From assembly GCA_002898295.1 (NCBI GenBank), contig BEHX01000003.1, positions 108,754 to 172,753 on the forward strand: a stretch of 64,000 nucleotides of DNA. The letters are read 5' to 3'. Source of the DNA: a bacterium HR21 (lineage in GTDB: Bacteria > Bacteroidota > Ignavibacteria > Kapaibacteriales > HRBIN21). The notes beneath the pieces were generated by a model. It saw nothing but the letters and a program-made list of their open reading frames with translations, searched no databases and was not told where the DNA came from. Within the stretch, counting starts at the first letter, position 1. Each line of letters begins with the position of its first letter. Positions 1 to 64,000 of the stretch are shown piece after piece. The translations under genes were made by a program, and so were the position numbers.

Positions 1-1
1 T

Positions 2-358
2 GCCCGCGTCATTCACGGCTTCTCGCCAACGCTCCGCGGAGCACTCGACTTCGAGTACTTCTTCACCGAATCCGGGCACACCTTCTGGACGCTCGATGGC
101 AATGCCCACTACATCTTCTACGAGCAGCGGCGGCAGGGACAGCGTCTCTACGGGCTTTTCGGACTGCAGTATGCTCAGGAAAGCCTTGATCTCGGCTTTA
201 CCACCGCCAGCAATTCCGAAATCGGGCTCAATCTCGGCATCGGAGGCGAGCTTCGGCTCGACTTCGGCGCAGCTTTCGGGGAACTCAAACTCGTGCTGGG
301 CAATTACGACCAGCTCGTCCTCCTTGCCGGACTGCGCTTCGGGCTGGGGGGTCGGTGA
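2..358 (+). CDS. Outer-membrane beta-barrel protein, 5'-truncated by the window edge
   Basis: Frame 2 reads ARVIHGFSPTLRGALDFEYFF...QLVLLAGLRFGLGGR, TGA at 356-358. Alternating amphipathic strands. Not in the ORF track because it has no start. Confidence 0.75.
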   Translation, partial: ARVIHGFSPTLRGALDFEYFFTESGHTFWTLDGNAHYIFYEQRRQGQRLYGLFGLQYAQESLDLGFTTASNSEIGLNLGIGGELRLDFGAAFGELKLVLGNYDQLVLLAGLRFGLGGR

Positions 359-373
359 GAAACACGCAATCCC

Positions 374-381
374 TAATTTCG
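374..381 (+). promoter_or_regulatory. Bacteroidota-type -7 promoter element (TAATTTCG) upstream of the TPP riboswitch
   Basis: Matches TAnnTTYG and ends 5 nt before riboswitch P1. Confidence 0.6.
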
Positions 382-386
382 CGGCA

Positions 387-479
387 GCTCCGTTGGGGGT
401 GCTTCGCCTCTCGAAGGCGAGGCTGAGAGGATACCCTTCGAACCTGATCCGGGTAATGCCGGCGTAGGGAAAACGGAGC
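387..479 (+). ncRNA. TPP (thiamine pyrophosphate) riboswitch
   Basis: Conserved GGGGTGC...GCTGAGAGG-ATACCCTT-CGAACCTGATCCGGGTAATGCCGGCGTAGGGA core. P1 is GCTCCGTT(387-394)/AACGGAGC(472-479). Confidence 0.95.
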
Positions 480-538
480 GGTAGCGAACCCGCCGTTCGT
501 GCTGCACGCCTCTCAACGCCTCCCTTTCTGCGCAAGCA

Positions 539-583
539 CCTCCACACGGACAAGTGGTGTGTCCAACCGAACGTGTGGAGGGA
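539..583 (+). promoter_or_regulatory. Shine-Dalgarno-sequestering hairpin (riboswitch expression platform)
   Basis: CCTCCACACG(539-548) pairs perfectly with CGTGTGGAGG(572-581), which covers most of the SD GGAGGGA(577-583) upstream of ATG 591. Confidence 0.7.
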
Positions 584-590
584 TCGAGCC

Positions 591-2966
591 ATGCGCGCTG
601 TCCATCTCCTTGTCCTCGCTCCTCTTGCTGTATGGGCGCAGCAGACCGACGAGCGCACCGACACGCTGCGCCTCTATCAGCTCCCTGCCGTCACGGTCAC
701 AACGACGCGGGCAGAAGCTGGGAAAAGTCCCGTTCCCTTTGCGGAAATTGAGCGCAGCGACATTGTCCAGCGCTACACGGTGCAAGATTTCCCAACGCTG
801 CTCAATGCACTTCCTTCCGTCTTCGTTTGGTCGCAGAATGGGAACCAGATTGGCTACTCCACGCTGGTCATGCGCGGCTTTGACCAGCGGCGCATTGCGG
901 TGCTCATCAATGGGGTGCCGCAGAACGACCCGGAAGACCACAACGTGTACTGGATTGACTTTCCGGACTTGGCTGCCAGCGTGGGCTCCATCCAGGTACA
1001 GCGGGGCGCTGGGCTGATCAACTACGGCGCTGCTGCCATCGGGGGAAGTATCAACATCACGACCTCGAACTTCCTGACCGAGCGCGTCATCCGAGTCAGT
1101 CTCAGCAACGGATGGCAGCAATTCGGTGCCGCCGGGAAAACCGTTCTGCAGCCGACCGTCCAGCGCTATGCTCTGGAAGTCTCTTCCGGGCTTCTCGACG
1201 GGCGCTACGCCATTTACGGGCGCATGGCGCGCATCAACTCCTGGGGCTACCGGGACCAGAGTTGGGCGGAACTCAACAGCTACTTCCTCAGCGGGGCACG
1301 CTTCGATGAGCGCCTCACCACGCAAATCAACATCTTCGGTGGTCCACTTGCCGACGGGCTGACCTACTACGGCATCCCGAAGGAACACATCAAAGACCTG
1401 ACACTGCGCCGAAAGAACTACGCCTGGTGGGAATACGACAGCACCTACCGCCAAATTGGCTTTGCCGTCGAACGGCGTCCGATCGAGCTGGAGAACTTCT
1501 CCCAGCCGCACTACGAGCTACTCAACGACTGGCGCATCACCGACAGCCTCGAGCTCAAATCCGTGCTCTTCTACTACACCGGCGATGGCTTCTTCGATTT
1601 CGATGGCTCCTGGGCGGATGCACGAACCCTGCGCTTGACCCGCGAGTACGGCTGGGACTTGCCCGATACGGTCTACCCACGCAACGCCGTCATTCGGGCA
1701 TTCGTAGGCAATAAGCAAGGCGGCTGGATCCCTCGCCTCGTGTGGAAACACCGCTCGGGTGAACTCCTGCTGGGGGCAGAACTCCGGCTCCACCGCTCCG
1801 TCCACTGGGGCAAAGTTCGCTATGCCGAACTCCTCCCCACGAACTTCGACCCTGAGTACAAGATCTACCAGTACGAGGGTGTCCGTGACATTTTCTCTCT
1901 CTTCGCTCGTGAACAGTACTGGCTCTCCCCTCAGCTGGCACTCAATCTCGAAGGGCAGCTTGTCCATCATAGCTACCGTATTCGCAACGAAAAGGCAGGC
2001 AATCGCTACACCTGGTACCTTACCCGTTCCGGAGACACTGTCTGGGGCAGCGGGACGCTGTTCGATGTCCGCTATACGTTTGTCAACCCTCGGCTGGGCA
2101 TACTATGGCGCCCAACTCCCGAACAGGAGCTCTTCACCATGATTGCTTTCACCTCTCGCGAACCCCGGATGCGCAACCTCTATGCTGCCGAAGACTCCTA
2201 CTTCGGCGCCCGCCCGCTGTTTGAAAGCGATACCGTCGGTGGTGTTCCCCGCTACGACTTCTCTAAGCCTCTGGTCAGACCCGAACACATGCTCGATATC
2301 GAGCTAGGGTGGCGGTACCAGTCCGAACGTCTGCGTGCCTCTGTGGGCGGTTTCTGGATGGAGTTCTTCAACGAGCTGGTCAAAAGCGGACGTGTCGATG
2401 TCTTCGGCGCTCCCATCGACGGGAACGCTCCCCGGACACGGCATATTGGGGTAGAACTCGATGCTGCTGCCGAGCTGTTCCGCACTCCCCGGTGGGGTTC
2501 CCTCACGGTCGGGCTTGCCGCAACCTTGAGCCGCAACCGGATTCTGGAGTACACCTACTACAGCGGGAGCGGAACGCCCTTTTCGCTCAACGGCAATCCG
2601 GTTGCGGGCTTCCCGGATATACTGCTCTCGGGATACCTGCGCTACCACGTCGGACGCCTCCAGGCACAACTGCTGGTGCGCCACGTCGGGAAGTTCTACT
2701 CGGACAATTTCGGTAGCAGGCTTGCCGAATACGCTGCCCAGGATCCCAGTATCGCCGACTATCGGGACAACGTCGTTGACCCTTACACGGTCGTGGACGT
2801 GGATCTCCGCTGGGGAATCCCGCGGCTGCTCGGAGTGCAGCAACTCATCCTACGAGTGCAGGTCCACAATCTGTTCAACGCGCTCTACGCCGCTGGAGCC
2901 GAAGGGCGCCACTTCTTCCCCGGTGCTGAGCGCTTCATGCTCATGGGCGTAGACCTGGAGTTCTAG
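591..2966 (+). CDS. TonB-dependent receptor, probably for thiamine
   Basis: 791 aa from ATG 591. Signal peptide, TonB-box-like AVTVTT, plug motif (RGFDQRRIAVLINGVPQNDPE), C-terminal Phe (GVDLEF). Directly behind the TPP riboswitch. Confidence 0.9.
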   Translation: MRAVHLLVLAPLAVWAQQTDERTDTLRLYQLPAVTVTTTRAEAGKSPVPFAEIERSDIVQRYTVQDFPTLLNALPSVFVWSQNGNQIGYSTLVMRGFDQRRIAVLINGVPQNDPEDHNVYWIDFPDLAASVGSIQVQRGAGLINYGAAAIGGSINITTSNFLTERVIRVSLSNGWQQFGAAGKTVLQPTVQRYALEVSSGLLDGRYAIYGRMARINSWGYRDQSWAELNSYFLSGARFDERLTTQINIFGGPLADGLTYYGIPKEHIKDLTLRRKNYAWWEYDSTYRQIGFAVERRPIELENFSQPHYELLNDWRITDSLELKSVLFYYTGDGFFDFDGSWADARTLRLTREYGWDLPDTVYPRNAVIRAFVGNKQGGWIPRLVWKHRSGELLLGAELRLHRSVHWGKVRYAELLPTNFDPEYKIYQYEGVRDIFSLFAREQYWLSPQLALNLEGQLVHHSYRIRNEKAGNRYTWYLTRSGDTVWGSGTLFDVRYTFVNPRLGILWRPTPEQELFTMIAFTSREPRMRNLYAAEDSYFGARPLFESDTVGGVPRYDFSKPLVRPEHMLDIELGWRYQSERLRASVGGFWMEFFNELVKSGRVDVFGAPIDGNAPRTRHIGVELDAAAELFRTPRWGSLTVGLAATLSRNRILEYTYYSGSGTPFSLNGNPVAGFPDILLSGYLRYHVGRLQAQLLVRHVGKFYSDNFGSRLAEYAAQDPSIADYRDNVVDPYTVVDVDLRWGIPRLLGVQQLILRVQVHNLFNALYAAGAEGRHFFPGAERFMLMGVDLEF

Positions 2967-5062
2967 CCAACACGTTCCAGGAGCCAGCGGACTTCCCCAA
3001 AGGGTCCCAGCGCAATGCGAATCATCCGGCTGCGCTGGAGCATACCGTAGCCGGGTGATACCCAGTCGTCGAGGCACTCCGCCGCTGCCGAGCTGCAGAA
3101 GCGGAGCGTGCCCGCTGAACTCCTCCAGAGCATCTCCTGTGGACCCCGAAGCTCGAGGCTAACACCGGGAGCAAGGTGGAAGTGTAAAGCAGCAGGCGCT
3201 GAACCCCAGTATTGGTCTATCCCCTCTATGCCCTCCGGGAAAAGGCGCAAAGTCCGGCGATGCCGGTAATGCGGGTGCTCAAACTCCCCGACAAACTCCC
3301 GCTCGCTGCGAGAAAGGATGCGAGCATGCACGCCCCGCCGAAAGAGCCAAAAGAGTGCCTCTGATGAATGCCCGAAGAAGCGGAATTGCTCCTCGCCGTG
3401 CACGGTCAGTGTTGTATGTGCTGCTGTTGAACGGAAACGGTTCCGCCACTCGGCAGATGAGCCGTAGCAGTACGTTCCTGGGTCAATGAGGATCTCCGAG
3501 TCCCTGAAGGTGAGCTCAAGCGAGAGCTGATCGCAGTGCATATGCCCTCCTGAAGGATGCATGCCCGCCAGCCCACCGCATCGAACTGTCAGCATGTATT
3601 CCCCCCAGCGGTAGACCACCACCCCGAAATCCGGGAAAACCTCAACCGGAGCTACTGTGCCGAGCTCCAAGATAGGCACACGCGGGAAGAGCCACATCTC
3701 CGGCTGCTGTTCCCACTCCGGCGGACACCCACGACAGAGTAGTGCTGCAAGCCCCAGTGTCGGCATCATATCGCGGGGATTCTCGTGGAACTCTGCCGCC
3801 GCAGAGCAAGCAGGCGGGAGCACGTAGGTTTCCGTCTGACACGGCGAGCTCCACACCCAACGCGGAATGGGCTTGAGCCAGCGCCCACTATCGTGATCGC
3901 CAATCTGTGGTGCCGTCCCGTTCGGCTTCGTCAAGGCTGCGGCAAAGTGCACCGCTGCCCGTAAGCGCTCCCAGTATTCCGGCGGGAAGGGCGAAGTCCT
4001 CTGGCTCCCCATCAGTGGGTACTCTGGAAGAGGAGGCGGGGCTAGCGGACGCTCCCCGTGCCAGAGATGCACCGCGTAGCGCCCAAGAGCCTGCACCCGC
4101 TCTGGAGGAAGTGCCAGGACAAGCGCTGTCCCGTACAGCGCCATTTCCAGCACAAAGCGGTGGTAGTACACCGACCCCTCCCAATGTCCCCCATCGGGAA
4201 GGAACTGCGTGAGTACTTCGCTGATCAGCTCCCGTATGCCGAATGCCAGCCACGTATCAGCCACAGGGACTCCCTGCAACGCCACCCCAAGGCTCAGCAA
4301 GCCCACGACATTTCCCACGTAATGGTTCCCTCGCAGTCCGCCGTTCCATTCCAGATGGCGCATCAAGAACTCCCCGTGCTCGAGGAAGCTGCGGAACAGC
4401 AAGCGCTCCAAGGAAACATCTACGAGTCGCACCTTCTGAGCAAAGTCCCAGAAGAGCTGGAGCGATACTGCCCGAACAGCCACCTCAAGCGGTGATGCCC
4501 ACTGAATGCCAGAGCCCGGCGGGTTCTGCACGAGGAAGTCCACAACTCGCAGACGACACCACTCCAGAATTGTCGCCGCTGTCGCCTCCTCCAGATGAGC
4601 AAACAACACCAGCGCTGGCAGGAACTGTAAGCGCCCGAGCTCCCACGGGACCTTCGGGTCCACCCCTAAGGGGAACGGACGCCTGGGGTGCCGCTCCGCC
4701 CAACGATAGCCTGAGAACACATCCTTGTGCCAATCCCACCAACGGAAGCCCTCCGGGACGGACACTTCCACACCGCCTACAGGCGGCTCCTGCTCCGGCA
4801 CAGAGAGCCAACACGGAGCGAAAAGCTGGATGTACCCTCCTCGGAGACGCTCCCACCATTCCCGGAAATGTGTCCGAAACGGCTCAAGCACTACCGCAGG
4901 CGGGAGCCGTACGAATGGCACAATGTTCCCTGTCCCCTCGCCGTACTGCTGGATCCGCGGTACCGGAGGACGACGCTGTTGCACGATCCGCTGCCACAAC
5001 TTTCGCACACGGAGCTGGACCGGCAGCGCTCGCCACTGCTCCCACCGAAACTGCCAGCGCAT
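2963..5062 (-). CDS. Heparinase II/III family protein
   Basis: DPKVPWELGRLQ, GNHYVGN, DGGHWEGSVYYH, GDHDSG, GGHMHCDQLS, IDPGTYCY and RSTAAHTT motifs. Start ATG 5062 (alternative GTG 5074). Confidence 0.8.
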   Translation of the reverse strand: MRWQFRWEQWRALPVQLRVRKLWQRIVQQRRPPVPRIQQYGEGTGNIVPFVRLPPAVVLEPFRTHFREWWERLRGGYIQLFAPCWLSVPEQEPPVGGVEVSVPEGFRWWDWHKDVFSGYRWAERHPRRPFPLGVDPKVPWELGRLQFLPALVLFAHLEEATAATILEWCRLRVVDFLVQNPPGSGIQWASPLEVAVRAVSLQLFWDFAQKVRLVDVSLERLLFRSFLEHGEFLMRHLEWNGGLRGNHYVGNVVGLLSLGVALQGVPVADTWLAFGIRELISEVLTQFLPDGGHWEGSVYYHRFVLEMALYGTALVLALPPERVQALGRYAVHLWHGERPLAPPPLPEYPLMGSQRTSPFPPEYWERLRAAVHFAAALTKPNGTAPQIGDHDSGRWLKPIPRWVWSSPCQTETYVLPPACSAAAEFHENPRDMMPTLGLAALLCRGCPPEWEQQPEMWLFPRVPILELGTVAPVEVFPDFGVVVYRWGEYMLTVRCGGLAGMHPSGGHMHCDQLSLELTFRDSEILIDPGTYCYGSSAEWRNRFRSTAAHTTLTVHGEEQFRFFGHSSEALFWLFRRGVHARILSRSEREFVGEFEHPHYRHRRTLRLFPEGIEGIDQYWGSAPAALHFHLAPGVSLELRGPQEMLWRSSAGTLRFCSSAAAECLDDWVSPGYGMLQRSRMIRIALGPFGEVRWLLERVG

Positions 5063-5093
5063 CGTGTGCGCCACGGGAAACTCACCCAGTTCC

Positions 5094-5101
5094 TAATTTC
5101 G
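5094..5101 (+). promoter_or_regulatory. -7 promoter element (TAATTTCG) of tRNA-Phe
   Basis: TAnnTTYG 12 nt upstream of the tRNA. Same CCTAATTTCGCG context as at 372-383. Confidence 0.6.
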
Positions 5102-5113
5102 CGCAGCCCCAGT

Positions 5114-5186
5114 GGTCAGGTAGCTCAGGTGGTAGAGCAGGGGACTGAAAATCCCCGTGTCGGGGGTTCGACTCCCTCCCTGACCA
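5114..5186 (+). tRNA. tRNA-Phe (GAA)
   Basis: GGTCAGG/CCTGACC acceptor, GCTC/GAGC D-arm, GGGGA-CTGAAAA-TCCCC anticodon arm, TTCGA T-loop. 73 nt, CCA not encoded. Confidence 0.97.
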
Positions 5187-5187
5187 C

Positions 5188-5221
5188 AAAAAACGAAGCG
5201 CCCGTTCGAGCACGGGCGCTT
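5188..5221 (-). terminator. Intrinsic terminator of the beta-barrel gene
   Basis: 10-bp stem AAGCGCCCGT(5196-5205)/ACGGGCGCTT(5212-5221). On the minus strand it is followed after 2 nt by a T6 tract (A6 at 5188-5193). Confidence 0.7.
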
Positions 5222-5245
5222 CACTGTTGACAGGCTCAGCGTGGC

Positions 5246-5875
5246 TTACCAGTAAATGGAGAGCGTAAAGGCGCCTGAGGGGGAGGTGGTAATGGTCGTC
5301 GTCGAGGGAGCATCTTGCTCTGTAGTGCTCCCACCAGCTGTTGTCTTCACCTTCCCCGAACTCGTTGAGAAGCTCAAACTGTAGCTGGCACCCAGCGAGA
5401 CGTTGCTCCAGGCAAACCATTCGGCACCGAGCGTCACGCCAGCCCCGAAGCTCGTCGTAGAGGTTTCCGTCTTAGTCCCGCTGACGTGCTGCTGATTTTC
5501 TACCGTCTGGCTCCCAAGTCCGAAGAACACCCCAACTCCGGCGTAGCCGACAACAGGACCGCTAGAGGCGATGTTGAAGCGGAGCCCAGGAGAGACCGTC
5601 AGCTGCAACTGGGACTGTTTCTCGTCCGCTCCGCCACTGCCGGCAGGCGCCTTCGTCGTCTGGCTTGCCGTCCCGAAGCCAAGACCGACAGTCAACCCCA
5701 AGTCATCGTTCAGATAGTACAGCAGCCCAATCCCTCCATTGTATCCACCGACCCCCAGATTTGAGAGCCCGGACAGCGTAAACAGCCACGCCTTGTCTCC
5801 CTGCTTGGTCTTCTGCGCCAACACCGCAGGCGTTGCCATCGCCGCAGCGAGCAGCAGAACAGCGACGCGCTTCAT
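5246..5875 (-). CDS. Outer-membrane beta-barrel protein (OmpW/OmpA-like)
   Basis: 209 aa. Signal peptide MKRVAVLLLAAAMATPAVLA, amphipathic strands, C-terminal FTLSIYW, SD GAGGT. Confidence 0.85.
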   Translation of the reverse strand: MKRVAVLLLAAAMATPAVLAQKTKQGDKAWLFTLSGLSNLGVGGYNGGIGLLYYLNDDLGLTVGLGFGTASQTTKAPAGSGGADEKQSQLQLTVSPGLRFNIASSGPVVGYAGVGVFFGLGSQTVENQQHVSGTKTETSTTSFGAGVTLGAEWFAWSNVSLGASYSLSFSTSSGKVKTTAGGSTTEQDAPSTTTITTSPSGAFTLSIYW

Positions 5876-5939
5876 AGCACACCTCGTACCCCTGGTTCAA
5901 CATACCACCCGGCGCTCACTGGAGCACCGAAGCCGATGG

Positions 5940-5947
5940 CAAAAATA
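5940..5947 (-). promoter_or_regulatory. -7 promoter element (TATTTTTG) of the beta-barrel gene
   Basis: Exact TAnnTTTG followed by C, 64 nt upstream of the ATG. Confidence 0.6.
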
Positions 5948-5985
5948 CGGCAGCAGCGTCCACTATACAACGGCTCTTGGGGTCC

Positions 5986-6135
5986 CTATAGCCCCAGACG
6001 GGAGAAGAGTTCCAGGAGGGTCACAGCAACCGCGCAGGCACCCAGGAGGAAAAGCAGGAAAGCCAGAACCCGCTGCCGCCGCAGCTTCCGACGAATTTGC
6101 TCAGGGGTATAGAAGTCTGCCATCCGCATCCCCAT
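5986..6135 (-). CDS. Small predicted single-pass membrane protein, 49 aa (not in ORF track)
   Basis: MGMRMADFYTPEQIRRKLRRQRVLAFLLFLLGACAVAVTLLELFSRLGL-TAG. Basic stretch followed by one hydrophobic helix. Fills an otherwise empty gap. Confidence 0.55.
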   Translation of the reverse strand: MGMRMADFYTPEQIRRKLRRQRVLAFLLFLLGACAVAVTLLELFSRLGL

Positions 6136-6288
6136 GCCTGAGGAAACTCTCCATACCCCCTTCTACGACGCAGCACAGCACAAGGTTGCCATGCCAGCAC
6201 GGCGAGGATGTGGAGTCAACTTTTGTACGGAACACCGTACAGCCCCGTGGCTTTTCGTCTCTGGCACTTGGACAGCACTCCAAGAGCC

Positions 6289-6966
6289 ATGTGTGGTCGG
6301 TACATGCTCGTCAGCTCGGGCGAGGAACTATCGCAGCGCTTCCAGGTAGCAGAGGCGCCTCCTGTGGAACGCTACAACGCCGCTCCACTGCAGTTTTTGC
6401 CCGTGATCTACCGGGAAGCAGGGCAGAACCGGCTTGACTTCTTCCGCTGGGGACTGACCCCGGCATGGGCAGCGGAAGATTTCGGCGGACGGCTTATCAA
6501 TGCGCGTGCCGAGAGCCTGCGTGAGCGTCCCAGCTTCCGCCATCTGCTCTCTCGACGGCGCTGCTTGGTCCCCGCAACAGCCTTCTACGAATGGCTCAAA
6601 CACCCCAGCGGGCGCTTCCCCTTCCGCTTCTTCCTCCCCACAGAGCCGCTTTTCGCTCTGGCAGGGCTGTGGGATGAGTGGTGCAACCCGGAAACTGGCG
6701 AACTCCTCCGGAGCTTCGCCATTGTGACCGTTCCGGCAAATGCACTCGTTGCCCGCATCCATGACCGCATGCCGGCAGTACTTACTCGCCAGGCAGAACA
6801 CCTCTGGCTCCACGAGCAAACACCGGTTACCACTGCGCTCAGCTGTCTCCAGCCGTACCCTGCCGATAGCATGGCGTATGCCCCCGCTTCTCGCCGCCTC
6901 AATCACCCACAGAACGACGACGCCTCCGTCCTGGCACCCGACGTCGAGCTGCCCGAACCTTTTTAG
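6289..6966 (+). CDS. yedK: SOS response-associated peptidase (SRAP/HMCES family abasic-site shielding protein)
   Basis: Starts MCGRY with catalytic Cys2 (ATG 6289). INARAES, FYEW and IHDRMPAVL motifs. Confidence 0.92.
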   Translation: MCGRYMLVSSGEELSQRFQVAEAPPVERYNAAPLQFLPVIYREAGQNRLDFFRWGLTPAWAAEDFGGRLINARAESLRERPSFRHLLSRRRCLVPATAFYEWLKHPSGRFPFRFFLPTEPLFALAGLWDEWCNPETGELLRSFAIVTVPANALVARIHDRMPAVLTRQAEHLWLHEQTPVTTALSCLQPYPADSMAYAPASRRLNHPQNDDASVLAPDVELPEPF

Positions 6967-8126
6967 GTAAAGGCTGGAAAGCCCGTAATGTCAGCCCCGA
7001 GGATAAGCGTGTGGATCTCGTGCGTCCCTTCGTACGTCTTGACCGATTCCAGGTTCATCATGTGCCGCATGACGGGGTATTCATCCAGAATGCCATTGGC
7101 ACCGAGGATCTCCCGTGCCATGCGGGCAACCGTGAGCGCAATATCCACATTGTTTCGCTTTGCCAACGAGACCTGCTGGAAGGTCATCTTCCCCTCATCC
7201 TTGAGCTGTCCGAGCCGGAAGCAGAGCAGTTGTGCTTTGGTAATTTCGGTAAGCATCCAGACGAGCTTGTCCTGGATGAGCTGGAAACTGGCAATCGGGC
7301 GCCCGAACTGAATGCGGGTTTTCGCGTAGGTGAGCGCCACCTCGAAAGTTGCCATTGCTGAACCGACAGCTCCCCAGGCAATCCCATAGCGGGCTTGCGT
7401 CAGACAACTCAACGGACCTTTCAGTCCGCGGACCTGCAGCATGTTTTCCTCCGGGATCTCGCAGTCCTGGAAGATCAGCTCGGAGGTCACGGACGCCCGC
7501 AGCGAGTGCTTGTTCTTCATCTCCACGGCGGTGAAGCCTGGGGTTCCTTTCTCGACCAGAAAGCCATGGACCTCGCCATCGAGTTTTGCCCAGACAACCG
7601 CCAGGTCAGCAATGGAGCCATTGGTAATCCACATCTTCGTGCCATTGAGCACGAAGCCATTGGCGGTACGGCGTGCCGTGGTCAACATCCCAGCTGGATT
7701 TGAGCCATAATCGGGCTCGGTCAGCCCGAAACAGCCGATAGCCTCTCCCCGAGCCAGTTTGGGAAGCCACCGGCGCTTCTGTTCCTCGGTGCCATAGGTG
7801 TAAATCGGGTACATCACCAAGGCGCTCTGCACGGAGACAAAGGAGCGAATGGCAGAATCGCCTCGCTCCAGCTCTTGCATGACCAGCCCGTAGGTGATGT
7901 TATCCGCACCAGCACAGCCATACTCCGGCGGGAGCGTGATGCCGAACAGTCCCAGCTCTGCCATCTTCGGCACCAAGTGCATCGGGAATGTTCCCTCCCG
8001 ATAGTGCTGCTCGATAATGGGGATGACCTCCGTCTCGACAAACTCCCGCACGGTCTGCCGGACCAGCTTCTGCTCTTCGGTCAGAAGGTCATCGATGCGG
8101 TAGTAATCCACGCCTTGAAATGCCAT
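6963..8126 (-). CDS. gcdH: Acyl-CoA dehydrogenase, glutaryl-CoA dehydrogenase type
   Basis: GCFGLTEPDYGSNP, NGTKMWITNG, ARYGIAWG, YEGTHEIH. 387 aa from MAFQGVDYY. Confidence 0.85.
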   Translation of the reverse strand: MAFQGVDYYRIDDLLTEEQKLVRQTVREFVETEVIPIIEQHYREGTFPMHLVPKMAELGLFGITLPPEYGCAGADNITYGLVMQELERGDSAIRSFVSVQSALVMYPIYTYGTEEQKRRWLPKLARGEAIGCFGLTEPDYGSNPAGMLTTARRTANGFVLNGTKMWITNGSIADLAVVWAKLDGEVHGFLVEKGTPGFTAVEMKNKHSLRASVTSELIFQDCEIPEENMLQVRGLKGPLSCLTQARYGIAWGAVGSAMATFEVALTYAKTRIQFGRPIASFQLIQDKLVWMLTEITKAQLLCFRLGQLKDEGKMTFQQVSLAKRNNVDIALTVARMAREILGANGILDEYPVMRHMMNLESVKTYEGTHEIHTLILGADITGFPAFT

Positions 8127-8163
8127 CCTCCACAGCGCTGCTTGTGCTCCAATCCACGGAGCA

Positions 8164-8171
8164 CAAAAATA
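8164..8171 (-). promoter_or_regulatory. -7 promoter element (TATTTTTG) of the acyl-CoA dehydrogenase
   Basis: Exact TAnnTTTG in the 52-bp gap. Overlaps a 9-bp inverted repeat (8142-8166). Confidence 0.55.
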
Positions 8172-8178
8172 CCGTGCC

Positions 8179-9126
8179 TCACATCCCTTGGAGTGCGGCA
8201 ACAGTCATCCGCATGCCCTCCCACAGGGAGGTCTGTGGGAGCCAGCCGAGCACCTGCTGCAGGCGTTTCCCCGAAAGACGCGGGAAGGAGGGCGCAGGGG
8301 TATCCACGAAGCGATACGCACGCCAGCCTGTCAGCGTCTCAAGCACGTGGACAAGGGTACGGGCGGGGACATACGCCCCCGGCACGTTGAACACACCACT
8401 GACTGAGCAGGCTCCCAGACGCAGGAACACCTCCGCTGCATCGGTCACATAGAGCAAATCCCGGCAGACCATCCCCTGAGCATAGAGTTCGTACGGCTCC
8501 CCTCGCAGTGCTGCGCGGAGCACTTGACCGACAAATCCAATCTCCTGCCCCTCCAGCCGCTGCCGTGGACCGTAGAGATGGGGCAGTCGCAAGGCTGCCA
8601 CCGCATGCTGCCCGCCAGTATAGTGGAGTAGCAGCTGCTCACTTGCCCAGCAGTGAAGGCTGTAAACATCGGCAGGGGCAACCCGATCGTGCTCGCTCAG
8701 AGAACGCCTCGCCGTAAGACCGTAGACAGTGCGGGAGCTCGCATAGAGGAGGCGTACCGGGAAGGGGAGCCGACGCAGGAATGCAGCCAGGGCACAGTTG
8801 GGCACGTAATTCCACCTGGCGTCTTCTTCGGGATGCTCATTACACCAGCTATGGGTGTTGAATGCCGCGCAGTGGAAAATGACCGAGTCCGGCTGGAGCC
8901 GGGCTGCCCAGCGGTGGACGGCACCGTAGTTGTCTTCAATGAGCTCAATTGCCGGGGCAATCTGCTGGAGGTTCTCGCGGCGTGCCCCACTGCCTGGGAC
9001 AAAGGCGTCAACGACAACGACCTCTGCCGCGAGCTTGACCAGCTGTTCTGCTAGATGGCTCCCCAGGAATCCTGCACCACCGAAGACCAGAACGCGGCGC
9101 CCGCGATAGAACACCGGCCAGTCCAT
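8179..9126 (-). CDS. NAD-dependent epimerase/dehydratase (extended SDR)
   Basis: GGAGFLGSHL Rossmann motif, YASSRTVYG, LRLPHLYGPRQ. The YxxxK motif reads YSLHC. Confidence 0.85.
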   Translation of the reverse strand: MDWPVFYRGRRVLVFGGAGFLGSHLAEQLVKLAAEVVVVDAFVPGSGARRENLQQIAPAIELIEDNYGAVHRWAARLQPDSVIFHCAAFNTHSWCNEHPEEDARWNYVPNCALAAFLRRLPFPVRLLYASSRTVYGLTARRSLSEHDRVAPADVYSLHCWASEQLLLHYTGGQHAVAALRLPHLYGPRQRLEGQEIGFVGQVLRAALRGEPYELYAQGMVCRDLLYVTDAAEVFLRLGACSVSGVFNVPGAYVPARTLVHVLETLTGWRAYRFVDTPAPSFPRLSGKRLQQVLGWLPQTSLWEGMRMTVAALQGM

Positions 9127-9777
9127 CTACGCTGTCCGTGCAACCAGTGCGAAACTCCGTACCAGGAGCCCCCGCAGTCCCTTCGGGAGCGGCAGCCGTA
9201 CCGGAGGCTTGCCCAGCCATGTCCGGACTGCATTGATGCCGAAGGTAGACGTCGCGTGTGCTTCCCGCTCAACGGAGAAGCCCGCTTGCTGGAGCTCTGC
9301 AAGCAGCCGCCGGTAGGTGAAAAATCGGACATGGTAGCCCTCCCCGCGAGGGGGCTGCCCCAGCAGCGCCCGCAGTCGCCAGTGGAGATGAGCAACGTTC
9401 GGTGTTGTCAGCACGAGAAACCCTCCCGGACGGAGGCATTCCCGGAGACTTCGCAACAAAACCTGCGTGTGGAAAACATGCTCGATAACCTCCAGCACCA
9501 ACGCGGCGTCGTAGGATGCCGGTACCAACACCTCGGTCAAGGGGCGATTGCAGTCGTGCTGGTATGCCCGGAAGCCGAGTGCCCGAGCACGGGAGACATT
9601 CTCCGGGTCAATGTCGAGGAAGTCCACCTCATGCCCTTCATCCCGCAGCAGGAGCGCCATTTCCGCTGCCCCGCCCCCGACATCTACCACCCGGCATCGT
9701 CTCCCCTGCGCTGCAGCACGGAAGAGCTCCAGCGCAACCGGGTACCACGGACGGTGGAAATTCGGCTCACGTCCCAT
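9127..9777 (-). CDS. Class I SAM-dependent methyltransferase
   Basis: VVDVGGGAAE motif I, YDAALVLEVIEHV, LRPGGFLVLTTPN. Start MGREPNF at 9777. Confidence 0.85.
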   Translation of the reverse strand: MGREPNFHRPWYPVALELFRAAAQGRRCRVVDVGGGAAEMALLLRDEGHEVDFLDIDPENVSRARALGFRAYQHDCNRPLTEVLVPASYDAALVLEVIEHVFHTQVLLRSLRECLRPGGFLVLTTPNVAHLHWRLRALLGQPPRGEGYHVRFFTYRRLLAELQQAGFSVEREAHATSTFGINAVRTWLGKPPVRLPLPKGLRGLLVRSFALVARTA

Positions 9778-10486
9778 CAGATTCCAGAACCTCACGGAAT
9801 GCCCCTTTGACGTAGAGCTCCTGTGCCCGCTCGTAGTCTTCCATCTGCCCAATGTCGAGCCAATAGTCGTGGAGCGGGAACTGCGCCACTGGCTTCCCTT
9901 CCGCCAGGAGGCGCTGGATGAGCTCGGGCATTGTGTAGTACGTCCGTTCCGGGATGTAATCGAACACCTGCGGGTTACAAGCGTAGATGCCCGCAACGAC
10001 TTCGGCGCAGAGATTGGGCTTTTCTTCCACGCACCGGATGTAGCCGCCGTCGGCAGTGACCACCCCATACCGCAGGGGGAGCACAATCTCTTTGGTCACA
10101 ACTGTCAACCATGCCTGCATGCGGCGATGGTAGCGCACCAGCTGGCGGAAATCCAGATTCGTGAGGATGTCGCCATTGATGACCACGAAAGGACGGCGCA
10201 ACCGTGTGGCAAACAAGCGCAGTGGTCCGGCGGTCCCCAGGGGGATGTCTTCGACCGAGCACTCCACTTGCAATCCCCAGCGACTGCCATCACCCAGAAA
10301 GGCTTTGAAGAGCTCGGACTGATAGTTGAGCGCGACGAAGACACGGCGCACCCCGCTCCGTTTGAGCCCCAGAAGCGTGATCTCCAGCACGGAGCGTTCC
10401 CCAACAGGCAGGAGCGGTTTTGGAATGATCTTCGTCAGCGGGCGCAGCCGCTCCCCCAAGCCTCCGGCAAGGATGACCGCGTCCAT
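9767..10486 (-). CDS. Sugar-phosphate nucleotidyltransferase (NTP_transferase family)
   Basis: ILAGGLGERLRPLT..IPKPLLPVG, PLGTAGPL, NGDILT, WLDIG. Confidence 0.9.
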   Translation of the reverse strand: MDAVILAGGLGERLRPLTKIIPKPLLPVGERSVLEITLLGLKRSGVRRVFVALNYQSELFKAFLGDGSRWGLQVECSVEDIPLGTAGPLRLFATRLRRPFVVINGDILTNLDFRQLVRYHRRMQAWLTVVTKEIVLPLRYGVVTADGGYIRCVEEKPNLCAEVVAGIYACNPQVFDYIPERTYYTMPELIQRLLAEGKPVAQFPLHDYWLDIGQMEDYERAQELYVKGAFREVLESDGT

Positions 10487-11200
10487 CTATTTCCCCATGA
10501 CCGCCTGCAGATTCTCCTGCACTTGTGCCCAATTGACCACATTCCACCAGGCGTCAATGTAGTCCTTGCGGCGGTTCTGGTACTTGAGGTAGTAGGCGTG
10601 TTCCCAGACATCTAAGCCCAAGATGGGAACTGTTCCCCAGGGGGCGAGCTTGTGCTGATTTTCCGCCTGCAGGACCAAAAGGCGCCCATCGGCAAGGCGG
10701 TAGTGCAGCAGTGCCCATCCGCTCCCCTCAACGGCAAGAGCTGCCGCAGCGAAATGGCGCCGAAAGGCATCGACGCTGCCGAAATCCCGCTCGATGAGCT
10801 GCCGCAGCAGCCCCGTAGGCTCGCCGCCACCGCCCTTCCCTGGCGGCGCCATGATGTTCCAGAAAAGCGTGTGCAGAAAATGTCCCCCGGCGTTGAAGGC
10901 AGCTTTCTTCGACCAGTACTCCACGTACGTGAAGTCGCCCGTTGCGCGGGCTCGTGCCAGCTCACGCTCAGCGCGATTGAGCCCATCGACATACGCCTGA
11001 TGGTGCTTGCTGTGGTGCAATTCCATCGTCTTTGCATCAATGTACGGCTCCAGCGCATCGTACGGATAAGGCAATGGGGGAAGCTTGTGCTCTGTGAGTG
11101 CTCCGCTGAGCGCTTCGTGCTGTCCCTGCTGAGCTGCCCATCGTGTCGCTCCGACGGTTCCAAGAAGACTCAGCAGTCCGAGAAATTCACGCCGTTCCAT
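10487..11200 (-). CDS. sodA: Mn/Fe superoxide dismutase with a twin-arginine signal peptide
   Basis: MERREFLG signal. LPPLPYPYDALEP, HHSKHHQAYV, NAGGHFLH and DVWEHAYYLKYQN motifs. The GGH + Q pattern favours Mn. Confidence 0.9.
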   Translation of the reverse strand: MERREFLGLLSLLGTVGATRWAAQQGQHEALSGALTEHKLPPLPYPYDALEPYIDAKTMELHHSKHHQAYVDGLNRAERELARARATGDFTYVEYWSKKAAFNAGGHFLHTLFWNIMAPPGKGGGGEPTGLLRQLIERDFGSVDAFRRHFAAAALAVEGSGWALLHYRLADGRLLVLQAENQHKLAPWGTVPILGLDVWEHAYYLKYQNRRKDYIDAWWNVVNWAQVQENLQAVMGK

Positions 11201-11247
11201 CGGACTACTCCGCAAGAGTGCACCTTCGTCCTGGATGCAACCTACTA

Positions 11248-11255
11248 CAAACTTA
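11248..11255 (-). promoter_or_regulatory. -7 promoter element (TAAGTTTG) of sod
   Basis: Exact TAnnTTTG 47 nt upstream of the ATG. Confidence 0.55.
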
Positions 11256-11296
11256 GGGCATCGCGCCGAGAGCCGGAGGAGCGCACGCGGGTTTTG

Positions 11297-11304
11297 TAGT
11301 TTTG
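11297..11304 (+). promoter_or_regulatory. -7 promoter element (TAGTTTTG) of pepA
   Basis: Exact TAnnTTTG followed by C, 44 nt upstream of the ATG. Back-to-back with the sod promoter. Confidence 0.55.
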
Positions 11305-11348
11305 CCCAGCTGAGGAATACGCGATGTGTTGAACCCTGTGAGGCTCCT

Positions 11349-12869
11349 ATGCCGAGCATTGAACTGCGCCGGAAGGACTGGAAAGCCGTTGATGCCGACG
11401 CCGTGCTCTTGTTCGTTACGGAAGAACGTGTCCCAGAGCTGAGCCGTTCGCTCGCCGAGCTCATCCCGGCAGTTGATGACGCACGGCGAAGCGGCGACTT
11501 GACCGGGAAGGCGAAAAGCGTCGTGGTCATCTACGCCGGGAAAGCCATCCGGGCGCCTCGGCTCCTGATTGCTGGGTTGGGTCCAGAGGCACGACTGAGC
11601 CTGGAGACCATCCGCCGTGCAGCGGCTTCCGCAGCCAAACGCGCTGCCCAGCTTCGGATACAACACCTTGCCCTTCCTACCCCGACGGAAGATCTCGGCG
11701 GAATACGCCCGGAGGATTTCTTGCAGGCAGCGCTGGAAGGCGCGGTCTTGAGCCAATATCGCTTCGCAAAGTACATCACAACGCAGCAAGACAACGGGCT
11801 TGTGGAACGCTTCACCGTCTGCGCTCCCCATACCGCCGAGCAGCGGCGCTTCCAGCCTGTGGTGGAATTTACCCGCACGCTGTGTGAAGGCGTCTTCCTG
11901 ACGCGGGACCTTGCGAATGCGCCGCCCAACGAGATCTACCCTGAAACCCTTGCCGAGCGCGCACGTGAGGCTGGGAATCGGGCGGGCTTCAGTGTCCGTG
12001 TGCTCAATAAAGCGCAGATTGAGCGCCTGGGCATGGGCGGCTTACTCGGGGTCAATCGTGGCAGTGCTCGCCCACCGGTGTTCATCATCATGGAGTACTG
12101 GGGAACTCGGCGCTCGCAGCCGCCTATTGTCCTGGTTGGGAAGGGCATCACCTTCGACACGGGCGGCATTTCCCTGAAGCCGGCAGCGAATATGAGCGAG
12201 ATGAAAGCTGATATGCACGGTGCCGCCTCTGTCATTGGGACCCTCTACGTTGTTGCCCGTCTCCGGCTGCCGCTCAACCTCGTCGGGCTGGTTCCAGCAA
12301 CGGAAAACATGCCCAGCGGCTCGGCAATGGTCCCGGGCGATATCTTGCGGTTCCTCAATGGGAAAACTGCCGAGATAGAGAACACCGATGCCGAAGGGCG
12401 GCTCATCCTTGCCGACGCCCTGGCATACGCTGAGCGATATAAGCCCCAAGCGGTCATTGACCTGGCAACCCTGACAGGCGCCTGTGTCGTTGCTCTCGGG
12501 CACGTTGCCTCCGGGCTGTTCGGGAACCACCGTGAACTCCTGGAACGGCTCAAGCGAGCAGGCGAACGCACCTACGAGCGTGTCTGGGAGCTGCCCCTCT
12601 ACGAAGAGTACGGCGAGCTCATCAAAAGCGATGTCGCAGATGTCAAAAACTCCGGTGGGCGCCCCGCCGGAGCAATTACAGCCGCCCTCTTCCTCAAGCA
12701 CTTCATCGGGGACTATCCCTGGGCGCACCTGGATATTGCCGGTACGGCAATTGCTCCGAAGGAGACCGACTACATGCCTAAGGGAGGGACTGGCGTCGGT
12801 GTCCGTCTCTTGGTCGAACTCCTGCGCACCTGGGAACCCCTGCCGCCAGACCCTGCGACCTCACCATGA
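11349..12869 (+). CDS. pepA: Leucyl aminopeptidase (M17)
   Basis: LVGKGITFDTGGISLK, MKADMHG, NTDAEGRLILAD, HLDIAG. Confidence 0.95.
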   Translation: MPSIELRRKDWKAVDADAVLLFVTEERVPELSRSLAELIPAVDDARRSGDLTGKAKSVVVIYAGKAIRAPRLLIAGLGPEARLSLETIRRAAASAAKRAAQLRIQHLALPTPTEDLGGIRPEDFLQAALEGAVLSQYRFAKYITTQQDNGLVERFTVCAPHTAEQRRFQPVVEFTRTLCEGVFLTRDLANAPPNEIYPETLAERAREAGNRAGFSVRVLNKAQIERLGMGGLLGVNRGSARPPVFIIMEYWGTRRSQPPIVLVGKGITFDTGGISLKPAANMSEMKADMHGAASVIGTLYVVARLRLPLNLVGLVPATENMPSGSAMVPGDILRFLNGKTAEIENTDAEGRLILADALAYAERYKPQAVIDLATLTGACVVALGHVASGLFGNHRELLERLKRAGERTYERVWELPLYEEYGELIKSDVADVKNSGGRPAGAITAALFLKHFIGDYPWAHLDIAGTAIAPKETDYMPKGGTGVGVRLLVELLRTWEPLPPDPATSP

Positions 12870-12873
12870 GCTG

Positions 12874-13455
12874 ATGGACCGAGAGAAACGATATCGCGAC
12901 TTCGAACGGGAAGCCCTCCCACATCTGGACGCGGTCTACTCCTTTGCCCTCTACCTGTGCCGCGACCGGGAACTTGCCCGCGACCTGACGCAGGAAACCT
13001 ACTTGCGTGCCTGGCAGAGCTGGGAAAGCTTCCAACCCGGGACGAACTGTAAGGCGTGGCTGCTGACCATCACACGCAATCTCTACATTACGCACTACCG
13101 CCGTCGGCAGCGTTCTCCGGAAACGCTTCCCTATACCGAACAGGAAGACGAGGAGGAGCTCCCACCACCCCTGGAAGCAGCTACCCCATCGGTCGAAGAG
13201 GAGCTTTCCCGAACAGCGCTCGATGAGGAAGTCCTCCGGGCGCTCAATGCCCTGCCTGAATCTTTCCGGACAATCGTCATTCTCTGCGACCTTGAAGACC
13301 TTTCGTACGAAGATGTTGCCCGCATGCTGGGCGTCCCTGTGGGAACGGTTCGCTCACGGCTTCACCGGGCACGCGCTCGCCTGGCACAGCTCCTGCAAGA
13401 GTACGCCCGGCACCGCGGCTGGAACGTCTCTGACAATCCCTCTCGACAGCAATGA
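12874..13455 (+). CDS. ECF RNA polymerase sigma factor
   Basis: FEREALPHLDAVY, DLTQETYLRAW, KAWLLTI (region 2). LSYEDVARMLGVPVGTVRSRLHRAR (region 4). 193 aa. Confidence 0.92.
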   Translation: MDREKRYRDFEREALPHLDAVYSFALYLCRDRELARDLTQETYLRAWQSWESFQPGTNCKAWLLTITRNLYITHYRRRQRSPETLPYTEQEDEEELPPPLEAATPSVEEELSRTALDEEVLRALNALPESFRTIVILCDLEDLSYEDVARMLGVPVGTVRSRLHRARARLAQLLQEYARHRGWNVSDNPSRQQ

Positions 13456-14243
13456 GTTCCGAGCGTGACTTTCTCGAACAGTATCTCTCTGCCTACGTGG
13501 ACGGACTCCCGTTAGACGCAGAGATCCGGCAGAGGCTGGAGCAGCTCCTGCAGCAGCCGGAGTATGGGAGGCTCTACCGGCAGGAGATGGAAGTCCGCAC
13601 GCTCCTGCGAGCACGCCACCTGTCTTTACGCTACCCAGCTCCGCCGGAATTGCGCTCGGACATTCGCCGGATGCTTCTCCCGGCGCGGTCCCCTACACGG
13701 CGCCGCTGGTTGATGCCGGCAGCCGCCGCTCTCGCGCTCGGCGCTTTGCTCCTGTGGTATTTCGGCTGGGGTCCGTTTAGCCATGCCGCCCCACCGTGCT
13801 TTGCAACAGCACTTCTGAGCAGCCTCCAAGAGCTCCAGCAAGGGAAATTCTCCATCACGCCCCTGCACGATACCACCGCCGCCCAGCTATTTTTCGCCCA
13901 ACACGGGGCTCCTACCCCAGTGGTCTTCCCCTACGTGGAGGAAGACCTCCAGTTTATCGGGGCAAGCTTGCGCCAGGTTGATAGCTACAAGCTTCCCGTG
14001 CTCGTCTATAGAGCTCCCGAAGGGTGGCTCCTGCTGGCAGAAGCTCCCGAGAGGGACTTCCACAACGGTCGGCTATGGTTGGACTCCACTATCTGGAGCA
14101 CGCTTACTCAGCAACGGTGGTACTGGGGTTGCCCGGGACAGCCCGCCACGTGCGCTTTCTGGACAGCAGGAGGGATGGTCTGCGGACTGGCAACCACGCT
14201 TCCGCCCGAACAGGTCAAACAGCTTCTGGAACTGCGGCAATGA
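13452..14243 (+). CDS. Transmembrane anti-sigma factor
   Basis: ATGA overlap with the ECF gene. LSAYVDG ASD-like start, one TM helix (WLMPAAAALALGALLLWYFGW), periplasmic domain with 4 Cys. Confidence 0.75.
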   Translation: MSSERDFLEQYLSAYVDGLPLDAEIRQRLEQLLQQPEYGRLYRQEMEVRTLLRARHLSLRYPAPPELRSDIRRMLLPARSPTRRRWLMPAAAALALGALLLWYFGWGPFSHAAPPCFATALLSSLQELQQGKFSITPLHDTTAAQLFFAQHGAPTPVVFPYVEEDLQFIGASLRQVDSYKLPVLVYRAPEGWLLLAEAPERDFHNGRLWLDSTIWSTLTQQRWYWGCPGQPATCAFWTAGGMVCGLATTLPPEQVKQLLELRQ

Positions 14244-14836
14244 CATCGCACAGAGCTCGCTATGTGGCAGCGATACTTTTCGGTAGTGCCCTCGTCAGCG
14301 GCATGCTCGCGCTCAACACTGCCTGCTCAGCGCAGCGCCCTCCCCAACCAGCAACGTCAGCAGCTGTGACCTCACCCCATGTCCCCGTGGTGGAGGAGGT
14401 CTTCCCCGCCAATAGCAACCGAGCACCAGACTTTGCCTGGCGTGATGGGAATGGGCGCCGCGTTCGCTTCTCAGAGCTGGCGCGCAATCGCGTCGTCTTG
14501 CTCAACTTCTGGGCAACTTGGTGCGGTCCTTGCCGTCGGGAAATTCCCGACCTCGTCGAGCTCCATCGAGAGCTCCCTGCGGAGAAGTTCCTCCTGCTGG
14601 GGGTAAGCCTGGACCAAGGTGCAAACGCACAGGAAAAGGTCCGCAGCTTCCTGGAAGCCCGCGGAGTCCCGTACCTGAATGTCCTCGGCGATGTTCGCTT
14701 AGCAGACGCCTATGGCAACATTCTGGCGATCCCGACCACCTTCATCATTGACGCGAACGGGCGTATCGTCGAGCGCATCGTCGGGGCGCGAACTAAGGAG
14801 CAGTTCCTGCAGAGCTTGCGCCGGGTGTTGAAGTAA
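14240..14836 (+). CDS. TlpA/ResA family thiol-disulfide oxidoreductase, exported
   Basis: LLNFWATWCGPCRREIP, IPTTFIID cis-Pro loop, N-terminal signal with a possible lipobox (NTAC). Confidence 0.92.
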   Translation: MTSHRARYVAAILFGSALVSGMLALNTACSAQRPPQPATSAAVTSPHVPVVEEVFPANSNRAPDFAWRDGNGRRVRFSELARNRVVLLNFWATWCGPCRREIPDLVELHRELPAEKFLLLGVSLDQGANAQEKVRSFLEARGVPYLNVLGDVRLADAYGNILAIPTTFIIDANGRIVERIVGARTKEQFLQSLRRVLK

Positions 14837-14852
14837 GCACAGGAGCAGAACC

Positions 14853-16313
14853 GTGCACCGGCACTTTCTCCGGCTCCTGATGGGCAGCCGGGTGTGGCTC
14901 GTGGCTGGCTTCCTCCTGCTACCACCTGCTTTCTCCGCACAGGTCCCAACGGAAGACGAAGGGTGGCGTCCGCCGTACGAGTACCCCTATCCGGACGCAC
15001 TCGTCCCGGAGGTCTACGCTGCCCGTCGTTCCCAGCTCCTCCGTTACCTTGGTCCGCACTCACTCCTGGTGGTGTTCGCTGCAGAGCCGAAGGTACGCAC
15101 CGGCGATGTGCTCTATCCCTACCGGCAGAGCAGCTGGTTGTGGTATTTGACCGGGGTTAGCGAGCCCGACGCAGCACTCCTGCTCAGCCCGAAGGGTGTT
15201 GAGCTGGGAGGACGCCGCTTGCAAGAACTCCTCGGCATTCCGGAGCGGAATCCTCTGCGAGAGCGCTGGAATGGGGCACGGATGGGACCGGCAGAGGCAG
15301 AGCACCTGCTACGCCTCCCTGTGCTGCCCCGCCCCCAATTCGATAGCCTCCTGCAGCATCTCCTGCCAGAGCTCGATACGCTCTATGTAGTGGCATACCC
15401 AACACCGGGGCTCCGGCTTCCCCTGTCCGGACGCGTGCTCTTCGCTGAACGACTGGAGAGGGAATGGGCACGCGAGCGCTTTCCCCAGCTGGTGCTCCGG
15501 CAGGGTTTCCCGCCTCTTACGCGGATGCGCGCAGCCAAGGATACCCACGAACTGCGTCTTCTCCGACGGGCTTTGACTATCACGGGGGAAGCGCTCGTCT
15601 CGCTGTGGCGACAGGCTCGCCCAGGCATGGGAGAGTGGGAGTTGCAAGCCCTGCTAGAAGCCGAGATGCGCCGGCTCGGTGCCGATGGAACGGCCTTCCC
15701 GACCATTCTGGCCTCTGGTCCCAATGCGTGCATCCTGCACTATACCGACGCCCGCCGGCGTATCCACCAGGGTGAGCTCGTCTTGGTCGATTGCGGTGCC
15801 GAGTACGCCGGCTACGCTGCCGACATCACTCGGACTTTTCCTATCAGCGGGCACTTCACTCCAGAGCAGCGTGCGCTCTACCAAGCAGTGCTCGAAGCTC
15901 AAGACTCTGCCATCGCTGCATGTCGCCCTGGCGTCCCTTTCCGTCTGCCGCACTGGAAAGCCGTCGCGGTCCTCCAGAAGCGGCTCTACGAGCTGGGCAT
16001 CCTCAGCGACACGAGCGATATCCGGCGCTACTTTCCGCACTCTACCTCGCATCACCTCGGGCTGGACGTGCACGATGTTGGTCCTCTCGACACGCTCCGT
16101 CCCGGCTTCGTCATCACGGTCGAGCCCGGCGTTTACATCCCGCCGGGCAGTCCATGCGAACAGCGGTGGTGGGGAATCGGCATCCGCATCGAGGATGTAG
16201 TGCTCATCACCGACAGCGGAGCCGAGCTGCTCTCCGCCGCATTGCCCCGCCGGGCGGAGGAGCTTGAGAGGCTCCTCCGCGCTGACCCCAGAGCTGTCCC
16301 TAAAGCTCGCTGA
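14853..16313 (+). CDS. pepP: Xaa-Pro aminopeptidase (M24B) with an N-terminal signal-like segment
   Basis: CILHY, LVDCGAEYAGYAADITRTFP, HSTSHHLGLDVHD, TVEPGVY, GIRIEDVV. Confidence 0.9.
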   Translation: MHRHFLRLLMGSRVWLVAGFLLLPPAFSAQVPTEDEGWRPPYEYPYPDALVPEVYAARRSQLLRYLGPHSLLVVFAAEPKVRTGDVLYPYRQSSWLWYLTGVSEPDAALLLSPKGVELGGRRLQELLGIPERNPLRERWNGARMGPAEAEHLLRLPVLPRPQFDSLLQHLLPELDTLYVVAYPTPGLRLPLSGRVLFAERLEREWARERFPQLVLRQGFPPLTRMRAAKDTHELRLLRRALTITGEALVSLWRQARPGMGEWELQALLEAEMRRLGADGTAFPTILASGPNACILHYTDARRRIHQGELVLVDCGAEYAGYAADITRTFPISGHFTPEQRALYQAVLEAQDSAIAACRPGVPFRLPHWKAVAVLQKRLYELGILSDTSDIRRYFPHSTSHHLGLDVHDVGPLDTLRPGFVITVEPGVYIPPGSPCEQRWWGIGIRIEDVVLITDSGAELLSAALPRRAEELERLLRADPRAVPKAR

Positions 16314-16318
16314 CAAGG

Positions 16319-17695
16319 ATGGCGCTTATCTGTTCCGTATCCGGACTACGCTTCACGCTGGAGGACTTCTCCCCGGAGCTCATCGAGGGGATGCTGCGCT
16401 CGTTCTGCCGGCGCCTTCCTGAGGGCACGCTCGCTGTTGGGTGGGATGGACGCCAAGGGGCAGAGCAGCTCGAGGAGTTCGCGGTAGCCATCTTGCAGAC
16501 GGAGGAACGCCGCATCCACCGTCTGGGGATTGTGCCGACCCCGACGATCCAGACGTGGATTGCCCGACGGCGACTTGCTGGTGGGATCGCCATTACAGCG
16601 TCACACAATCCCGCCGATTGGCACGGGTTGAAGTTCTTCGGTGCCGATGGGCTCACGCTCGACGCAACGCTCTTCTACCGCGAAGCCCGCTCCGGCGGTG
16701 CTCCGCACCCCAACGGGCACCAGCACGGCTTCCACCCCGTGCGCTGGATGCACGCCCAAGCAGTGGCAGAACACCTCCGCAGCCTCTGGCGTCCCCGCTG
16801 GCTGCGGCAGCTCGGAGAACGGATTCTCCCGGAGGGCTTCCACGTCGTTGTCGACGCAGTCAATGCCTCTGCCTCTTCGATTCTCCCCCAGCTCTTACAG
16901 CAGCTGCGCTGTCGTCTCACCCTCCTCCACGCCGATGGAAGCGGCATCTTCCCCCATCCGCCAGAACCGCTGCCGGAGCACCTCCAGGAACTGGCAGCCT
17001 GGGTCCGCCGAACGGGAGCCGATCTCGGTCTTGCCATAGACCCGGATGCCGATCGGCTCGTGCTGGTGGACGAAACGGGCACCTGCCTCTGGGAAGAACT
17101 CACCATTGCCCTGGCAATGCAGGCAGTCCTGGAAAACCGGCAGGCAGCCTGTGGGAAAGACTATCAGCCGGTGATTGTGGTCAACTACTCGACGAGCTCC
17201 GTTGTCGACGCCGTTGCCCGAACCTATGGCGCCCGCGTGCTCCGCTCTCCCGTGGGAGAAGTCAATGTCGTCCATCTGCTCCGTCAGACCCGGGGGGTTC
17301 TCGGGGGCGAAGGCAGTGGAGGGGTGATCGTGCCGCATGTCCACTACGGGCGTGATGCCCTGGTGGGCACTCTCCTCATCTTAGGACTGCTGGCACAAAA
17401 GCAGCGACGGCTCTCCGAACTGGTCGCCGAGCTTCCCCGACCAATCATGCGCAAACACGTTTTTGCCCGCCCCGAGTCACTTGCGCCCTTGTTCGAGCAG
17501 CTTCTCCGCCGGCTTACGCCGCAAGCGGCGGAAATCCGCCGCGACGATGGGCTCTACGCCCGCATTGGCAATGGATGGCTCCACCTGCGGGCATCCAATA
17601 CGGAGCCGATCCTGCGCTTCATCGTAGAGGCTCCGACACGGGCAGAGGTAGAGCAGCTGGAGGCACTGGTACTCCCGTTTCTGCAGCAGCGGTAA
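16319..17695 (+). CDS. Alpha-D-phosphohexomutase (phosphoglucosamine mutase/phosphomannomutase)
   Basis: TASHNP catalytic Ser loop, DPDADR metal loop, GGEGSGG, RASNTEP. Confidence 0.9.
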   Translation: MALICSVSGLRFTLEDFSPELIEGMLRSFCRRLPEGTLAVGWDGRQGAEQLEEFAVAILQTEERRIHRLGIVPTPTIQTWIARRRLAGGIAITASHNPADWHGLKFFGADGLTLDATLFYREARSGGAPHPNGHQHGFHPVRWMHAQAVAEHLRSLWRPRWLRQLGERILPEGFHVVVDAVNASASSILPQLLQQLRCRLTLLHADGSGIFPHPPEPLPEHLQELAAWVRRTGADLGLAIDPDADRLVLVDETGTCLWEELTIALAMQAVLENRQAACGKDYQPVIVVNYSTSSVVDAVARTYGARVLRSPVGEVNVVHLLRQTRGVLGGEGSGGVIVPHVHYGRDALVGTLLILGLLAQKQRRLSELVAELPRPIMRKHVFARPESLAPLFEQLLRRLTPQAAEIRRDDGLYARIGNGWLHLRASNTEPILRFIVEAPTRAEVEQLEALVLPFLQQR

Positions 17696-20546
17696 GGTCG
17701 TCGGCACGGCGCCGGAGAGCCTCAGCCCGGGCATGTTGCCCCCGGAGCTCAGCAGCATAGGCTGCCTCCAGCAAGAGTTCTGGCTCTTCGTCCCCCTGTT
17801 GGAGAAGCTCCTGGTACAGCGGATCGGCTTCCTCAACCCAGCCGCCGAAGAGGCATGCCCGAGCGTATTCTCGCAGCAGGCGCTGCCGAGAGAGCTCCAA
17901 CACACAGCGAAAGCGCTCCTCGTGCCAGTGGTCAAGCAGGTGCTGTAGGATCTCTCGGCTCCTCTCCCATCGTCCCCGCCACGCCTCAAGCAGTGCCGCA
18001 CCGTAGAGCACATCTGGAGAGTTACTGCTGAGCTCGAAGGCGTGGTGCCACCACCGCTGCGCTTCTTCCCCATCGCCAGCACTCAGCTTCAGAAGTGCCA
18101 GTTGCAGGTAAGCTCGACGCCGGTATTCCAGCGGCATGCCCTCCGCCTGGCTCACCGCCTGCTCATACCACTGGTAGGCATGGGCAAGCTGACCCGCAGC
18201 CAGAGCTTCCTCTGCGCGGGCAAGCAGGATGCTGCCATCGTGAGCATCGGGCAAGCGCTCCTCTGCCTCCCGGGACAGAGAGGTACCGCAGAGCACATCA
18301 ATGCGGGTAAGCAACCGCACCGTTGCCCGTTTCCACGTCCACTGCTGCCGAGCGCGCCCGGCAGCCCGGATCCCTTTGATACGACATACTGCGGGCTCCT
18401 CGTAGAGCTGCCGCAGCAGCTGGACCAGTGCCTCGCTATCTGGTTCCAGCAGAAAGGCTTCGTTCGCCATCGGGAGCCCATTGAGCGTCCATCCCAGAGA
18501 CCGACGCTGCGCCGGAAGACGCCAGCCAACGCTCTCATCCACGAAGTCATCCGTTGCGCCTCCAGCCGTGACGATGACCGGAAGCCCGCACGCCATTGCC
18601 TCCAGAGTCGGCAGCGAAAAGCCTTCGCCCCGGTACGGGCTGACAAATACTGTACACGCTCGGTAGAGGGCTGCCATTTCCTCCTCCGTGAGCACCTGCT
18701 CCACGTAGCAAATCTCCGGCGCTTCCGGCTCCCGGCAGAGCCGCTCGATGAGCTGCCCCATTGTCATGCCCTGGTAGAACGTCGTGCTGCCGAGCTCTTT
18801 GATGACCAGGCAGACATCATCGGCAGCGGAGAATGCCCGGAGATATGCCCGGAGGAGAATGTCCACTCCCTTCCGGTAGAGCGTGCCGCCGACGAAAAGG
18901 AGCCGGAAACGCTTCGCCGTCGACAACGGAAAACGCTCCCCATCGGGACGGAAGCGCTGCGGATCGATCCCGTTCGGGATAACCTGCACTTTCTCCGGCG
19001 GTATCCCTGAACGGACGAAGCTCAGGCGCGATGCCGTCGAGGGAGTCCAGATTTCCTCCGCATGCTGGAACGCCGGAAGGTACTTCTGCGGCCAGGCTCC
19101 GAACTCATACGGCTGCATGACAATCCAGCGTGCTCCGGACGGCGGCGGGGCAGGATTTGGCGGCCACTGATGGCGGATCCAAATCGTGGCGGGGCTTGTC
19201 CACCCTTTCCGACGCACATCATGTGCCGCTAGCAGCTCGTAGTCCGCGTGCCCCTCCGGGCTAAATGCATCGGTCTCGTACGGCACCAGCGTCAGCTCTG
19301 CTGAGGTCCCCCGCAGCACATTGAGACAATGCGCCCGGTTGACAATCGCCAGCGAATGGTGCTGGAACTGCGTCCCCTCCCAGACAATGTGGAAAGGCAC
19401 ACCATCCTCCGGCGCTGTGGGCGCAGCTGTGCCAGTTTCAACCTCGACTCCGTTCCACTGCTGAGCATAGGGTGGCAGAATCCCGTCCCGGTCACGCAAT
19501 CGCAGACGGACTCCCGTCCGTTGGTACCAGAGGGCGTGCAGGAGCTTTCCTTTCCACGCTTCACCTGCCCGGAGTTCAAGCTCCACGACAGGCAGCGGTG
19601 GCAGCGGGGGAACGCCCTGGCGGAGCATCCGCTCGAAGGCCTCTGCAACAGCCCCCGGGGATAGCTCTTCCATGCACTCCCGCCGACAGGGCATGCGCCA
19701 ATAGCAATTCAAACACGGTAGGCGCTCATTCCGGAAGAAAGCAAAGGGGATGCCGTAGCCGCCAAACAACAGTGGGTTCGTCACCCCAGCAAGCAGGAGC
19801 GTCGGCTTGCGGCAGAGTAACCGCCCGATGTGGAAGAAAACACTGTCAATGGTAAGGAACGCCGCACATTGAAAGGCAAGCGCTACCTGGAGGCGGAACG
19901 GCACCCGGAGCCGTCCACAGTCGAGGAGCCAGGGAAGCTCCTCGGCGGCAAACGGCTCGGTTCCGAACCAGATGAACAGCGCCTCGGGCAAACGACGGTG
20001 GAGCTCCTGCAGGAGAGCACGCCGATGCGGATAGCTCCGGCGCTCATCCTTCGGGGTCCAGAGCTGGACACCGATGGAGAGACACTCACCATAGGGACGC
20101 AGGAGCGCCGCTGCTGCTTCCGCCTCGGAGGGCTCAACATCGTAGGCAAACTGCGGCTCACCCAACCGAATCCCCGCAATGTTTGCCAGTATCTCCAGCA
20201 GCCCGATGCCATTGTAGTACTCAGGAAGCCGTGCAATAAGCCCCTCATACTCGAGCACAACGTCTGCTGCCGCCCGCGCGTGCGCTTCCTGCGTCCCCCC
20301 AGCAGGCAGAAAGGCAGTGATGGCAGGGTGATGCCGGAAGACCCACTCTGCTGGTTCTTGCCCGCAGAGTACAATCTGCAGGTGTGGGTATTGGCGCTTG
20401 AGCTCACTGACCACCGCCGTCAACAATATCGCATCTCCGATAGCGGCAGTCGGGCAGAAAAGCACCGTCCGCGCCTGGGCATACGGGCGTTCCCAGAACT
20501 CTGCATCGAAGCTTGTCCGAGGTTCTTGGTTTGTGGACATAGCCAT
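17619..20546 (-). CDS. Multidomain glycosyltransferase: GT9-like + GT4 + TPR
   Basis: GT9 start AIGDAILLTAVVSELKRQYP and end CLNCYWRMPCRREC. GT4 motifs LFVGGTLYRKGVD and EGFSLPTLEAMACG. Helical TPR-like tail. Start 20546 or 20540, 975 aa. Confidence 0.8.
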   Translation of the reverse strand: MAMSTNQEPRTSFDAEFWERPYAQARTVLFCPTAAIGDAILLTAVVSELKRQYPHLQIVLCGQEPAEWVFRHHPAITAFLPAGGTQEAHARAAADVVLEYEGLIARLPEYYNGIGLLEILANIAGIRLGEPQFAYDVEPSEAEAAAALLRPYGECLSIGVQLWTPKDERRSYPHRRALLQELHRRLPEALFIWFGTEPFAAEELPWLLDCGRLRVPFRLQVALAFQCAAFLTIDSVFFHIGRLLCRKPTLLLAGVTNPLLFGGYGIPFAFFRNERLPCLNCYWRMPCRRECMEELSPGAVAEAFERMLRQGVPPLPPLPVVELELRAGEAWKGKLLHALWYQRTGVRLRLRDRDGILPPYAQQWNGVEVETGTAAPTAPEDGVPFHIVWEGTQFQHHSLAIVNRAHCLNVLRGTSAELTLVPYETDAFSPEGHADYELLAAHDVRRKGWTSPATIWIRHQWPPNPAPPPSGARWIVMQPYEFGAWPQKYLPAFQHAEEIWTPSTASRLSFVRSGIPPEKVQVIPNGIDPQRFRPDGERFPLSTAKRFRLLFVGGTLYRKGVDILLRAYLRAFSAADDVCLVIKELGSTTFYQGMTMGQLIERLCREPEAPEICYVEQVLTEEEMAALYRACTVFVSPYRGEGFSLPTLEAMACGLPVIVTAGGATDDFVDESVGWRLPAQRRSLGWTLNGLPMANEAFLLEPDSEALVQLLRQLYEEPAVCRIKGIRAAGRARQQWTWKRATVRLLTRIDVLCGTSLSREAEERLPDAHDGSILLARAEEALAAGQLAHAYQWYEQAVSQAEGMPLEYRRRAYLQLALLKLSAGDGEEAQRWWHHAFELSSNSPDVLYGAALLEAWRGRWERSREILQHLLDHWHEERFRCVLELSRQRLLREYARACLFGGWVEEADPLYQELLQQGDEEPELLLEAAYAAELRGQHARAEALRRRADDLTAAAETGVPVPPAALPLPVSEPLR

Positions 20547-20609
20547 GGACACCGCATGTGCTCGTCTTCTGCTCTTGTCATCGGCACATCGGCAGGAAGC
20601 TTGAACAGG

Positions 20610-20942
20610 ATGGTACGCTACGTGGTCATCGCCGAAGTTCCAATCCCGCGGGCAGCAGAGTGGTATACATGGATGTGCCAGCAGCACATTCCTGCCGTGC
20701 TGGCAACGGGCTGCTTCCAGCGAGCCCTTCTCTGGCGGGAAGCTCTGGCTGGCGAGGTAGCGGTGTTCCTGGTTGAGTACGACTGCCTTGACGAATCCGC
20801 CTTCCAGCGCTATCAGGAGCAGTACGCCCCGGCTCTCCGGCAAGACCATGCCCAGCGCTTCGGTGCGGAAGTTCGGCTGCAGCGGCTTCTGCTCACTCTC
20901 CAGTGTACAGTTGAGCCGCCGACCACCCTGGCAACTTCCTAA
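20610..20942 (+). CDS. DUF4286 family protein
   Basis: WYTWMCQQHIPAVLATGCF and YQEQYAPALRQDHAQRFG pattern. 110 aa. Confidence 0.8.
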   Translation: MVRYVVIAEVPIPRAAEWYTWMCQQHIPAVLATGCFQRALLWREALAGEVAVFLVEYDCLDESAFQRYQEQYAPALRQDHAQRFGAEVRLQRLLLTLQCTVEPPTTLATS

Positions 20943-20955
20943 GTTTGCACATGCC

Positions 20956-21735
20956 ATGTGGACAGGTGGGCTTCTCGGATATGGACTTCGGGCAGGAGCA
21001 ATTGTCGGGTACACCATTGCTGCCTCAACGTGGGCTCTCCTGCTGCCGAAGCGAAGGGCTCACCGGCGGCTCCTGGAGGCAGTGCCCGGCTGGGCACAGA
21101 CGATGCTCCGGCTCTGTGGGGTCCACCTCCACGTGGAAGGAGGCGAAAATCTCCCTGTCCAGGAACCGGTCATTTACGTGAGCAATCACAGCAGTCTGCT
21201 GGACATCCCGGTACTGGTTGCTGCGCTCCCCCATCGGCTCTGTTTCCTCTACAAAAAGGGGCTCGAGCGTATCCCCTTCTTCGGCTGGGTTCTGCGGCGG
21301 ATGCCGTACGTCCCGATTACCCGGCGGGCACTGGATGCCCACTGGCAAATGGAACTGACGCGGCAGCGCGTTCGCTCCTATGGGTTATCCCCGGTAGTGT
21401 TCGCCGAGGGAGGGCGTTCTCCGGATGGCTCGGTGCGCCCGTTCCGCCGTGGAGCGCTGATCTTGGCACAGAGCCTCTCGCTGCCGATTGTACCAGTCGC
21501 AATCGCTGGCACACATGCCCTGCTGCCCCCCCACACACTCCGATTCCGTCCCGGCAGTGCCCGCGTCCGCATCGGCGCTCCCCTGGAGGTTCCACCAGAC
21601 CTAGGACGCCGGGCACAAGAGGAATGGCTCCAGGCACTCCGGGAGCGCATCGCCGGTTGGGTTGCGGAAATGTCGTCTCAGACACATCCCCACCAATGGA
21701 CACACGCACCCTCGTGGAACACATCGCTGAACTAG
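20956..21735 (+). CDS. plsC: 1-acyl-sn-glycerol-3-phosphate acyltransferase
   Basis: NHSSLLD (HX4D), FAEGGRS, IVPVAI motifs. Confidence 0.88.
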   Translation: MWTGGLLGYGLRAGAIVGYTIAASTWALLLPKRRAHRRLLEAVPGWAQTMLRLCGVHLHVEGGENLPVQEPVIYVSNHSSLLDIPVLVAALPHRLCFLYKKGLERIPFFGWVLRRMPYVPITRRALDAHWQMELTRQRVRSYGLSPVVFAEGGRSPDGSVRPFRRGALILAQSLSLPIVPVAIAGTHALLPPHTLRFRPGSARVRIGAPLEVPPDLGRRAQEEWLQALRERIAGWVAEMSSQTHPHQWTHAPSWNTSLN

Positions 21736-21980
21736 CACGGCTGCGCTTTAGTACAGAGGAGCTGACTGCCTTCACGGCGCAGTTCCAGCGCATTGTAGAA
21801 TTCATCAGCCTCATCGAGAGCCTCCAGCTGGAAGAGGTCGAGCCTCTGGTGCAGGTAGTGCCCGTAGAGAACGCGTTCCGTGAGGATATCCCGCAGCCCT
21901 CACTGCCACGGGAGGAAGCGCTTCGGAACGCCCCGAAGCACAACGGGGTCTTCTTCCGGGTACCGAAGGTGATTGAATGA
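21696..21980 (+). CDS. gatC: Asp/Glu-tRNA amidotransferase subunit C
   Basis: VEHIAELARL...LRNAPKHNGVFFRVPKVIE. 94 aa. Confidence 0.92.
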   Translation: MDTRTLVEHIAELARLRFSTEELTAFTAQFQRIVEFISLIESLQLEEVEPLVQVVPVENAFREDIPQPSLPREEALRNAPKHNGVFFRVPKVIE

Positions 21981-22738
21981 CCGCTGTCGGGATTATCCCT
22001 GCCCGGTATGCCTCCCAGCGGCTCCCGGGCAAACCTCTCCGGAAGCTCTGCGGGAAACCTCTGGTGCAGTGGGTCTGGGAGGCTGCCTGCACAGCACCGA
22101 GCCTGCAGCGCGTCGTGATTGCCACCGACCACGAGCGCATCGCCGCTACCTGCCGCCGCTTCGGAGCCGAAGTCTTGCTAACGCCGACCGAGCTCCCCAG
22201 TGGGACCGACCGGGTTGCCGTTGCTTACCAGCAGCTGCAGCTTACGGCAGACATTGTGGTCAACCTCCAAGCTGATGAACCGCTCCTGCAGGCTGCGCAC
22301 ATCGAGGCATTGCTGGCTGCCCTCAGTGCGCAACCGAGCTGGGATGCTGCCACGCTCATTGAGCCCCTGGAAAAGCCCCACGAGCTTTCCTCGCCGATGG
22401 TCGTCAAGGTCGTGCTCCGCAGCGATGGCAGCGCTCTCTACTTCTCGCGGTCTCCTATCCCGTTCGTGCGGGATGTCCCCTTGGGGAAATGGCTTACCCA
22501 GACACGCTTCTGGAAGCACATCGGCATTTACGCTTACCGGGCGCCCGTGTTGCAGCTCTTTCGCCACCTCTCGCCTACTCCCCTGGAACGCGCTGAGGGC
22601 TTAGAACAACTCCGCCTGCTGGAAGCTGGGCTGAGAATCGGGTGCGTCCCTGTTGAAGGACCGCTCAAGGGCGTAGATACCCCTGCACAGCTAGCGGCAC
22701 TGCGCAAATGGCTACGCCGACAGGGACATCGCCGCTGA
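21977..22738 (+). CDS. kdsB: 3-deoxy-manno-octulosonate cytidylyltransferase
   Basis: IIPARYASQRLPGKPL, SGTDR, VNLQADEP, LYFSRSPIP, HIGIYAY, LEQLRLL. Confidence 0.95.
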   Translation: MTAVGIIPARYASQRLPGKPLRKLCGKPLVQWVWEAACTAPSLQRVVIATDHERIAATCRRFGAEVLLTPTELPSGTDRVAVAYQQLQLTADIVVNLQADEPLLQAAHIEALLAALSAQPSWDAATLIEPLEKPHELSSPMVVKVVLRSDGSALYFSRSPIPFVRDVPLGKWLTQTRFWKHIGIYAYRAPVLQLFRHLSPTPLERAEGLEQLRLLEAGLRIGCVPVEGPLKGVDTPAQLAALRKWLRRQGHRR

Positions 22739-22801
22739 AGAGCCTTACCAAACTTTCGTAATTTTACTGCGCCGAGAAGTGAATCCCACAGGAGGACTCC
22801 G

Positions 22802-23386
22802 GTGATACGGCTTGAGCACCAGAGCAATCCAGCTACTTGGGAGACCCTCGAACGGAAGTGCCACGCTCACTATAGCATCTTCACCCTCTGGACGGTGCGT
22901 CGCCGTCATCCTGTCCGAGACCAGGTTGCCGAATTCGTTGTCCTGGAAGCCCCGACATGGGTCAACATCGTCCCTATCACCGCTGAGGGGCACGTCGTGT
23001 TGGTGGAGCAGTACCGGCACGGCATTGACACATTCACGCTGGAAATTCCTGGCGGGATGGTCGCCCCGGGCGAGGACCCGCGCAGCGCTGCGGAACGGGA
23101 ATGCCGCGAAGAGACTGGCTACGCCTCCGAAGAACCGGCCCAACTCCTGGGCATCAACTACCCAAATCCTGCCTTCCTGACCAACACGTGCTACTCTTAT
23201 CTCTGGCGCGGCTGCCGCCGCATTGCAGAGCCGCGGTGGGATCGCCACGAAGAACTCGCTGTCCGGCTCGTCCCGCTCGAAGAGCTGCCCGAGCTGGTCC
23301 GCCGCGGGCAGATCCGCCATTCGCTAGTCCTGCTGGCACTCTTCTGGTTCCTCTGCCCAGAGCTCATGTCGGCATCACAGGAGTGA
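22802..23386 (+). CDS. NUDIX hydrolase (ADP-ribose pyrophosphatase-like)
   Basis: Nudix box GGMVAPGEDPRSAAERECREETG, VEQYRHG. GTG start with SD AGGAGG. Confidence 0.9.
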   Translation: MIRLEHQSNPATWETLERKCHAHYSIFTLWTVRRRHPVRDQVAEFVVLEAPTWVNIVPITAEGHVVLVEQYRHGIDTFTLEIPGGMVAPGEDPRSAAERECREETGYASEEPAQLLGINYPNPAFLTNTCYSYLWRGCRRIAEPRWDRHEELAVRLVPLEELPELVRRGQIRHSLVLLALFWFLCPELMSASQE

Positions 23387-23395
23387 ACGTGCTCG

Positions 23396-24232
23396 ATGGG
23401 GAAAGTGATTGCCATCGCGAACCAGAAAGGCGGGGTAGGCAAGACCACCACCGCCATCAATCTGGCAGCTTCGCTTGCTGTCATGGAGTATCCGGTGCTC
23501 TTGCTCGACATCGATCCCCAAGCGAACGCTTCCAATGGCTTGGGCATCGAGAGCCGGCGGCTGGACAAGACCACATACGAGGTCCTCATCGGCGGTATCC
23601 CCATTCAGGAGGCAATCGTCCCGACAGAACTCCCTTTCCTCTGGGTGTTGCCTTCCCACATCAACCTGGTCGGGGCAGAAATCGAAATGGTGGATCTCCC
23701 CCAGCGCGAGCGCATCCTCCGCACCGTGCTCGAAGCAGTTCGGCGCAAGTACAGCTTTATCCTCATCGACTGCCCCCCGTCCCTGGGTCTTTTGACGTTG
23801 AACGCTCTGACAGCGGCTGATTCAGTGCTGATTCCGGTTCAGTGCGAGTACTACGCGCTCGAAGGATTAGGGCAGCTTCTCAATACGATTGCCATCGTCC
23901 GGCGCCATCTCAACCCTGGGTTGGACATCGAGGGCGTGCTGCTCACAATGTACGACGGTCGGCTTCGGCTCTCCAACCAAGTCCTGGAAGAAGTACGCCG
24001 CCACTTCGGAGCGAAGACCTTCCGCACGGTCATCGCTCGCAATGTCCGCCTCTCGGAAGCTCCAAGCCATGGGAAACCTGTCCTCCTCTACGATGCCCTC
24101 TGTCAAGGCACGCGCAACTACCTGGAGTTGGCGCAGGAGCTCTTAGAACGCAATCCCGAACTTCTCCAGCCGACCTCAGGACACGGAACGGCACTGCCAG
24201 AAAATGTCCCAACAGGCAGAGAAGTCCAATGA
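23396..24232 (+). CDS. parA: Chromosome partitioning ATPase ParA/Soj
   Basis: [49 protein letters not shown]. Confidence 0.96.
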
Positions 24233-25221
24233 GCCCCAAGGCACGCTCTGCTCTCGGTTTAGGACGTGGACTGGATGCCCTCATCCCCTCTGCGCCGCTT
24301 TCTCCGGAACGGACACGGGAACTCCCGCTCGACGACGGGGTCTCTGTCGGTATCGTGATGCTCATCGAGGTGAGGAAAATTCGCCCCAATCCCTACCAGC
24401 CGCGGCAAGATTTCGACCCGTCAACACTCGCAGAGCTGGCACACTCCATCAAGGAACGCGGACTCATCCAGCCGATTACCGTCCGGCGCGCCGGCGACGG
24501 GTTTGAACTGATTGCCGGAGAACGCCGCGTCCGAGCGTGCATGGAAGCCGGTCTGGAGCGCGTCCCTGCCTACATTCTCGATGTGGAGAAAGACATCGAG
24601 CTGCTGGAGCTCGCCCTGATTGAAAACGTCCAGCGCGAAAACCTCAATCCCATCGAGGTTGCCCGGGGTTACCAGCGCCTCATGGACGAATGCCACCTGA
24701 CGCAAGAGGAGATCGCTGCCAAAGTGGGCAAGGACCGCACCACCGTTGCCAACTTCTTGCGCCTTTTGCGCCTTCCCGAACCCATCCAGCAGGCTCTACG
24801 CCAGCGCCAGCTCACCATGGGACACGCCCGGGCAATGCTGGCATTGCCCACGGTCGAGCTCCAAATGGCGGTCTTCCAGGAAGTTCTCGCCAAAGGGCTC
24901 TCCGTCCGGCAGACCGAGATCCTGGTCAAGGAAATCGAGCTCGGACGCATCCGGCTCAGCTCAACGGGGACACTGGAGCGAGTCCCCCGCCTCCGAACTC
25001 CCTCCGGTGAGACCACCGCCGATCCTGACGAATCTGTCCAGACAACGCTTCGAGAAATCGAAGACCATCTGCGCCGCCTCTTCAGCACGCAGGTCCGCCT
25101 CTACGCCAACGCGCGCGGGCAAGGACGGCTGGAAATCGCGTTCTATTCCTTCGAGGAATTAGAGCGGCTCTTGGAACTCTTCGCAATGGTGGAAAAAGTC
25201 CATCGACTCCCACCGCGATGA
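24229..25221 (+). CDS. parB: Chromosome partitioning protein ParB/Spo0J
   Basis: [25 protein letters not shown] motif, [15 protein letters not shown] region. Confidence 0.96.
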
Positions 25222-25667
25222 GAGGCGACCACCTGACGGAGCTGCCCGATATTCTCCACACTACCACACTCCGGGTCCGCTACGCCGACACTGACCAGAT
25301 GGGCGTGGTCTACTACGCCACGTACCTGGTGTACTTCGAGAGCGGGCGGACAGAGCTCCTGCGTGCCTGCGGAATCCCGTACTCTGAGCTGGAAGCCCAG
25401 GGATACCGATTGCCGGTTCTGGAAGCCCATATCCACTACCACGCCCCGGCTCACTACGATGAGGTTCTGGTGGTACAAACTCGTTATCGCCCGCGCTATG
25501 CCCCGACACTCTGTCTGGAATACGAAATCCGGCGCCGTGGAGAGCTCATCGTGACTGGCTCGACCACCCACGTCTTTATGGACGCCCGCACGTGGCGTCC
25601 TGTACGTCCGCCGGCAATATTCTGGGAAGCCATTCGGCACTACGCTCTCTGCCGCGAGCGTTCCTGA
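25218..25667 (+). CDS. YbgC/FadM family acyl-CoA thioesterase
   Basis: RVRYADTDQMGVVYYATYLVYFESGR hot-dog signature. Confidence 0.9.
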   Translation: MRGDHLTELPDILHTTTLRVRYADTDQMGVVYYATYLVYFESGRTELLRACGIPYSELEAQGYRLPVLEAHIHYHAPAHYDEVLVVQTRYRPRYAPTLCLEYEIRRRGELIVTGSTTHVFMDARTWRPVRPPAIFWEAIRHYALCRERS

Positions 25668-26587
25668 TGAGACGTCTTCTTGCCGGGACACTCCTCACCG
25701 CTGTGGCCAGCCTAGCGCAGCCAGCAGCATTTCAGTTCTTGCGCACCGTTGCTCTCCCACGGGCAGCAGCGCTGGCACAAGCAACTGTTGCCCTCCCCGG
25801 TGATGCTGGGAGCCTGTTGCTCAACCCCGCAGTCGGCGCAACGCTGACAGGGCGGGAACTCAGCTCGACCTTCCTCAAGCACGTCGCCGATATCAACGCT
25901 GGTGCAGTGCTCTTCTCTGGGTTGCCACTCTGGGGCGGGCGCGCTGCCGTTGCTGCTGTATACCTGGACTATGGCACCTTTGAACGGCGCGATGCCACCG
26001 GGCGCGCTCTTGGGGAATTCTCCGCCCACGACGTGGCGCTCACCCTGTTCTACAGCGACACGCTCGAACCCCGCCTCCTCTACGGCGCTGCAGCAAAGCT
26101 GGTATGGGAACGCCTGGAAGCCCAGAATGCATGGGTGCTGGGGCTCGATGCCGGATTCCTCTACCACTTCCCCGATAGGCGCACCAGCGTCGGTATTTCC
26201 CTGCTCCATGTCGGAACCGCCCTCCGCCGCTTTGCCCAAGAGCCTCTGCCGCTGCCGACCGATCTCCGCATTGGCTTGACGCACTTCCTACAGGGCTTGC
26301 CCGCGGTCTTCTCCTTCAGCTTCGGGCGCCTCACTGAGTACACGCCGTCGTTGTGGCAGAAATTTGAGAATTTCGCTGTCGGTGTTGAGTTCCACCTCAG
26401 CCCTGCAGTGCAGCTGCGGTTTGGCTACGACAACGCGCTGCGCCGGGCTGCTCCGGCACGTCAGCGCGGCGCTACAGGGCTTGCACTCGGGGCAGGAATC
26501 GCGGTGGCAGATATCCGCATTGACTATAGCACCACGCTGGTGAGCGCTGCTATGCTCCATCGGCTGGGGGTGCAGGTGGGTATGTAG
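25667..26587 (+). CDS. PorV/PorQ family outer-membrane protein
   Basis: Signal peptide, FLRTVALPRAAALA, LLLNPA, YLDYGTFERRDATG, LPTDLRIG, IDYS. Barrel ending in VQVGM. Confidence 0.75.
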   Translation: MRRLLAGTLLTAVASLAQPAAFQFLRTVALPRAAALAQATVALPGDAGSLLLNPAVGATLTGRELSSTFLKHVADINAGAVLFSGLPLWGGRAAVAAVYLDYGTFERRDATGRALGEFSAHDVALTLFYSDTLEPRLLYGAAAKLVWERLEAQNAWVLGLDAGFLYHFPDRRTSVGISLLHVGTALRRFAQEPLPLPTDLRIGLTHFLQGLPAVFSFSFGRLTEYTPSLWQKFENFAVGVEFHLSPAVQLRFGYDNALRRAAPARQRGATGLALGAGIAVADIRIDYSTTLVSAAMLHRLGVQVGM

Positions 26588-26613
26588 AACAAACATCGTT
26601 GCGGGGTAGACCC

Positions 26614-27051
26614 ATGCACAGGACTTGGGTGTATTGGCTGGTTCTCGCCGTGATTGGAAGCACCACACTCTCTGCCCAGCAAAATGGGCAACTGCAAACA
26701 CCACCGCCACCACAGGTCATCAAGCCGAAGTTGACCGTGGCGAGCTTGGTCTTCACGCTCAACCTCATCAATAGCGTGGAGATCCAGGGGCGTGAAGTGG
26801 ACGCCTTCTTGGAAGTGCGCAAAGTGCTCAGCGATGCGCTGGACGGGGCACAGAAAGCCAATCGCGCTAACCCCACAGATGAGGTCACGCTGGAGCTGCA
26901 ACTCCCGGTAGCACAGAACCTGGTCACGCTCATGCAGCGGGCACGCATCACTGGTGCAGACGCTGACCGCTATAAGCAGGTCATGGACGCTATCATGGGT
27001 GCAGCTCAGCAGCAAGGGCAAGCTGCCGGTGGTGGTCAACGGCAGCGGTAA
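26614..27051 (+). CDS. Hypothetical exported protein, 145 aa
   Basis: Signal peptide ending TTLSA-QQ, Pro-rich linker, helical core. No family recognised. Confidence 0.7.
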   Translation: MHRTWVYWLVLAVIGSTTLSAQQNGQLQTPPPPQVIKPKLTVASLVFTLNLINSVEIQGREVDAFLEVRKVLSDALDGAQKANRANPTDEVTLELQLPVAQNLVTLMQRARITGADADRYKQVMDAIMGAAQQQGQAAGGGQRQR

Positions 27052-27079
27052 CCGAATCGCTCACAACGCTGTCATAGCA

Positions 27080-27110
27080 GGTGGGCAGGATTCCGCTGCC
27101 CACCGCTTTC
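27080..27110 (+). terminator. Probable intrinsic terminator
   Basis: 9-bp stem GGTGGGCAG(27080-27088)/CTGCCCACC(27096-27104) followed by a weak GCTTTC tract. Confidence 0.5.
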
Positions 27111-27139
27111 GTCTCCGAATCCGAGGGCCTCAGTTCCCC

Positions 27140-28009
27140 ATGCTCCGTAGCATGACCGGGTTCGGGCGGGCAGAAGTAACGCAGCAGGGCGTTCTTCTGA
27201 CTGCCGAAGTGCTAAGCCTCAACAATCGCTTTCTGGAAATTACCTGCCGTCTTCCCCGGCTGCTGGCATCTCGGGAGTGGCAGGTACGGGAGCTTGTGCG
27301 CGAGTCTCTCTCCCGGGGAACTGTGACGGTCACACTCTCTGTCCAGTGGCTGGAAGCCCCTGTACGATCGTTTTCCCCAAAGTTGGCACAGGCATACTAC
27401 CGCATGCTCCAGCAGCTGGTCCAGGTTACCGGAATGGCAGACCAGCCGCGACTGGAGCACCTGTTACGCTTCGCCGAACTTTTCGACTCTGGATATGATC
27501 CCGAGGCTGAGGAGCGTCTCTGGCAAGCAGCACAGCAAGCATTGCGGAAGGCACTCGGTCAGCTGCAGCAGATGCGCCGCACAGAGGGGAAGAACCTAGC
27601 CGCCGATATCCGGCACCGCCTCCGGACCATTGAGCGGATCATCGGAGCAATTGCCCGGCGGAGCACCGAGCGCATCTCTGAAGCCCAGCAGCAACTGCGC
27701 AAACGCGTCGCTGCCCTGCTGCAGGATGTCCCCGACCCACAACGCCTCTACCAAGAGTTTGCCCTCATGGCAGACCGGCTCGACGTCAGCGAAGAATGCA
27801 CGCGCCTACGAAGCCACCTCCAGCTCCTGCGTCAGCTCCTGCGCGAACGCGAGCCCGTGGGACGCCGCATGACGTTTCTGCTCCAGGAAATGCAGCGCGA
27901 GGCAAACACCATCGGTGCGAAGGCAAACGACGCCCCCATCTCCCACTGGGTCGTCCAGCTCAAAGAAGAGCTGGAACGCATCCGCGAACAAGCCCAAAAC
28001 ATCGAGTAG
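27140..28009 (+). CDS. yicC: YicC/YloC family endoribonuclease
   Basis: MLRSMTGFGR, SLNNRFLE, DVSEECTRL, GRRMTFLLQEMQREANTIGAK, ERIREQAQNIE. Confidence 0.93.
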   Translation: MLRSMTGFGRAEVTQQGVLLTAEVLSLNNRFLEITCRLPRLLASREWQVRELVRESLSRGTVTVTLSVQWLEAPVRSFSPKLAQAYYRMLQQLVQVTGMADQPRLEHLLRFAELFDSGYDPEAEERLWQAAQQALRKALGQLQQMRRTEGKNLAADIRHRLRTIERIIGAIARRSTERISEAQQQLRKRVAALLQDVPDPQRLYQEFALMADRLDVSEECTRLRSHLQLLRQLLREREPVGRRMTFLLQEMQREANTIGAKANDAPISHWVVQLKEELERIREQAQNIE

Positions 28010-28014
28010 CCCCG

Positions 28015-28614
28015 ATGTCTTCCCCTGGCAGACGTCGACACCTCATCGTCATCTCTGCCCCCAGTGGGGCAGGGAAGACAACTGTTGCGCGCCATCTCCT
28101 GAGCCGTTTTCCGCAGCTTCGCTTCTCGGTCTCCGCCACAACCCGTCCCCGCCGCCCCGGAGAGATTGACGGGCGCGATTACTTTTTCCTGACCCGCGAG
28201 CAGTTCGAAGCCGCTATCCAGGCCGGAGAGCTGGTAGAGTACGAGGAAATCTTCGGGCATCTCTACGGGACGCTCCGCTCGCAAGTCGAAGATGCACTGC
28301 AGCGTGGGGAGTTTCTCCTCTTCGACGTCGACGTCAAGGGAGCGCTCTCGCTGCGCCGTGCCTATCCGCAGGAGACGTTCCTGCTCTACATTGCCCCACC
28401 CAGCTTGGAAGAGCTCGAACGTCGTCTGCGCCAGCGCGGGACAGAAACAGAGGAGCAGATTCGCCAACGGCTCCAGCGGGCTGCAATGGAGTTACGCTAC
28501 CAAGACGCCTTCGACGCCGTCATTCGTAACGAGCAACTGGAGGAGACACTTCGGCAGGCGGAGCATCTGGTTGCCCAGATTCTCGGTGTTGAAGTCCCGT
28601 CGCCCGCGCCGTAG
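28015..28614 (+). CDS. gmk: Guanylate kinase
   Basis: ISAPSGAGKTT, SVSATTRPRRPGEIDGRDYFF, YGT, DVDVKGA. Confidence 0.96.
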   Translation: MSSPGRRRHLIVISAPSGAGKTTVARHLLSRFPQLRFSVSATTRPRRPGEIDGRDYFFLTREQFEAAIQAGELVEYEEIFGHLYGTLRSQVEDALQRGEFLLFDVDVKGALSLRRAYPQETFLLYIAPPSLEELERRLRQRGTETEEQIRQRLQRAAMELRYQDAFDAVIRNEQLEETLRQAEHLVAQILGVEVPSPAP

Positions 28615-29665
28615 CACGCAGCTCTTCGAGCACGCCTGCCATATCTGCTGGGAGCGGTGCTTCAAACTCTCGCCACTGCCGCGTGATCGGGTGAAAGAAG
28701 CCAAGCGTCCGTGCGTGGAGCGCCTGACGGGGCAGCAGCTCCAAACACCGGCGCGCGCACTGCCGCCACCGCGGGTCTGTGGTCGCGCCGCGAGGACTAT
28801 CCCCACCGTAGAGCGGATCCCCCAACAGCGGATGCCCGAGCCAGGCACAGTGGACACGAATCTGATGAGTCCGTCCGGTATGCAGGCGAAAGCGCACCAG
28901 ACTAGCGATCGGGTACTCCTCCAGGACCCAATACTCCGTCCGCGCGGGCTTGCCCGAGGGGACAACGGCAAAGGCTTTCCGATTGCGTGGAGAGCGTCCG
29001 ATGGGTGCGTCAATGATCCCATGGCGCTCTGGCATGTGCCCCCAGACAATGCCCCAGTATTCTCGCTGGATACGGCGCTGCGCGAACTGTTCTGCCAGAA
29101 CAGCATGGAGAGCTGAGTCCTTCGTGATGAGTAGCAGCCCAGAGGTATCCTTGTCGAGCCGATGCACGATTCCCGGGCGGACCGCATCGCTGGCGAAGAT
29201 GGCTCCTTCATCCTCGAGCTCATCTTCGACATCCGTCTGCACCTGGATCGGCTGCCGTACCCCAAGGTGGTAGAGCACAGCGTTGACTACCGTCCCACGC
29301 CGATGCCCAATTCCCGGATGAGTCGGCATCCCTGCCGGTTTGTTGATAACCAGGAGCGCGTCGTCCTCGTAGAGGATCTCCAGCGGTAGCGGCTCCGGCA
29401 CAAGCTCAATCGGGGGAAGGCGGAAGAGGGTACAGACAATGTGGTCGCCCGGACGCACTTTATAGCTGGGCTTTGGCACAGAACCGTTGACTGTCACCGC
29501 TCCTGCCTCAATTGCTCGCTGTACCTTCGTGCGGCTGGCATGTGGAAGCATCCGCGCAAGCCACACATCCACCCGCTCAGGGCGTTGCCCCTCGGGGATA
29601 GAGAACTCGTAGGTAACCGGGATACGCTCCACGAGCGCCTCCTGGCTTCCCTCCAGTGCAGGCAT
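28520..29665 (-). CDS. rluD: RluA/RluD family 23S rRNA pseudouridine synthase
   Basis: S4 domain, INKPAGM, GIVHRLDKDTSG catalytic Asp, TGRTHQIRVH, RQALHA. Confidence 0.93.
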   Translation of the reverse strand: MPALEGSQEALVERIPVTYEFSIPEGQRPERVDVWLARMLPHASRTKVQRAIEAGAVTVNGSVPKPSYKVRPGDHIVCTLFRLPPIELVPEPLPLEILYEDDALLVINKPAGMPTHPGIGHRRGTVVNAVLYHLGVRQPIQVQTDVEDELEDEGAIFASDAVRPGIVHRLDKDTSGLLLITKDSALHAVLAEQFAQRRIQREYWGIVWGHMPERHGIIDAPIGRSPRNRKAFAVVPSGKPARTEYWVLEEYPIASLVRFRLHTGRTHQIRVHCAWLGHPLLGDPLYGGDSPRGATTDPRWRQCARRCLELLPRQALHARTLGFFHPITRQWREFEAPLPADMAGVLEELRATARATGLQHRESGQPDAPPAEVSPPVARYE

Positions 29666-29669
29666 TCCT

Positions 29670-32600
29670 CTATGCACTCCGCCCGTGGCAGTGCTTGTAC
29701 TTCTTCCCTGAACCACACGGACAGGGATCATTCCGCCCGACGCGCGGCATCGTGTTGACAACCGGGCGCGGTTTGCTCACCGTCCCCGCTGGCGCATCTT
29801 GCACTACCGTGGCAACCGAAGCACTCACGGCGCTGGGAGATTCCGGATGCGAGAAACGGAGAGCCGAAGCAGGGATACGTTGCTGCGGGCGAAGCCCGAT
29901 ACCGACGGACTGCTGCCGAGCTGGCGGCACCAGAGAAGGCTGGACCGCCTCCATAACGGGCGGGAAGTACTTGAAGACAAAGTGGACCGCCTCCCGATTG
30001 ATGTCCTTGATGAGCTGGACGAAGAGGTTGTAAGCCTCGGCTTTGTACTCCAGCAGCGGGTCCTTCTGCCCATAGGCTCGAAGGTGGATGCCTTCACGGA
30101 GCTCATCCATTGCGCGAAGGTGTTCGCGCCACTTCTCATCGATGGTCATCAGGATTGCGAAGCGCTCCAGCTGCGCCATAAAGTCGCTGCCCAGGAGCGC
30201 CTCTTTGCGCTGGTAGAAATCGCGAGCTGCCTCAAGGATGCGTTCGACACACTCCTCTTTGGTCATCTCTGGGAATTCCTCCGGTGCGATGGCAGGCTCG
30301 CACAGCAGGATTGCGCGGACAGTGTTCTTCAACCCCTCCAGGTCTCCATCCGGGTGGTATGTGGTGTACCAATCCTCGGCAAGCTCGCGGATGTACTGGA
30401 AGATTTCGCCCTTGAGGCGCTCGCCCATCAGGGCATGGCGGCGGCGGTCGTAGATGATCTCGCGCTGCTGGTTCATGACATTATCGTACTCGAGCAGCCG
30501 CTTACGGATGGCGAAATTTTGCTCTTCAACTTTCTTCTGTGCCCGCTCAATGGCGCGGGTAATCATCGGGTGTTGGATGGGTTCGCCTTCGGGCACTTTG
30601 AGCCGCTGCATGATCGCAGCGATGCGGGGTCCGCCAAAGAGGCGCAGGAGGTCGTCTTCAAGGGAGATGAAAAACTGCGATGTACCGGGGTCGCCCTGGC
30701 GTCCGGAACGTCCCCGGAGCTGGCGGTCGATGCGACGCGCTTCGTGCCGCTCGGTCCCGATGACGGCTAACCCGCCCGCAGCGCGGACATCGGGATCGAG
30801 CTTGATATCGGTCCCACGCCCTGCCATATTTGTCGCTATCGTGACAGCGCCTTTCCGCCCCGCCTGGGCAATAATTTCGGCCTCCCGCTGATGGTGCTTC
30901 GCGTTGAGCACGTTGTGCGGAATTCCTAAGCGGCGAAGCATTCGGCTCAAGGTCTCGGAGGCTTCCACACTGGTTGTTCCGACCAATACGGCACGCCCCT
31001 GCTGCAGCAGCCGCTGAATTTCCTGGATAACGGCGTTGTATTTCTCCCGCTTCGTCCGGAAGACCAAATCGTCGAGGTCCTTGCGAATGACAGGCTTATT
31101 GGTCGGGATGACCACGACATCGAGACCGTAGATTTTGTCGAATTCCGCTGCCTCGGTCTCAGCCGTTCCAGTCATGCCCGCCAGCTTGCGGTAGAGGCGG
31201 AAGTAATTCTGGATGGTGATCGTTGCCAGCGTCTGGGTGTCCTGCTCGACCGTCACGCCCTCTTTGGCTTCAATTGCCTGGTGTAGCCCGTCAGAGTAGC
31301 GGCGCCCTTCGAGGATGCGTCCGGTGAACTCGTCGACAATCTTGACTTTTCCATCCTGGACAACGTAGTCCACGTCCCGCTCGTAGAGCGAGTATGCCCG
31401 CAGGAGCTGGTTGATGACGTGGACGCGTTCGCTGCGTTCTGCATAGAGCCGGAAGATCTCATCTTTCCGGCGTTGCTTCTCCTCCGGGGAGAGGTCGGGG
31501 TTCTGCTCGATCAAGCTGACTTCGGTGCCGACATCGGGGATCAGGAACATATCGGGGTCTTCGCCAGCCTGTGCCAGGAGCTGGCGTCCTTTCTCGGTAA
31601 TGTCAACCTGGTGGGTCTTCTCGTCGATGGTGTAGTAGAGCTCTTCGTCGAGCTCGTGCAGGTGAATGCCCTGGTCGCGCAGGTAGTAGAGCTCGGTTTC
31701 CTGCAGGAGCTTCTTTGTGTCGTCGTTGGATAAGAGCTTCAGCAGCCGTTTATGCTTCGGCAATCCTCGGTGTGCCTGTAGGAGGAGTTTGCCTGCGTGT
31801 TCGCGGTCGTCCTTGTTGCCTGATTGCAATAAGCGTTCGGCTTCGGCAACCAGGCGGTTGATCAGGCGTGTCTGCGCCTCAACCAGGCGCTTGACACGCG
31901 GGTTCATGCGCACGAATTCCTCATTACTGGAAGTCACCGGACCGGAGATGATGAGCGGGGTACGAGCTTCGTCGATGAGGATGGAATCTACCTCATCCAC
32001 GATGGCATACCAGTGCTCGCGCTGGACGATATCGTTGGGGTCCAGCGCCATATTGTCCCGCAGGTAATCGAAGCCGAATTCGGAGTTCGTCCCGTAGGTG
32101 ATGTCGCACTGGTACTGCTTCTTCCGCTCCGGGATAGACATCTGCGCTTGGATACATCCGACACTCATCCCGAGCATCTCGAAGACAGGACCCATCCACT
32201 GGGCATCGCGCCGGGCCAGATAGTCGTTGACCGTCACCAAGTGCACACCGCGTCCGGGTAACGCATTCAGGTAGAGGGGCATCACCGCAACGAGGGTCTT
32301 CCCCTCCCCGGTTGCCATCTCGGCAATCTTGCCCTGGTGGAGGACAATTGCGCCCATGAGCTGTACATCGAAGGGCACCATGTCCCAGACAACCTGGTGC
32401 CCGACAACTTCGTACGTATACTGCCGCTCTGCCAGCCGGCGGCAGGCTTCCTTGACCACCGCATAGGCCTGAGGGAGAAGCTCGTCGAGCGTCTGCTGAA
32501 TGATACGGTATTCCTCCTCGTCCAACTGCGCCAGGCGATCGTAGATTTCCAGGCGCTCCTCGTACGAAAAATCGTGAGTCCGCAATTGTTCGCGCAAGCT

Positions 32601-32798
32601 CTCAATTTCCTGCCGATAGCGTTCGGTGCGTTCCCGGAGGATGGAACGGAAGAGGTCCGTCTTGGCTCGCAGCTCAGCGTCCGTCAGCGTATGGAGCTGC
32701 TCGTACTCGCGGTTGATTGCCTCGACAATCGGGAGCAGCTGGCGAATGTCTCGCTCACGCTTGGTCGGAAAGAGTTTCTGCAAGAGCTTCACAAGCAT
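29670..32798 (-). CDS. secA: Preprotein translocase subunit SecA
   Basis: [40 protein letters not shown]-terminal [19 protein letters not shown]. 1042 aa with FCB-type insertions. Confidence 0.99.
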
Positions 32799-32898
32799 CC
32801 GAGTTCTTACGGCAAGGCTCTGTCTAACAAACCGCCGCTAGAGACGCAGGAAGTATCGGGTTTGTGCGTCTTCTCGTCCTGCAGTCGACAGGTGTCCA

Positions 32899-33162
32899 AT
32901 GGACGAACAGCTGTACATCTTCTCCATCGAGAATGCTCTGCGCCAGATGGAGCATGCACCCCGGGAGCGCGGCTACTACATTCTGCGCTTCTACGTCGAC
33001 GAACAGGGGATGCCGGCGCGCTTCCCCACAGACCGCACCGACATCTTCTACCTTTCCCCTTCCGGGGGAATTTTGCGGGACCGGAGCTTCAACATCGTCC
33101 TCTACAGTGCCAGGCTGGACGCCTACCGCGGATATGGGCGATTGACCGAGCACGGAGAATGA
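32899..33162 (+). CDS. Hypothetical protein, 87 aa
   Basis: Compact ORF with protein-like composition. ATGA overlap with the cysteine desulfurase gene. Confidence 0.7.
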   Translation: MDEQLYIFSIENALRQMEHAPRERGYYILRFYVDEQGMPARFPTDRTDIFYLSPSGGILRDRSFNIVLYSARLDAYRGYGRLTEHGE

Positions 33163-34349
33163 CGCGACGCTCCGTCTACTTGGATCACAGCGCGACAACG
33201 CCTCTGGACCCAGAGGTGCTCGAGGCGATGCTGCCTTGGTTGCGCGACCATTTCGGCAACGCCTCCTCGCTCCACGCCTGGGGGCGCCGCGCCCGGGTTG
33301 CCGTTGAAGAAGCCCGGGAGGAGATCGCCTCTCTTATCGGGGCACATCCCTCTGAACTTGTCTTCACCAGCGGGGGAACGGAAGCGAACAACGCCATTTT
33401 GAAGAGCTGCTGCGTAGAATCTCGGTTGGTCGACACCATCGTCTACAGCGCAGTTGAGCATCACGCCGTCATTCACCCGGCGGAGGCACTGGCAGAACAG
33501 GGCTTCCAGACTGCCGTCCTGCCCGTGGACTCATACGGTCGCGTCCGCGTTGAGGACGTCGCTCGCTGGAATCGCCCTCGGACGCTGATTTCTGTAATGC
33601 ACGCGAACAACGAAACCGGAGTGATTGAGCCATTGGAAGCGATCCGGGCAGCGGCTCCCGATGCCCTCCTCCATACCGATGCGGTCCAGTCTTTCGGAAA
33701 AATCCCGGTCAACGTTCGGCAGCTCGGGGTCGATTTTGCCAGCTTCTCCGCTCACAAAATCCACGGTCCGAAGGGGATTGGTGCGATGTACATCCGGCGT
33801 GGTATTCCCTTCAAGGCTCACCAGCACGGCGGCTCCCAGGAACGGAATCGGCGTGCAGGAACAGAGCCAGTGGCTCTCATCGTGGGCTTCCAGGTTGCAG
33901 CACGGAAAGCGATCAGTCAACTGGAACAGCGCGCCCGCCGGATGCGCCAGCTGAGCCAGCTCCTGCGGCAACTGCTGCACGAGCGCATCCCCGGTGTCCT
34001 GTTCAACACTCCCGAGGAAGGCGCCCTGCCGAACATCGTCAACATTACCTTCACCGACGCTCATGCCCTCGACGGAGATGCTCTCATCCTGGGCATGGAC
34101 TTCTACGGGGTAGCGGTCTCTAACGGTTCCGCCTGCACTGCCGGCAGTATGCAGCCTTCCCACGTCCTCCGAGCAATGGGGCGATCCCCAGCCCAGGCAC
34201 GGGCAGCGATTCGCTTTTCCCTCTCGCACGAGACCACAGAGGAGGATATCCGCTACGCTGTCGAAGCGCTCGAGCGCGTCCTGCAACCAATGCGCCAGCG
34301 GCGCTCTATGGGACACATCCCCGCTGGAGAGCCGTCTGAAACTCCGTAA
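33159..34349 (+). CDS. iscS: Cysteine desulfurase (IscS/NifS group I)
   Basis: YLDHSATT, FTSGGTEANN, HTDAVQ, SAHKIHGPKGIG (PLP Lys), SNGSACTAG (catalytic Cys). Confidence 0.93.
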   Translation: MTRRSVYLDHSATTPLDPEVLEAMLPWLRDHFGNASSLHAWGRRARVAVEEAREEIASLIGAHPSELVFTSGGTEANNAILKSCCVESRLVDTIVYSAVEHHAVIHPAEALAEQGFQTAVLPVDSYGRVRVEDVARWNRPRTLISVMHANNETGVIEPLEAIRAAAPDALLHTDAVQSFGKIPVNVRQLGVDFASFSAHKIHGPKGIGAMYIRRGIPFKAHQHGGSQERNRRAGTEPVALIVGFQVAARKAISQLEQRARRMRQLSQLLRQLLHERIPGVLFNTPEEGALPNIVNITFTDAHALDGDALILGMDFYGVAVSNGSACTAGSMQPSHVLRAMGRSPAQARAAIRFSLSHETTEEDIRYAVEALERVLQPMRQRRSMGHIPAGEPSETP

Positions 34350-34821
34350 GGAAACGCTCCGTAAAGGTTTCCGGCATCCTCTGGAGAAGCGGCTTCAAAA
34401 GAGGGCGAGGAGAAAATTCGAGCACGTACCGCACGCGCGCCCCCCCTTCGCGGCTGGGCGCTACCTCCCACCGCCCGCGGTAGAGCGTAAAGTACGCCTG
34501 CCGCACATCCTCAAACTCGATCACTGCTGGAGGTTGCTCTCGAACCCGGAGCTCAAAGTAGACGCTCACCGGGAAGAACGGCAGGACCTGGAGCCGGAGC
34601 CGCTGGAAGAGGCGGATAGCACTATCCCCCTCACGCCCGAGGACGCGACTCTCCTCAACGCTCGGCAGTATTTCCGCTAGCTTCCCATAGCTTGTCAGAC
34701 ACCGCCACACCGCTGCTACAGGTGCCCCAACCACGAACGAGGCGTCAACGCGATACAACTGCCCAGAGCGGCTCACGTGCAGCCGCGGACCCTCTGCCCC
34801 GTATCCCCAGAGCGAGGACAC
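34306..34821 (-). CDS. SRPBCC/START-like (polyketide cyclase) family protein; start uncertain
   Basis: VGAPVAAVWRCLTSYGKLAEILPSVEESRVL, LYRGRWEV, VRYVLEFSP. No nearby in-frame ATG, so GTG 34821 is used provisionally. Confidence 0.7.
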   Translation of the reverse strand: MSSLWGYGAEGPRLHVSRSGQLYRVDASFVVGAPVAAVWRCLTSYGKLAEILPSVEESRVLGREGDSAIRLFQRLRLQVLPFFPVSVYFELRVREQPPAVIEFEDVRQAYFTLYRGRWEVAPSREGGARVRYVLEFSPRPLLKPLLQRMPETFTERFLTEFQTALQRGCVP

Positions 34822-34897
34822 AACGATGCAGATACAGAAAAGCCCGGGCAGGAAGCAGCACCTGCTACTGCCCGGGCACTGTCCCCACCACCTCCAC

Positions 34898-36220
34898 TCA
34901 GAAGCCCATCTGCACCGCAGCCCGAACGCCGACAACCGTCTGCCGTTCAATGCGATTCCCCTGTGTTCGGATAACCGTGATTTGATCCCACTGGTGGAGC
35001 AGCACATAGGCACCGACACCCTGCTCAATGGCGACCGGCACATCGAGCCAGATAGGAACTTCAGCAATGAGCTTGACACGCCCATCGAGGAAAGAGAACG
35101 CCACCATGGGCAGAAGCTCCTGGATGGGTTTATCCCCAATGGGCTGGGGCACGCTTTGACTCAATCCCTGTCCCATCGCCGTATCGGGACGCAGGAAGCT
35201 ATAGCGGATACCGCCCGTGACAGTCTTCCACGACACTTGCGCCGCAACCCATGCCCCGAGCGCAGAGAGCTCTCCGTACGTGTTCTTGTAGCGTGCCCAG
35301 AGTGCTTCTCCTTCCACCGAGAGGCGTACCGGGTCGAGAGCAACCGAGAGGGAGAGATCCCCACCAGCTGCCAGGAACTCTCCAACCTCCAGAGGACGCC
35401 GGGCAATGTAGGGGTTCCAGTTCGCCTGCAGCAGCAGCGGCTTATCCTTGGAGCGGACGTTCAAAACCGTTGAGTGCCCTGTCAAGGCGTCCTTCGAGTA
35501 GAGAACGTTGGCAGCCACATTCCAGGCAACGTCTTGAGTCGGACGCGGAGCGGGGAAGAGCCATGCGTTGCCTTCAAATCCACCCCGGAGTCCAACACGG
35601 GCGACCACCAGCGGCAACATCTCAACAACCTCCGGCAGATACCGCTCCGGCACATCGCGCCCGACCCCAGTCTGGATAGCCAGAGCGAAATCCAGCATCT
35701 CTCCAACCGTCCCATGGAGTGCCCCACCCACATCCCGTCCCATGCCGAAAAAGAGCCACACAGGCGAACGCTCCGCAAAGCTCATGTCCTGATACTTCAG
35801 CAGCTGCTCTCGTCCAAACGGCACCTTGAACTGCCCGAGCCGGACGTACAGCTGGCGCGCGAAAGGCAGACGGACATCCCCGTAGAAGTCCAGCAGCGTG
35901 GGGTTCAATCCCCAGGTGGGGTTTGTCGCTGGAGAGAGCGGAATTTCCGCCTCGCGTCCGGTTAGCGTCAGCTCACTGTAGAGGTGCATGCCCTTGTAGT
36001 CAGCCGCGAGGCTAAGCCGGGCATTCCGGAGGAAGTGGAAGAGCTGTGTCTTATGCCGATACGGATCATCCACTCGCTGCACAAGCCACAGCGGGCGGAT
36101 CATTCCTCCAAAGCGCAACGTGACATCTCCCGCCGTCACCTCTGCCGCCGAGAGCCTAACCGGCGCAACTGCCAGCAGCGCCCCAGTGGCAAGTCTGAGC
36201 GTCAACGAGTACCGCATCAT
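34898..36220 (-). CDS. Porin (OprO/OprP-like family)
   Basis: Signal peptide, FLRNARL, LLDFYGD, RLGQFKVPFGREQL, FAERS, GRDVG. C-terminal Phe. Confidence 0.75.
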   Translation of the reverse strand: MMRYSLTLRLATGALLAVAPVRLSAAEVTAGDVTLRFGGMIRPLWLVQRVDDPYRHKTQLFHFLRNARLSLAADYKGMHLYSELTLTGREAEIPLSPATNPTWGLNPTLLDFYGDVRLPFARQLYVRLGQFKVPFGREQLLKYQDMSFAERSPVWLFFGMGRDVGGALHGTVGEMLDFALAIQTGVGRDVPERYLPEVVEMLPLVVARVGLRGGFEGNAWLFPAPRPTQDVAWNVAANVLYSKDALTGHSTVLNVRSKDKPLLLQANWNPYIARRPLEVGEFLAAGGDLSLSVALDPVRLSVEGEALWARYKNTYGELSALGAWVAAQVSWKTVTGGIRYSFLRPDTAMGQGLSQSVPQPIGDKPIQELLPMVAFSFLDGRVKLIAEVPIWLDVPVAIEQGVGAYVLLHQWDQITVIRTQGNRIERQTVVGVRAAVQMGF

Positions 36221-36252
36221 TGGAGCACCTCGTGAGATTATGAGACATACGC

Positions 36253-36831
36253 TTACCGCATCCCGAGGAAGAGGTCGAAGTGGACCCGGACCTCGTCATG
36301 GACTTTCATGACCACCATGAAGGTCCGGGGTTTGATGCCGAAGTCGGTCATCCGCAGCGTCGTACTGCCCGTAATCCGAATGCGCTTGTCCTGCACTGAC
36401 CACTGCGCCGGGATAGTCAGCAGCCGCTCCTTCCCGGCAACGGTCAGCCACCCGATGATGTGGACGGGGATTCCCCCTTGACCGGCACCACCTGCTGGCA
36501 CGCACTCCTTGAGACGGAATGTAATCGTAGGGTACTTCTCGGCTCTCAGGTCTTCGTACATGTTCTCGTCCAACCCCTCGGTCCCGGATTTGAGTCCGCG
36601 GACGGGGATCCGGACCACCGCCTCAACGATGTTCCATCGGAGAGCACCCGCATCCTCTGCGGCGTGCCCCGTCACGGTTAGCTCTGTAGCCGTTGCTTTC
36701 CAGGCGTGTAAGGTAGAGTTTCCCTCAATCCAGAGCTTGCTCTCTGGGAGCAGGAAGAGCTGCTGTGCTGACACTGGGGCACTCAGGAGAAGCCCACCGA
36801 GTACGCCTCCAATTTTCCACCACTGCCGCAT
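36253..36831 (-). CDS. YceI family lipid/polyisoprenoid-binding protein, exported
   Basis: SKLWIEGNSTLHAW, LRAEKYPTITF, GWLTVAG, LRMTDFGIKP. Signal peptide from ATG 36831. Confidence 0.85.
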   Translation of the reverse strand: MRQWWKIGGVLGGLLLSAPVSAQQLFLLPESKLWIEGNSTLHAWKATATELTVTGHAAEDAGALRWNIVEAVVRIPVRGLKSGTEGLDENMYEDLRAEKYPTITFRLKECVPAGGAGQGGIPVHIIGWLTVAGKERLLTIPAQWSVQDKRIRITGSTTLRMTDFGIKPRTFMVVMKVHDEVRVHFDLFLGMR

Positions 36832-36860
36832 GGAGGGTTCTGCACCCGTTTGACCGAGTG

Positions 36861-36868
36861 CGAACTTA
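36861..36868 (-). promoter_or_regulatory. -7 promoter element (TAAGTTCG) of the yceI operon
   Basis: TAnnTTYG followed by C, 29 nt upstream of the ATG. Confidence 0.55.
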
Positions 36869-36982
36869 AGCACTCTGCGGTAAGGGAGTGAGAAGCTTCC
36901 TCATGGAGGAGGCTGAGGAAAATCACTCTCGCGGGGAGAAGCCCGGGTGGTGTGGAGCACTGAGACGGGAATCTCGGGAGCG

Positions 36983-37055
36983 TGCCGGCGGAGGGACTCG
37001 AACCCCCGACTCGCGGATTATGATTCCGCTGCTCTACCAGCTGAGCTACGCCGGC
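36983..37055 (-). tRNA. tRNA-Met (CAT), elongator type
   Basis: GCCGGCG/CGCCGGC acceptor with G1-C72 paired, so not an initiator. GCGGA-ATCATAA-TCCGC anticodon arm, TTCGA T-loop. CCA not encoded. Ile2 is less likely but not excluded. Confidence 0.93.
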
Positions 37056-37066
37056 GGAGGCACTCG

Positions 37067-37074
37067 CGAAAATA
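37067..37074 (-). promoter_or_regulatory. -7 promoter element (TATTTTCG) of tRNA-Met
   Basis: TAnnTTYG followed by C, 11 nt upstream of the tRNA. Confidence 0.6.
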
Positions 37075-37081
37075 CGCCATC

Positions 37082-37705
37082 TCACTGCGAGGAGCGCTGC
37101 ATCAGGCGCCGGATTTCGTCCCGGATGCGCGCTGCCCGTTCGTAATCTTCTTCCTCAATGGCTTTCTGCAGCTGTTGCTGCAAGCGCTGCAGCTGGTCCT
37201 TCGGCTGAGAGGGACGGGATTCCTCTGCAGAGCGTCGCTTCAGGCGTTCGAAGAAGTCCTCGTCCTCTTCTTCGGCATCTCCTTCTTCGCTGTGCTCCTC
37301 GAGGGCAGAGGGTGAGACAGCTGCTTCCTCCATGACCTCTTCGCTGACGTAGATAGGAGCTTCGCACCGAAGCGCCAGCGCGATGGCATCGCTGGGACGA
37401 GCATCTACCTCGATTTCCCCGTCGTCGAGCAGAAGGTACGCGTAGAAGGTTCCATCACGCAGGTCGTGGATGCAGACTTCGGTCAGGTTGCTGTCCAGCG
37501 CCTCGATGACGCTCTTGAGCAGGTCGTGTGTCATAGGGCGGGGCGGGCGCATTCCCTCCAGTTCCAGGGCGATCGCCTGTGCCTCAAAGGCGCCGATGAT
37601 GATTGGCAAGCGGCGTTCGCCTCCGACTTCCTTGAGGATGAGGGCATACGCACCATTGCTCTCCGTGGAGGCGATGCCGACGACCTCGACGCGCACCTTC
37701 TTCAT
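37082..37705 (-). CDS. Bifunctional nuclease family protein (DUF151) with a UvrB/C motif
   Basis: LPIIIGAFEAQAIA, RPMTHDL, DARPSDAIALALR. C-terminal AIEEEDYERAARIRDEI. Confidence 0.92.
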   Translation of the reverse strand: MKKVRVEVVGIASTESNGAYALILKEVGGERRLPIIIGAFEAQAIALELEGMRPPRPMTHDLLKSVIEALDSNLTEVCIHDLRDGTFYAYLLLDDGEIEVDARPSDAIALALRCEAPIYVSEEVMEEAAVSPSALEEHSEEGDAEEEDEDFFERLKRRSAEESRPSQPKDQLQRLQQQLQKAIEEEDYERAARIRDEIRRLMQRSSQ

Positions 37706-37763
37706 TGCTCGTCCCCCATGTGGCGCCACATCAACTCTGCCGTGTAGACGAGGAGGCAATCAC

Positions 37764-38783
37764 TCAATTGCTCTGCCCGAGGACCTGCCGGAAGCGTTCC
37801 GGAACGGGTTTGCCAAGGAAGTTCGCCAACTTGACGGCCAGTCGCGGCAGTACGTCGAAGACATCGCCCACAATGCCGTAGTCGGCAACCTTGAAAATCG
37901 GCGCTTCAGGGTCTTTGTTGATGGCAACGATGACTTTCGAAGACGACATCCCTGCCAAATGCTGGATTGCCCCTGAAATGCCGCAGGCAATGTAGAGGCT
38001 CGGGGAGACCGTCTTTCCGGTCTGCCCCACCTGCTCGCTATGAGGACGCCATCCTGCATCCACAACGGCACGGGAAGCTCCCACTGCCCCCCCGAGGAGT
38101 TGCGCCAGCTCCTCGATCATCCAGAAGTGCTCCGGTCCTTGCATTCCCCGTCCGCCGGAGACGATGATGTCAGCCTCCAGAACGTCGAGCTTGCCCTCAC
38201 TGCGGAGCACGTCGCGGACGACCGCGCTGCAGTCTTCCGGGCGCAGCTCCGGACGGAATGTCCGCTGAGAAAACGGGACCGCTTCTGCCAGCGGGCGAGC
38301 GGTGAACACATTCGGGCGCAGTGAGTAGACCTGCACGGGCGTGCGAAGCCGAACCGTTGCCATAACCTTCCCCGCATAGACAGGGCGAACGGCGTAGAGA
38401 ACGCCGTCTTCAGAGCGCAACTCCACGCAATCTGGGGCGTAGCCGGCACGGAGCTTGGCTGCCAGACGCGGTGCCAGCTCCTTACCATGGGCATTAGCCG
38501 CCGTCAGGACAATGCGGGCTCCCTCCGCCACAACCAGCTGCGCCAGTGCGGTTGCCAGAGCCGGCATCGAGTACGCCTGCAGAAGCTCATGCTCCACGAC
38601 AATCCCCTCACCAATTCCATAGGCGGCAGCATGCTGGAGGAACTCTCTCGGACCGGTCAGCAAAACAGCGGCTACCGTCTCCCCCCGTTCCGCTGCCAGC
38701 AAGCGAGCAGCTGTGAGGACTTCCAGAGAGCTCCGCTTCAACCCGTTGCGATCGGCTTCCAGAAGTGCGAGGATGTGCGTCAT
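37764..38783 (-). CDS. etfA: Electron transfer flavoprotein alpha subunit
   Basis: [42 protein letters not shown]. Confidence 0.96.
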
Positions 38784-38799
38784 CTGTCCTCCGTGTGCT

Positions 38800-39549
38800 T
38801 CAAATGACCTTTGCTTCCTCATGCAGGAGGCGAATCAGCTCGTCGAGGTCGGCGTCGGAAGAGCCCAGAATCTTCCCGGCACGACGCCGCTGGGGCAATG
38901 CGAGCGCGACAATCTCACTGAGCGGCTCCCCCTCCGGCGGCGCAAGCTCATCAATCGGCTTCGATTTCGCCTTGATGATGTCCGGGAGCTTCGGATACCG
39001 CGGCTCGTTGATGCCCTTCTGCACGCTGAGTACGCACGGGAGACGGGTCTCCACCACCTCCTTGCCGCCTTCAACATCGCGCTCGACGACCACCGAGCCG
39101 TCTTCGGCAAGGGTAAGTCGCGAGACCACCGACACGGACGGCAGCCCCAGAAGCTCCCCCAGCGTTGAAGGCATCTGGAAGGAGTCGAAGTCAATGCTCT
39201 GCCGCCCCGTGAGGATAAGTTCTGCCTGGTACTGCCGAGCCACCTGCGCTAGAGCCTGTGCCACGCCAAAGGAGTCCAATGTCCACTCATCCCGGACCAG
39301 CAGCGCCCGATCCACACCCATTGCGAGCGCTGTGCGGAGGATCTCCTTTGCCGCCTCAGGTCCGACACAGACGGCGAGCACCTCTCCGCCGAAGCGCTCA
39401 CGCACCCGCAAGCCTTCCTCGATGGCGTACTCGTCATAGGGGTTCAAGATGAACTTCACTCCCGTCCGCTCAATCTGCTTGCCGTCAGGGGCAATTTGCG
39501 GGCGTGTCGCCGTATCGGGCACGTACGAAAGGCAGACCATGACTCGCAT
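38800..39549 (-). CDS. etfB: Electron transfer flavoprotein beta subunit
   Basis: YVPDT, NPYDEYAIEEG, ALAMGVDRA, GRQSID, NEPRYP. Confidence 0.96.
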   Translation of the reverse strand: MRVMVCLSYVPDTATRPQIAPDGKQIERTGVKFILNPYDEYAIEEGLRVRERFGGEVLAVCVGPEAAKEILRTALAMGVDRALLVRDEWTLDSFGVAQALAQVARQYQAELILTGRQSIDFDSFQMPSTLGELLGLPSVSVVSRLTLAEDGSVVVERDVEGGKEVVETRLPCVLSVQKGINEPRYPKLPDIIKAKSKPIDELAPPEGEPLSEIVALALPQRRRAGKILGSSDADLDELIRLLHEEAKVI

Positions 39550-39585
39550 GCATCCACCACCGATGTTGTTTCACCACGGAAGGCA

Positions 39586-39593
39586 CAAAGCTA
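39586..39593 (-). promoter_or_regulatory. -7 promoter element (TAGCTTTG) of etfBA
   Basis: Exact TAnnTTTG between the flhA stop and the etfB start. Confidence 0.55.
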
Positions 39594-39644
39594 CGGACAT
39601 TCACCCAACGAGCTCTGCAACAGAGCTCATCCCCTGTGCCTCCG

Positions 39645-41738
39645 CTACAGCTGAACGGTTGCCACGACATCCACGGGTGTATCCGCAGGCAGCTCCGTAT
39701 AGCTCAGCACCGCCACCATGGGGAATGTCGTTGCCAACATCCGGTACAGGTACGGGCGCAGCGGTGTTGAACACATAAGCACAGGCGGATAGCCAAGTGC
39801 AATGAGCTGTTCCAGCGCCCGGGCAACTGCTTGCCGCAACTGTTGCACCAGCTCAGGCGGCAACCCTAGAGTTGCTGTCCCAGCGGGCTGAGGTGCCTGC
39901 TGCAGCTGTGTCGTCAAGAGCCGCTCCACTTCCGGGGCAAGTACTGCAACGTGGACTACCCCCCGGGCGTCTTGGTAAAGTTTCCGGAGTGTCTCTCCCA
40001 GAGCATGGCGAACATACTCGGTGAGGACATCGGCATTCTTGGTCGTCTTCGCGTACTCCAGGGCTGTCTCCACAATGAGTGCCAGATCTCGGATTGGGAC
40101 GCCTTCGCGGAGAAGGTTCTGCAATACATGCTGCAGCGTCCCCAGCGGGAGATTCTCGGGGGTCACTTCCTCGACCAGTGCTGGGTACTCGCGGCGCAGA
40201 TGTTCCAGCAGTTGACGCACATCCTGCCGCGTCAGCAGCCGCCAGGCATGCCGGCGGAGCAGCTCTGTCAGGTGCGTCACCAGGACAGTTGCCGCCTCCA
40301 CCACCGTGTAGCCCATCATTTCCGCTTCCTCCCGCTGGGCAGCGGGAATCCAGACAGCGGGCAAACCAAAGACGGGCTCCGTGACATGGATGCCACTGAG
40401 CTCGCCTTCTGCCGTCCCGGGATTCATTGCCATGACCATCCCCGGATAAACCTTGTTGCGGGCAACCTCATTGCCGCGGATGCGAATCAGGTACTCCTCC
40501 GGTTCTAGCCGCAGGTTATCGCGGATGCGCACAGGTGGCAGCAAAACGCCCAACTCTGCTGCCAGCTGTCGGCGGACGTTCGTAATGCGCTGGAGCAGGT
40601 TCCCGCCGCGGGTCTCGTCAACCAAGGGCAGCAGCCCGTAGCCGAGTTCGATTTCAACGGGATCTACCCGCAGCAGCTCCTCCGGGCTGGGTTCAGCTGG
40701 GCGCTCTGGCATGCGAGCACGGGCGGCTTCCTCGGCACGGCGCTGTGCCTCTTGCAGCTGCTGCCGTCGTATCAGAACATAGGCAACAGCACCCAGAGCG
40801 AGAGCCAGCACCAGGAACGGTACCATCGGTAATCCGGGCAAGAATGCCAGCACCAGCGCCGCCACTGCCGTCGCAACGACTGCCCGCGGCTGCTGCCCGA
40901 ACTGCCGCCCTAGTTCCAGCTCCAGATAGTCCCGCGTGGAGGAGCGCGCAACGACCATGCCGGCCGCCACCGAAATGAGCAGCGCCGGAATCTGCGATAC
41001 CAGCCCATCACCGATGGTCAGCACCGTGTACGTCTGCAGCGCCGTCACCACATCCATGCCCCGCTGCGCAATCCCAATGATGAGCCCACCGACAATGTTG
41101 ACCACCGTAATGACCAGCCCGGCAATGGCATCACCCCGGACAAACTTCGCCGCCCCGTCCATTGCCCCGTAGAAGTCCGCTTCCCGAGCAAGCTGCTCCC
41201 GACGCTGCCGAGCTTCGTGCTCAGTGATGAACCCCGCATTGAGTTCCGCATCAATGCTCATCTGCTTGCCCGGCAAGGCATCGAGGGTAAAGCGCGCCGC
41301 TACCTCCGCAATGCGGTTTGCCCCCTTGACAATCACCACGAAGTTGATGAGCACCAGGATGAGGAAAATGACAAACCCGACGACGTAATTGCCCGCCACC
41401 ACGAAGCTGCCGAATGCACGGATAATCTCCCCCGCGTGTGCCTGCCCGAGAATGAGTCGAGTCGTGGCAACGTTGAGTCCGAGCCGGAACAAGGTTGTGA
41501 TCAAGAGCAAGCTCGGGAACACACTCAGCTCGAGCGGATGGCGCACGTAGAGCGCCACCAGCAAGACCAACAGTGAGACCGTCAAGTTGAGCGCCAGCAA
41601 GACGTCCAGAAGCGGCGTCGGGAGCGGGAAAATCAGCAGCGTCAATATCCCCAGGATGCCCACCACCAGGGCAATATCGGGCTGCCGGGACAGGCGCTGC
41701 AACCACGTCGGTGCCGGAAGTCGGGCTTGCACCATCAC
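39645..41738 (-). CDS. flhA: Flagellar-type export gate protein FlhA (SctV family)
   Basis: FPSLLLITTLFRLGLNVATTRLIL, FHIPEP motif RIAEVAARFTLDALPGKQMSIDAELNAG, FYGAMDGAAKFVRGDA, GDGLVSQIPALL. Full cytoplasmic domain, 697 aa. Confidence 0.97.
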   Translation of the reverse strand: MMVQARLPAPTWLQRLSRQPDIALVVGILGILTLLIFPLPTPLLDVLLALNLTVSLLVLLVALYVRHPLELSVFPSLLLITTLFRLGLNVATTRLILGQAHAGEIIRAFGSFVVAGNYVVGFVIFLILVLINFVVIVKGANRIAEVAARFTLDALPGKQMSIDAELNAGFITEHEARQRREQLAREADFYGAMDGAAKFVRGDAIAGLVITVVNIVGGLIIGIAQRGMDVVTALQTYTVLTIGDGLVSQIPALLISVAAGMVVARSSTRDYLELELGRQFGQQPRAVVATAVAALVLAFLPGLPMVPFLVLALALGAVAYVLIRRQQLQEAQRRAEEAARARMPERPAEPSPEELLRVDPVEIELGYGLLPLVDETRGGNLLQRITNVRRQLAAELGVLLPPVRIRDNLRLEPEEYLIRIRGNEVARNKVYPGMVMAMNPGTAEGELSGIHVTEPVFGLPAVWIPAAQREEAEMMGYTVVEAATVLVTHLTELLRRHAWRLLTRQDVRQLLEHLRREYPALVEEVTPENLPLGTLQHVLQNLLREGVPIRDLALIVETALEYAKTTKNADVLTEYVRHALGETLRKLYQDARGVVHVAVLAPEVERLLTTQLQQAPQPAGTATLGLPPELVQQLRQAVARALEQLIALGYPPVLMCSTPLRPYLYRMLATTFPMVAVLSYTELPADTPVDVVATVQL

Positions 41739-42841
41739 CGTGTCCGCAAGACCTGTTGCGCTTTGGCTCGGTTGTAGACCCGGTATACGTATGCCAGCAC
41801 CTCTGCCACTGCGGCAAAGAGGCGCTCAGGAATTTCCTGATCCACATCCACGCTCCGGTACAGGCTCCATGCCAGCGGAGGGTTTTCCACAATGGGGACC
41901 TGCGCCTCACGGGCAAGGCGGCGGATCTGCTCGGCAATGCGGTCAGCTCCCTTGGCAACCACAATTGGTGCCCGCATCTTCCCCGGGACATACTGCAGAG
42001 CTACGGCGACGTGCACTGGATTGGTCACCACAACATCAGCCTGCCGCACCCGCTGGAGCATCCAACGGCGCAGCCGCTGCTGCATGAGACTCCGCAGACG
42101 TGCCCTCAGCTGCGGATCACCTTCCGTTTGCTTGAGCTCATCCCGCACCTCCTGCCGTGTCATCCGCAAATCCTCCCGGTAGCGATACCGCTGGTAGAGG
42201 AAGTCCGCCAGGGCAATGAGCAGGAACACCACCGCAATTTTCGCCGTCAGCTCCAGCAGGATGCGCCAGACCACACCGAGCGCTTGCGGCAGCGGCACGA
42301 CACTGAGCTGCACGAGCTCCTCCAGGCGTGCAACGAAGACCTGCGCCCCGACGACAAAGAGGAGTGTCACTTTGAGCAGGCTCTTGAACAGCTCCACCGC
42401 AGAGCGCCCGGAGAAAAAGATGCGCCGCAACCCCGTCAGCGGATTGAAAACCGTCTGAAGCGGTAAGCCCTGCGGGAATTTCTTGGTCGCAAGACGCAAC
42501 CCAACCTGGGCAATTTCTGCCCCTACACCCAGGACCAGGAGCGTTCCCAGAATCGGCACAGCGAGGAAGAGCACATGCGTGACGAAGTCCCACGCCACCC
42601 TGAGAAGGCTGGAGTCATCGAGCCGGAGCTGTACGCCCCAGCGTAGGTATTCCTGGAGCACGGCGCGGAGCTGCCGAGCTGCTATCGGCAGGAATGCCCC
42701 GAGCAGCACAACCGCTCCGAGCAGTGCCGCTGCAGCTGTCACATCCGCGCTCTTCGCCACCTGCCCCCGAAGCCGTGCCTCTTCTAGGCGTTTCGGCGTC
42801 GGTGCTTCCGTTCGCTCTTGTCCCTCCGGTGTCTCCGCCAT
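41735..42841 (-). CDS. flhB: Export switch protein FlhB (SctU family)
   Basis: ERTEAPTPKRLEEAR..GQVAKS, four TM segments, MTRQEVRDELKQTEGDP, TNPVHVAVAL, APIVVAKG, ENPPLAWSLY. Confidence 0.96.
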   Translation of the reverse strand: MAETPEGQERTEAPTPKRLEEARLRGQVAKSADVTAAAALLGAVVLLGAFLPIAARQLRAVLQEYLRWGVQLRLDDSSLLRVAWDFVTHVLFLAVPILGTLLVLGVGAEIAQVGLRLATKKFPQGLPLQTVFNPLTGLRRIFFSGRSAVELFKSLLKVTLLFVVGAQVFVARLEELVQLSVVPLPQALGVVWRILLELTAKIAVVFLLIALADFLYQRYRYREDLRMTRQEVRDELKQTEGDPQLRARLRSLMQQRLRRWMLQRVRQADVVVTNPVHVAVALQYVPGKMRAPIVVAKGADRIAEQIRRLAREAQVPIVENPPLAWSLYRSVDVDQEIPERLFAAVAEVLAYVYRVYNRAKAQQVLRTR

Positions 42842-42847
42842 TCCTCC

Positions 42848-43642
42848 CTAGGGTGCCAGGGTACGAACCACGAGGAGAACCTCCTGCTGGAGGACCTGCA
42901 CAGCAGTCCGCAGCAACACGACAATGAGCGGCACACTGACGAAGAGCATGCCAATACCGATTGCAGCTTTGAGTGAGAAGCTCAGCATGAAGATGTTGAT
43001 CTGGGGCGCCGTCCGTGCCAGGAGCGCCAGCCCCCAGAGGCTAACGAAGAGCGCTGCCATGACTGGTGCAGCAATGCTGACTGCCAGTGCCGTCAGTGCT
43101 CCAACCCAGCGCACCAGCTCCGGAGCCGTCACTGCCGGGAAAGTCAGCGCCGTCAGTGGGAGCAGCCGGATACTCTCGGTGAGTGCGACAAGCAGTGTCT
43201 CCACTCCCCCGAGCCCGAAAAAGAGCATGAGCGCAGCGAAGGCGAAGAATTCCCCCACCAACGTTGGGAAGCCCCCGAGATTCGGGTCGAAAAGCAGTGC
43301 CGTCTGAAAGCCAATATCCATGTCGAGCAATCCGCCGGCAAAACGTGCGGCAGAGAGAACGCCGGAGGACAGGAAGCCGATCAATGCCCCAATGGTAGCC
43401 TCCTTCAGCGCCAGGAGCAGCAACACCCACGGATGGAGCTCCAGCGGTGGCTGTGGCGGCAGCGCCGGCAGCATCCCGACGACAATGACTAGCGCCAACG
43501 ACGCCCTGAAAAGCAGTGGAAGCCCACCGTGACTCAGAACAGGTGCCGTCAGGAAGAGGGCACCAACCCGCACGAAGGCTAATCCGCCTACCACCACCAG
43601 CTGGAAAAGCTGCTCCAGCGCCGCCGCATCGAGAGATACCAT
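42848..43642 (-). CDS. fliR: Export gate protein FliR (SctT family)
   Basis: FVRVGALF..APV, KEATIG..IG, AGGLLDMDIGF, LLARTAPQINIF. Confidence 0.92.
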   Translation of the reverse strand: MVSLDAAALEQLFQLVVVGGLAFVRVGALFLTAPVLSHGGLPLLFRASLALVIVVGMLPALPPQPPLELHPWVLLLLALKEATIGALIGFLSSGVLSAARFAGGLLDMDIGFQTALLFDPNLGGFPTLVGEFFAFAALMLFFGLGGVETLLVALTESIRLLPLTALTFPAVTAPELVRWVGALTALAVSIAAPVMAALFVSLWGLALLARTAPQINIFMLSFSLKAAIGIGMLFVSVPLIVVLLRTAVQVLQQEVLLVVRTLAP

Positions 43643-43645
43643 TGC

Positions 43646-43912
43646 TCACCGCAGCGTTGGGATCAGCTGGAAGACCCCGAGAATGTAGCGCTTGAGCGTC
43701 CCCACCATGAACGGCAGCATCAGGACCCCCACCAGCATCAACACCACCAGCTTCGGCACGAAAGTCAGCGTCTGCTCTGAAATCGTCGTCGCAGCCTGGA
43801 CAATGGCTATCACCAGCCCCACAACGAGCGCCAACAGCAAAAGCGGTCCGGCAACCACCAGCACGTGGAAGAAAGCTTCCCGTACCAGAAACACCACCAT
43901 CTCCTCGTTCAT
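43646..43912 (-). CDS. fliQ: Export gate protein FliQ (SctS family)
   Basis: GPLLLLALVVGLVIAIVQAATTISEQTLTFVPK. 88 aa. Confidence 0.95.
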   Translation of the reverse strand: MNEEMVVFLVREAFFHVLVVAGPLLLLALVVGLVIAIVQAATTISEQTLTFVPKLVVLMLVGVLMLPFMVGTLKRYILGVFQLIPTLR

Positions 43913-43921
43913 CGCGGCACC

Positions 43922-44689
43922 TTATGGCGAGAGGATACCCTGCAACAGCGAGCCAATCAGCAGATTCCATCCATCTACGAGCACGAAAAGCAGAATCTTC
44001 GCCGGCAATGATACCAGCTGCGGCGGCAGGAGAAAAATCCCCAGCGACAGCAGCACACTGGCAATGATGAGATCGATGACCAGGAAGGGCAAAAAGAGCA
44101 GGAAGCCAATCTGGAAGGCAATCCGCAACTCACTCAACGCGAAGGCGGGGATCAGCGCCCAGGTGCTCACCTCCTCAGGTGTCTTCGGGCGCTGTCCTCC
44201 GCTCAGGCGGATGAAGAGTGCCAGGTCCTCCTGCCGCACCCGCTTGAGCATAAACTCCCGGAAAGGGCGCACCATGTTGTCTACCGCCTGCTCCTGCGTG
44301 ATTTCCTGCCGCAGGTACGGCTGCAACCCCTTCTCATTGGCTTCATTGAGCACAGGCTGCATGACGAAGAAGGTCAGAAACAGCGCCAGCCCAGTCAAAA
44401 GCTGGCTAGGAGGCTGCATCTGCGTCCCGAGTGCCTGCTTCAAGAAGAAGAAGACCACGACAATGCGCGTAAAGCAGGTCATCATCACCAGAATGGACGG
44501 TGCCAGAGTGAGCACTGTCAACAACAGCAGGAGCTGCAGCGTGAGCGAGAAATCCTGCGGCGAGCGTGCCGCCTCCACCCCCAAGCTCAGCTTCGGAAGC
44601 GGGAGCGGCATGGGCTGCTGCGCCCACACTGCCGTCATCCCCCCGAGGAGAGCAACTCCGACTCCAACCCACAGGATACGCCACACCAT
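43922..44689 (-). CDS. fliP: Export gate protein FliP (SctR family)
   Basis: LAPSILVMMTCFTRIVVV, QPPSQLLTGLALFLTFFVM, PAFALSELRIAFQIGF, PFLVID, LPAKILLFVLVDGW. N-terminal signal-like extension as in flagellar FliP. Confidence 0.96.
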   Translation of the reverse strand: MVWRILWVGVGVALLGGMTAVWAQQPMPLPLPKLSLGVEAARSPQDFSLTLQLLLLLTVLTLAPSILVMMTCFTRIVVVFFFLKQALGTQMQPPSQLLTGLALFLTFFVMQPVLNEANEKGLQPYLRQEITQEQAVDNMVRPFREFMLKRVRQEDLALFIRLSGGQRPKTPEEVSTWALIPAFALSELRIAFQIGFLLFLPFLVIDLIIASVLLSLGIFLLPPQLVSLPAKILLFVLVDGWNLLIGSLLQGILSP

Positions 44690-44723
44690 CTCGCACTGCT
44701 CTGGAATGCTGCGGAGAGCACAC

Positions 44724-44740
44724 TGCCAATCTCCGTGCCA
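44724..44740 (-). promoter_or_regulatory. Candidate sigma54 (-24/-12) promoter of fliP
   Basis: TGGCAC-GGAGA-TTGGCA versus consensus TGGCAC-N5-TTGCW; the conserved -12 C is G here. 34 nt upstream of the ATG. Confidence 0.35.
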
Positions 44741-44907
44741 GCCCCCGATTTCGCGCCGAAGTCCTTGGGAATCAATGCATTCCTCATGTCCCCGCTGCCT
44801 GTCCCTCTGGCGGAAGAATACCGGCATTGGGGAGTCTACCACACTGAAGCGCACCCAGCCTCGTCCCCCGCCTACGTTGGGAAAGCGACACTGCTCCCCC
44901 TCTGTGC

Positions 44908-45807
44908 ATGGAACTCACTGTCCTTGGTCCTCGGGAAAACTTCCTGGACCTGGAGCCGGAGTACTCCGAGCTAGAGCGAGCGCACATTGTCATCGTCCCA
45001 GCGCCCTACGAGTACCGGACCAGCTTTGGGAAAGGGACGGCTCAGGGACCTGCCGCACTCCTTGCTGCCAGCGCCCATGTAGAAACCTATGACGAAGAGT
45101 ACGACCGGGAGCTCTGCTACGAGCTGGGTCTGGCAACGCTGAAACCTATTCCCCTGGATTCGCTCCGCGACGAGGCTGCCGTTGCCGCCGTGGAAGCTGT
45201 CGTGGAGGAGCTCTTGCGGCGAGGGAAATTCGTCGTCACCCTCGGCGGGGAACACACGATCGCGCTAGCCCCGATTCGGGCTCATTTCCGGGCATTCCCG
45301 CAGATGAGCCTCCTGCAGTTGGATGCCCATGCAGATTTGCGGCAGACATATGAGGGGTCACCGTACTCGCACGCCTGTGTCATGGCACGAGTGCTGGAAT
45401 TCTTCCCACCGGAGCGCCTCGTGCAGGTGGGGCTCCGCGCCATTTCCCGGGAAGAAGCAGACTCCATTCGCCGAGCAGGCATTTGTACTGTCTTTGCGCA
45501 CTGTATCCGCACCGGCAATGCGCAGGGCTGGGAAGAGCGTGTCTTAGAACGGCTCGGCTCTGAGGTGTACATCACCCTCGATGTCGATGTCCTGGACCCT
45601 GCACAGATGCCGGCAACAGGCACACCAGAACCCAATGGGCTGTGGTATCACGAAGTCATCTCCTTCCTGCAGCGCATCCGCCAGAGCGGACGGCGCATTG
45701 TCGGATTTGACCTTGTCGAATTTGCTCCAATCCCTGGACTTCACCACGCGGCAATGACGGCAGCCCGACTGGTTTACAAAGTGCTCAATCTTGCCTTTGC
45801 CCCATGA
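44908..45807 (+). CDS. speB: Agmatinase (arginase family)
   Basis: LGGEHTI, LDAHADLR, TLDVDVLDP, TGTPEPNG. Confidence 0.92.
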   Translation: MELTVLGPRENFLDLEPEYSELERAHIVIVPAPYEYRTSFGKGTAQGPAALLAASAHVETYDEEYDRELCYELGLATLKPIPLDSLRDEAAVAAVEAVVEELLRRGKFVVTLGGEHTIALAPIRAHFRAFPQMSLLQLDAHADLRQTYEGSPYSHACVMARVLEFFPPERLVQVGLRAISREEADSIRRAGICTVFAHCIRTGNAQGWEERVLERLGSEVYITLDVDVLDPAQMPATGTPEPNGLWYHEVISFLQRIRQSGRRIVGFDLVEFAPIPGLHHAAMTAARLVYKVLNLAFAP

Positions 45808-46664
45808 GCTGGGACGATCTGCGCACAGGCATTGAATTCTGGAGCGCTCGTCCTGAGGAGGAGCTGCGCCGGCACCGGCATGAGCTGCTGCCGCTCCTGC
45901 AGCGCTTCCTCCAGGCGCTCTCCCGCGGGCAGCTGCGAGTTGCCACCCCGGAACCGGATGGCTCCTGGCACATCCACCCATGGATCCGCGCGGGCATCGT
46001 GCTCTGCTTCCGGGCAGGGCAGCTCCGCGAGTATACCCTCGGGGAATGGCACTTCACCGATGTGGATACGCTGAGCCTCCGGTGGTTTTCTCCCGAAGAC
46101 CGAGTGCGCCTGGTACCGGGTGGCTCAGCTGTGCGCCTGGGTGCCTATGTGGCTCCAGGAGTTGTGTGTATGCCGCCGATGTACATCAATATCGGCGCAT
46201 ACGTGGACGAAGGGACCATGGTGGATTCTCACGCACTGGTTGGCAGCTGTGCCCAAATTGGCAAGCGCGTCCACATCAGTGCTGGGACACAGATTGGCGG
46301 GGTCCTTGAACCACCCCATGCGCGTCCGGTGATTGTAGAAGACGAAGTCTTCCTGGGGGCAAACTGTGGGCTCTTCGAAGGGGTGCTCGTCCGCCGGCGG
46401 GCTGTTCTGGCTGCTGGGGTCCAGCTGACGGCAACAACGCCGGTCTACGATCTGGTGCGCGAGCAGATTCTGACCGGCACACCCGATGCTCCGGTAGAGA
46501 TCCCCGAAGCCGCTATTGTTGTCCCGGGCGTCCGGGCACTTCCCTCTGCCTTTGCCCGCATGTACGGGCTCGGCATTGCCACGCCGGTGATTGTCAAGTA
46601 CCGGGACTCCCGGACCGAAGCACGAGTGGCTCTGGAAGAAGCTCTCCGAAGGATGTTCCGCTAG
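45804..46664 (+). CDS. dapD: Tetrahydrodipicolinate N-succinyltransferase
   Basis: RLVPGGSAVRLGAYVAPGVVCMPPMYINIGAYVDEGTMVDSHALVGSCAQIGKRVHIS, GGVLEP. Confidence 0.95.
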   Translation: MSWDDLRTGIEFWSARPEEELRRHRHELLPLLQRFLQALSRGQLRVATPEPDGSWHIHPWIRAGIVLCFRAGQLREYTLGEWHFTDVDTLSLRWFSPEDRVRLVPGGSAVRLGAYVAPGVVCMPPMYINIGAYVDEGTMVDSHALVGSCAQIGKRVHISAGTQIGGVLEPPHARPVIVEDEVFLGANCGLFEGVLVRRRAVLAAGVQLTATTPVYDLVREQILTGTPDAPVEIPEAAIVVPGVRALPSAFARMYGLGIATPVIVKYRDSRTEARVALEEALRRMFR

Positions 46665-46675
46665 GAGCACGTACC

Positions 46676-47584
46676 ATGCTGGAAGCACGCCAACTCTGGA
46701 AACGCTACGGTTCAACAGTTGCTCTCCAGGACTGTACGCTGACTCTCCGTCCTGGACGCATCCTCGGGCTCCTGGGACCCAATGGGGCAGGGAAGACAAC
46801 GCTGCTGCGGATTCTCTCCGGCATTCTCCCACCGGACTCCGGCGCCGTACTCTTCGAGGGGGAACCCCTCCAGCGCAAGCACCTCCAGCAGCTAGGCTAC
46901 CTGCCCGAAGAGCGTGGGCTCTATCGCCGCCTGCGGGTTGGCGAACAACTCCTCTACCTTGCCCGTCTCCGTGGTCTGGATGCGGTGCAAGCACGTCAGG
47001 CTGTGTTCGGCTGGCTAGAGCGCCTGGGCGCCCAGGAATGGTACCGTCGCCGAGTCGAAGAGCTCTCCAAAGGCATGCAGCAGAAAGTCCAGCTCGTGGC
47101 TGCTCTCGTCCATCACCCGCGAGTCCTCCTGCTGGACGAGCCTACCAGCGGACTGGATCCTATCAATGCCTCTGAACTAGGCGAGCTCTTACGGGAGCTC
47201 CGCAGTGAGGGTCGTGCTATTGTGCTGTCCACCCATCGGATGGAGCAAGTGGAAGAATTCTGCGACGATGTAGTTCTGCTCCACCGCGGACGCGTCTTGC
47301 TGCAGGGGGAGGTCCGGGAAATCAAGCGGCGTTGGGGACGCGATACCCTTACGGTCGAGTTCTCCGGGGATCTGACCGCCGTGCTCTCCTCCTTCCCGAA
47401 CGTGCGCATCCTCAGCCAAACGAGCGGTCGGCTCGAACTGCGCTGGAGCACTCCTGACCCTTCGCCGCAGGCATTCCTCCGCCTGGCACTGGAGCACGCT
47501 GAACTGCACGCCTTCCGGTGGAGCGAGCCGAGCATGCGGGAAATTTTCCTCGATGTCGTCACAGCCCATGAGGCAGCTCAATGA
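46676..47584 (+). CDS. ABC transporter ATP-binding protein (NatA-like)
   Basis: [35 protein letters not shown]. Confidence 0.93.
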   Translation: MLEARQLWKRYGSTVALQDCTLTLRPGRILGLLGPNGAGKTTLLRILSGILPPDSGAVLFEGEPLQRKHLQQLGYLPEERGLYRRLRVGEQLLYLARLRGLDAVQARQAVFGWLERLGAQEWYRRRVEELSKGMQQKVQLVAALVHHPRVLLLDEPTSGLDPINASELGELLRELRSEGRAIVLSTHRMEQVEEFCDDVVLLHRGRVLLQGEVREIKRRWGRDTLTVEFSGDLTAVLSSFPNVRILSQTSGRLELRWSTPDPSPQAFLRLALEHAELHAFRWSEPSMREIFLDVVTAHEAAQ

Positions 47585-48864
47585 ACTGGCGCACATCACT
47601 GCTGATTGCTGCTTGGGAATTCCGACGGCGCATCCTGCGGCGAGGGTTCTGGCTTGCAACCCTCCTTCTGCCTTTGCTCCCGGTCAGCTTCTTCGGGCTG
47701 GTTCTGCTGCTCTTCCTCATTAGCGGGTCGGGAACGCCACGCTCCTGGAAGGATGTTGCCCTCTACGATGCGACTGCCTCCCTTTCACCATCCTGGCTCC
47801 CAGCGGGAATCCGCTTCTCTACTGACTCCTCCGACTGGCATCGCTGGCAAGAGGAGCTGCGGCAAGAACGCCTCCAGTGGGTCGTTGCCGTCACAGAGTC
47901 TACTTTCCAGCATGGGAAGCTCACCGTCTATGGTCTCCGGAAAGGCTTCCCGAGAGAATTACGCCAAGAGCTCGAGCAGCACTTGCTCCGCTCCATCGCC
48001 CTTTCGCGCAGGGTGGATTCTCTGACCACTTCTCTGCTGACCCAGGGACTGCGGTGGGAAACAGAGCTGTTGGAGTCCTCAAAACAGGCGCTCGGAGTTG
48101 GCATCGGGGCTGCCACACTGGTGGTCATCCTGCTGGTTATCCTGCTGGTGACCTACGGAAGCACTATCACGGAGAGCATCCTCGAGGAGAAGGAAGACCG
48201 CATTGCGGAATTGCTGGTCGGTGCCGCGCGTCCGATCGAGCTTCTGCTGGGAAAAGTGGGAGGGATTGGGGCTGTTGGCACATTCCAGCTCCTTTGCTGG
48301 GTGGTTCTCTTCGGGGCTCTGAGCCTCCTGCTCTCCACGCCCATCGCCATCGAAGCCCCCAGAGGTACGGCATCCTCTCCCCCGGCCGCCAGTGAGCTTG
48401 CAGACATCGTCCGTTTCACGGAAGCTACCACGACGGTTCTCCTCCGGAAAGCCTTCTGGCTGGTCGTGTTGTGTTTCGGCATGGGGTATGTTCTCTACGC
48501 CGGACTGTTCGCCATCGTGGGAGCAGCAACGGTGAACCGGACACAAGCAGCAACTCCCCAGGTGTTCCTCGTCACCCCACTTGTTGCGCCGGCAGCGCTT
48601 TTGGGTTTTCTGGTAGAGTTTCCCGAAAGCACGCTGAGCCGTGTCCTTACGCTCTTCCCGCTGACCAGCCCCGTCATGCTGCCGTTCCGAGCCTTCGCCG
48701 GGGAGCTTCCTTGGTGGGAAGCAGCCGGAGCAGTCGTGGGGATGCTTGTCCTTACGGGAGGGATTTTCTGGTTTGCCGGGAAACTCTATCGGATTGGAAT
48801 GCTCCACCTCAGTGGTGTGACTAGCTGGCGTGCACTGCTGCTCTGGCTTCGGCAGCTCGGCTGA
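47581..48864 (+). CDS. ABC-2 type permease (NatB-like)
   Basis: Multiple TM segments, SILEEKEDRIAELL, LLLGKVGG, PLTSPV. Confidence 0.9.
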   Translation: MNWRTSLLIAAWEFRRRILRRGFWLATLLLPLLPVSFFGLVLLLFLISGSGTPRSWKDVALYDATASLSPSWLPAGIRFSTDSSDWHRWQEELRQERLQWVVAVTESTFQHGKLTVYGLRKGFPRELRQELEQHLLRSIALSRRVDSLTTSLLTQGLRWETELLESSKQALGVGIGAATLVVILLVILLVTYGSTITESILEEKEDRIAELLVGAARPIELLLGKVGGIGAVGTFQLLCWVVLFGALSLLLSTPIAIEAPRGTASSPPAASELADIVRFTEATTTVLLRKAFWLVVLCFGMGYVLYAGLFAIVGAATVNRTQAATPQVFLVTPLVAPAALLGFLVEFPESTLSRVLTLFPLTSPVMLPFRAFAGELPWWEAAGAVVGMLVLTGGIFWFAGKLYRIGMLHLSGVTSWRALLLWLRQLG

Positions 48865-48916
48865 GAAAGCGCTCCACTTTCGTCTCATGGAGTGCTTCAG
48901 GCACTGCTCAGAGGGG

Positions 48917-49789
48917 ATGAAGCCGACACTTGCATACTGCTTGCTTGGGCTGCTGTCCAGCGTCCCGATTGGTGAGGCACAGCCAGCGCGGCGTACAGAG
49001 CCTCCGCCGAGCATTCCGCTGCAGTTCCTCCGCTTCTTCCCCGTACGGGATACAATCTACACCTTGAGCCGTTGGTACCTCGTACTGGACCTTGCACAGC
49101 AGCGCCTGAGACTCTACGGGCGCGAAGGCGAGCAGCAGGAATTTCCCGTCTCCTCTGGGACCACGCGGACTCCCAAGGGGATTGAGACGCCGACCGGGCT
49201 TTTCACCCTCCAGACGAAGGCAACACTGGCGATTTCCCGGCAGTTTGAGAACACGCCAATGCTCTACTGGATGGGCTTCTTCGGGAATATTGGCTTCCAC
49301 GCCCTGGAGGGGTGGGGATATTACCGTCACCTGGGACGGCGTCCATCGTCGCACGGCTGCGTACGGCTCAGCCGTGAGGATGCCCAGTACCTCTACCGGC
49401 TTCTCCCTCGGGGGACGCCCGTTCTGGTCCAGAAGGATGAGCCTGCACGCGTGTTGGCGTTCTTGAAGCCTGAGGAATTCTCCCCTGGACACGACTGGCT
49501 GTTGCGTTCTGGCGGCTACGAACAGGAGCTCCTCCTCCGCAGGCGTTTGGAGAGACTCTATGCGGGGAAAGCTCGGGCATCCGCCGTCCACCGGCTCGTC
49601 CTGGATGGTTCAACCATCCTGCGCCCAGGCGGTTACGCCATCGGCACTGCTCGGGAAATCCCCCCACAGGAACCTCCCTTGTTGCTCGGGGGTTCGTCTC
49701 TGGACTTCCACTCCGCTGCTCGGGTAAACACTGCCGTTGAGCTCCCCACCCTGGACACGCTCACAGCAGGTGAGAGTTCACTGCCCTGA
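48917..49789 (+). CDS. L,D-transpeptidase (YkuD) family protein
   Basis: FPVSSG, TPTGLF, IGFHAL, SSHGCVRL catalytic His/Cys. Signal peptide from ATG 48917. Confidence 0.88.
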   Translation: MKPTLAYCLLGLLSSVPIGEAQPARRTEPPPSIPLQFLRFFPVRDTIYTLSRWYLVLDLAQQRLRLYGREGEQQEFPVSSGTTRTPKGIETPTGLFTLQTKATLAISRQFENTPMLYWMGFFGNIGFHALEGWGYYRHLGRRPSSHGCVRLSREDAQYLYRLLPRGTPVLVQKDEPARVLAFLKPEEFSPGHDWLLRSGGYEQELLLRRRLERLYAGKARASAVHRLVLDGSTILRPGGYAIGTAREIPPQEPPLLLGGSSLDFHSAARVNTAVELPTLDTLTAGESSLP

Positions 49790-51154
49790 GGGACCTAGAT
49801 AGAGGTAGCGCTGCTGCCAGTCCGGCATGTATGGCTCACCGGGAAAGGTAGAGTGGACGAGCGTGTAATCGTTGAAGCCGGTCAAGTCTACGAAGTGGAA
49901 GTACGTGCCTCCACGGAGCTCGCTGTAGAACCAGCTCTCGTAGGCACGTTGGGTTGGTGTTGCGGTAATGCTCTCCCGCTGTGTAGGGAAGCCGTACTTG
50001 AGCAGAACCCGTCCTCGGTCAGAACGCCATCCTTGACGCCAGCGGGGGGAAGCGAAATACGTGTTCGCGTACTGGATGCGGGCACGGAAATCCTCCAGTG
50101 CTTCGTTGACGGGGGTCTGGGGATTAGGATCGCGCTGGAGCCAGAACCGAAACAGGAAGCGGCGCCGAGCCTGCAGCTCTGTCAGCGTGGAGAGCAGTTC
50201 TCGCTCTGCCGGTGTCGCAATGAGTGCGATCTGCTCGAATGCTTCCGCCAGGCGCTGCTCGGAGTAGGTTGCAAACTCGCTCATCTGAAAGAGGCTATCC
50301 TCGGGCATTCCGGTCACCGGTTGCGGTGGCATCTCGGGGTTGAGAACGTAGAAGCGCTTCTCCGCTGAAGCCGTATCGGTACCACCGCGGGCGATAACCC
50401 GCACGATGTAGACGCCGCTAGGCACGACATTGAGCGGCAGCTGGAGCACATCTGCTAAGGCATCGGAGACTGCCCGATACGGACGCTCCATTTCCCACAG
50501 CAGCCGGCGCATTCCGTCAAGGAGTTCATACCGGAGAACCCCGCTCTCCGGAGTCCGCCGCCGTGCATTGTACAGCTCAACGTAGAGCCGCAAAACAGGA
50601 TCGCTGCCCCGGAATTCAACCGAGGGATTGGGCGTAATCTGGAAGCGCCCCTTCTGGAACGGCGAGACCGTGTCAGCTGCTGCCTCAGTAATGGCAGTTG
50701 CAAGCTGGATATCGCTGAGCTGGAGCCGATCCGAGGCAAAGGCGCGGACGTGCAACACAAAGCGCGCCTGTGCCCGACGGGTGCTGTCGTAGACATCCCG
50801 CACGAGCAGGCGGACGGTGTACTCCCCGGGGGCTAACAGGAAATTCTGCTGCCCGATCAGCTCTCGGGGCTGCCCGTCCAGCTTCGCCCGCTCCACTGGC
50901 ACAACCCACTGATGGGCAACCACAGGGCGCCCGGCACTGTCAATCTGGACTCCGAAGTAGAGCTCACCCACATATCCCCCATCCTGGCGCGGGACATAGT
51001 GCAGAATCGTGTCCGGGAAGGCGTAGTACAGCTCCCACCGCGGCAGCCGCTGCTCATGCCAGAACTGCGCAGCATCGAAAGAGACATGAAGCTGCCCCCA
51101 GGCAGAGCAGGCAACCAGGGACACGAGGAGACCGACTCGAACCGGGTTCCCCAT
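49778..51154 (-). CDS. GWxTD domain-containing protein, exported
   Basis: FWLQRDPNPQTPVNE, RIQYANTYF, GWRSDRGRVLLKYGFP, WFY. Signal peptide. Confidence 0.88.
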   Translation of the reverse strand: MGNPVRVGLLVSLVACSAWGQLHVSFDAAQFWHEQRLPRWELYYAFPDTILHYVPRQDGGYVGELYFGVQIDSAGRPVVAHQWVVPVERAKLDGQPRELIGQQNFLLAPGEYTVRLLVRDVYDSTRRAQARFVLHVRAFASDRLQLSDIQLATAITEAAADTVSPFQKGRFQITPNPSVEFRGSDPVLRLYVELYNARRRTPESGVLRYELLDGMRRLLWEMERPYRAVSDALADVLQLPLNVVPSGVYIVRVIARGGTDTASAEKRFYVLNPEMPPQPVTGMPEDSLFQMSEFATYSEQRLAEAFEQIALIATPAERELLSTLTELQARRRFLFRFWLQRDPNPQTPVNEALEDFRARIQYANTYFASPRWRQGWRSDRGRVLLKYGFPTQRESITATPTQRAYESWFYSELRGGTYFHFVDLTGFNDYTLVHSTFPGEPYMPDWQQRYLYLGPSGQ

Positions 51155-51211
51155 GGGAAAAGATGCCGGTTGGACCCGGATGCAATTTACACACGAATGT
51201 GAAGCCCACGC

Positions 51212-52879
51212 TCAGAAGCTCAGACCGTAGTTGAGGCTGCTCTGGAGTTCCAGAAATGGACGTCGCCCGGCACGTTCGGAACGGTTCAGGAAGGTGTTCC
51301 ACGTCAACACCCCCCAGCGGTGGAGGTGGTACGTCAGGGAGAGGCGGAGGTTCCACTGCGTATCCCACCCCAGTGTGTACATCCGTGACCATCCTCCGGC
51401 AAAGCTCCCGGTGAGCCGCTGCGGCACGAGAGGGAAAGAGACCGTCTCCGAGAGCATCCACAGGCGGGTCTCCAGCTGCGCAGCCGTCTGCGTGTAGGTG
51501 CCGGTAGTTGTCAGCGTCAGAGCAGAGGACAGCAGCAGGCTATGGGAGAGCAGCAGCGAATGCGTTGTCTGCCGCGTTGCTGCACGCGTGATGGGATTCT
51601 GGTCGGTGGTGTTCGCGAAGTTGTAGCTTCCCGTTACCACGTGTGTTCCGCCCAGTCCAGAAAACTGCCATCGCGGAGCCACGGAGAAGCTCTGGTAGAC
51701 ATTCTGCACCCGGAGGCTATCCTGCTCGTGCTGCATGCGAGTGCCGTAGTTCGTGTAGTGGAGGTCCACCCCAAAGGCAGAGGAGGGGTGCCAGCCCAGA
51801 GCCGCCGCGCTAATGAGACGCCGCGTGGTACCGAGCCGCGTATTGCGGAGATTGTTCCACTGGAGCCCACCGGAGAGGCGGATCGAGACGGTATTCTCTG
51901 CTAGCATCAGGCTTGGTGCTACCGCTACCTCAGCGACGTCATTGGCCAGCCAAGGATAGCCCAGAGAGACAAATCCCGGACCAATCCAGCGTCCACCGAG
52001 CGCAATCGAGACTGCCTGTGTCGGGGTCACTATGACCGACACCCGCGCTGCTCCGTCGAGATTCGAGGAGTAACGGGGGACGAACACCCACCGAGGGACC
52101 CCGAGATCTTTCTCCGGAGCCCGAAGACTTGAGGAATAGGCCCCCAGCGCTAGCTCTCCCTGGAGGCTCACCGCCGTCCCCAACGGCGCCCGGAAAGAGA
52201 GAGCAGCAACAGCATTGTCCTGTGCCGGGGTCACGATGGTATCGGCACGCAGACTATCCCGCACAACCCGCAGGAGGCGAATACTGGTGGTGTCATCGAG
52301 CAAGCGGACGTAGTGGAGGAGGAGCTCAGCTCCCGCCTCCGTAGTAAAGCCGAGGGAGACACCCCACGCCCAGCGGCGGTAGGTTCCGGGAAAGCTGCTC
52401 AGCGTGTCGAGCGCTCGTGGCTGCTGGACAACGCCGTAGAACGCCTTGAGGCGAAAGATCCCCGGCGAAAGCTCCACGCCACCCCCGAGAATGCGCGGCT
52501 CACCGAAACTCAACTCCGACAACGACAGCGAGAAGTATCCCCCGTGCAGCCGCAACCAGGAGGTAATCCGGGGACTGAGCCCAAACTGGTTGAACGGCTG
52601 CTGGAAGCCCACCGGATACCCCGTCCGTGCCCCTGTCTGCGTGCTCAACGCCAGCTCGAAGGGAAGCTCCACCTGACCGAAGAGCTGCACGACGGGACGG
52701 AAGAAAAGACGTGCCCCATAGCGGGGCAGAAAACGCTGCACCGGCGCATCACCAGAGCTGGTATATGCCTCCACCGTTGCACTCAGAGAACCTCGTAACT
52801 GAATCGGTGTGGTGTGCTGCTCCTGTGCCCACGCACTGCCGAGCATACTCACAAGCACGATGACCCATCCACGCCGCAT
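51212..52879 (-). CDS. Hypothetical large outer-membrane beta-barrel protein
   Basis: 555 aa. Signal peptide, many amphipathic strands, QQPFNQFGLSP motif, C-terminal YGLSF. Confidence 0.75.
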   Translation of the reverse strand: MRRGWVIVLVSMLGSAWAQEQHTTPIQLRGSLSATVEAYTSSGDAPVQRFLPRYGARLFFRPVVQLFGQVELPFELALSTQTGARTGYPVGFQQPFNQFGLSPRITSWLRLHGGYFSLSLSELSFGEPRILGGGVELSPGIFRLKAFYGVVQQPRALDTLSSFPGTYRRWAWGVSLGFTTEAGAELLLHYVRLLDDTTSIRLLRVVRDSLRADTIVTPAQDNAVAALSFRAPLGTAVSLQGELALGAYSSSLRAPEKDLGVPRWVFVPRYSSNLDGAARVSVIVTPTQAVSIALGGRWIGPGFVSLGYPWLANDVAEVAVAPSLMLAENTVSIRLSGGLQWNNLRNTRLGTTRRLISAAALGWHPSSAFGVDLHYTNYGTRMQHEQDSLRVQNVYQSFSVAPRWQFSGLGGTHVVTGSYNFANTTDQNPITRAATRQTTHSLLLSHSLLLSSALTLTTTGTYTQTAAQLETRLWMLSETVSFPLVPQRLTGSFAGGWSRMYTLGWDTQWNLRLSLTYHLHRWGVLTWNTFLNRSERAGRRPFLELQSSLNYGLSF

Positions 52880-53005
52880 GGATTCTGCCTCCGCTACTGA
52901 GACTCACCGGTGTGGCATTGTACCCCGCAAAAATGGCGCAAGTTTCTGGCTTCCCATTGCTGCTGCCTAGAACTGAGCTGCTTCGTTCGTCATTAGGGCA
53001 GCAAT

Positions 53006-54214
53006 GTGACACCAACGGTACGGAAGATGCGTCGCCTCCACTGGAGTCCCTGGCTCATTGGCGGGCTGCTCATCATTGGACTCAACTGCTCAGGCAAGGG
53101 CAATGAGCAGCCCCAGCACACTGCCTCGGACATTCCCGCCGACAGCCTCCGCCGCCTCCTGATGGAGACGCTCACCGCGCAGCGCCATAATGCGCTCACC
53201 CGCGCCGTCGAGCTCTGCAGCCCTGCTGTGGTCGGTATCACCGTCACCGACGAACGCGAAGTGGTCTACCGCGACCCGTTCAGCTCGTGGTTTTTCGATG
53301 ATCCCATTTTCCGCTTCTTTTTCGGGGAGCCGCGCGAGTACCGGCATCGCTACACGATTCGCAATCTCGGCTCCGGCTTCATTATTTCCCCAGACGGCTA
53401 CGTGGTGACCAACCAACACGTCATCGGGCAGACTCCCCGGCGAATTACCGTCACGCTGGTCGGTGGTGAGCACCACGAGGCAGAGCTCATTGGGTCCGAT
53501 TACACCAGCGATATCGCCCTCCTCAAGCTCCGCTCCAATACACGGCAGAGCTTCCCCTTCGTCCGCCTGGGGAACTCCGATTCGGTCCTCGTCGGCGAGT
53601 GGGTCCTGGCATTTGGCAATCCTTTCGGGCTGTTTGACATCAATGCGAAGCCAACCGTCACGGTCGGTGTGGTCAGTAACACGGGGGTGAGTTTCCAGCA
53701 AGAGGGGCGCATCTACCGGGGCATGATCCAGACCGACGCCGCCATCAGCTCGGGCAACTCCGGGGGACCGCTGGTCAATGCGTTGGGGGAAGTCATCGGA
53801 GTCAATGCTGCCATTATCTCCACAGCGCAGAGCTGGCAAGGTGCTGGCAGTATCGGCATTGGCTTCGCTATTCCCATCAACCGGGTCAAGCGGATCCTGG
53901 AGCGGTTGCGTCGTGACGGATACATTGACCGAGCCATTGACATCGGACTGCGCCTCAGCGATCCGGAACGCTACGAACCTGCCTCCAGAGAACGCGGTGC
54001 GCTGGTTGTCAGCGTCCGTCGGGGGTCGCCGGCAGACCGAGCGGGGCTGGAACCGGGGGATCTCATCACCGCGATAGACGGGATCGCTGTGCAGGGGAGC
54101 AGAGACGCCGAGCTGATTTTCGCCGATAGCATCGTTGGGGAGCGTCTCCGTATCCAGTTCCTCCGCGGCGGGCGCACACTCACCACGGAGCTCACCGTCG
54201 GCAAGCGCCCATGA
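53006..54214 (+). CDS. htrA: HtrA/DegP-like serine protease with one PDZ domain, probable lipoprotein
   Basis: [37 protein letters not shown] domain. Lipobox IGLNC. Start GTG 53006 or ATG 53027. Confidence 0.92.
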
Positions 54215-54954
54215 AGAGCCGCCTCTGGTGCGAAGGACTGGTCAAAATCTACCGCCGCCGTCCGGTCGTCCGCGGTGTCTCGCTGGAAGTCCAACAGGGA
54301 GATGTTGTCGGGCTGCTGGGTCCGAACGGTGCGGGGAAGACCACCACGTTCTACATGCTCGTGGGCATGGTAGCCCCGAACGCTGGGCGCATCTTCTTGG
54401 ATTCCCAGGAGCTGACACGCATGCCCATGTACCGCCGTGCCCGGCTGGGAATTAGCTACCTCCCGCAGGAGCCTTCGGTCTTCCGCGGCTTGACTGTGGA
54501 AGAAAACATCCGTGCCGTGCTCCAACTCCGCGGGCTGTCGCGACAGGACCAACGCGAACGGCTCGAAGAGCTGCTGGAGGAGTTCGGCATTGCGCATATC
54601 CGCCGGCGCAAAGGATACATGCTCTCCGGGGGTGAACGCCGGCGCTGCGAGATTGCCCGCGCCCTGGCAACCGAGCCGCGCTTTATCTTGCTCGATGAAC
54701 CCTTCGCCGGCATTGACCCTCTAGCGGTGGAAGACCTCATGCGCTTGGTGCGTCGCCTCAAGAAGCGCTCCATCGGCGTGCTCATCACCGACCACAACGT
54801 GCACGAGACGCTCTCCATCACCGACCGGGCGTATATCCTCATTGACGGCACCATCTTCTACGCCGGGACGGCTGAAGAGATCGCCGCCCACCCGGACGTG
54901 CGCCGCCTCTACCTCGGGGAGAGCTTCACCCTGGAGCGCTACCGCTGGGAGTAA
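54211..54954 (+). CDS. lptB: LPS export ABC transporter ATPase
   Basis: [59 protein letters not shown]. Confidence 0.96.
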
Positions 54955-54957
54955 CTG

Positions 54958-56481
54958 TCAGTGTCGGAAGTGCCGCATTCCGGTAAAGACCATCGCCACC
55001 CCGAGGGCATCCGCAGCGGCAATGACCTCCGCATCGCGGACCGAGCCTCCCGGCTGGATCACAGCTGTTGCCCCCGCCGCCACCGCCTCCTGGAGAGCAT
55101 CGGGGAAGGGGAAGAAAGCGTCAGAAGCAACAACGGTGTCCGTGAGGACGACCCCGACGTCGCGCGCCTTACGGATTGCAACACGCACGGCATCCAGTCG
55201 GGATGGCTGCCCCCCGCCGATGGCAACCGTCTGGTCCGCTCGGGCAAAGACAATGGCATTGGACTTCACGTGCTTGACCACACGCCAGGCAAAACGGAGC
55301 GCCGCTTCCTCCTCCGGGGTCGGCAAACGCCGTGTGACGACGCGCCAGCTTCCCGGCGGCAGCAACGCTGTATCGGGCGATTGCACCACCACCCCGCCGA
55401 GAACACTGCGGAATTCCTCGTGCAAAAGCTCCCGTATGGCTCCCGCATCGTAGGTAAGGAGGCGCAGGTTCTTCTTCCGACGCAGCAGCTCGATTGCCTC
55501 TTCGGCAAAAGCCGGGGCAATGACGAGCTCCAGGAACAGCTCCGAAAGCCGCCGGGCAAGCTCCGGGGTGACTTCTCGGTTGACAACCACAATACCCCCG
55601 AAAGGAGAAATCGGGTCTGCCGCCAGTGCCTTTTCCCAGGCGGCTACCAGGTCGTCGTCGCTGCCCACCCCGCACGGCGTTGTGTGCTTGAGAATACCGA
55701 TGGTAGGGCGCTCGAACTCCAGAATCAGCCGCACCGCTGCATCGAGATCGAGCACGTTCGTGTAGGAGAGCTCCTTCCCGTGGAGCTGCCGGAAGCATTG
55801 CCGGAAGCCCTCTCCGTAGAGCCACCCGCTCTGGTGCGGATTTTCTCCATACCGCAAGCGCTGGACCAGCGTGTAGCTGCGGCTCCACCAATGGAGCTCT
55901 TCCTGCCCTGCAGCCAGTGCCGCAGCAATCGCGGCATCGTACGCCGAGGCTCGGGCAAAGGCTTCCGCAGCGCACCGACGGCGGAACTCCTCAGGGATCT
56001 CCCCACGGCGCAGGAGCGCCAGGAACTCCCCGTACTGCTCTGGTCGGACCAAGACCGTTACCCACGGGAAATTCTTCGCTGCCGCCCGTACCAGGGCGGG
56101 TCCGCCGATGTCGATGAACTCCAGCAGCGCCGCCAGATCCCCACTGCGCTGCCGCACCTGCTCGAAGGGATAGAAACCGACCACCACCAGGTCAATTGGT
56201 TCGATACCCAGGCGCTGCAGCTGCGCCAGGTGCTCCGGCTGGTCCCGCCGAGCCAGAATCGCCGCATGCAGAAGCGGGTGGAGCGTCTTGACACGCCCGT
56301 CCAGAATCGGCGGGAAGCCTGTTAGCTCCGAGACAGTCTGTACCGGAAGCCCCTCTGCCCGGAGGAACGCTCCCGTCCCGTCAGAGGCAAGGAGCTGGAC
56401 ACCGTGGTCGCGGAGAGCACGGGCGAATTCTCTCAGCCCAGCCTTATCCCACACGCTCAGAAGCGCTCTCCGTACGGACAT
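54958..56481 (-). CDS. purH: Bifunctional AICAR formyltransferase/IMP cyclohydrolase
   Basis: RALLSVWDKAG, GRVKTLHP, IDIGGP, LRYGENPHQ, KHVKSNAI, ASDAFFPF, IQPGGS, RHFRH. Confidence 0.97.
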   Translation of the reverse strand: MSVRRALLSVWDKAGLREFARALRDHGVQLLASDGTGAFLRAEGLPVQTVSELTGFPPILDGRVKTLHPLLHAAILARRDQPEHLAQLQRLGIEPIDLVVVGFYPFEQVRQRSGDLAALLEFIDIGGPALVRAAAKNFPWVTVLVRPEQYGEFLALLRRGEIPEEFRRRCAAEAFARASAYDAAIAAALAAGQEELHWWSRSYTLVQRLRYGENPHQSGWLYGEGFRQCFRQLHGKELSYTNVLDLDAAVRLILEFERPTIGILKHTTPCGVGSDDDLVAAWEKALAADPISPFGGIVVVNREVTPELARRLSELFLELVIAPAFAEEAIELLRRKKNLRLLTYDAGAIRELLHEEFRSVLGGVVVQSPDTALLPPGSWRVVTRRLPTPEEEAALRFAWRVVKHVKSNAIVFARADQTVAIGGGQPSRLDAVRVAIRKARDVGVVLTDTVVASDAFFPFPDALQEAVAAGATAVIQPGGSVRDAEVIAAADALGVAMVFTGMRHFRH

Positions 56482-57664
56482 CGGACTGTGAGAGCCGTTG
56501 CACGTACAGCGAGGAAGCAACCCCTATCGCCCCCAGAATCAGAGCAGCTGAGCCGAAGGAGAGCAGGGGTGAGAACGCAAGCGCACCGTTGCCCCAGAGC
56601 GGTCCGAGAATCCGCGCCAGCCCCTCTAGCGAGGTTGTCACTCCTTGCAGGCTGCCTTGGTACGCCGGAGGCACTGCCCGACTGAGAACGCTCAGGAGGG
56701 TCGGGATAGTTATCCCGGAGCCAACCGCTGCCGGGATTAGGCAGAGAACGAACAGCACCACCGACGGCGCCACCGATGCCCCGCCTAGCCCAACGGCAGC
56801 CATCGTAATCCCAACCTGGAACGCCCTGCCATCGCCGAGCCGGCGTGTCAGACGCTCAACGAGCACAAGCTGGGTGAAAACCCCCACAGCCCCGACAAAC
56901 GCCAGCAGGTAGCCCACATGGCGCTCTCCAAGTCCGAAACGCCGATGAACCAGCAGGGCAAACCCTGTCTGGTACACTGCCTGGCAACTCCAGAAGAGGA
57001 AGTCGAAGAGCAAGAAAGGGCGCAGCGGTTTATACGCCCAAACACGGCGGATTCCCTCGCTCCACGCCGGTATCCCGCCACCTGTCGTCCGATGCCGAGC
57101 AGGCTCGGGTAAGCCCAGAAACGTCCAGAGAGCCGCCACTGTGCTCAAGGTCGCAGCACCCCAGGCAGGTGCCGAGATCCCCCAGATTGCCAGAACCGCC
57201 CCTACCAAGGGTCCAGCAATGAAGCCAATCCCGAAAGCTGCTCCGATGAGCCCAAAGCCGCGCGCCCGCTCCCGCTCCTCGAGAATGTCAGCCAGGTACG
57301 CCCGCACCGTGGTGATAATGCCACCACAGGCGCCATCGACAATCCGTGCCACGAAGAGCCACTCCAGCGAGGGCGCTAGCGCCATGATGACGTAACCAGC
57401 TGCCGCCCCGAAGAGCCCCAGCAGCAAGAAGGGTTTCCTCCCATACCGGTCCGAGAGCGCTCCCCACAGCGGTGATGCAAGTAACTGGGCAATGGAAAAG
57501 CTCGAAAACAGCAGCCCAATCTCCAGCTCCGAGGCGCCCATCCGCTGCCCGTAAAAAGGCAGCAGCGGGATAATGATGCCAAAGCCAATCAGGTTCGTCA
57601 GCGTTGCCCCAAAGAGGATGGCAAGCGCCCGCCTGCGGGGCACAGCGCCAGAGTCTTGCACCAT
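56444..57664 (-). CDS. MFS transporter (DHA1/TetA-like)
   Basis: GFGIIIPLLP, GALSDRYGRKP motif A, ARIVDG, about 12 TM segments. Confidence 0.92.
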   Translation of the reverse strand: MVQDSGAVPRRRALAILFGATLTNLIGFGIIIPLLPFYGQRMGASELEIGLLFSSFSIAQLLASPLWGALSDRYGRKPFLLLGLFGAAAGYVIMALAPSLEWLFVARIVDGACGGIITTVRAYLADILEERERARGFGLIGAAFGIGFIAGPLVGAVLAIWGISAPAWGAATLSTVAALWTFLGLPEPARHRTTGGGIPAWSEGIRRVWAYKPLRPFLLFDFLFWSCQAVYQTGFALLVHRRFGLGERHVGYLLAFVGAVGVFTQLVLVERLTRRLGDGRAFQVGITMAAVGLGGASVAPSVVLFVLCLIPAAVGSGITIPTLLSVLSRAVPPAYQGSLQGVTTSLEGLARILGPLWGNGALAFSPLLSFGSAALILGAIGVASSLYVQRLSQSDVRTESASERVG

Positions 57665-57687
57665 TGTCCCGTCCTCTGCACGGCACA

Positions 57688-57695
57688 CAAACTTA
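57688..57695 (-). promoter_or_regulatory. -7 promoter element (TAAGTTTG) of MFS-purH
   Basis: Exact TAnnTTTG flanked by a 9-bp direct repeat. Confidence 0.55.
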
Positions 57696-57745
57696 CGGCA
57701 CACCCCCTGACTCCTCCGGAAGAGCGTTCCCATCTACCACGTTCC

Positions 57746-58780
57746 TCAGCGGCGCAACCAGAATCGAACAACGGTTCCAACTCCCGGGGTACTCTCCAGC
57801 TCATAGGGCGCCTGATGCGCTTCCAGAATGTGCTTGACAATAGCCAATCCCAGCCCACTTCCCTCGGAGGCAAGCGCCTGCGCTGAGCGCACACGGTAGA
57901 AGCGCTCGAAGACCCGCTCCTGGTGCTCCTTCGGGATGCCAATACCGGTATCGGCAACCTCTACCCGCACGGTCTTCCCCTGCGGCTCGAGCCGTACCCA
58001 GACCGAGCCTCCAGGGCGGTTGTACTTGAGGGCATTGTCGACGAGGTTGAGCAGTACTTGCTCGATCCGCTCCCGGTCTGCCACCACTTCAAGCGGCTCC
58101 TCGCAAACCTGCAGCTCCAGCCGCACTTCCCACTGGCGTGCGCGCTCTTCGAAAACCGTAAGCACTTGCCGGGCAAGCTCCCCGAGATCGAAGACCCGCA
58201 CCCGCATGCGGACAGCACCGCTTTCAATCTGCGAAAGCTCCATGAGCCGCGTCAGCAGCGCCTCTAACCGCTGTGCATGGTGGAGCGCCTTCTGCGCGAA
58301 TCCCTGTGCCATTGGCTCCAGCGGAAGTTCCGCCAATGCCTCCAGGTAACCGCGCAGGGCAAAGAGCGGATTCCGCAGCTCGTGTGAGACATTGCCCAAA
58401 AACTCGCTCCGAACACGTTCGAGCTTGCGTACCCGCATCAGCTCATGCTCGACCTGCGCCACCAGCGCATTGAGCCGTTCGAGAAGCCCGCGAAACTCCT
58501 CAGGGAAATCAGCCGGGGCGAAACGGAACGAGAACAGGCCCTGGGACAGCCGCTCCAAGCGCTCGGCAATGTCACCCATCCAGAACGCAAGCCACCTGCG
58601 GAACTGCTTCCGCCATTGCCGCAGCAGGACCCCCAACCCGAGTGCTCCAATCCCCACCACGAGCAGTCCCCACCACGGTGCGCCCGCCGCCGCTATCCCC
58701 GCACCCGCCACCCCAAGCCCAATGCCTAGGGACACAAGCCCGAGCAGACGCCTCCGCCAGAACTCCCACAGACTGCTCAC
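57746..58780 (-). CDS. Sensor histidine kinase (PhoR-like)
   Basis: Two TM segments, NVSHELRNPL H-box, NLVDNALKYN, DTGIGI, GSGLGLAIV. GTG start overlapping the yihY stop (GTGA). Confidence 0.9.
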   Translation of the reverse strand: MSSLWEFWRRRLLGLVSLGIGLGVAGAGIAAAGAPWWGLLVVGIGALGLGVLLRQWRKQFRRWLAFWMGDIAERLERLSQGLFSFRFAPADFPEEFRGLLERLNALVAQVEHELMRVRKLERVRSEFLGNVSHELRNPLFALRGYLEALAELPLEPMAQGFAQKALHHAQRLEALLTRLMELSQIESGAVRMRVRVFDLGELARQVLTVFEERARQWEVRLELQVCEEPLEVVADRERIEQVLLNLVDNALKYNRPGGSVWVRLEPQGKTVRVEVADTGIGIPKEHQERVFERFYRVRSAQALASEGSGLGLAIVKHILEAHQAPYELESTPGVGTVVRFWLRR

Positions 58781-59658
58781 CACCGCCTCTGCGCACTCAT
58801 AACCGCACTGACCGTCCCGGAGAGCAAGATGACGAACGCCACTACGTACGCCCAGACCACGAGCGAGACCACCGCGGCATAACCTCCGTAAATCCAGCCC
58901 CACGGCGCCACATGCTCCAAGTACCAGACGTAGCCAACCCGCACCACTTCCGTCAGCACCACTGCACTGACCACTGCCACAGCTACCTGCCTGCCCGATA
59001 GCCGAACCAGCGGCACGAACCGGAAAATGAAGCCGAACAGGAGCAGCTCCACCCCGATCGAGACCACTGCTCCCATACCCCACCGAAGTCCCCCACGCCA
59101 GTTCTCCGGCAGGAAGCTTGTCCCCCAGGCAGCTGCTACACTCCAGCCCACGAGCACCGCCGCAGCAATCAAGGTCAGGCTCAGCAACCCAAGTGTCAGC
59201 ACCATATCCCGGAGCCGAGTCCAGAGGAACATCTTCGTCCTGCTGAGCGGTGGCAGCTGAAACACCACGTGCAGCGCGGAACGCACGGACTGCAACAGTG
59301 CCGACGCCGTCCACAGGAGCGCAAGCACGCCCGCAATCCCGGCTGCAGAACGCCGCTCCAGGAGCAGCTCCAGCTGCTGCAAAGCTTTCTGGAGAAATAC
59401 TCGTAGCTGCTCCGTCGGCACGAAAATCCCGAATACCCGCTGGAGAGCTGCCTCCACAAACTCTGCCGGAACTATCAGCGTAAAGAGCCAGAGCGCCACA
59501 AGCCCCAGCGGGATAAAGCATAGCCCGATATTGAACGCAATCCCTGCAGCCAGCAGGTAGAGATGCCGCCGACGGAGGCACTCTTCCACCGCCAGCAGGA
59601 ACCGTCCTCCCCGTCGCAGACGCCAGAAGAGGGGATGCCACCAGCGCCGGTGCTTCAT
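58777..59658 (-). CDS. YihY/virulence factor BrkB family membrane protein
   Basis: AAGIAFN...FIPL, LLWTAS, LFGFIFRFVP, YGGYAAVVSLVVWAY. Confidence 0.88.
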   Translation of the reverse strand: MKHRRWWHPLFWRLRRGGRFLLAVEECLRRRHLYLLAAGIAFNIGLCFIPLGLVALWLFTLIVPAEFVEAALQRVFGIFVPTEQLRVFLQKALQQLELLLERRSAAGIAGVLALLWTASALLQSVRSALHVVFQLPPLSRTKMFLWTRLRDMVLTLGLLSLTLIAAAVLVGWSVAAAWGTSFLPENWRGGLRWGMGAVVSIGVELLLFGFIFRFVPLVRLSGRQVAVAVVSAVVLTEVVRVGYVWYLEHVAPWGWIYGGYAAVVSLVVWAYVVAFVILLSGTVSAVMSAQRRW

Positions 59659-61160
59659 AACTGGTCCTGCTGCCGTGGGAACCGGAATCGCACGCATGTT
59701 CCGCGTCCGGGTGTGCTCTCTAGCTCGATCCGCCCTCCATGGGCCTCTACAATCCAGCGCACAATTGCCAAGCCTAACCCGGCTCCATCGCTACCGGTCA
59801 GCCGAGCCCGCGACTTCTCAACCCGGTAGAAGCGCTCAAAGACCCGCGGCTGCTCCTCGGGAGGGATACCAATGCCTGTGTCGCTGACCTCGATGATCGC
59901 CTCGTGCCCCTCGGACCGCACGCGGAGCTGGATCTGTCCGCCGGATGGGGTGTACTTGAGAGCATTGTCCACAACGTTGAGCACTGCTTGCCGCAGGCGC
60001 AGCGCATCGCCGAAGATGCGGACCTCTGGAGCAGCATCCAGAGAAATCCGGAGTCCGCGCTCGTGTGCGAGGACTTCGATGTCCTGGGCAATCTCTTGGA
60101 CGAGGGCGGTAAGATCCACAGGCTCATGCTCCAGCACGAGCTGTCCACTCTCTGCCCGGGTCAGCTCTAGGAGGCGCTCCACAATGCGGTGGAGCCGCAG
60201 CACCTCTTCCAGGACACTCGACAGCACGGCTTCGTACTCCTCGGGGCTCTTCCGCGAACGCAATGCCAGCTCCAATTCTCCGAGCAAAATGGTCAAAGGT
60301 GTGCGCAGCTCATGGGAGACATCGGCGCTGAACTGCCGAACCTGCTGAAACGAGGTCTCCAGACGGGCAATCATCTGGTTGAGCGTCCGTGCCAGCTGCG
60401 CCAGTTCGTCATTGGTCGGCGGTTCGGGAATCCGCAGGCTCAAATTGTGCGCCGTGATCGTCTCGGCCGTCTGCCGGATGATCTCCACCGGGCGCAGCGA
60501 CGCCCGCGCCAAGAACCAGCCTCCGACCACAGACACCAGGAGGACCGCCGGCACGGCCCACAGCAGGACGAACGCCAGCCGCTGCAGTACTGCTTCGATC
60601 TCCTGCACACTATAGCCGACAGCGATCTGCGCCAGCCGAGTACGGTACACCCGCAAGCGCTGGAGTTCCCCCTGCACAGAGGCTTGCAAGCTGCGGGACT
60701 CTCCGACCTCCAGCCCTGAGACCACCGGGAGGCTATCCCCGAGCAGGTTCTCCGAACGCCAAACGATACGCCCATCAGGCAAGGCGATCTGGATGGTGTA
60801 GCTCCGCGGGTTGAGCAGCACGTACTGGTAAATCGCACTCCAGACGGGGCTCTCCAGGGTATCGCTGGGCAATGGACCGACGAATTCCCGGAGCGGGCGC
60901 TCGAAGGGAAAGAGTTCCCCACGGTGCACCGAGAGCCGAGCGCGATGCGGAGGACGCAGCGGCTGCCGGCTCTGCTCAGCAGAACGCTCTAAAATGAAGG
61001 CCAGCGAGCGCACTACCTGCTCCAGAGAGCGCTCCAAGCTCCGGTACAGCTCCTGGCGTACGCTCCAGTACCAGAAAGCACCAAACCCACCGAGCACGGC
61101 TGCAACAAGCCCGCTATACCAAAGCGTGAGCCGCACCCGCAGGGACAACCGCCGGATCAT
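59655..61160 (-). CDS. HAMP-domain sensor histidine kinase
   Basis: SLRVRLTLWY, HAMP (RPVEIIRQTA...DELAQLARTLNQM), DVSHELRTPL, NVVDNALKYT, GAGLGLAIV. Confidence 0.92.
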   Translation of the reverse strand: MIRRLSLRVRLTLWYSGLVAAVLGGFGAFWYWSVRQELYRSLERSLEQVVRSLAFILERSAEQSRQPLRPPHRARLSVHRGELFPFERPLREFVGPLPSDTLESPVWSAIYQYVLLNPRSYTIQIALPDGRIVWRSENLLGDSLPVVSGLEVGESRSLQASVQGELQRLRVYRTRLAQIAVGYSVQEIEAVLQRLAFVLLWAVPAVLLVSVVGGWFLARASLRPVEIIRQTAETITAHNLSLRIPEPPTNDELAQLARTLNQMIARLETSFQQVRQFSADVSHELRTPLTILLGELELALRSRKSPEEYEAVLSSVLEEVLRLHRIVERLLELTRAESGQLVLEHEPVDLTALVQEIAQDIEVLAHERGLRISLDAAPEVRIFGDALRLRQAVLNVVDNALKYTPSGGQIQLRVRSEGHEAIIEVSDTGIGIPPEEQPRVFERFYRVEKSRARLTGSDGAGLGLAIVRWIVEAHGGRIELESTPGRGTCVRFRFPRQQDQL

Positions 61161-61741
61161 CGCCGTGCCCGCTGCGAAAGCTCCCGGGATGCCTTCTCGT
61201 ACCACTCTTCTCCAAAGGCGCGCTCAAGCCCCTGCCGCACCATCTCCAGGACACTCACACCGAGCCGCCGTCCATTCCCATACGCCGGCGCACACTCCGG
61301 GAAAGGGTCAAAGACCAGGAAGCGTTGCTCCCCGTGCTGCCGCAAACGCAGTGGGAAAAGCTGGCACGAGAGCGGCTTACACCACCGTGTCAACCCCATC
61401 TCGTAAGCTCGCTGCAACGCACACCGAGCAATTCCCCGCTCCCAGACGACGAAGACGCACGGTCCCTCCTCGACACAGCGTGTAAAGACACGCCCGGAGC
61501 GCTCCAGTACCGCACCCTGCCGACGGATTACCTCCTGTGCCTCCGCCGAGAGAAAAGGCATCACCACCGGGAGCACCTCCTCCAGGAGCGAGCGCTCCCC
61601 CTCAACGAGCGGTGCCCCCTCGGCACCGGGAACCGTGCAGCAGGCACCGCCGCAGCGCTCCACATCACAGGCGAAAGGCACCTCGGCAAGGGAACTTTCT
61701 ACCAAGACGTCGCCAACCGGGAGAAAATGTCCTCGGCTCAT
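61157..61741 (-). CDS. DUF3109 family cysteine-rich protein
   Basis: FACDVERCGGACC, CVF, CAL, KPLSCQLFPLR, CAPA. Confidence 0.85.
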   Translation of the reverse strand: MSRGHFLPVGDVLVESSLAEVPFACDVERCGGACCTVPGAEGAPLVEGERSLLEEVLPVVMPFLSAEAQEVIRRQGAVLERSGRVFTRCVEEGPCVFVVWERGIARCALQRAYEMGLTRWCKPLSCQLFPLRLRQHGEQRFLVFDPFPECAPAYGNGRRLGVSVLEMVRQGLERAFGEEWYEKASRELSQRARR

Positions 61742-62442
61742 ACCCCACGCCGGTCCGGGTCCCAAATGTACTTGTGCAGCTGCAGCTGGAGACGCACAGG
61801 AAGCCGGTCGTGCAGAATCCACTCCGCTAACTGCTGCGGGGCAAGCAGCCCAAACGCCGGGGAGAAGAGCACCACCGCGACTCGCTCCGCAAGCCGGTAC
61901 TGCTCCACCACCCGACAGGCAAACTCGTAATCACGCCGGTCCGCAATGACGAATTTGACCTCATCGTGCTGCCGCACCAGCTCCAGATTCCGCCAGTACA
62001 TCAGCGGTGTCATGCGCGAGGACGGGCACTTGACGTCCACAATGCACACCACCCGCTCATCGAGGAGCTCAATGCTCACGTGCCCGCCGGTTTCGACCGC
62101 GACGGTATAGCCCTCATTGCACAGCAGACGCATCAGCCCGAAACTGCCCCACTGCTCCAGCGGCTCCCCACCGGTGAATTCGACGAACGAACAGCCGTAC
62201 GACCGAACTCGCTGCACAATCTCCGCTCCGCAGAGCCACTGACCTCCCCGGCGCCGGTCGAGAGCGTAGGGCGTATCACACCAGCTACAGCGCAGCTTAC
62301 ATCCCTGCAGGCGCACAAACACGCAGGGCATGCCAGCACGGCTACCCTCGCCCTGGATGGAGTAGAAAATCTCGCTGACGTGGAAGCGCTCCGCCAGCGG
62401 ATCAATCGCAGCCAGCGCCTCCTGTGTCGGTTGCACCACCAT
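61738..62442 (-). CDS. queE: 7-carboxy-7-deazaguanine synthase (radical SAM)
   Basis: SEIFYSIQGEG, FVRLQGCKLRCSWCDT (CX3CX2C), TGGEP, ETGG, LQLHK. Confidence 0.93.
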   Translation of the reverse strand: MVVQPTQEALAAIDPLAERFHVSEIFYSIQGEGSRAGMPCVFVRLQGCKLRCSWCDTPYALDRRRGGQWLCGAEIVQRVRSYGCSFVEFTGGEPLEQWGSFGLMRLLCNEGYTVAVETGGHVSIELLDERVVCIVDVKCPSSRMTPLMYWRNLELVRQHDEVKFVIADRRDYEFACRVVEQYRLAERVAVVLFSPAFGLLAPQQLAEWILHDRLPVRLQLQLHKYIWDPDRRGV

Positions 62443-62480
62443 TGCGCCACGACCCAATGACGCTTCTCGGTGGAGACGAA

Positions 62481-63473
62481 CTACCGCAGGCGAACATGCT
62501 CCCACATCCAACATATCCCCCCGACGAGCAATACCAGGAGGGTACTCAGTCCATGCGCCACAACGGCGTAGGCAAGCGCTTCCCCCGACCCGACACCGAA
62601 GAGCTCCACGAGCGCCAACTGTACAGTGACGTGGTATACCCCCGCCGCCGACGGGGTCGGCGCCACGGCAATAGCAACGGCGGAAATTACTAGCAATTCA
62701 AACGCTTCCAGTGGTCCCAGTGGCAGAGCAAAAATGCGGCACAGCCCGTAGAGCGGGAGCCAGTAGCAGACCCACATCGCCACCGTCAGCAGGGCAAGAG
62801 CTCCGTACAGCCGTGGTTGCCCCAGCGCAGAGAGCCCCTGCTGGAGTCCTTCGAGCAGGCGCGCACCACGTCCTTCCGCCCATGGACTCCATCGCTGGAG
62901 CCACCGCAGGAGGAACCGCCCCCACCACTTGGCATAGGCCACCACCACTACTCCTGCGGTAGCAAGGGCAAGGGCAAGGAGCAGAGAACCGACCAGGCTC
63001 CATCCTCCGGCACCAATCACACCGAGATGGTCGGCGAAGAGCACTGCCCCAATGCCTCCCAAGACAGCCAGTGTCAGCACATCGAGGAAGCGCTCCGCTA
63101 CGACGCTGGAGAGCACAACCGCCAGAGGCATTTCTGCCCGACGGCTCAAGATGTACGGGCGCACAAGCTCTCCTGCTCGCGGCAGGAGAGCATTGACGGC
63201 GTAGCCGATCATGACTGCAGAGAAAGCCTCCAGGACCCGCGGTGCCTGCCCAAGGGCTGCGCGCAGCAGAAGCTGCCAGCGCCAGGCTCGCACGAGGTGC
63301 GAGAGCAACACCACGGGAACCAGCGTCCAGAGCCACCCCGACTGTACCTGCCGGAGAGCCTCCAGGAAAGCCCCCCACTCCGTCACCCGGAGAGCCAACC
63401 AGAGAGAGATCCCAAGGACTGCAAGGCTCACCCCCCAGCGGATGAGCCTCCGCCACCGTTCAGGACGCCGCAT
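62481..63473 (-). CDS. Lysylphosphatidylglycerol synthase TM region / UPF0104 membrane protein
   Basis: RAWRWQLLL, GYAVNALLPRAGELVR, VVAERFLD, PTPSAAGVY. Confidence 0.85.
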   Translation of the reverse strand: MRRPERWRRLIRWGVSLAVLGISLWLALRVTEWGAFLEALRQVQSGWLWTLVPVVLLSHLVRAWRWQLLLRAALGQAPRVLEAFSAVMIGYAVNALLPRAGELVRPYILSRRAEMPLAVVLSSVVAERFLDVLTLAVLGGIGAVLFADHLGVIGAGGWSLVGSLLLALALATAGVVVVAYAKWWGRFLLRWLQRWSPWAEGRGARLLEGLQQGLSALGQPRLYGALALLTVAMWVCYWLPLYGLCRIFALPLGPLEAFELLVISAVAIAVAPTPSAAGVYHVTVQLALVELFGVGSGEALAYAVVAHGLSTLLVLLVGGICWMWEHVRLR

Positions 63474-64000
63474 GCACAGGAACCAAGCTTGTCCATCCGT
63501 GGGCGAAAAAGCGCCGGAGCGCTTCCCCTGTGTGCGAGTGCGGGACTTGCGCAACCTTCTCTGGCGTCCCCACCGCGACGACGAAGCCCCCCGCATCCCC
63601 TGCCTCCGGTCCTAAGTCGATGATCCAGTCCGCTGCCGCAATGACATGGAGATGATGCTCGATGACCACAACCGAGTGTCCTCGCTCAACGAGCTGGGTG
63701 AGCACAGATAGCAAGCGAGCCACATCGTGGAGATGGAGCCCTGTGGTCGGCTCGTCGAGCAAAAAGAGCGTGTGCCCAGGGGTCTCTTCCAGCAGATACG
63801 CTGCCAACTTCAGCCGTTGGGCTTCTCCACCGGAGAGCATCGTGGTGGGCTGCCCCAAGCGGAGATAGCCCAGCCCCACCTGCTGCAGCGGGAGCAAGCG
63901 CTCCACAATCCGGCGATGCTCAGCGAAGAACGCTATAGCCTCCTCCACGGTCATGTTCAGCACGTCCACAATGCTTTTGCCCCGGTAGCGCGCGTTGAGG
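63460..64000 (-). CDS. uvrA: Excinuclease ABC subunit A, C-terminal part (5'-truncated by the window edge)
   Basis: GKSIVDVLNMTVEEA, GLGYLRLGQPTTMLSGGEAQRLKLA, LDEPTTGLH, IEHHL, IDLGPEAG..GG. Confidence 0.95.
   Translation of the reverse strand, partial: LNARYRGKSIVDVLNMTVEEAIAFFAEHRRIVERLLPLQQVGLGYLRLGQPTTMLSGGEAQRLKLAAYLLEETPGHTLFLLDEPTTGLHLHDVARLLSVLTQLVERGHSVVVIEHHLHVIAAADWIIDLGPEAGDAGGFVVAVGTPEKVAQVPHSHTGEALRRFFAHGWTSLVPVHAAS

Follow-up and report, generated by a model that had tools for sequence, protein, structure and literature searches.

Five type III export-gate genes stand together, among genes of other functions, in the 64-kb stretch of DNA analysed here (the window), which raises the question whether they belong to a flagellum whose genes are scattered over the chromosome or serve some purpose other than motility. 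We consider it very probable (about 0.9) that they make up the flagellar type III export-gate operon of a hot-spring member of the Kapabacteria that has, or at least encodes, a flagellum. We infer in addition that the genome contains the full structural set of flagellar genes and that the cell assembles a functional flagellum.

The genes fliP, fliQ, fliR, flhB and flhA form five intact open reading frames on the minus strand (39645-44689). They encode the export-gate pore subunit FliP (43922..44689; 255 aa; Pfam FliP, 5.7e-77), FliQ (43646..43912; 88 aa; Pfam Bac_export_3, 3e-22), FliR (42848..43642; 264 aa; Pfam Bac_export_1, 3.3e-47), the substrate-specificity switch subunit FlhB (41735..42841; 368 aa; Pfam Bac_export_2, 7.2e-115) and FlhA with its membrane and cytoplasmic ring domain (39645..41735, starting at ATG 41735; 696 aa; Pfam FHIPEP, 2.2e-267). 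The Pfam matches are full length and cover 191/191, 73/74, 226/230, 335/335 and 655/657 profile positions of FliP, FliQ, FliR, FlhB and FlhA, respectively. Gaps of 9, 3 and 6 nt separate the first four genes, whereas flhB and flhA share 1 nt at the stop of the former and the start of the latter, in agreement with the sequence-only reading, which had described five intact and tightly coupled genes. The flanks that it gave were also confirmed: etfB/etfA lie downstream of the block and a divergent arginase-family gene (speB-like) lies upstream.

The boundaries of the operon required some revision. The fliP start had been placed near 44740, and the open frame indeed reaches GTG 44854, upstream of ATG 44689. 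The most likely start is nevertheless ATG 44689, which gives the protein of 255 aa, is the start used in public gene calls and is directly followed by a signal-peptide-like N-terminus (MVWRILWVGVGVALLGGMTAVWAQQ). The operon promoter presumably lies in the 218-nt intergenic region (44690..44907, seen directly in the sequence) that separates fliP from the divergently oriented speB-like gene. A sigma-70 consensus scan of this region predicted no site, and no common motif was evident when it was compared by eye with that of the sister species. At the other end, etfB had been credited with its own promoter element, a claim that was not supported, as no sigma-70-like site and no terminator-like site was predicted in the 104-nt gap between flhA and etfB.

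The isolation of the block within the window is real. Pfam scans of the predicted genes, including those at 26.7-47.8 kb, identified no other flagellar or injectisome gene in the 64 kb, and a six-frame phmmer screen of the same 64 kb with 45 flagellar and chemotaxis proteins of E. coli returned nothing beyond the gate genes. The 10 kb past the left end of the window are likewise free of flagellar and injectisome genes. The absence of further such genes claimed earlier is thereby upheld, and so is the statement that in most bacteria the gate block has flagellar neighbours: other flagellar genes adjoin flhA in 33 of the 37 sampled FlhA loci, all of which extend for 8 kb or more to either side. 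In the common layout, fliMN(O)-fliPQR-flhB-flhA-flhF-flhG-fliA, which is found for instance in Rhodothermales, Vibrionaceae, Nitrospirota and Verrucomicrobia, the inner gene order is that of the window; in the window's species flhF-flhG-fliA also form a unit, but at another locus, and the gate block is isolated on both sides. Salmonella and E. coli possess all five proteins with identical domain coverage, and the identities to E. coli are 46% for FlhA, 35% for FlhB and 50% for FliP, with key FlhA residues and the NPxH motif of FlhB conserved. In E. coli, however, fliPQR follow fliMNO and flhBA form a separate operon beside che/mot genes, whereas in the window the five genes form one unit without fliO, fliM and fliN upstream and without flhE.

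The window derives from a hot-spring bacterium on a deep, GC-rich branch of Candidatus Kapabacteria. Its nearest relatives share 81-87% identity in FlhA, after which the identity drops to ~62% for many Kapabacteria MAG proteins, and the FliA identities show corresponding steps (83%, ~73%, then 52%). The clade forms a long branch outside most other Kapabacteria, with a GC content of 61%, much higher than in Ca. Thermonerobacter thiotrophicus, and very arginine-rich proteins [R/(R+K) 0.89-0.92 compared to ≤0.70]. A stand-alone fliPQR-flhB-flhA block was found in every Kapabacteria lineage sampled. Its five additional occurrences, with three distinct gene neighbourhoods, are in Ca. Kapaibacterium sp., Ca. 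Thermonerobacter thiotrophicus MS-B_bin-24, GCA_026416955.1, the P0136 lineage (which represents the third neighbourhood) and the 87%-identical sister species, which is syntenic with the window. No other flagellar Pfam family was detected within 10 kb on either side in these five contexts. Kapabacteria thus have, as a rule, a gate operon detached from other flagellar genes.

That the flagellar regulon of Kapabacteria is dispersed is already in the literature. The flagellar genes of Ca. Thermonerobacter thiotrophicus were reported to be present, not organised in one cluster and constitutively transcribed (Thiel et al. 2019, PMC6338057), and are listed over several scaffolds as FliO, FliJ, FliI, FliH, FliG, FliM, FliN, FlgE, FliK, FliE, flagellin, FliD, FliS, FlgN, FlhF and MotA/MotB (Table S1 in PMC6338057). 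Flagellar and chemotaxis genes were also reported for another Kapabacteria MAG (Kadnikov 2020, PMC7509429). Like the window, Ca. Thermonerobacter has a stand-alone five-gene operon, within 10 kb of which further flagellar genes are absent, and its FlhA is 60% identical to that of the window. A different scaffold carries FlhF next to a specialised sigma factor, an association also seen in the window's species. The flanks differ, being rsmE/GWxTD and dnaJ-like/relA in Ca. Thermonerobacter, and speB and etfBA in the window. Another related FCB bacterium with flagellar genes, Ignavibacterium album, is described as having one large flagellar cluster (Liu et al. 2012, as cited in PMC6338057), in contrast to Kapabacteria and several 'Chlorobiota/Bacteroidota' MAGs in which the gate, or flhA alone, is detached. 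Among more distant bacteria, Helicobacter pylori and Campylobacter jejuni are fully motile although their flagellar genes, including those of the gate, are distributed among housekeeping genes at many loci; in these species there is no linkage even between flhA, flhB and fliP/Q/R, whereas the five genes of the window stay together. As both are motile despite their scattered genes, fragmentation is compatible with a normal flagellum.

Further genes of the flagellar regulon occur in the same species as the gate. The first sign was a FliA fragment in run X8, whose 1.67 Mb represent the window's species almost cleanly; it led to a JGI locus (L108) with the gene order flhF-like GTPase, MinD/ParA-like flhG, an 84-aa ORF and fliA. 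The FliA protein of L108 passes TIGR02479 (222, cutoff 189.6), and the GTPase has TIGR03499 (FlhF) as its best match, with a score under the family cutoff. Runs X8, X1, X9 and X4, all of which contain the window sequence, have contigs that match L108 with 100% identity, and the read depth of L108, compared in two of these runs, resembles that of the window operon (15.2 and 13.6-14.9 in X8; 7.7-10.1 and 8.5-10.7 in X1). The exact FliA protein is encoded on contig JAUQQF010000005.1 of MAG GCA_030549995.1; this MAG is conspecific with, but not identical to, the assembly to which the window belongs, and its gate block, 99.3% identical to the window, lies on the separate contig JAUQQF010000057.1. 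The same FliA was also found in DRR101367, SRR7787343 and JGI 3300022541, each together with the sequence of the window. The assignment of the fliA contig to the same genome is based on MAG binning, equal depth, shared composition and co-occurrence rather than on a closed genome. In addition, a 40,169-nt contig of X8 (depth 15.3) contains two collinear matches within a foreign flgG, and translation of the letters flanking them gives VVRRPDGTVL[YTRDGSF] and [QRAYEINSK]IRTADELLQ, which correspond to FlgG motifs. All 26 database matches of these fragments are short proteins that share the rod C-terminal domain PF06429, with FlgG as the annotation of most of those that have a name; the full-length protein was not among the matches. 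A flgG rod gene, known from these fragments, accordingly lies on another contig of the species.

The detached position had been ascribed either to an unusually fragmented flagellar regulon or to a minimal type III core with a non-motility role. The first suggestion holds for the fragmentation, with flhF-flhG-fliA and flgG on other contigs, but 'unusually' overstates it, since detachment of the gate is the Kapabacteria rule. The second found no support.

A related alternative is that the clade lost the filament and/or the motor or stator, and kept the gate, some rod parts of the basal body and the regulators FlhF, FlhG and FliA as a reduced, flagellum-derived protein secretion device, for which the reduced flagellar sets of some endosymbionts provide a precedent. 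We consider this improbable, though it retains some weight because FlhF, FlhG, FliA and FlgG are the only proteins shown for the species besides the gate. Structural flagellar genes are absent within ~74 kb of the gate, and the clade is a long branch with an FlhA only ~62% identical to those of all other Kapabacteria, which would both fit such a loss. The detached layout, however, is common to relatives that have the full set. The functions of FliA, FlhF and FlhG, in transcribing late genes and in setting the position and number of flagella, would hardly be needed by a bare secretion core. FlhA moreover keeps F459 and T490 of its chaperone-binding dimple, in which D456 is replaced by E. The other FlhA residues compared that are functional in E. 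coli/Salmonella (R147, R154, D158, K203, D208, D249 and E351) are conserved as well. That FliF, FliG/M/N, FliH/I/J, hook, flagellin and MotAB proteins were not detected in the species can be explained by the very low sensitivity of the read-based screen, which missed even the known fliP and flhB of X8. The one RNA data set, metatranscriptome X20, yielded only spurious partial matches to the species.

Strong purifying selection acts on the gate genes. Between strains of the species, flhA shows 61 synonymous and 6 non-synonymous changes (pN/pS ~0.04). Compared to the sister species, dN ranges from 0.086 to 0.31 for the gate genes and from 0.095 to 0.41 for the housekeeping neighbours, and few proteins encoded in this neighbourhood are as conserved as FliP, FliQ and FlhA (0.086-0.099). 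The possibility of a decaying relic of a lost flagellum under relaxed selection, which had also been raised, is refuted by these within-species and between-species tests and is very improbable: the isolation of the block and the FliR score under its NCBIfam cutoff would suit a relic, but all five reading frames are intact in every strain compared and in the sister species, and the translational coupling has been kept.

By their NCBIfam profile scores the gate proteins are flagellar rather than injectisome orthologues. FliP scores 268.2 with TIGR01103 (cutoff 217.45) compared to 176.1 with the SctR model TIGR01102 (cutoff 208.6), FlhB scores 373.4 with TIGR00328 (cutoff 349.25) compared to 295.5 with SctU (cutoff 358), and FlhA scores 873.7 with TIGR01398 (cutoff 772.1) compared to 654.9 with the SctV model TIGR01399 (cutoff 692.25). 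FliQ barely exceeds its cutoff with TIGR01402 (89.3, cutoff 88.9) and stays under that of SctS (45, cutoff 76.5); for FliR the best NCBIfam match is TIGR01400 fliR (144.4), under the cutoff of 168.6, and its SctT score (121.9) is also under cutoff. Four of the five proteins thus pass the flagellar equivalog cutoffs, and all five miss those of the Sct models. FlhB contains the N-P-x-H motif for predicted autocleavage in its cytoplasmic domain (NPVH, residues 274-277). The motif is NPTH in the sister species and other Kapabacteria, and its third position varies naturally among the FlhB sequences compared (NPEH, NPDH, NPAH, NPSH, NPIH, and again NPVH in locus L081). Membership in an injectisome, which the homology of the five proteins to SctR, SctS, SctT, SctU and SctV and their matches to the Sct models might suggest, was rejected as next to impossible, because the flagellar model outscores the under-cutoff Sct model in every case, Pfam scans and the phmmer screen identified no secretin (SctC), inner ring (SctD/J), ATPase (SctN) or needle genes in the 74 kb around the block, and the closest relatives are annotated as FlhA in organisms reported to have flagellar gene sets.

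Based on the gate type, the class-wide layout, the presence of flhF/flhG/fliA and flgG in the species and the purifying selection, we regard the block as part of a fragmented but ordinary flagellar regulon. By analogy to Salmonella and E. coli, FliP, FliQ and FliR would form a helical pore in the MS ring, on which FlhB would dock and, by self-cleavage at NPxH, switch export from rod/hook to filament substrates. FlhA would form a proton-driven nonameric ring that receives chaperone-substrate complexes. In Kapabacteria the five gate genes would form a self-contained transcription unit; they stand apart from the remaining flagellar genes, which are dispersed over the chromosome as further small clusters. 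In the window's species flhF-flhG-fliA lie on one other contig and flgG on yet another.

The significance of the locus goes little beyond annotation. Because the gate is routinely detached in Kapabacteria, a 'lonely' export gate in a genome of the FCB group is no reason to propose a new secretion system. Most cultured members of the Bacteroidota/Chlorobi superphylum have no flagella, and the window adds one more deep, thermophilic Bacteroidota/Chlorobi lineage that has flagellar genes alongside type IX secretion components, an addition of modest value for tracing how motility evolved in this superphylum.

We identified five ORFs on the minus strand of the window (39645 to 44689) which match, over their whole length, the Pfam families FliP, Bac_export_3 (FliQ), Bac_export_1 (FliR), Bac_export_2 (FlhB) and FHIPEP (FlhA) with E-values between 3e-22 and 2.2e-267. 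Successive genes of the block are 9, 3 and 6 nt apart, except for flhB and flhA, of which the stop codon and the ATG, respectively, share one base; translational coupling is therefore plausible. The start of fliP is most likely the ATG at 44689, giving a product of 255 aa in public gene calls with a typical signal peptide at its N-terminus; the outer end at 44740 given in the sequence-only reading is slightly too far out. On the 3' side the block is followed by a 104-nt gap, in which no terminator was predicted, and then by etfB and etfA. On the 5' side an arginase-family (speB-like) gene lies in divergent orientation at a distance of 218 nt. Among the remaining predicted genes of the 64 kb, Pfam detected nothing else of flagellar, chemotaxis or injectisome type, and a six-frame phmmer screen of the same 64 kb with 45 flagellar and chemotaxis proteins of E. 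coli K-12 had the same negative outcome. Flagellar genes were also absent from the 10 kb past the left end of the window. The full-length matches and the negative Pfam and phmmer screens confirm that this is a stand-alone export gate, as was first noticed. The ParA-like gene at 23396-24232 was considered as a candidate flhG and rejected, as it resembles a chromosome-partition ParA. Three other ORFs of the window, of 555 aa (51212-52879), 440 aa (34898-36220) and 263 aa (13452-14243), have a coding-like composition and match no Pfam or NCBIfam family, and an 1132-aa protein (17619-21017) contains a GT4 glycosyltransferase domain at residues ~600-900 while its other ~800 residues match nothing.

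NCBIfam equivalog cutoffs were used to separate flagellar proteins from the injectisome (Sct) proteins. FliP (268.2, cutoff 217.45), FliQ (89.3, cutoff 88.9), FlhB (373.4, cutoff 349.25) and FlhA (873.7, cutoff 772.1) pass the flagellar models, and all corresponding Sct models score under their own cutoffs. FliR is under both cutoffs, with the flagellar model outscoring the Sct model. In FlhA, the residues R147, R154, D158, K203, D208, F459 and T490 (Salmonella/E. coli positions) are conserved and D456 is replaced by E; in Salmonella and E. coli these residues are known to matter for ion-coupled export and for binding of chaperone-substrate complexes. The self-cleavage motif of FlhB (residues 274-277, window 42013-42024) reads NPVH in every strain of the species and NPTH in the 87%-identical sister species, in the other sampled Kapabacteria and in the majority of homologues. 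NPTH has been termed universal (PMC4875606). Since NPEH, NPDH, NPAH, NPSH, NPIH and NPVH occur besides NPTH among the FlhB proteins of the loci fetched from other genomes, NPVH was rejected as an oddity and is not treated as an anomaly.

The genomic context of the gate was surveyed in five other settings, using precomputed Pfam annotation for 10 kb on each side of flhA. The five gate genes stand alone between rsmE/GWxTD and dnaJ-like/relA genes in Ca. Kapaibacterium sp., in Ca. Thermonerobacter thiotrophicus MS-B_bin-24 and in GCA_026416955.1, and they stand alone in a third kind of neighbourhood in the P0136 lineage. The sister species has exactly the synteny of the window, and in GCA_942490685.1 and several MAGs labelled Chlorobiota/Bacteroidota flhA is entirely alone. 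In three of the fetched loci (L016, on a 3.28-Mb contig of GCA_942490685.1, L025 and L026) flhA is apart even from flhB and fliPQR, and in L016 it adjoins response-regulator genes. No non-gate flagellar gene was found beside flhA in the inspected relatives, every locus being gate-only or flhA-only. Contigs from many phyla were also scanned with an FlhA alignment and general peptide patterns, and no genome of the window's clade was among the matches listed. Among these matches, 33 of the 37 FlhA loci that extend for at least 8 kb to either side have other flagellar genes next to flhA, as a rule fliMN on the upstream side and fliA on the downstream side. The assumption that the block normally has flagellar neighbours is thus right for bacteria in general, whereas the lone gates in the relatives show that detachment of the block is characteristic of the lineage and the rule in Kapabacteria.

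Other flagellar genes have been described in these relatives. According to Thiel et al. (2019), Ca. Thermonerobacter thiotrophicus has flagellar genes that do not form a single cluster and that are transcribed constitutively. Table S1 of Thiel et al. (2019; PMC6338057) records for Ca. Thermonerobacter thiotrophicus FliO, FliN, FliM, FliG, FliH, FliI, FliJ, FliK and FliE, as well as FlgE, hook-associated proteins, flagellin, FliD, FliS, FlgN, FlhF, a specialised sigma factor and two MotA/MotB pairs, and its locus tags place these genes on several scaffolds. Judging by these tags, fliO shares a scaffold with fliN and fliM (...618 to ...620), and flhA, hence the fliP block, is on a different one (...6124), which would separate fliO from fliP in that relative. 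In the window, too, fliP is not preceded by fliO. Flagellar and chemotaxis genes were reported for another Kapabacteria MAG as well (Kadnikov et al., 2020; PMC7509429).

Evidence for flagellar genes elsewhere in the window's own species came from the sequencing run X8 (probably SRR7787343), which is labelled as a single organism and comprises 211 contigs (1.67 Mb) with a depth of ~14x over the operon region. When X8 was compared at 80% likeness with a Rhodothermus flagellar locus, the expected short flhA matches were obtained together with a fliA match from a 6,040-nt contig, of which the flanking letters translate into LPERKRLVIV ... ELLQLTESR, corresponding to sigma-28 region 4. A wobble-degenerate pattern of both FliA peptides matched two JGI contigs. 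In one of these (L108, GC 0.62) both 30-mers occur without mismatch. L108 matches contigs of X8 and of the runs X1, X9 and X4 at 100% identity, and its depth agrees with that of the window operon in X8 and X1, for which the two were compared. The FliA protein (P0140) has the same identity profile as FlhA, passes TIGR02479 (222, cutoff 189.6) and is present in DRR101367, SRR7787343 and JGI 3300022541. It is also encoded on contig JAUQQF010000005.1 of GCA_030549995.1, a MAG which carries the gate block too. On this contig (positions 7965-13060 of the fetched locus L109) genes for an flhF-like SRP54-type GTPase, a MinD/ParA-like flhG, an 84-aa ORF that matches no family, fliA, an HDOD protein and a histidine kinase run in the same direction. 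FlhF (TIGR03499) is the best family for the GTPase, with a score under its cutoff, and the HDOD protein and histidine kinase may form a signalling module coupled to the sigma factor FliA.

A 40,169-nt contig of X8 (depth 15.3) gave, at about 35,245-35,642, two collinear matches within flgG of an Opitutaceae locus, reading VVRRPDGTVL ahead of a YTRDGSF motif and IRTADELLQ behind a QRAYEINSK motif. These fragments look closer to FlgG than to FlgF of E. coli. In a database search with the two short fragments, all returned proteins are short and have the rod C-terminal domain and most of the named ones are annotated as FlgG; the species' own protein was absent among them. On four further reference loci (L088, L037, L099 and L053) X8 gave no match outside flhA. 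The method is insensitive, as it failed to detect the fliP and flhB of X8 itself with any reference, and its negative outcomes therefore have no evidential value. The metatranscriptome X20 gave only short spurious matches. The assignment of these genes to one genome relies on binning, composition, co-occurrence and matching depth across several runs rather than on a closed chromosome. It had been proposed that a full flagellar gene set elsewhere in the genome would make the block an ordinary dispersed operon. This holds in part: of such a set, regulators and a rod gene were detected, and genes for the MS ring, C ring, ATPase, hook, filament and stator were not. We consider a reduced, purely secretory system very improbable.

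The exact FlhB was found on hot-spring metagenome contigs and in GCA_030549995.1. The closest FlhA proteins share 81-87% identity, after which identity falls to ~62% across a long list of proteins with source labels Candidatus Kapabacteria, Kapaibacterium or Ignavibacteria. By composition the window's clade stands apart, with R/(R+K) of 0.89-0.92 versus at most 0.70 in the others, and it falls outside most other Kapabacteria, whose similarity among themselves exceeds that to this clade. A query from another Kapabacteria member or from Rhodothermus would place the clade at about rank 100 of 120, too low to be listed. Contigs of DRR101367 and DRR101361 match the window at 100% identity, and other strains, including GCA_030549995.1, at 98-99.3%. 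The ENA sample ERZ27245615 contains both the window's species (L001/L100) and the sister species (L105), on contigs of 168 kb and 221 kb, the latter species having the window's synteny; bins from such samples could be mixtures of both.

Between the window and two other strains (ENA L001 and SRR7787343 L005) flhA shows ~61 synonymous and 6 non-synonymous differences (pN/pS ~0.04), flhB has a single synonymous change, and fliP, fliQ, fliR and speB are identical. For etfB, 21 synonymous and 3 non-synonymous differences from L001 were counted. Strain variation is mosaic over flhA and etfB (38800-41735) and has the appearance of an intraspecific recombination tract of ~3 kb. Compared to the sister species, dN is 0.09 for FliP, FliQ and FlhA, 0.19 for FlhB and 0.31 for FliR, and 0.095 to 0.41 for housekeeping neighbours; dS is saturated (~2 or more), which makes dN/dS values rough and the within-species pN/pS the cleaner figure. 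The suggestion that relaxed selection might mark the block as a decaying relic is rejected, because the pattern is purifying, the gate dN values are in a range comparable to the housekeeping neighbours and nothing points to relaxed constraint.

A PorQ/PorV-family protein, a component of type IX secretion, is encoded in the window (25592-26587), and a second PorV/Q-like protein adjoins a Por_Secre_tail protein beside the fliA locus (14505-15942 of L109, from contig JAUQQF010000005.1). From these Por-family proteins the organism appears to combine parts of a type IX secretion system with flagellar genes. The gate block is a flagellar export-gate operon of the ordinary kind, found in a lineage with a flagellar regulon that is split into small units, and this split is a fact already in print for the class.
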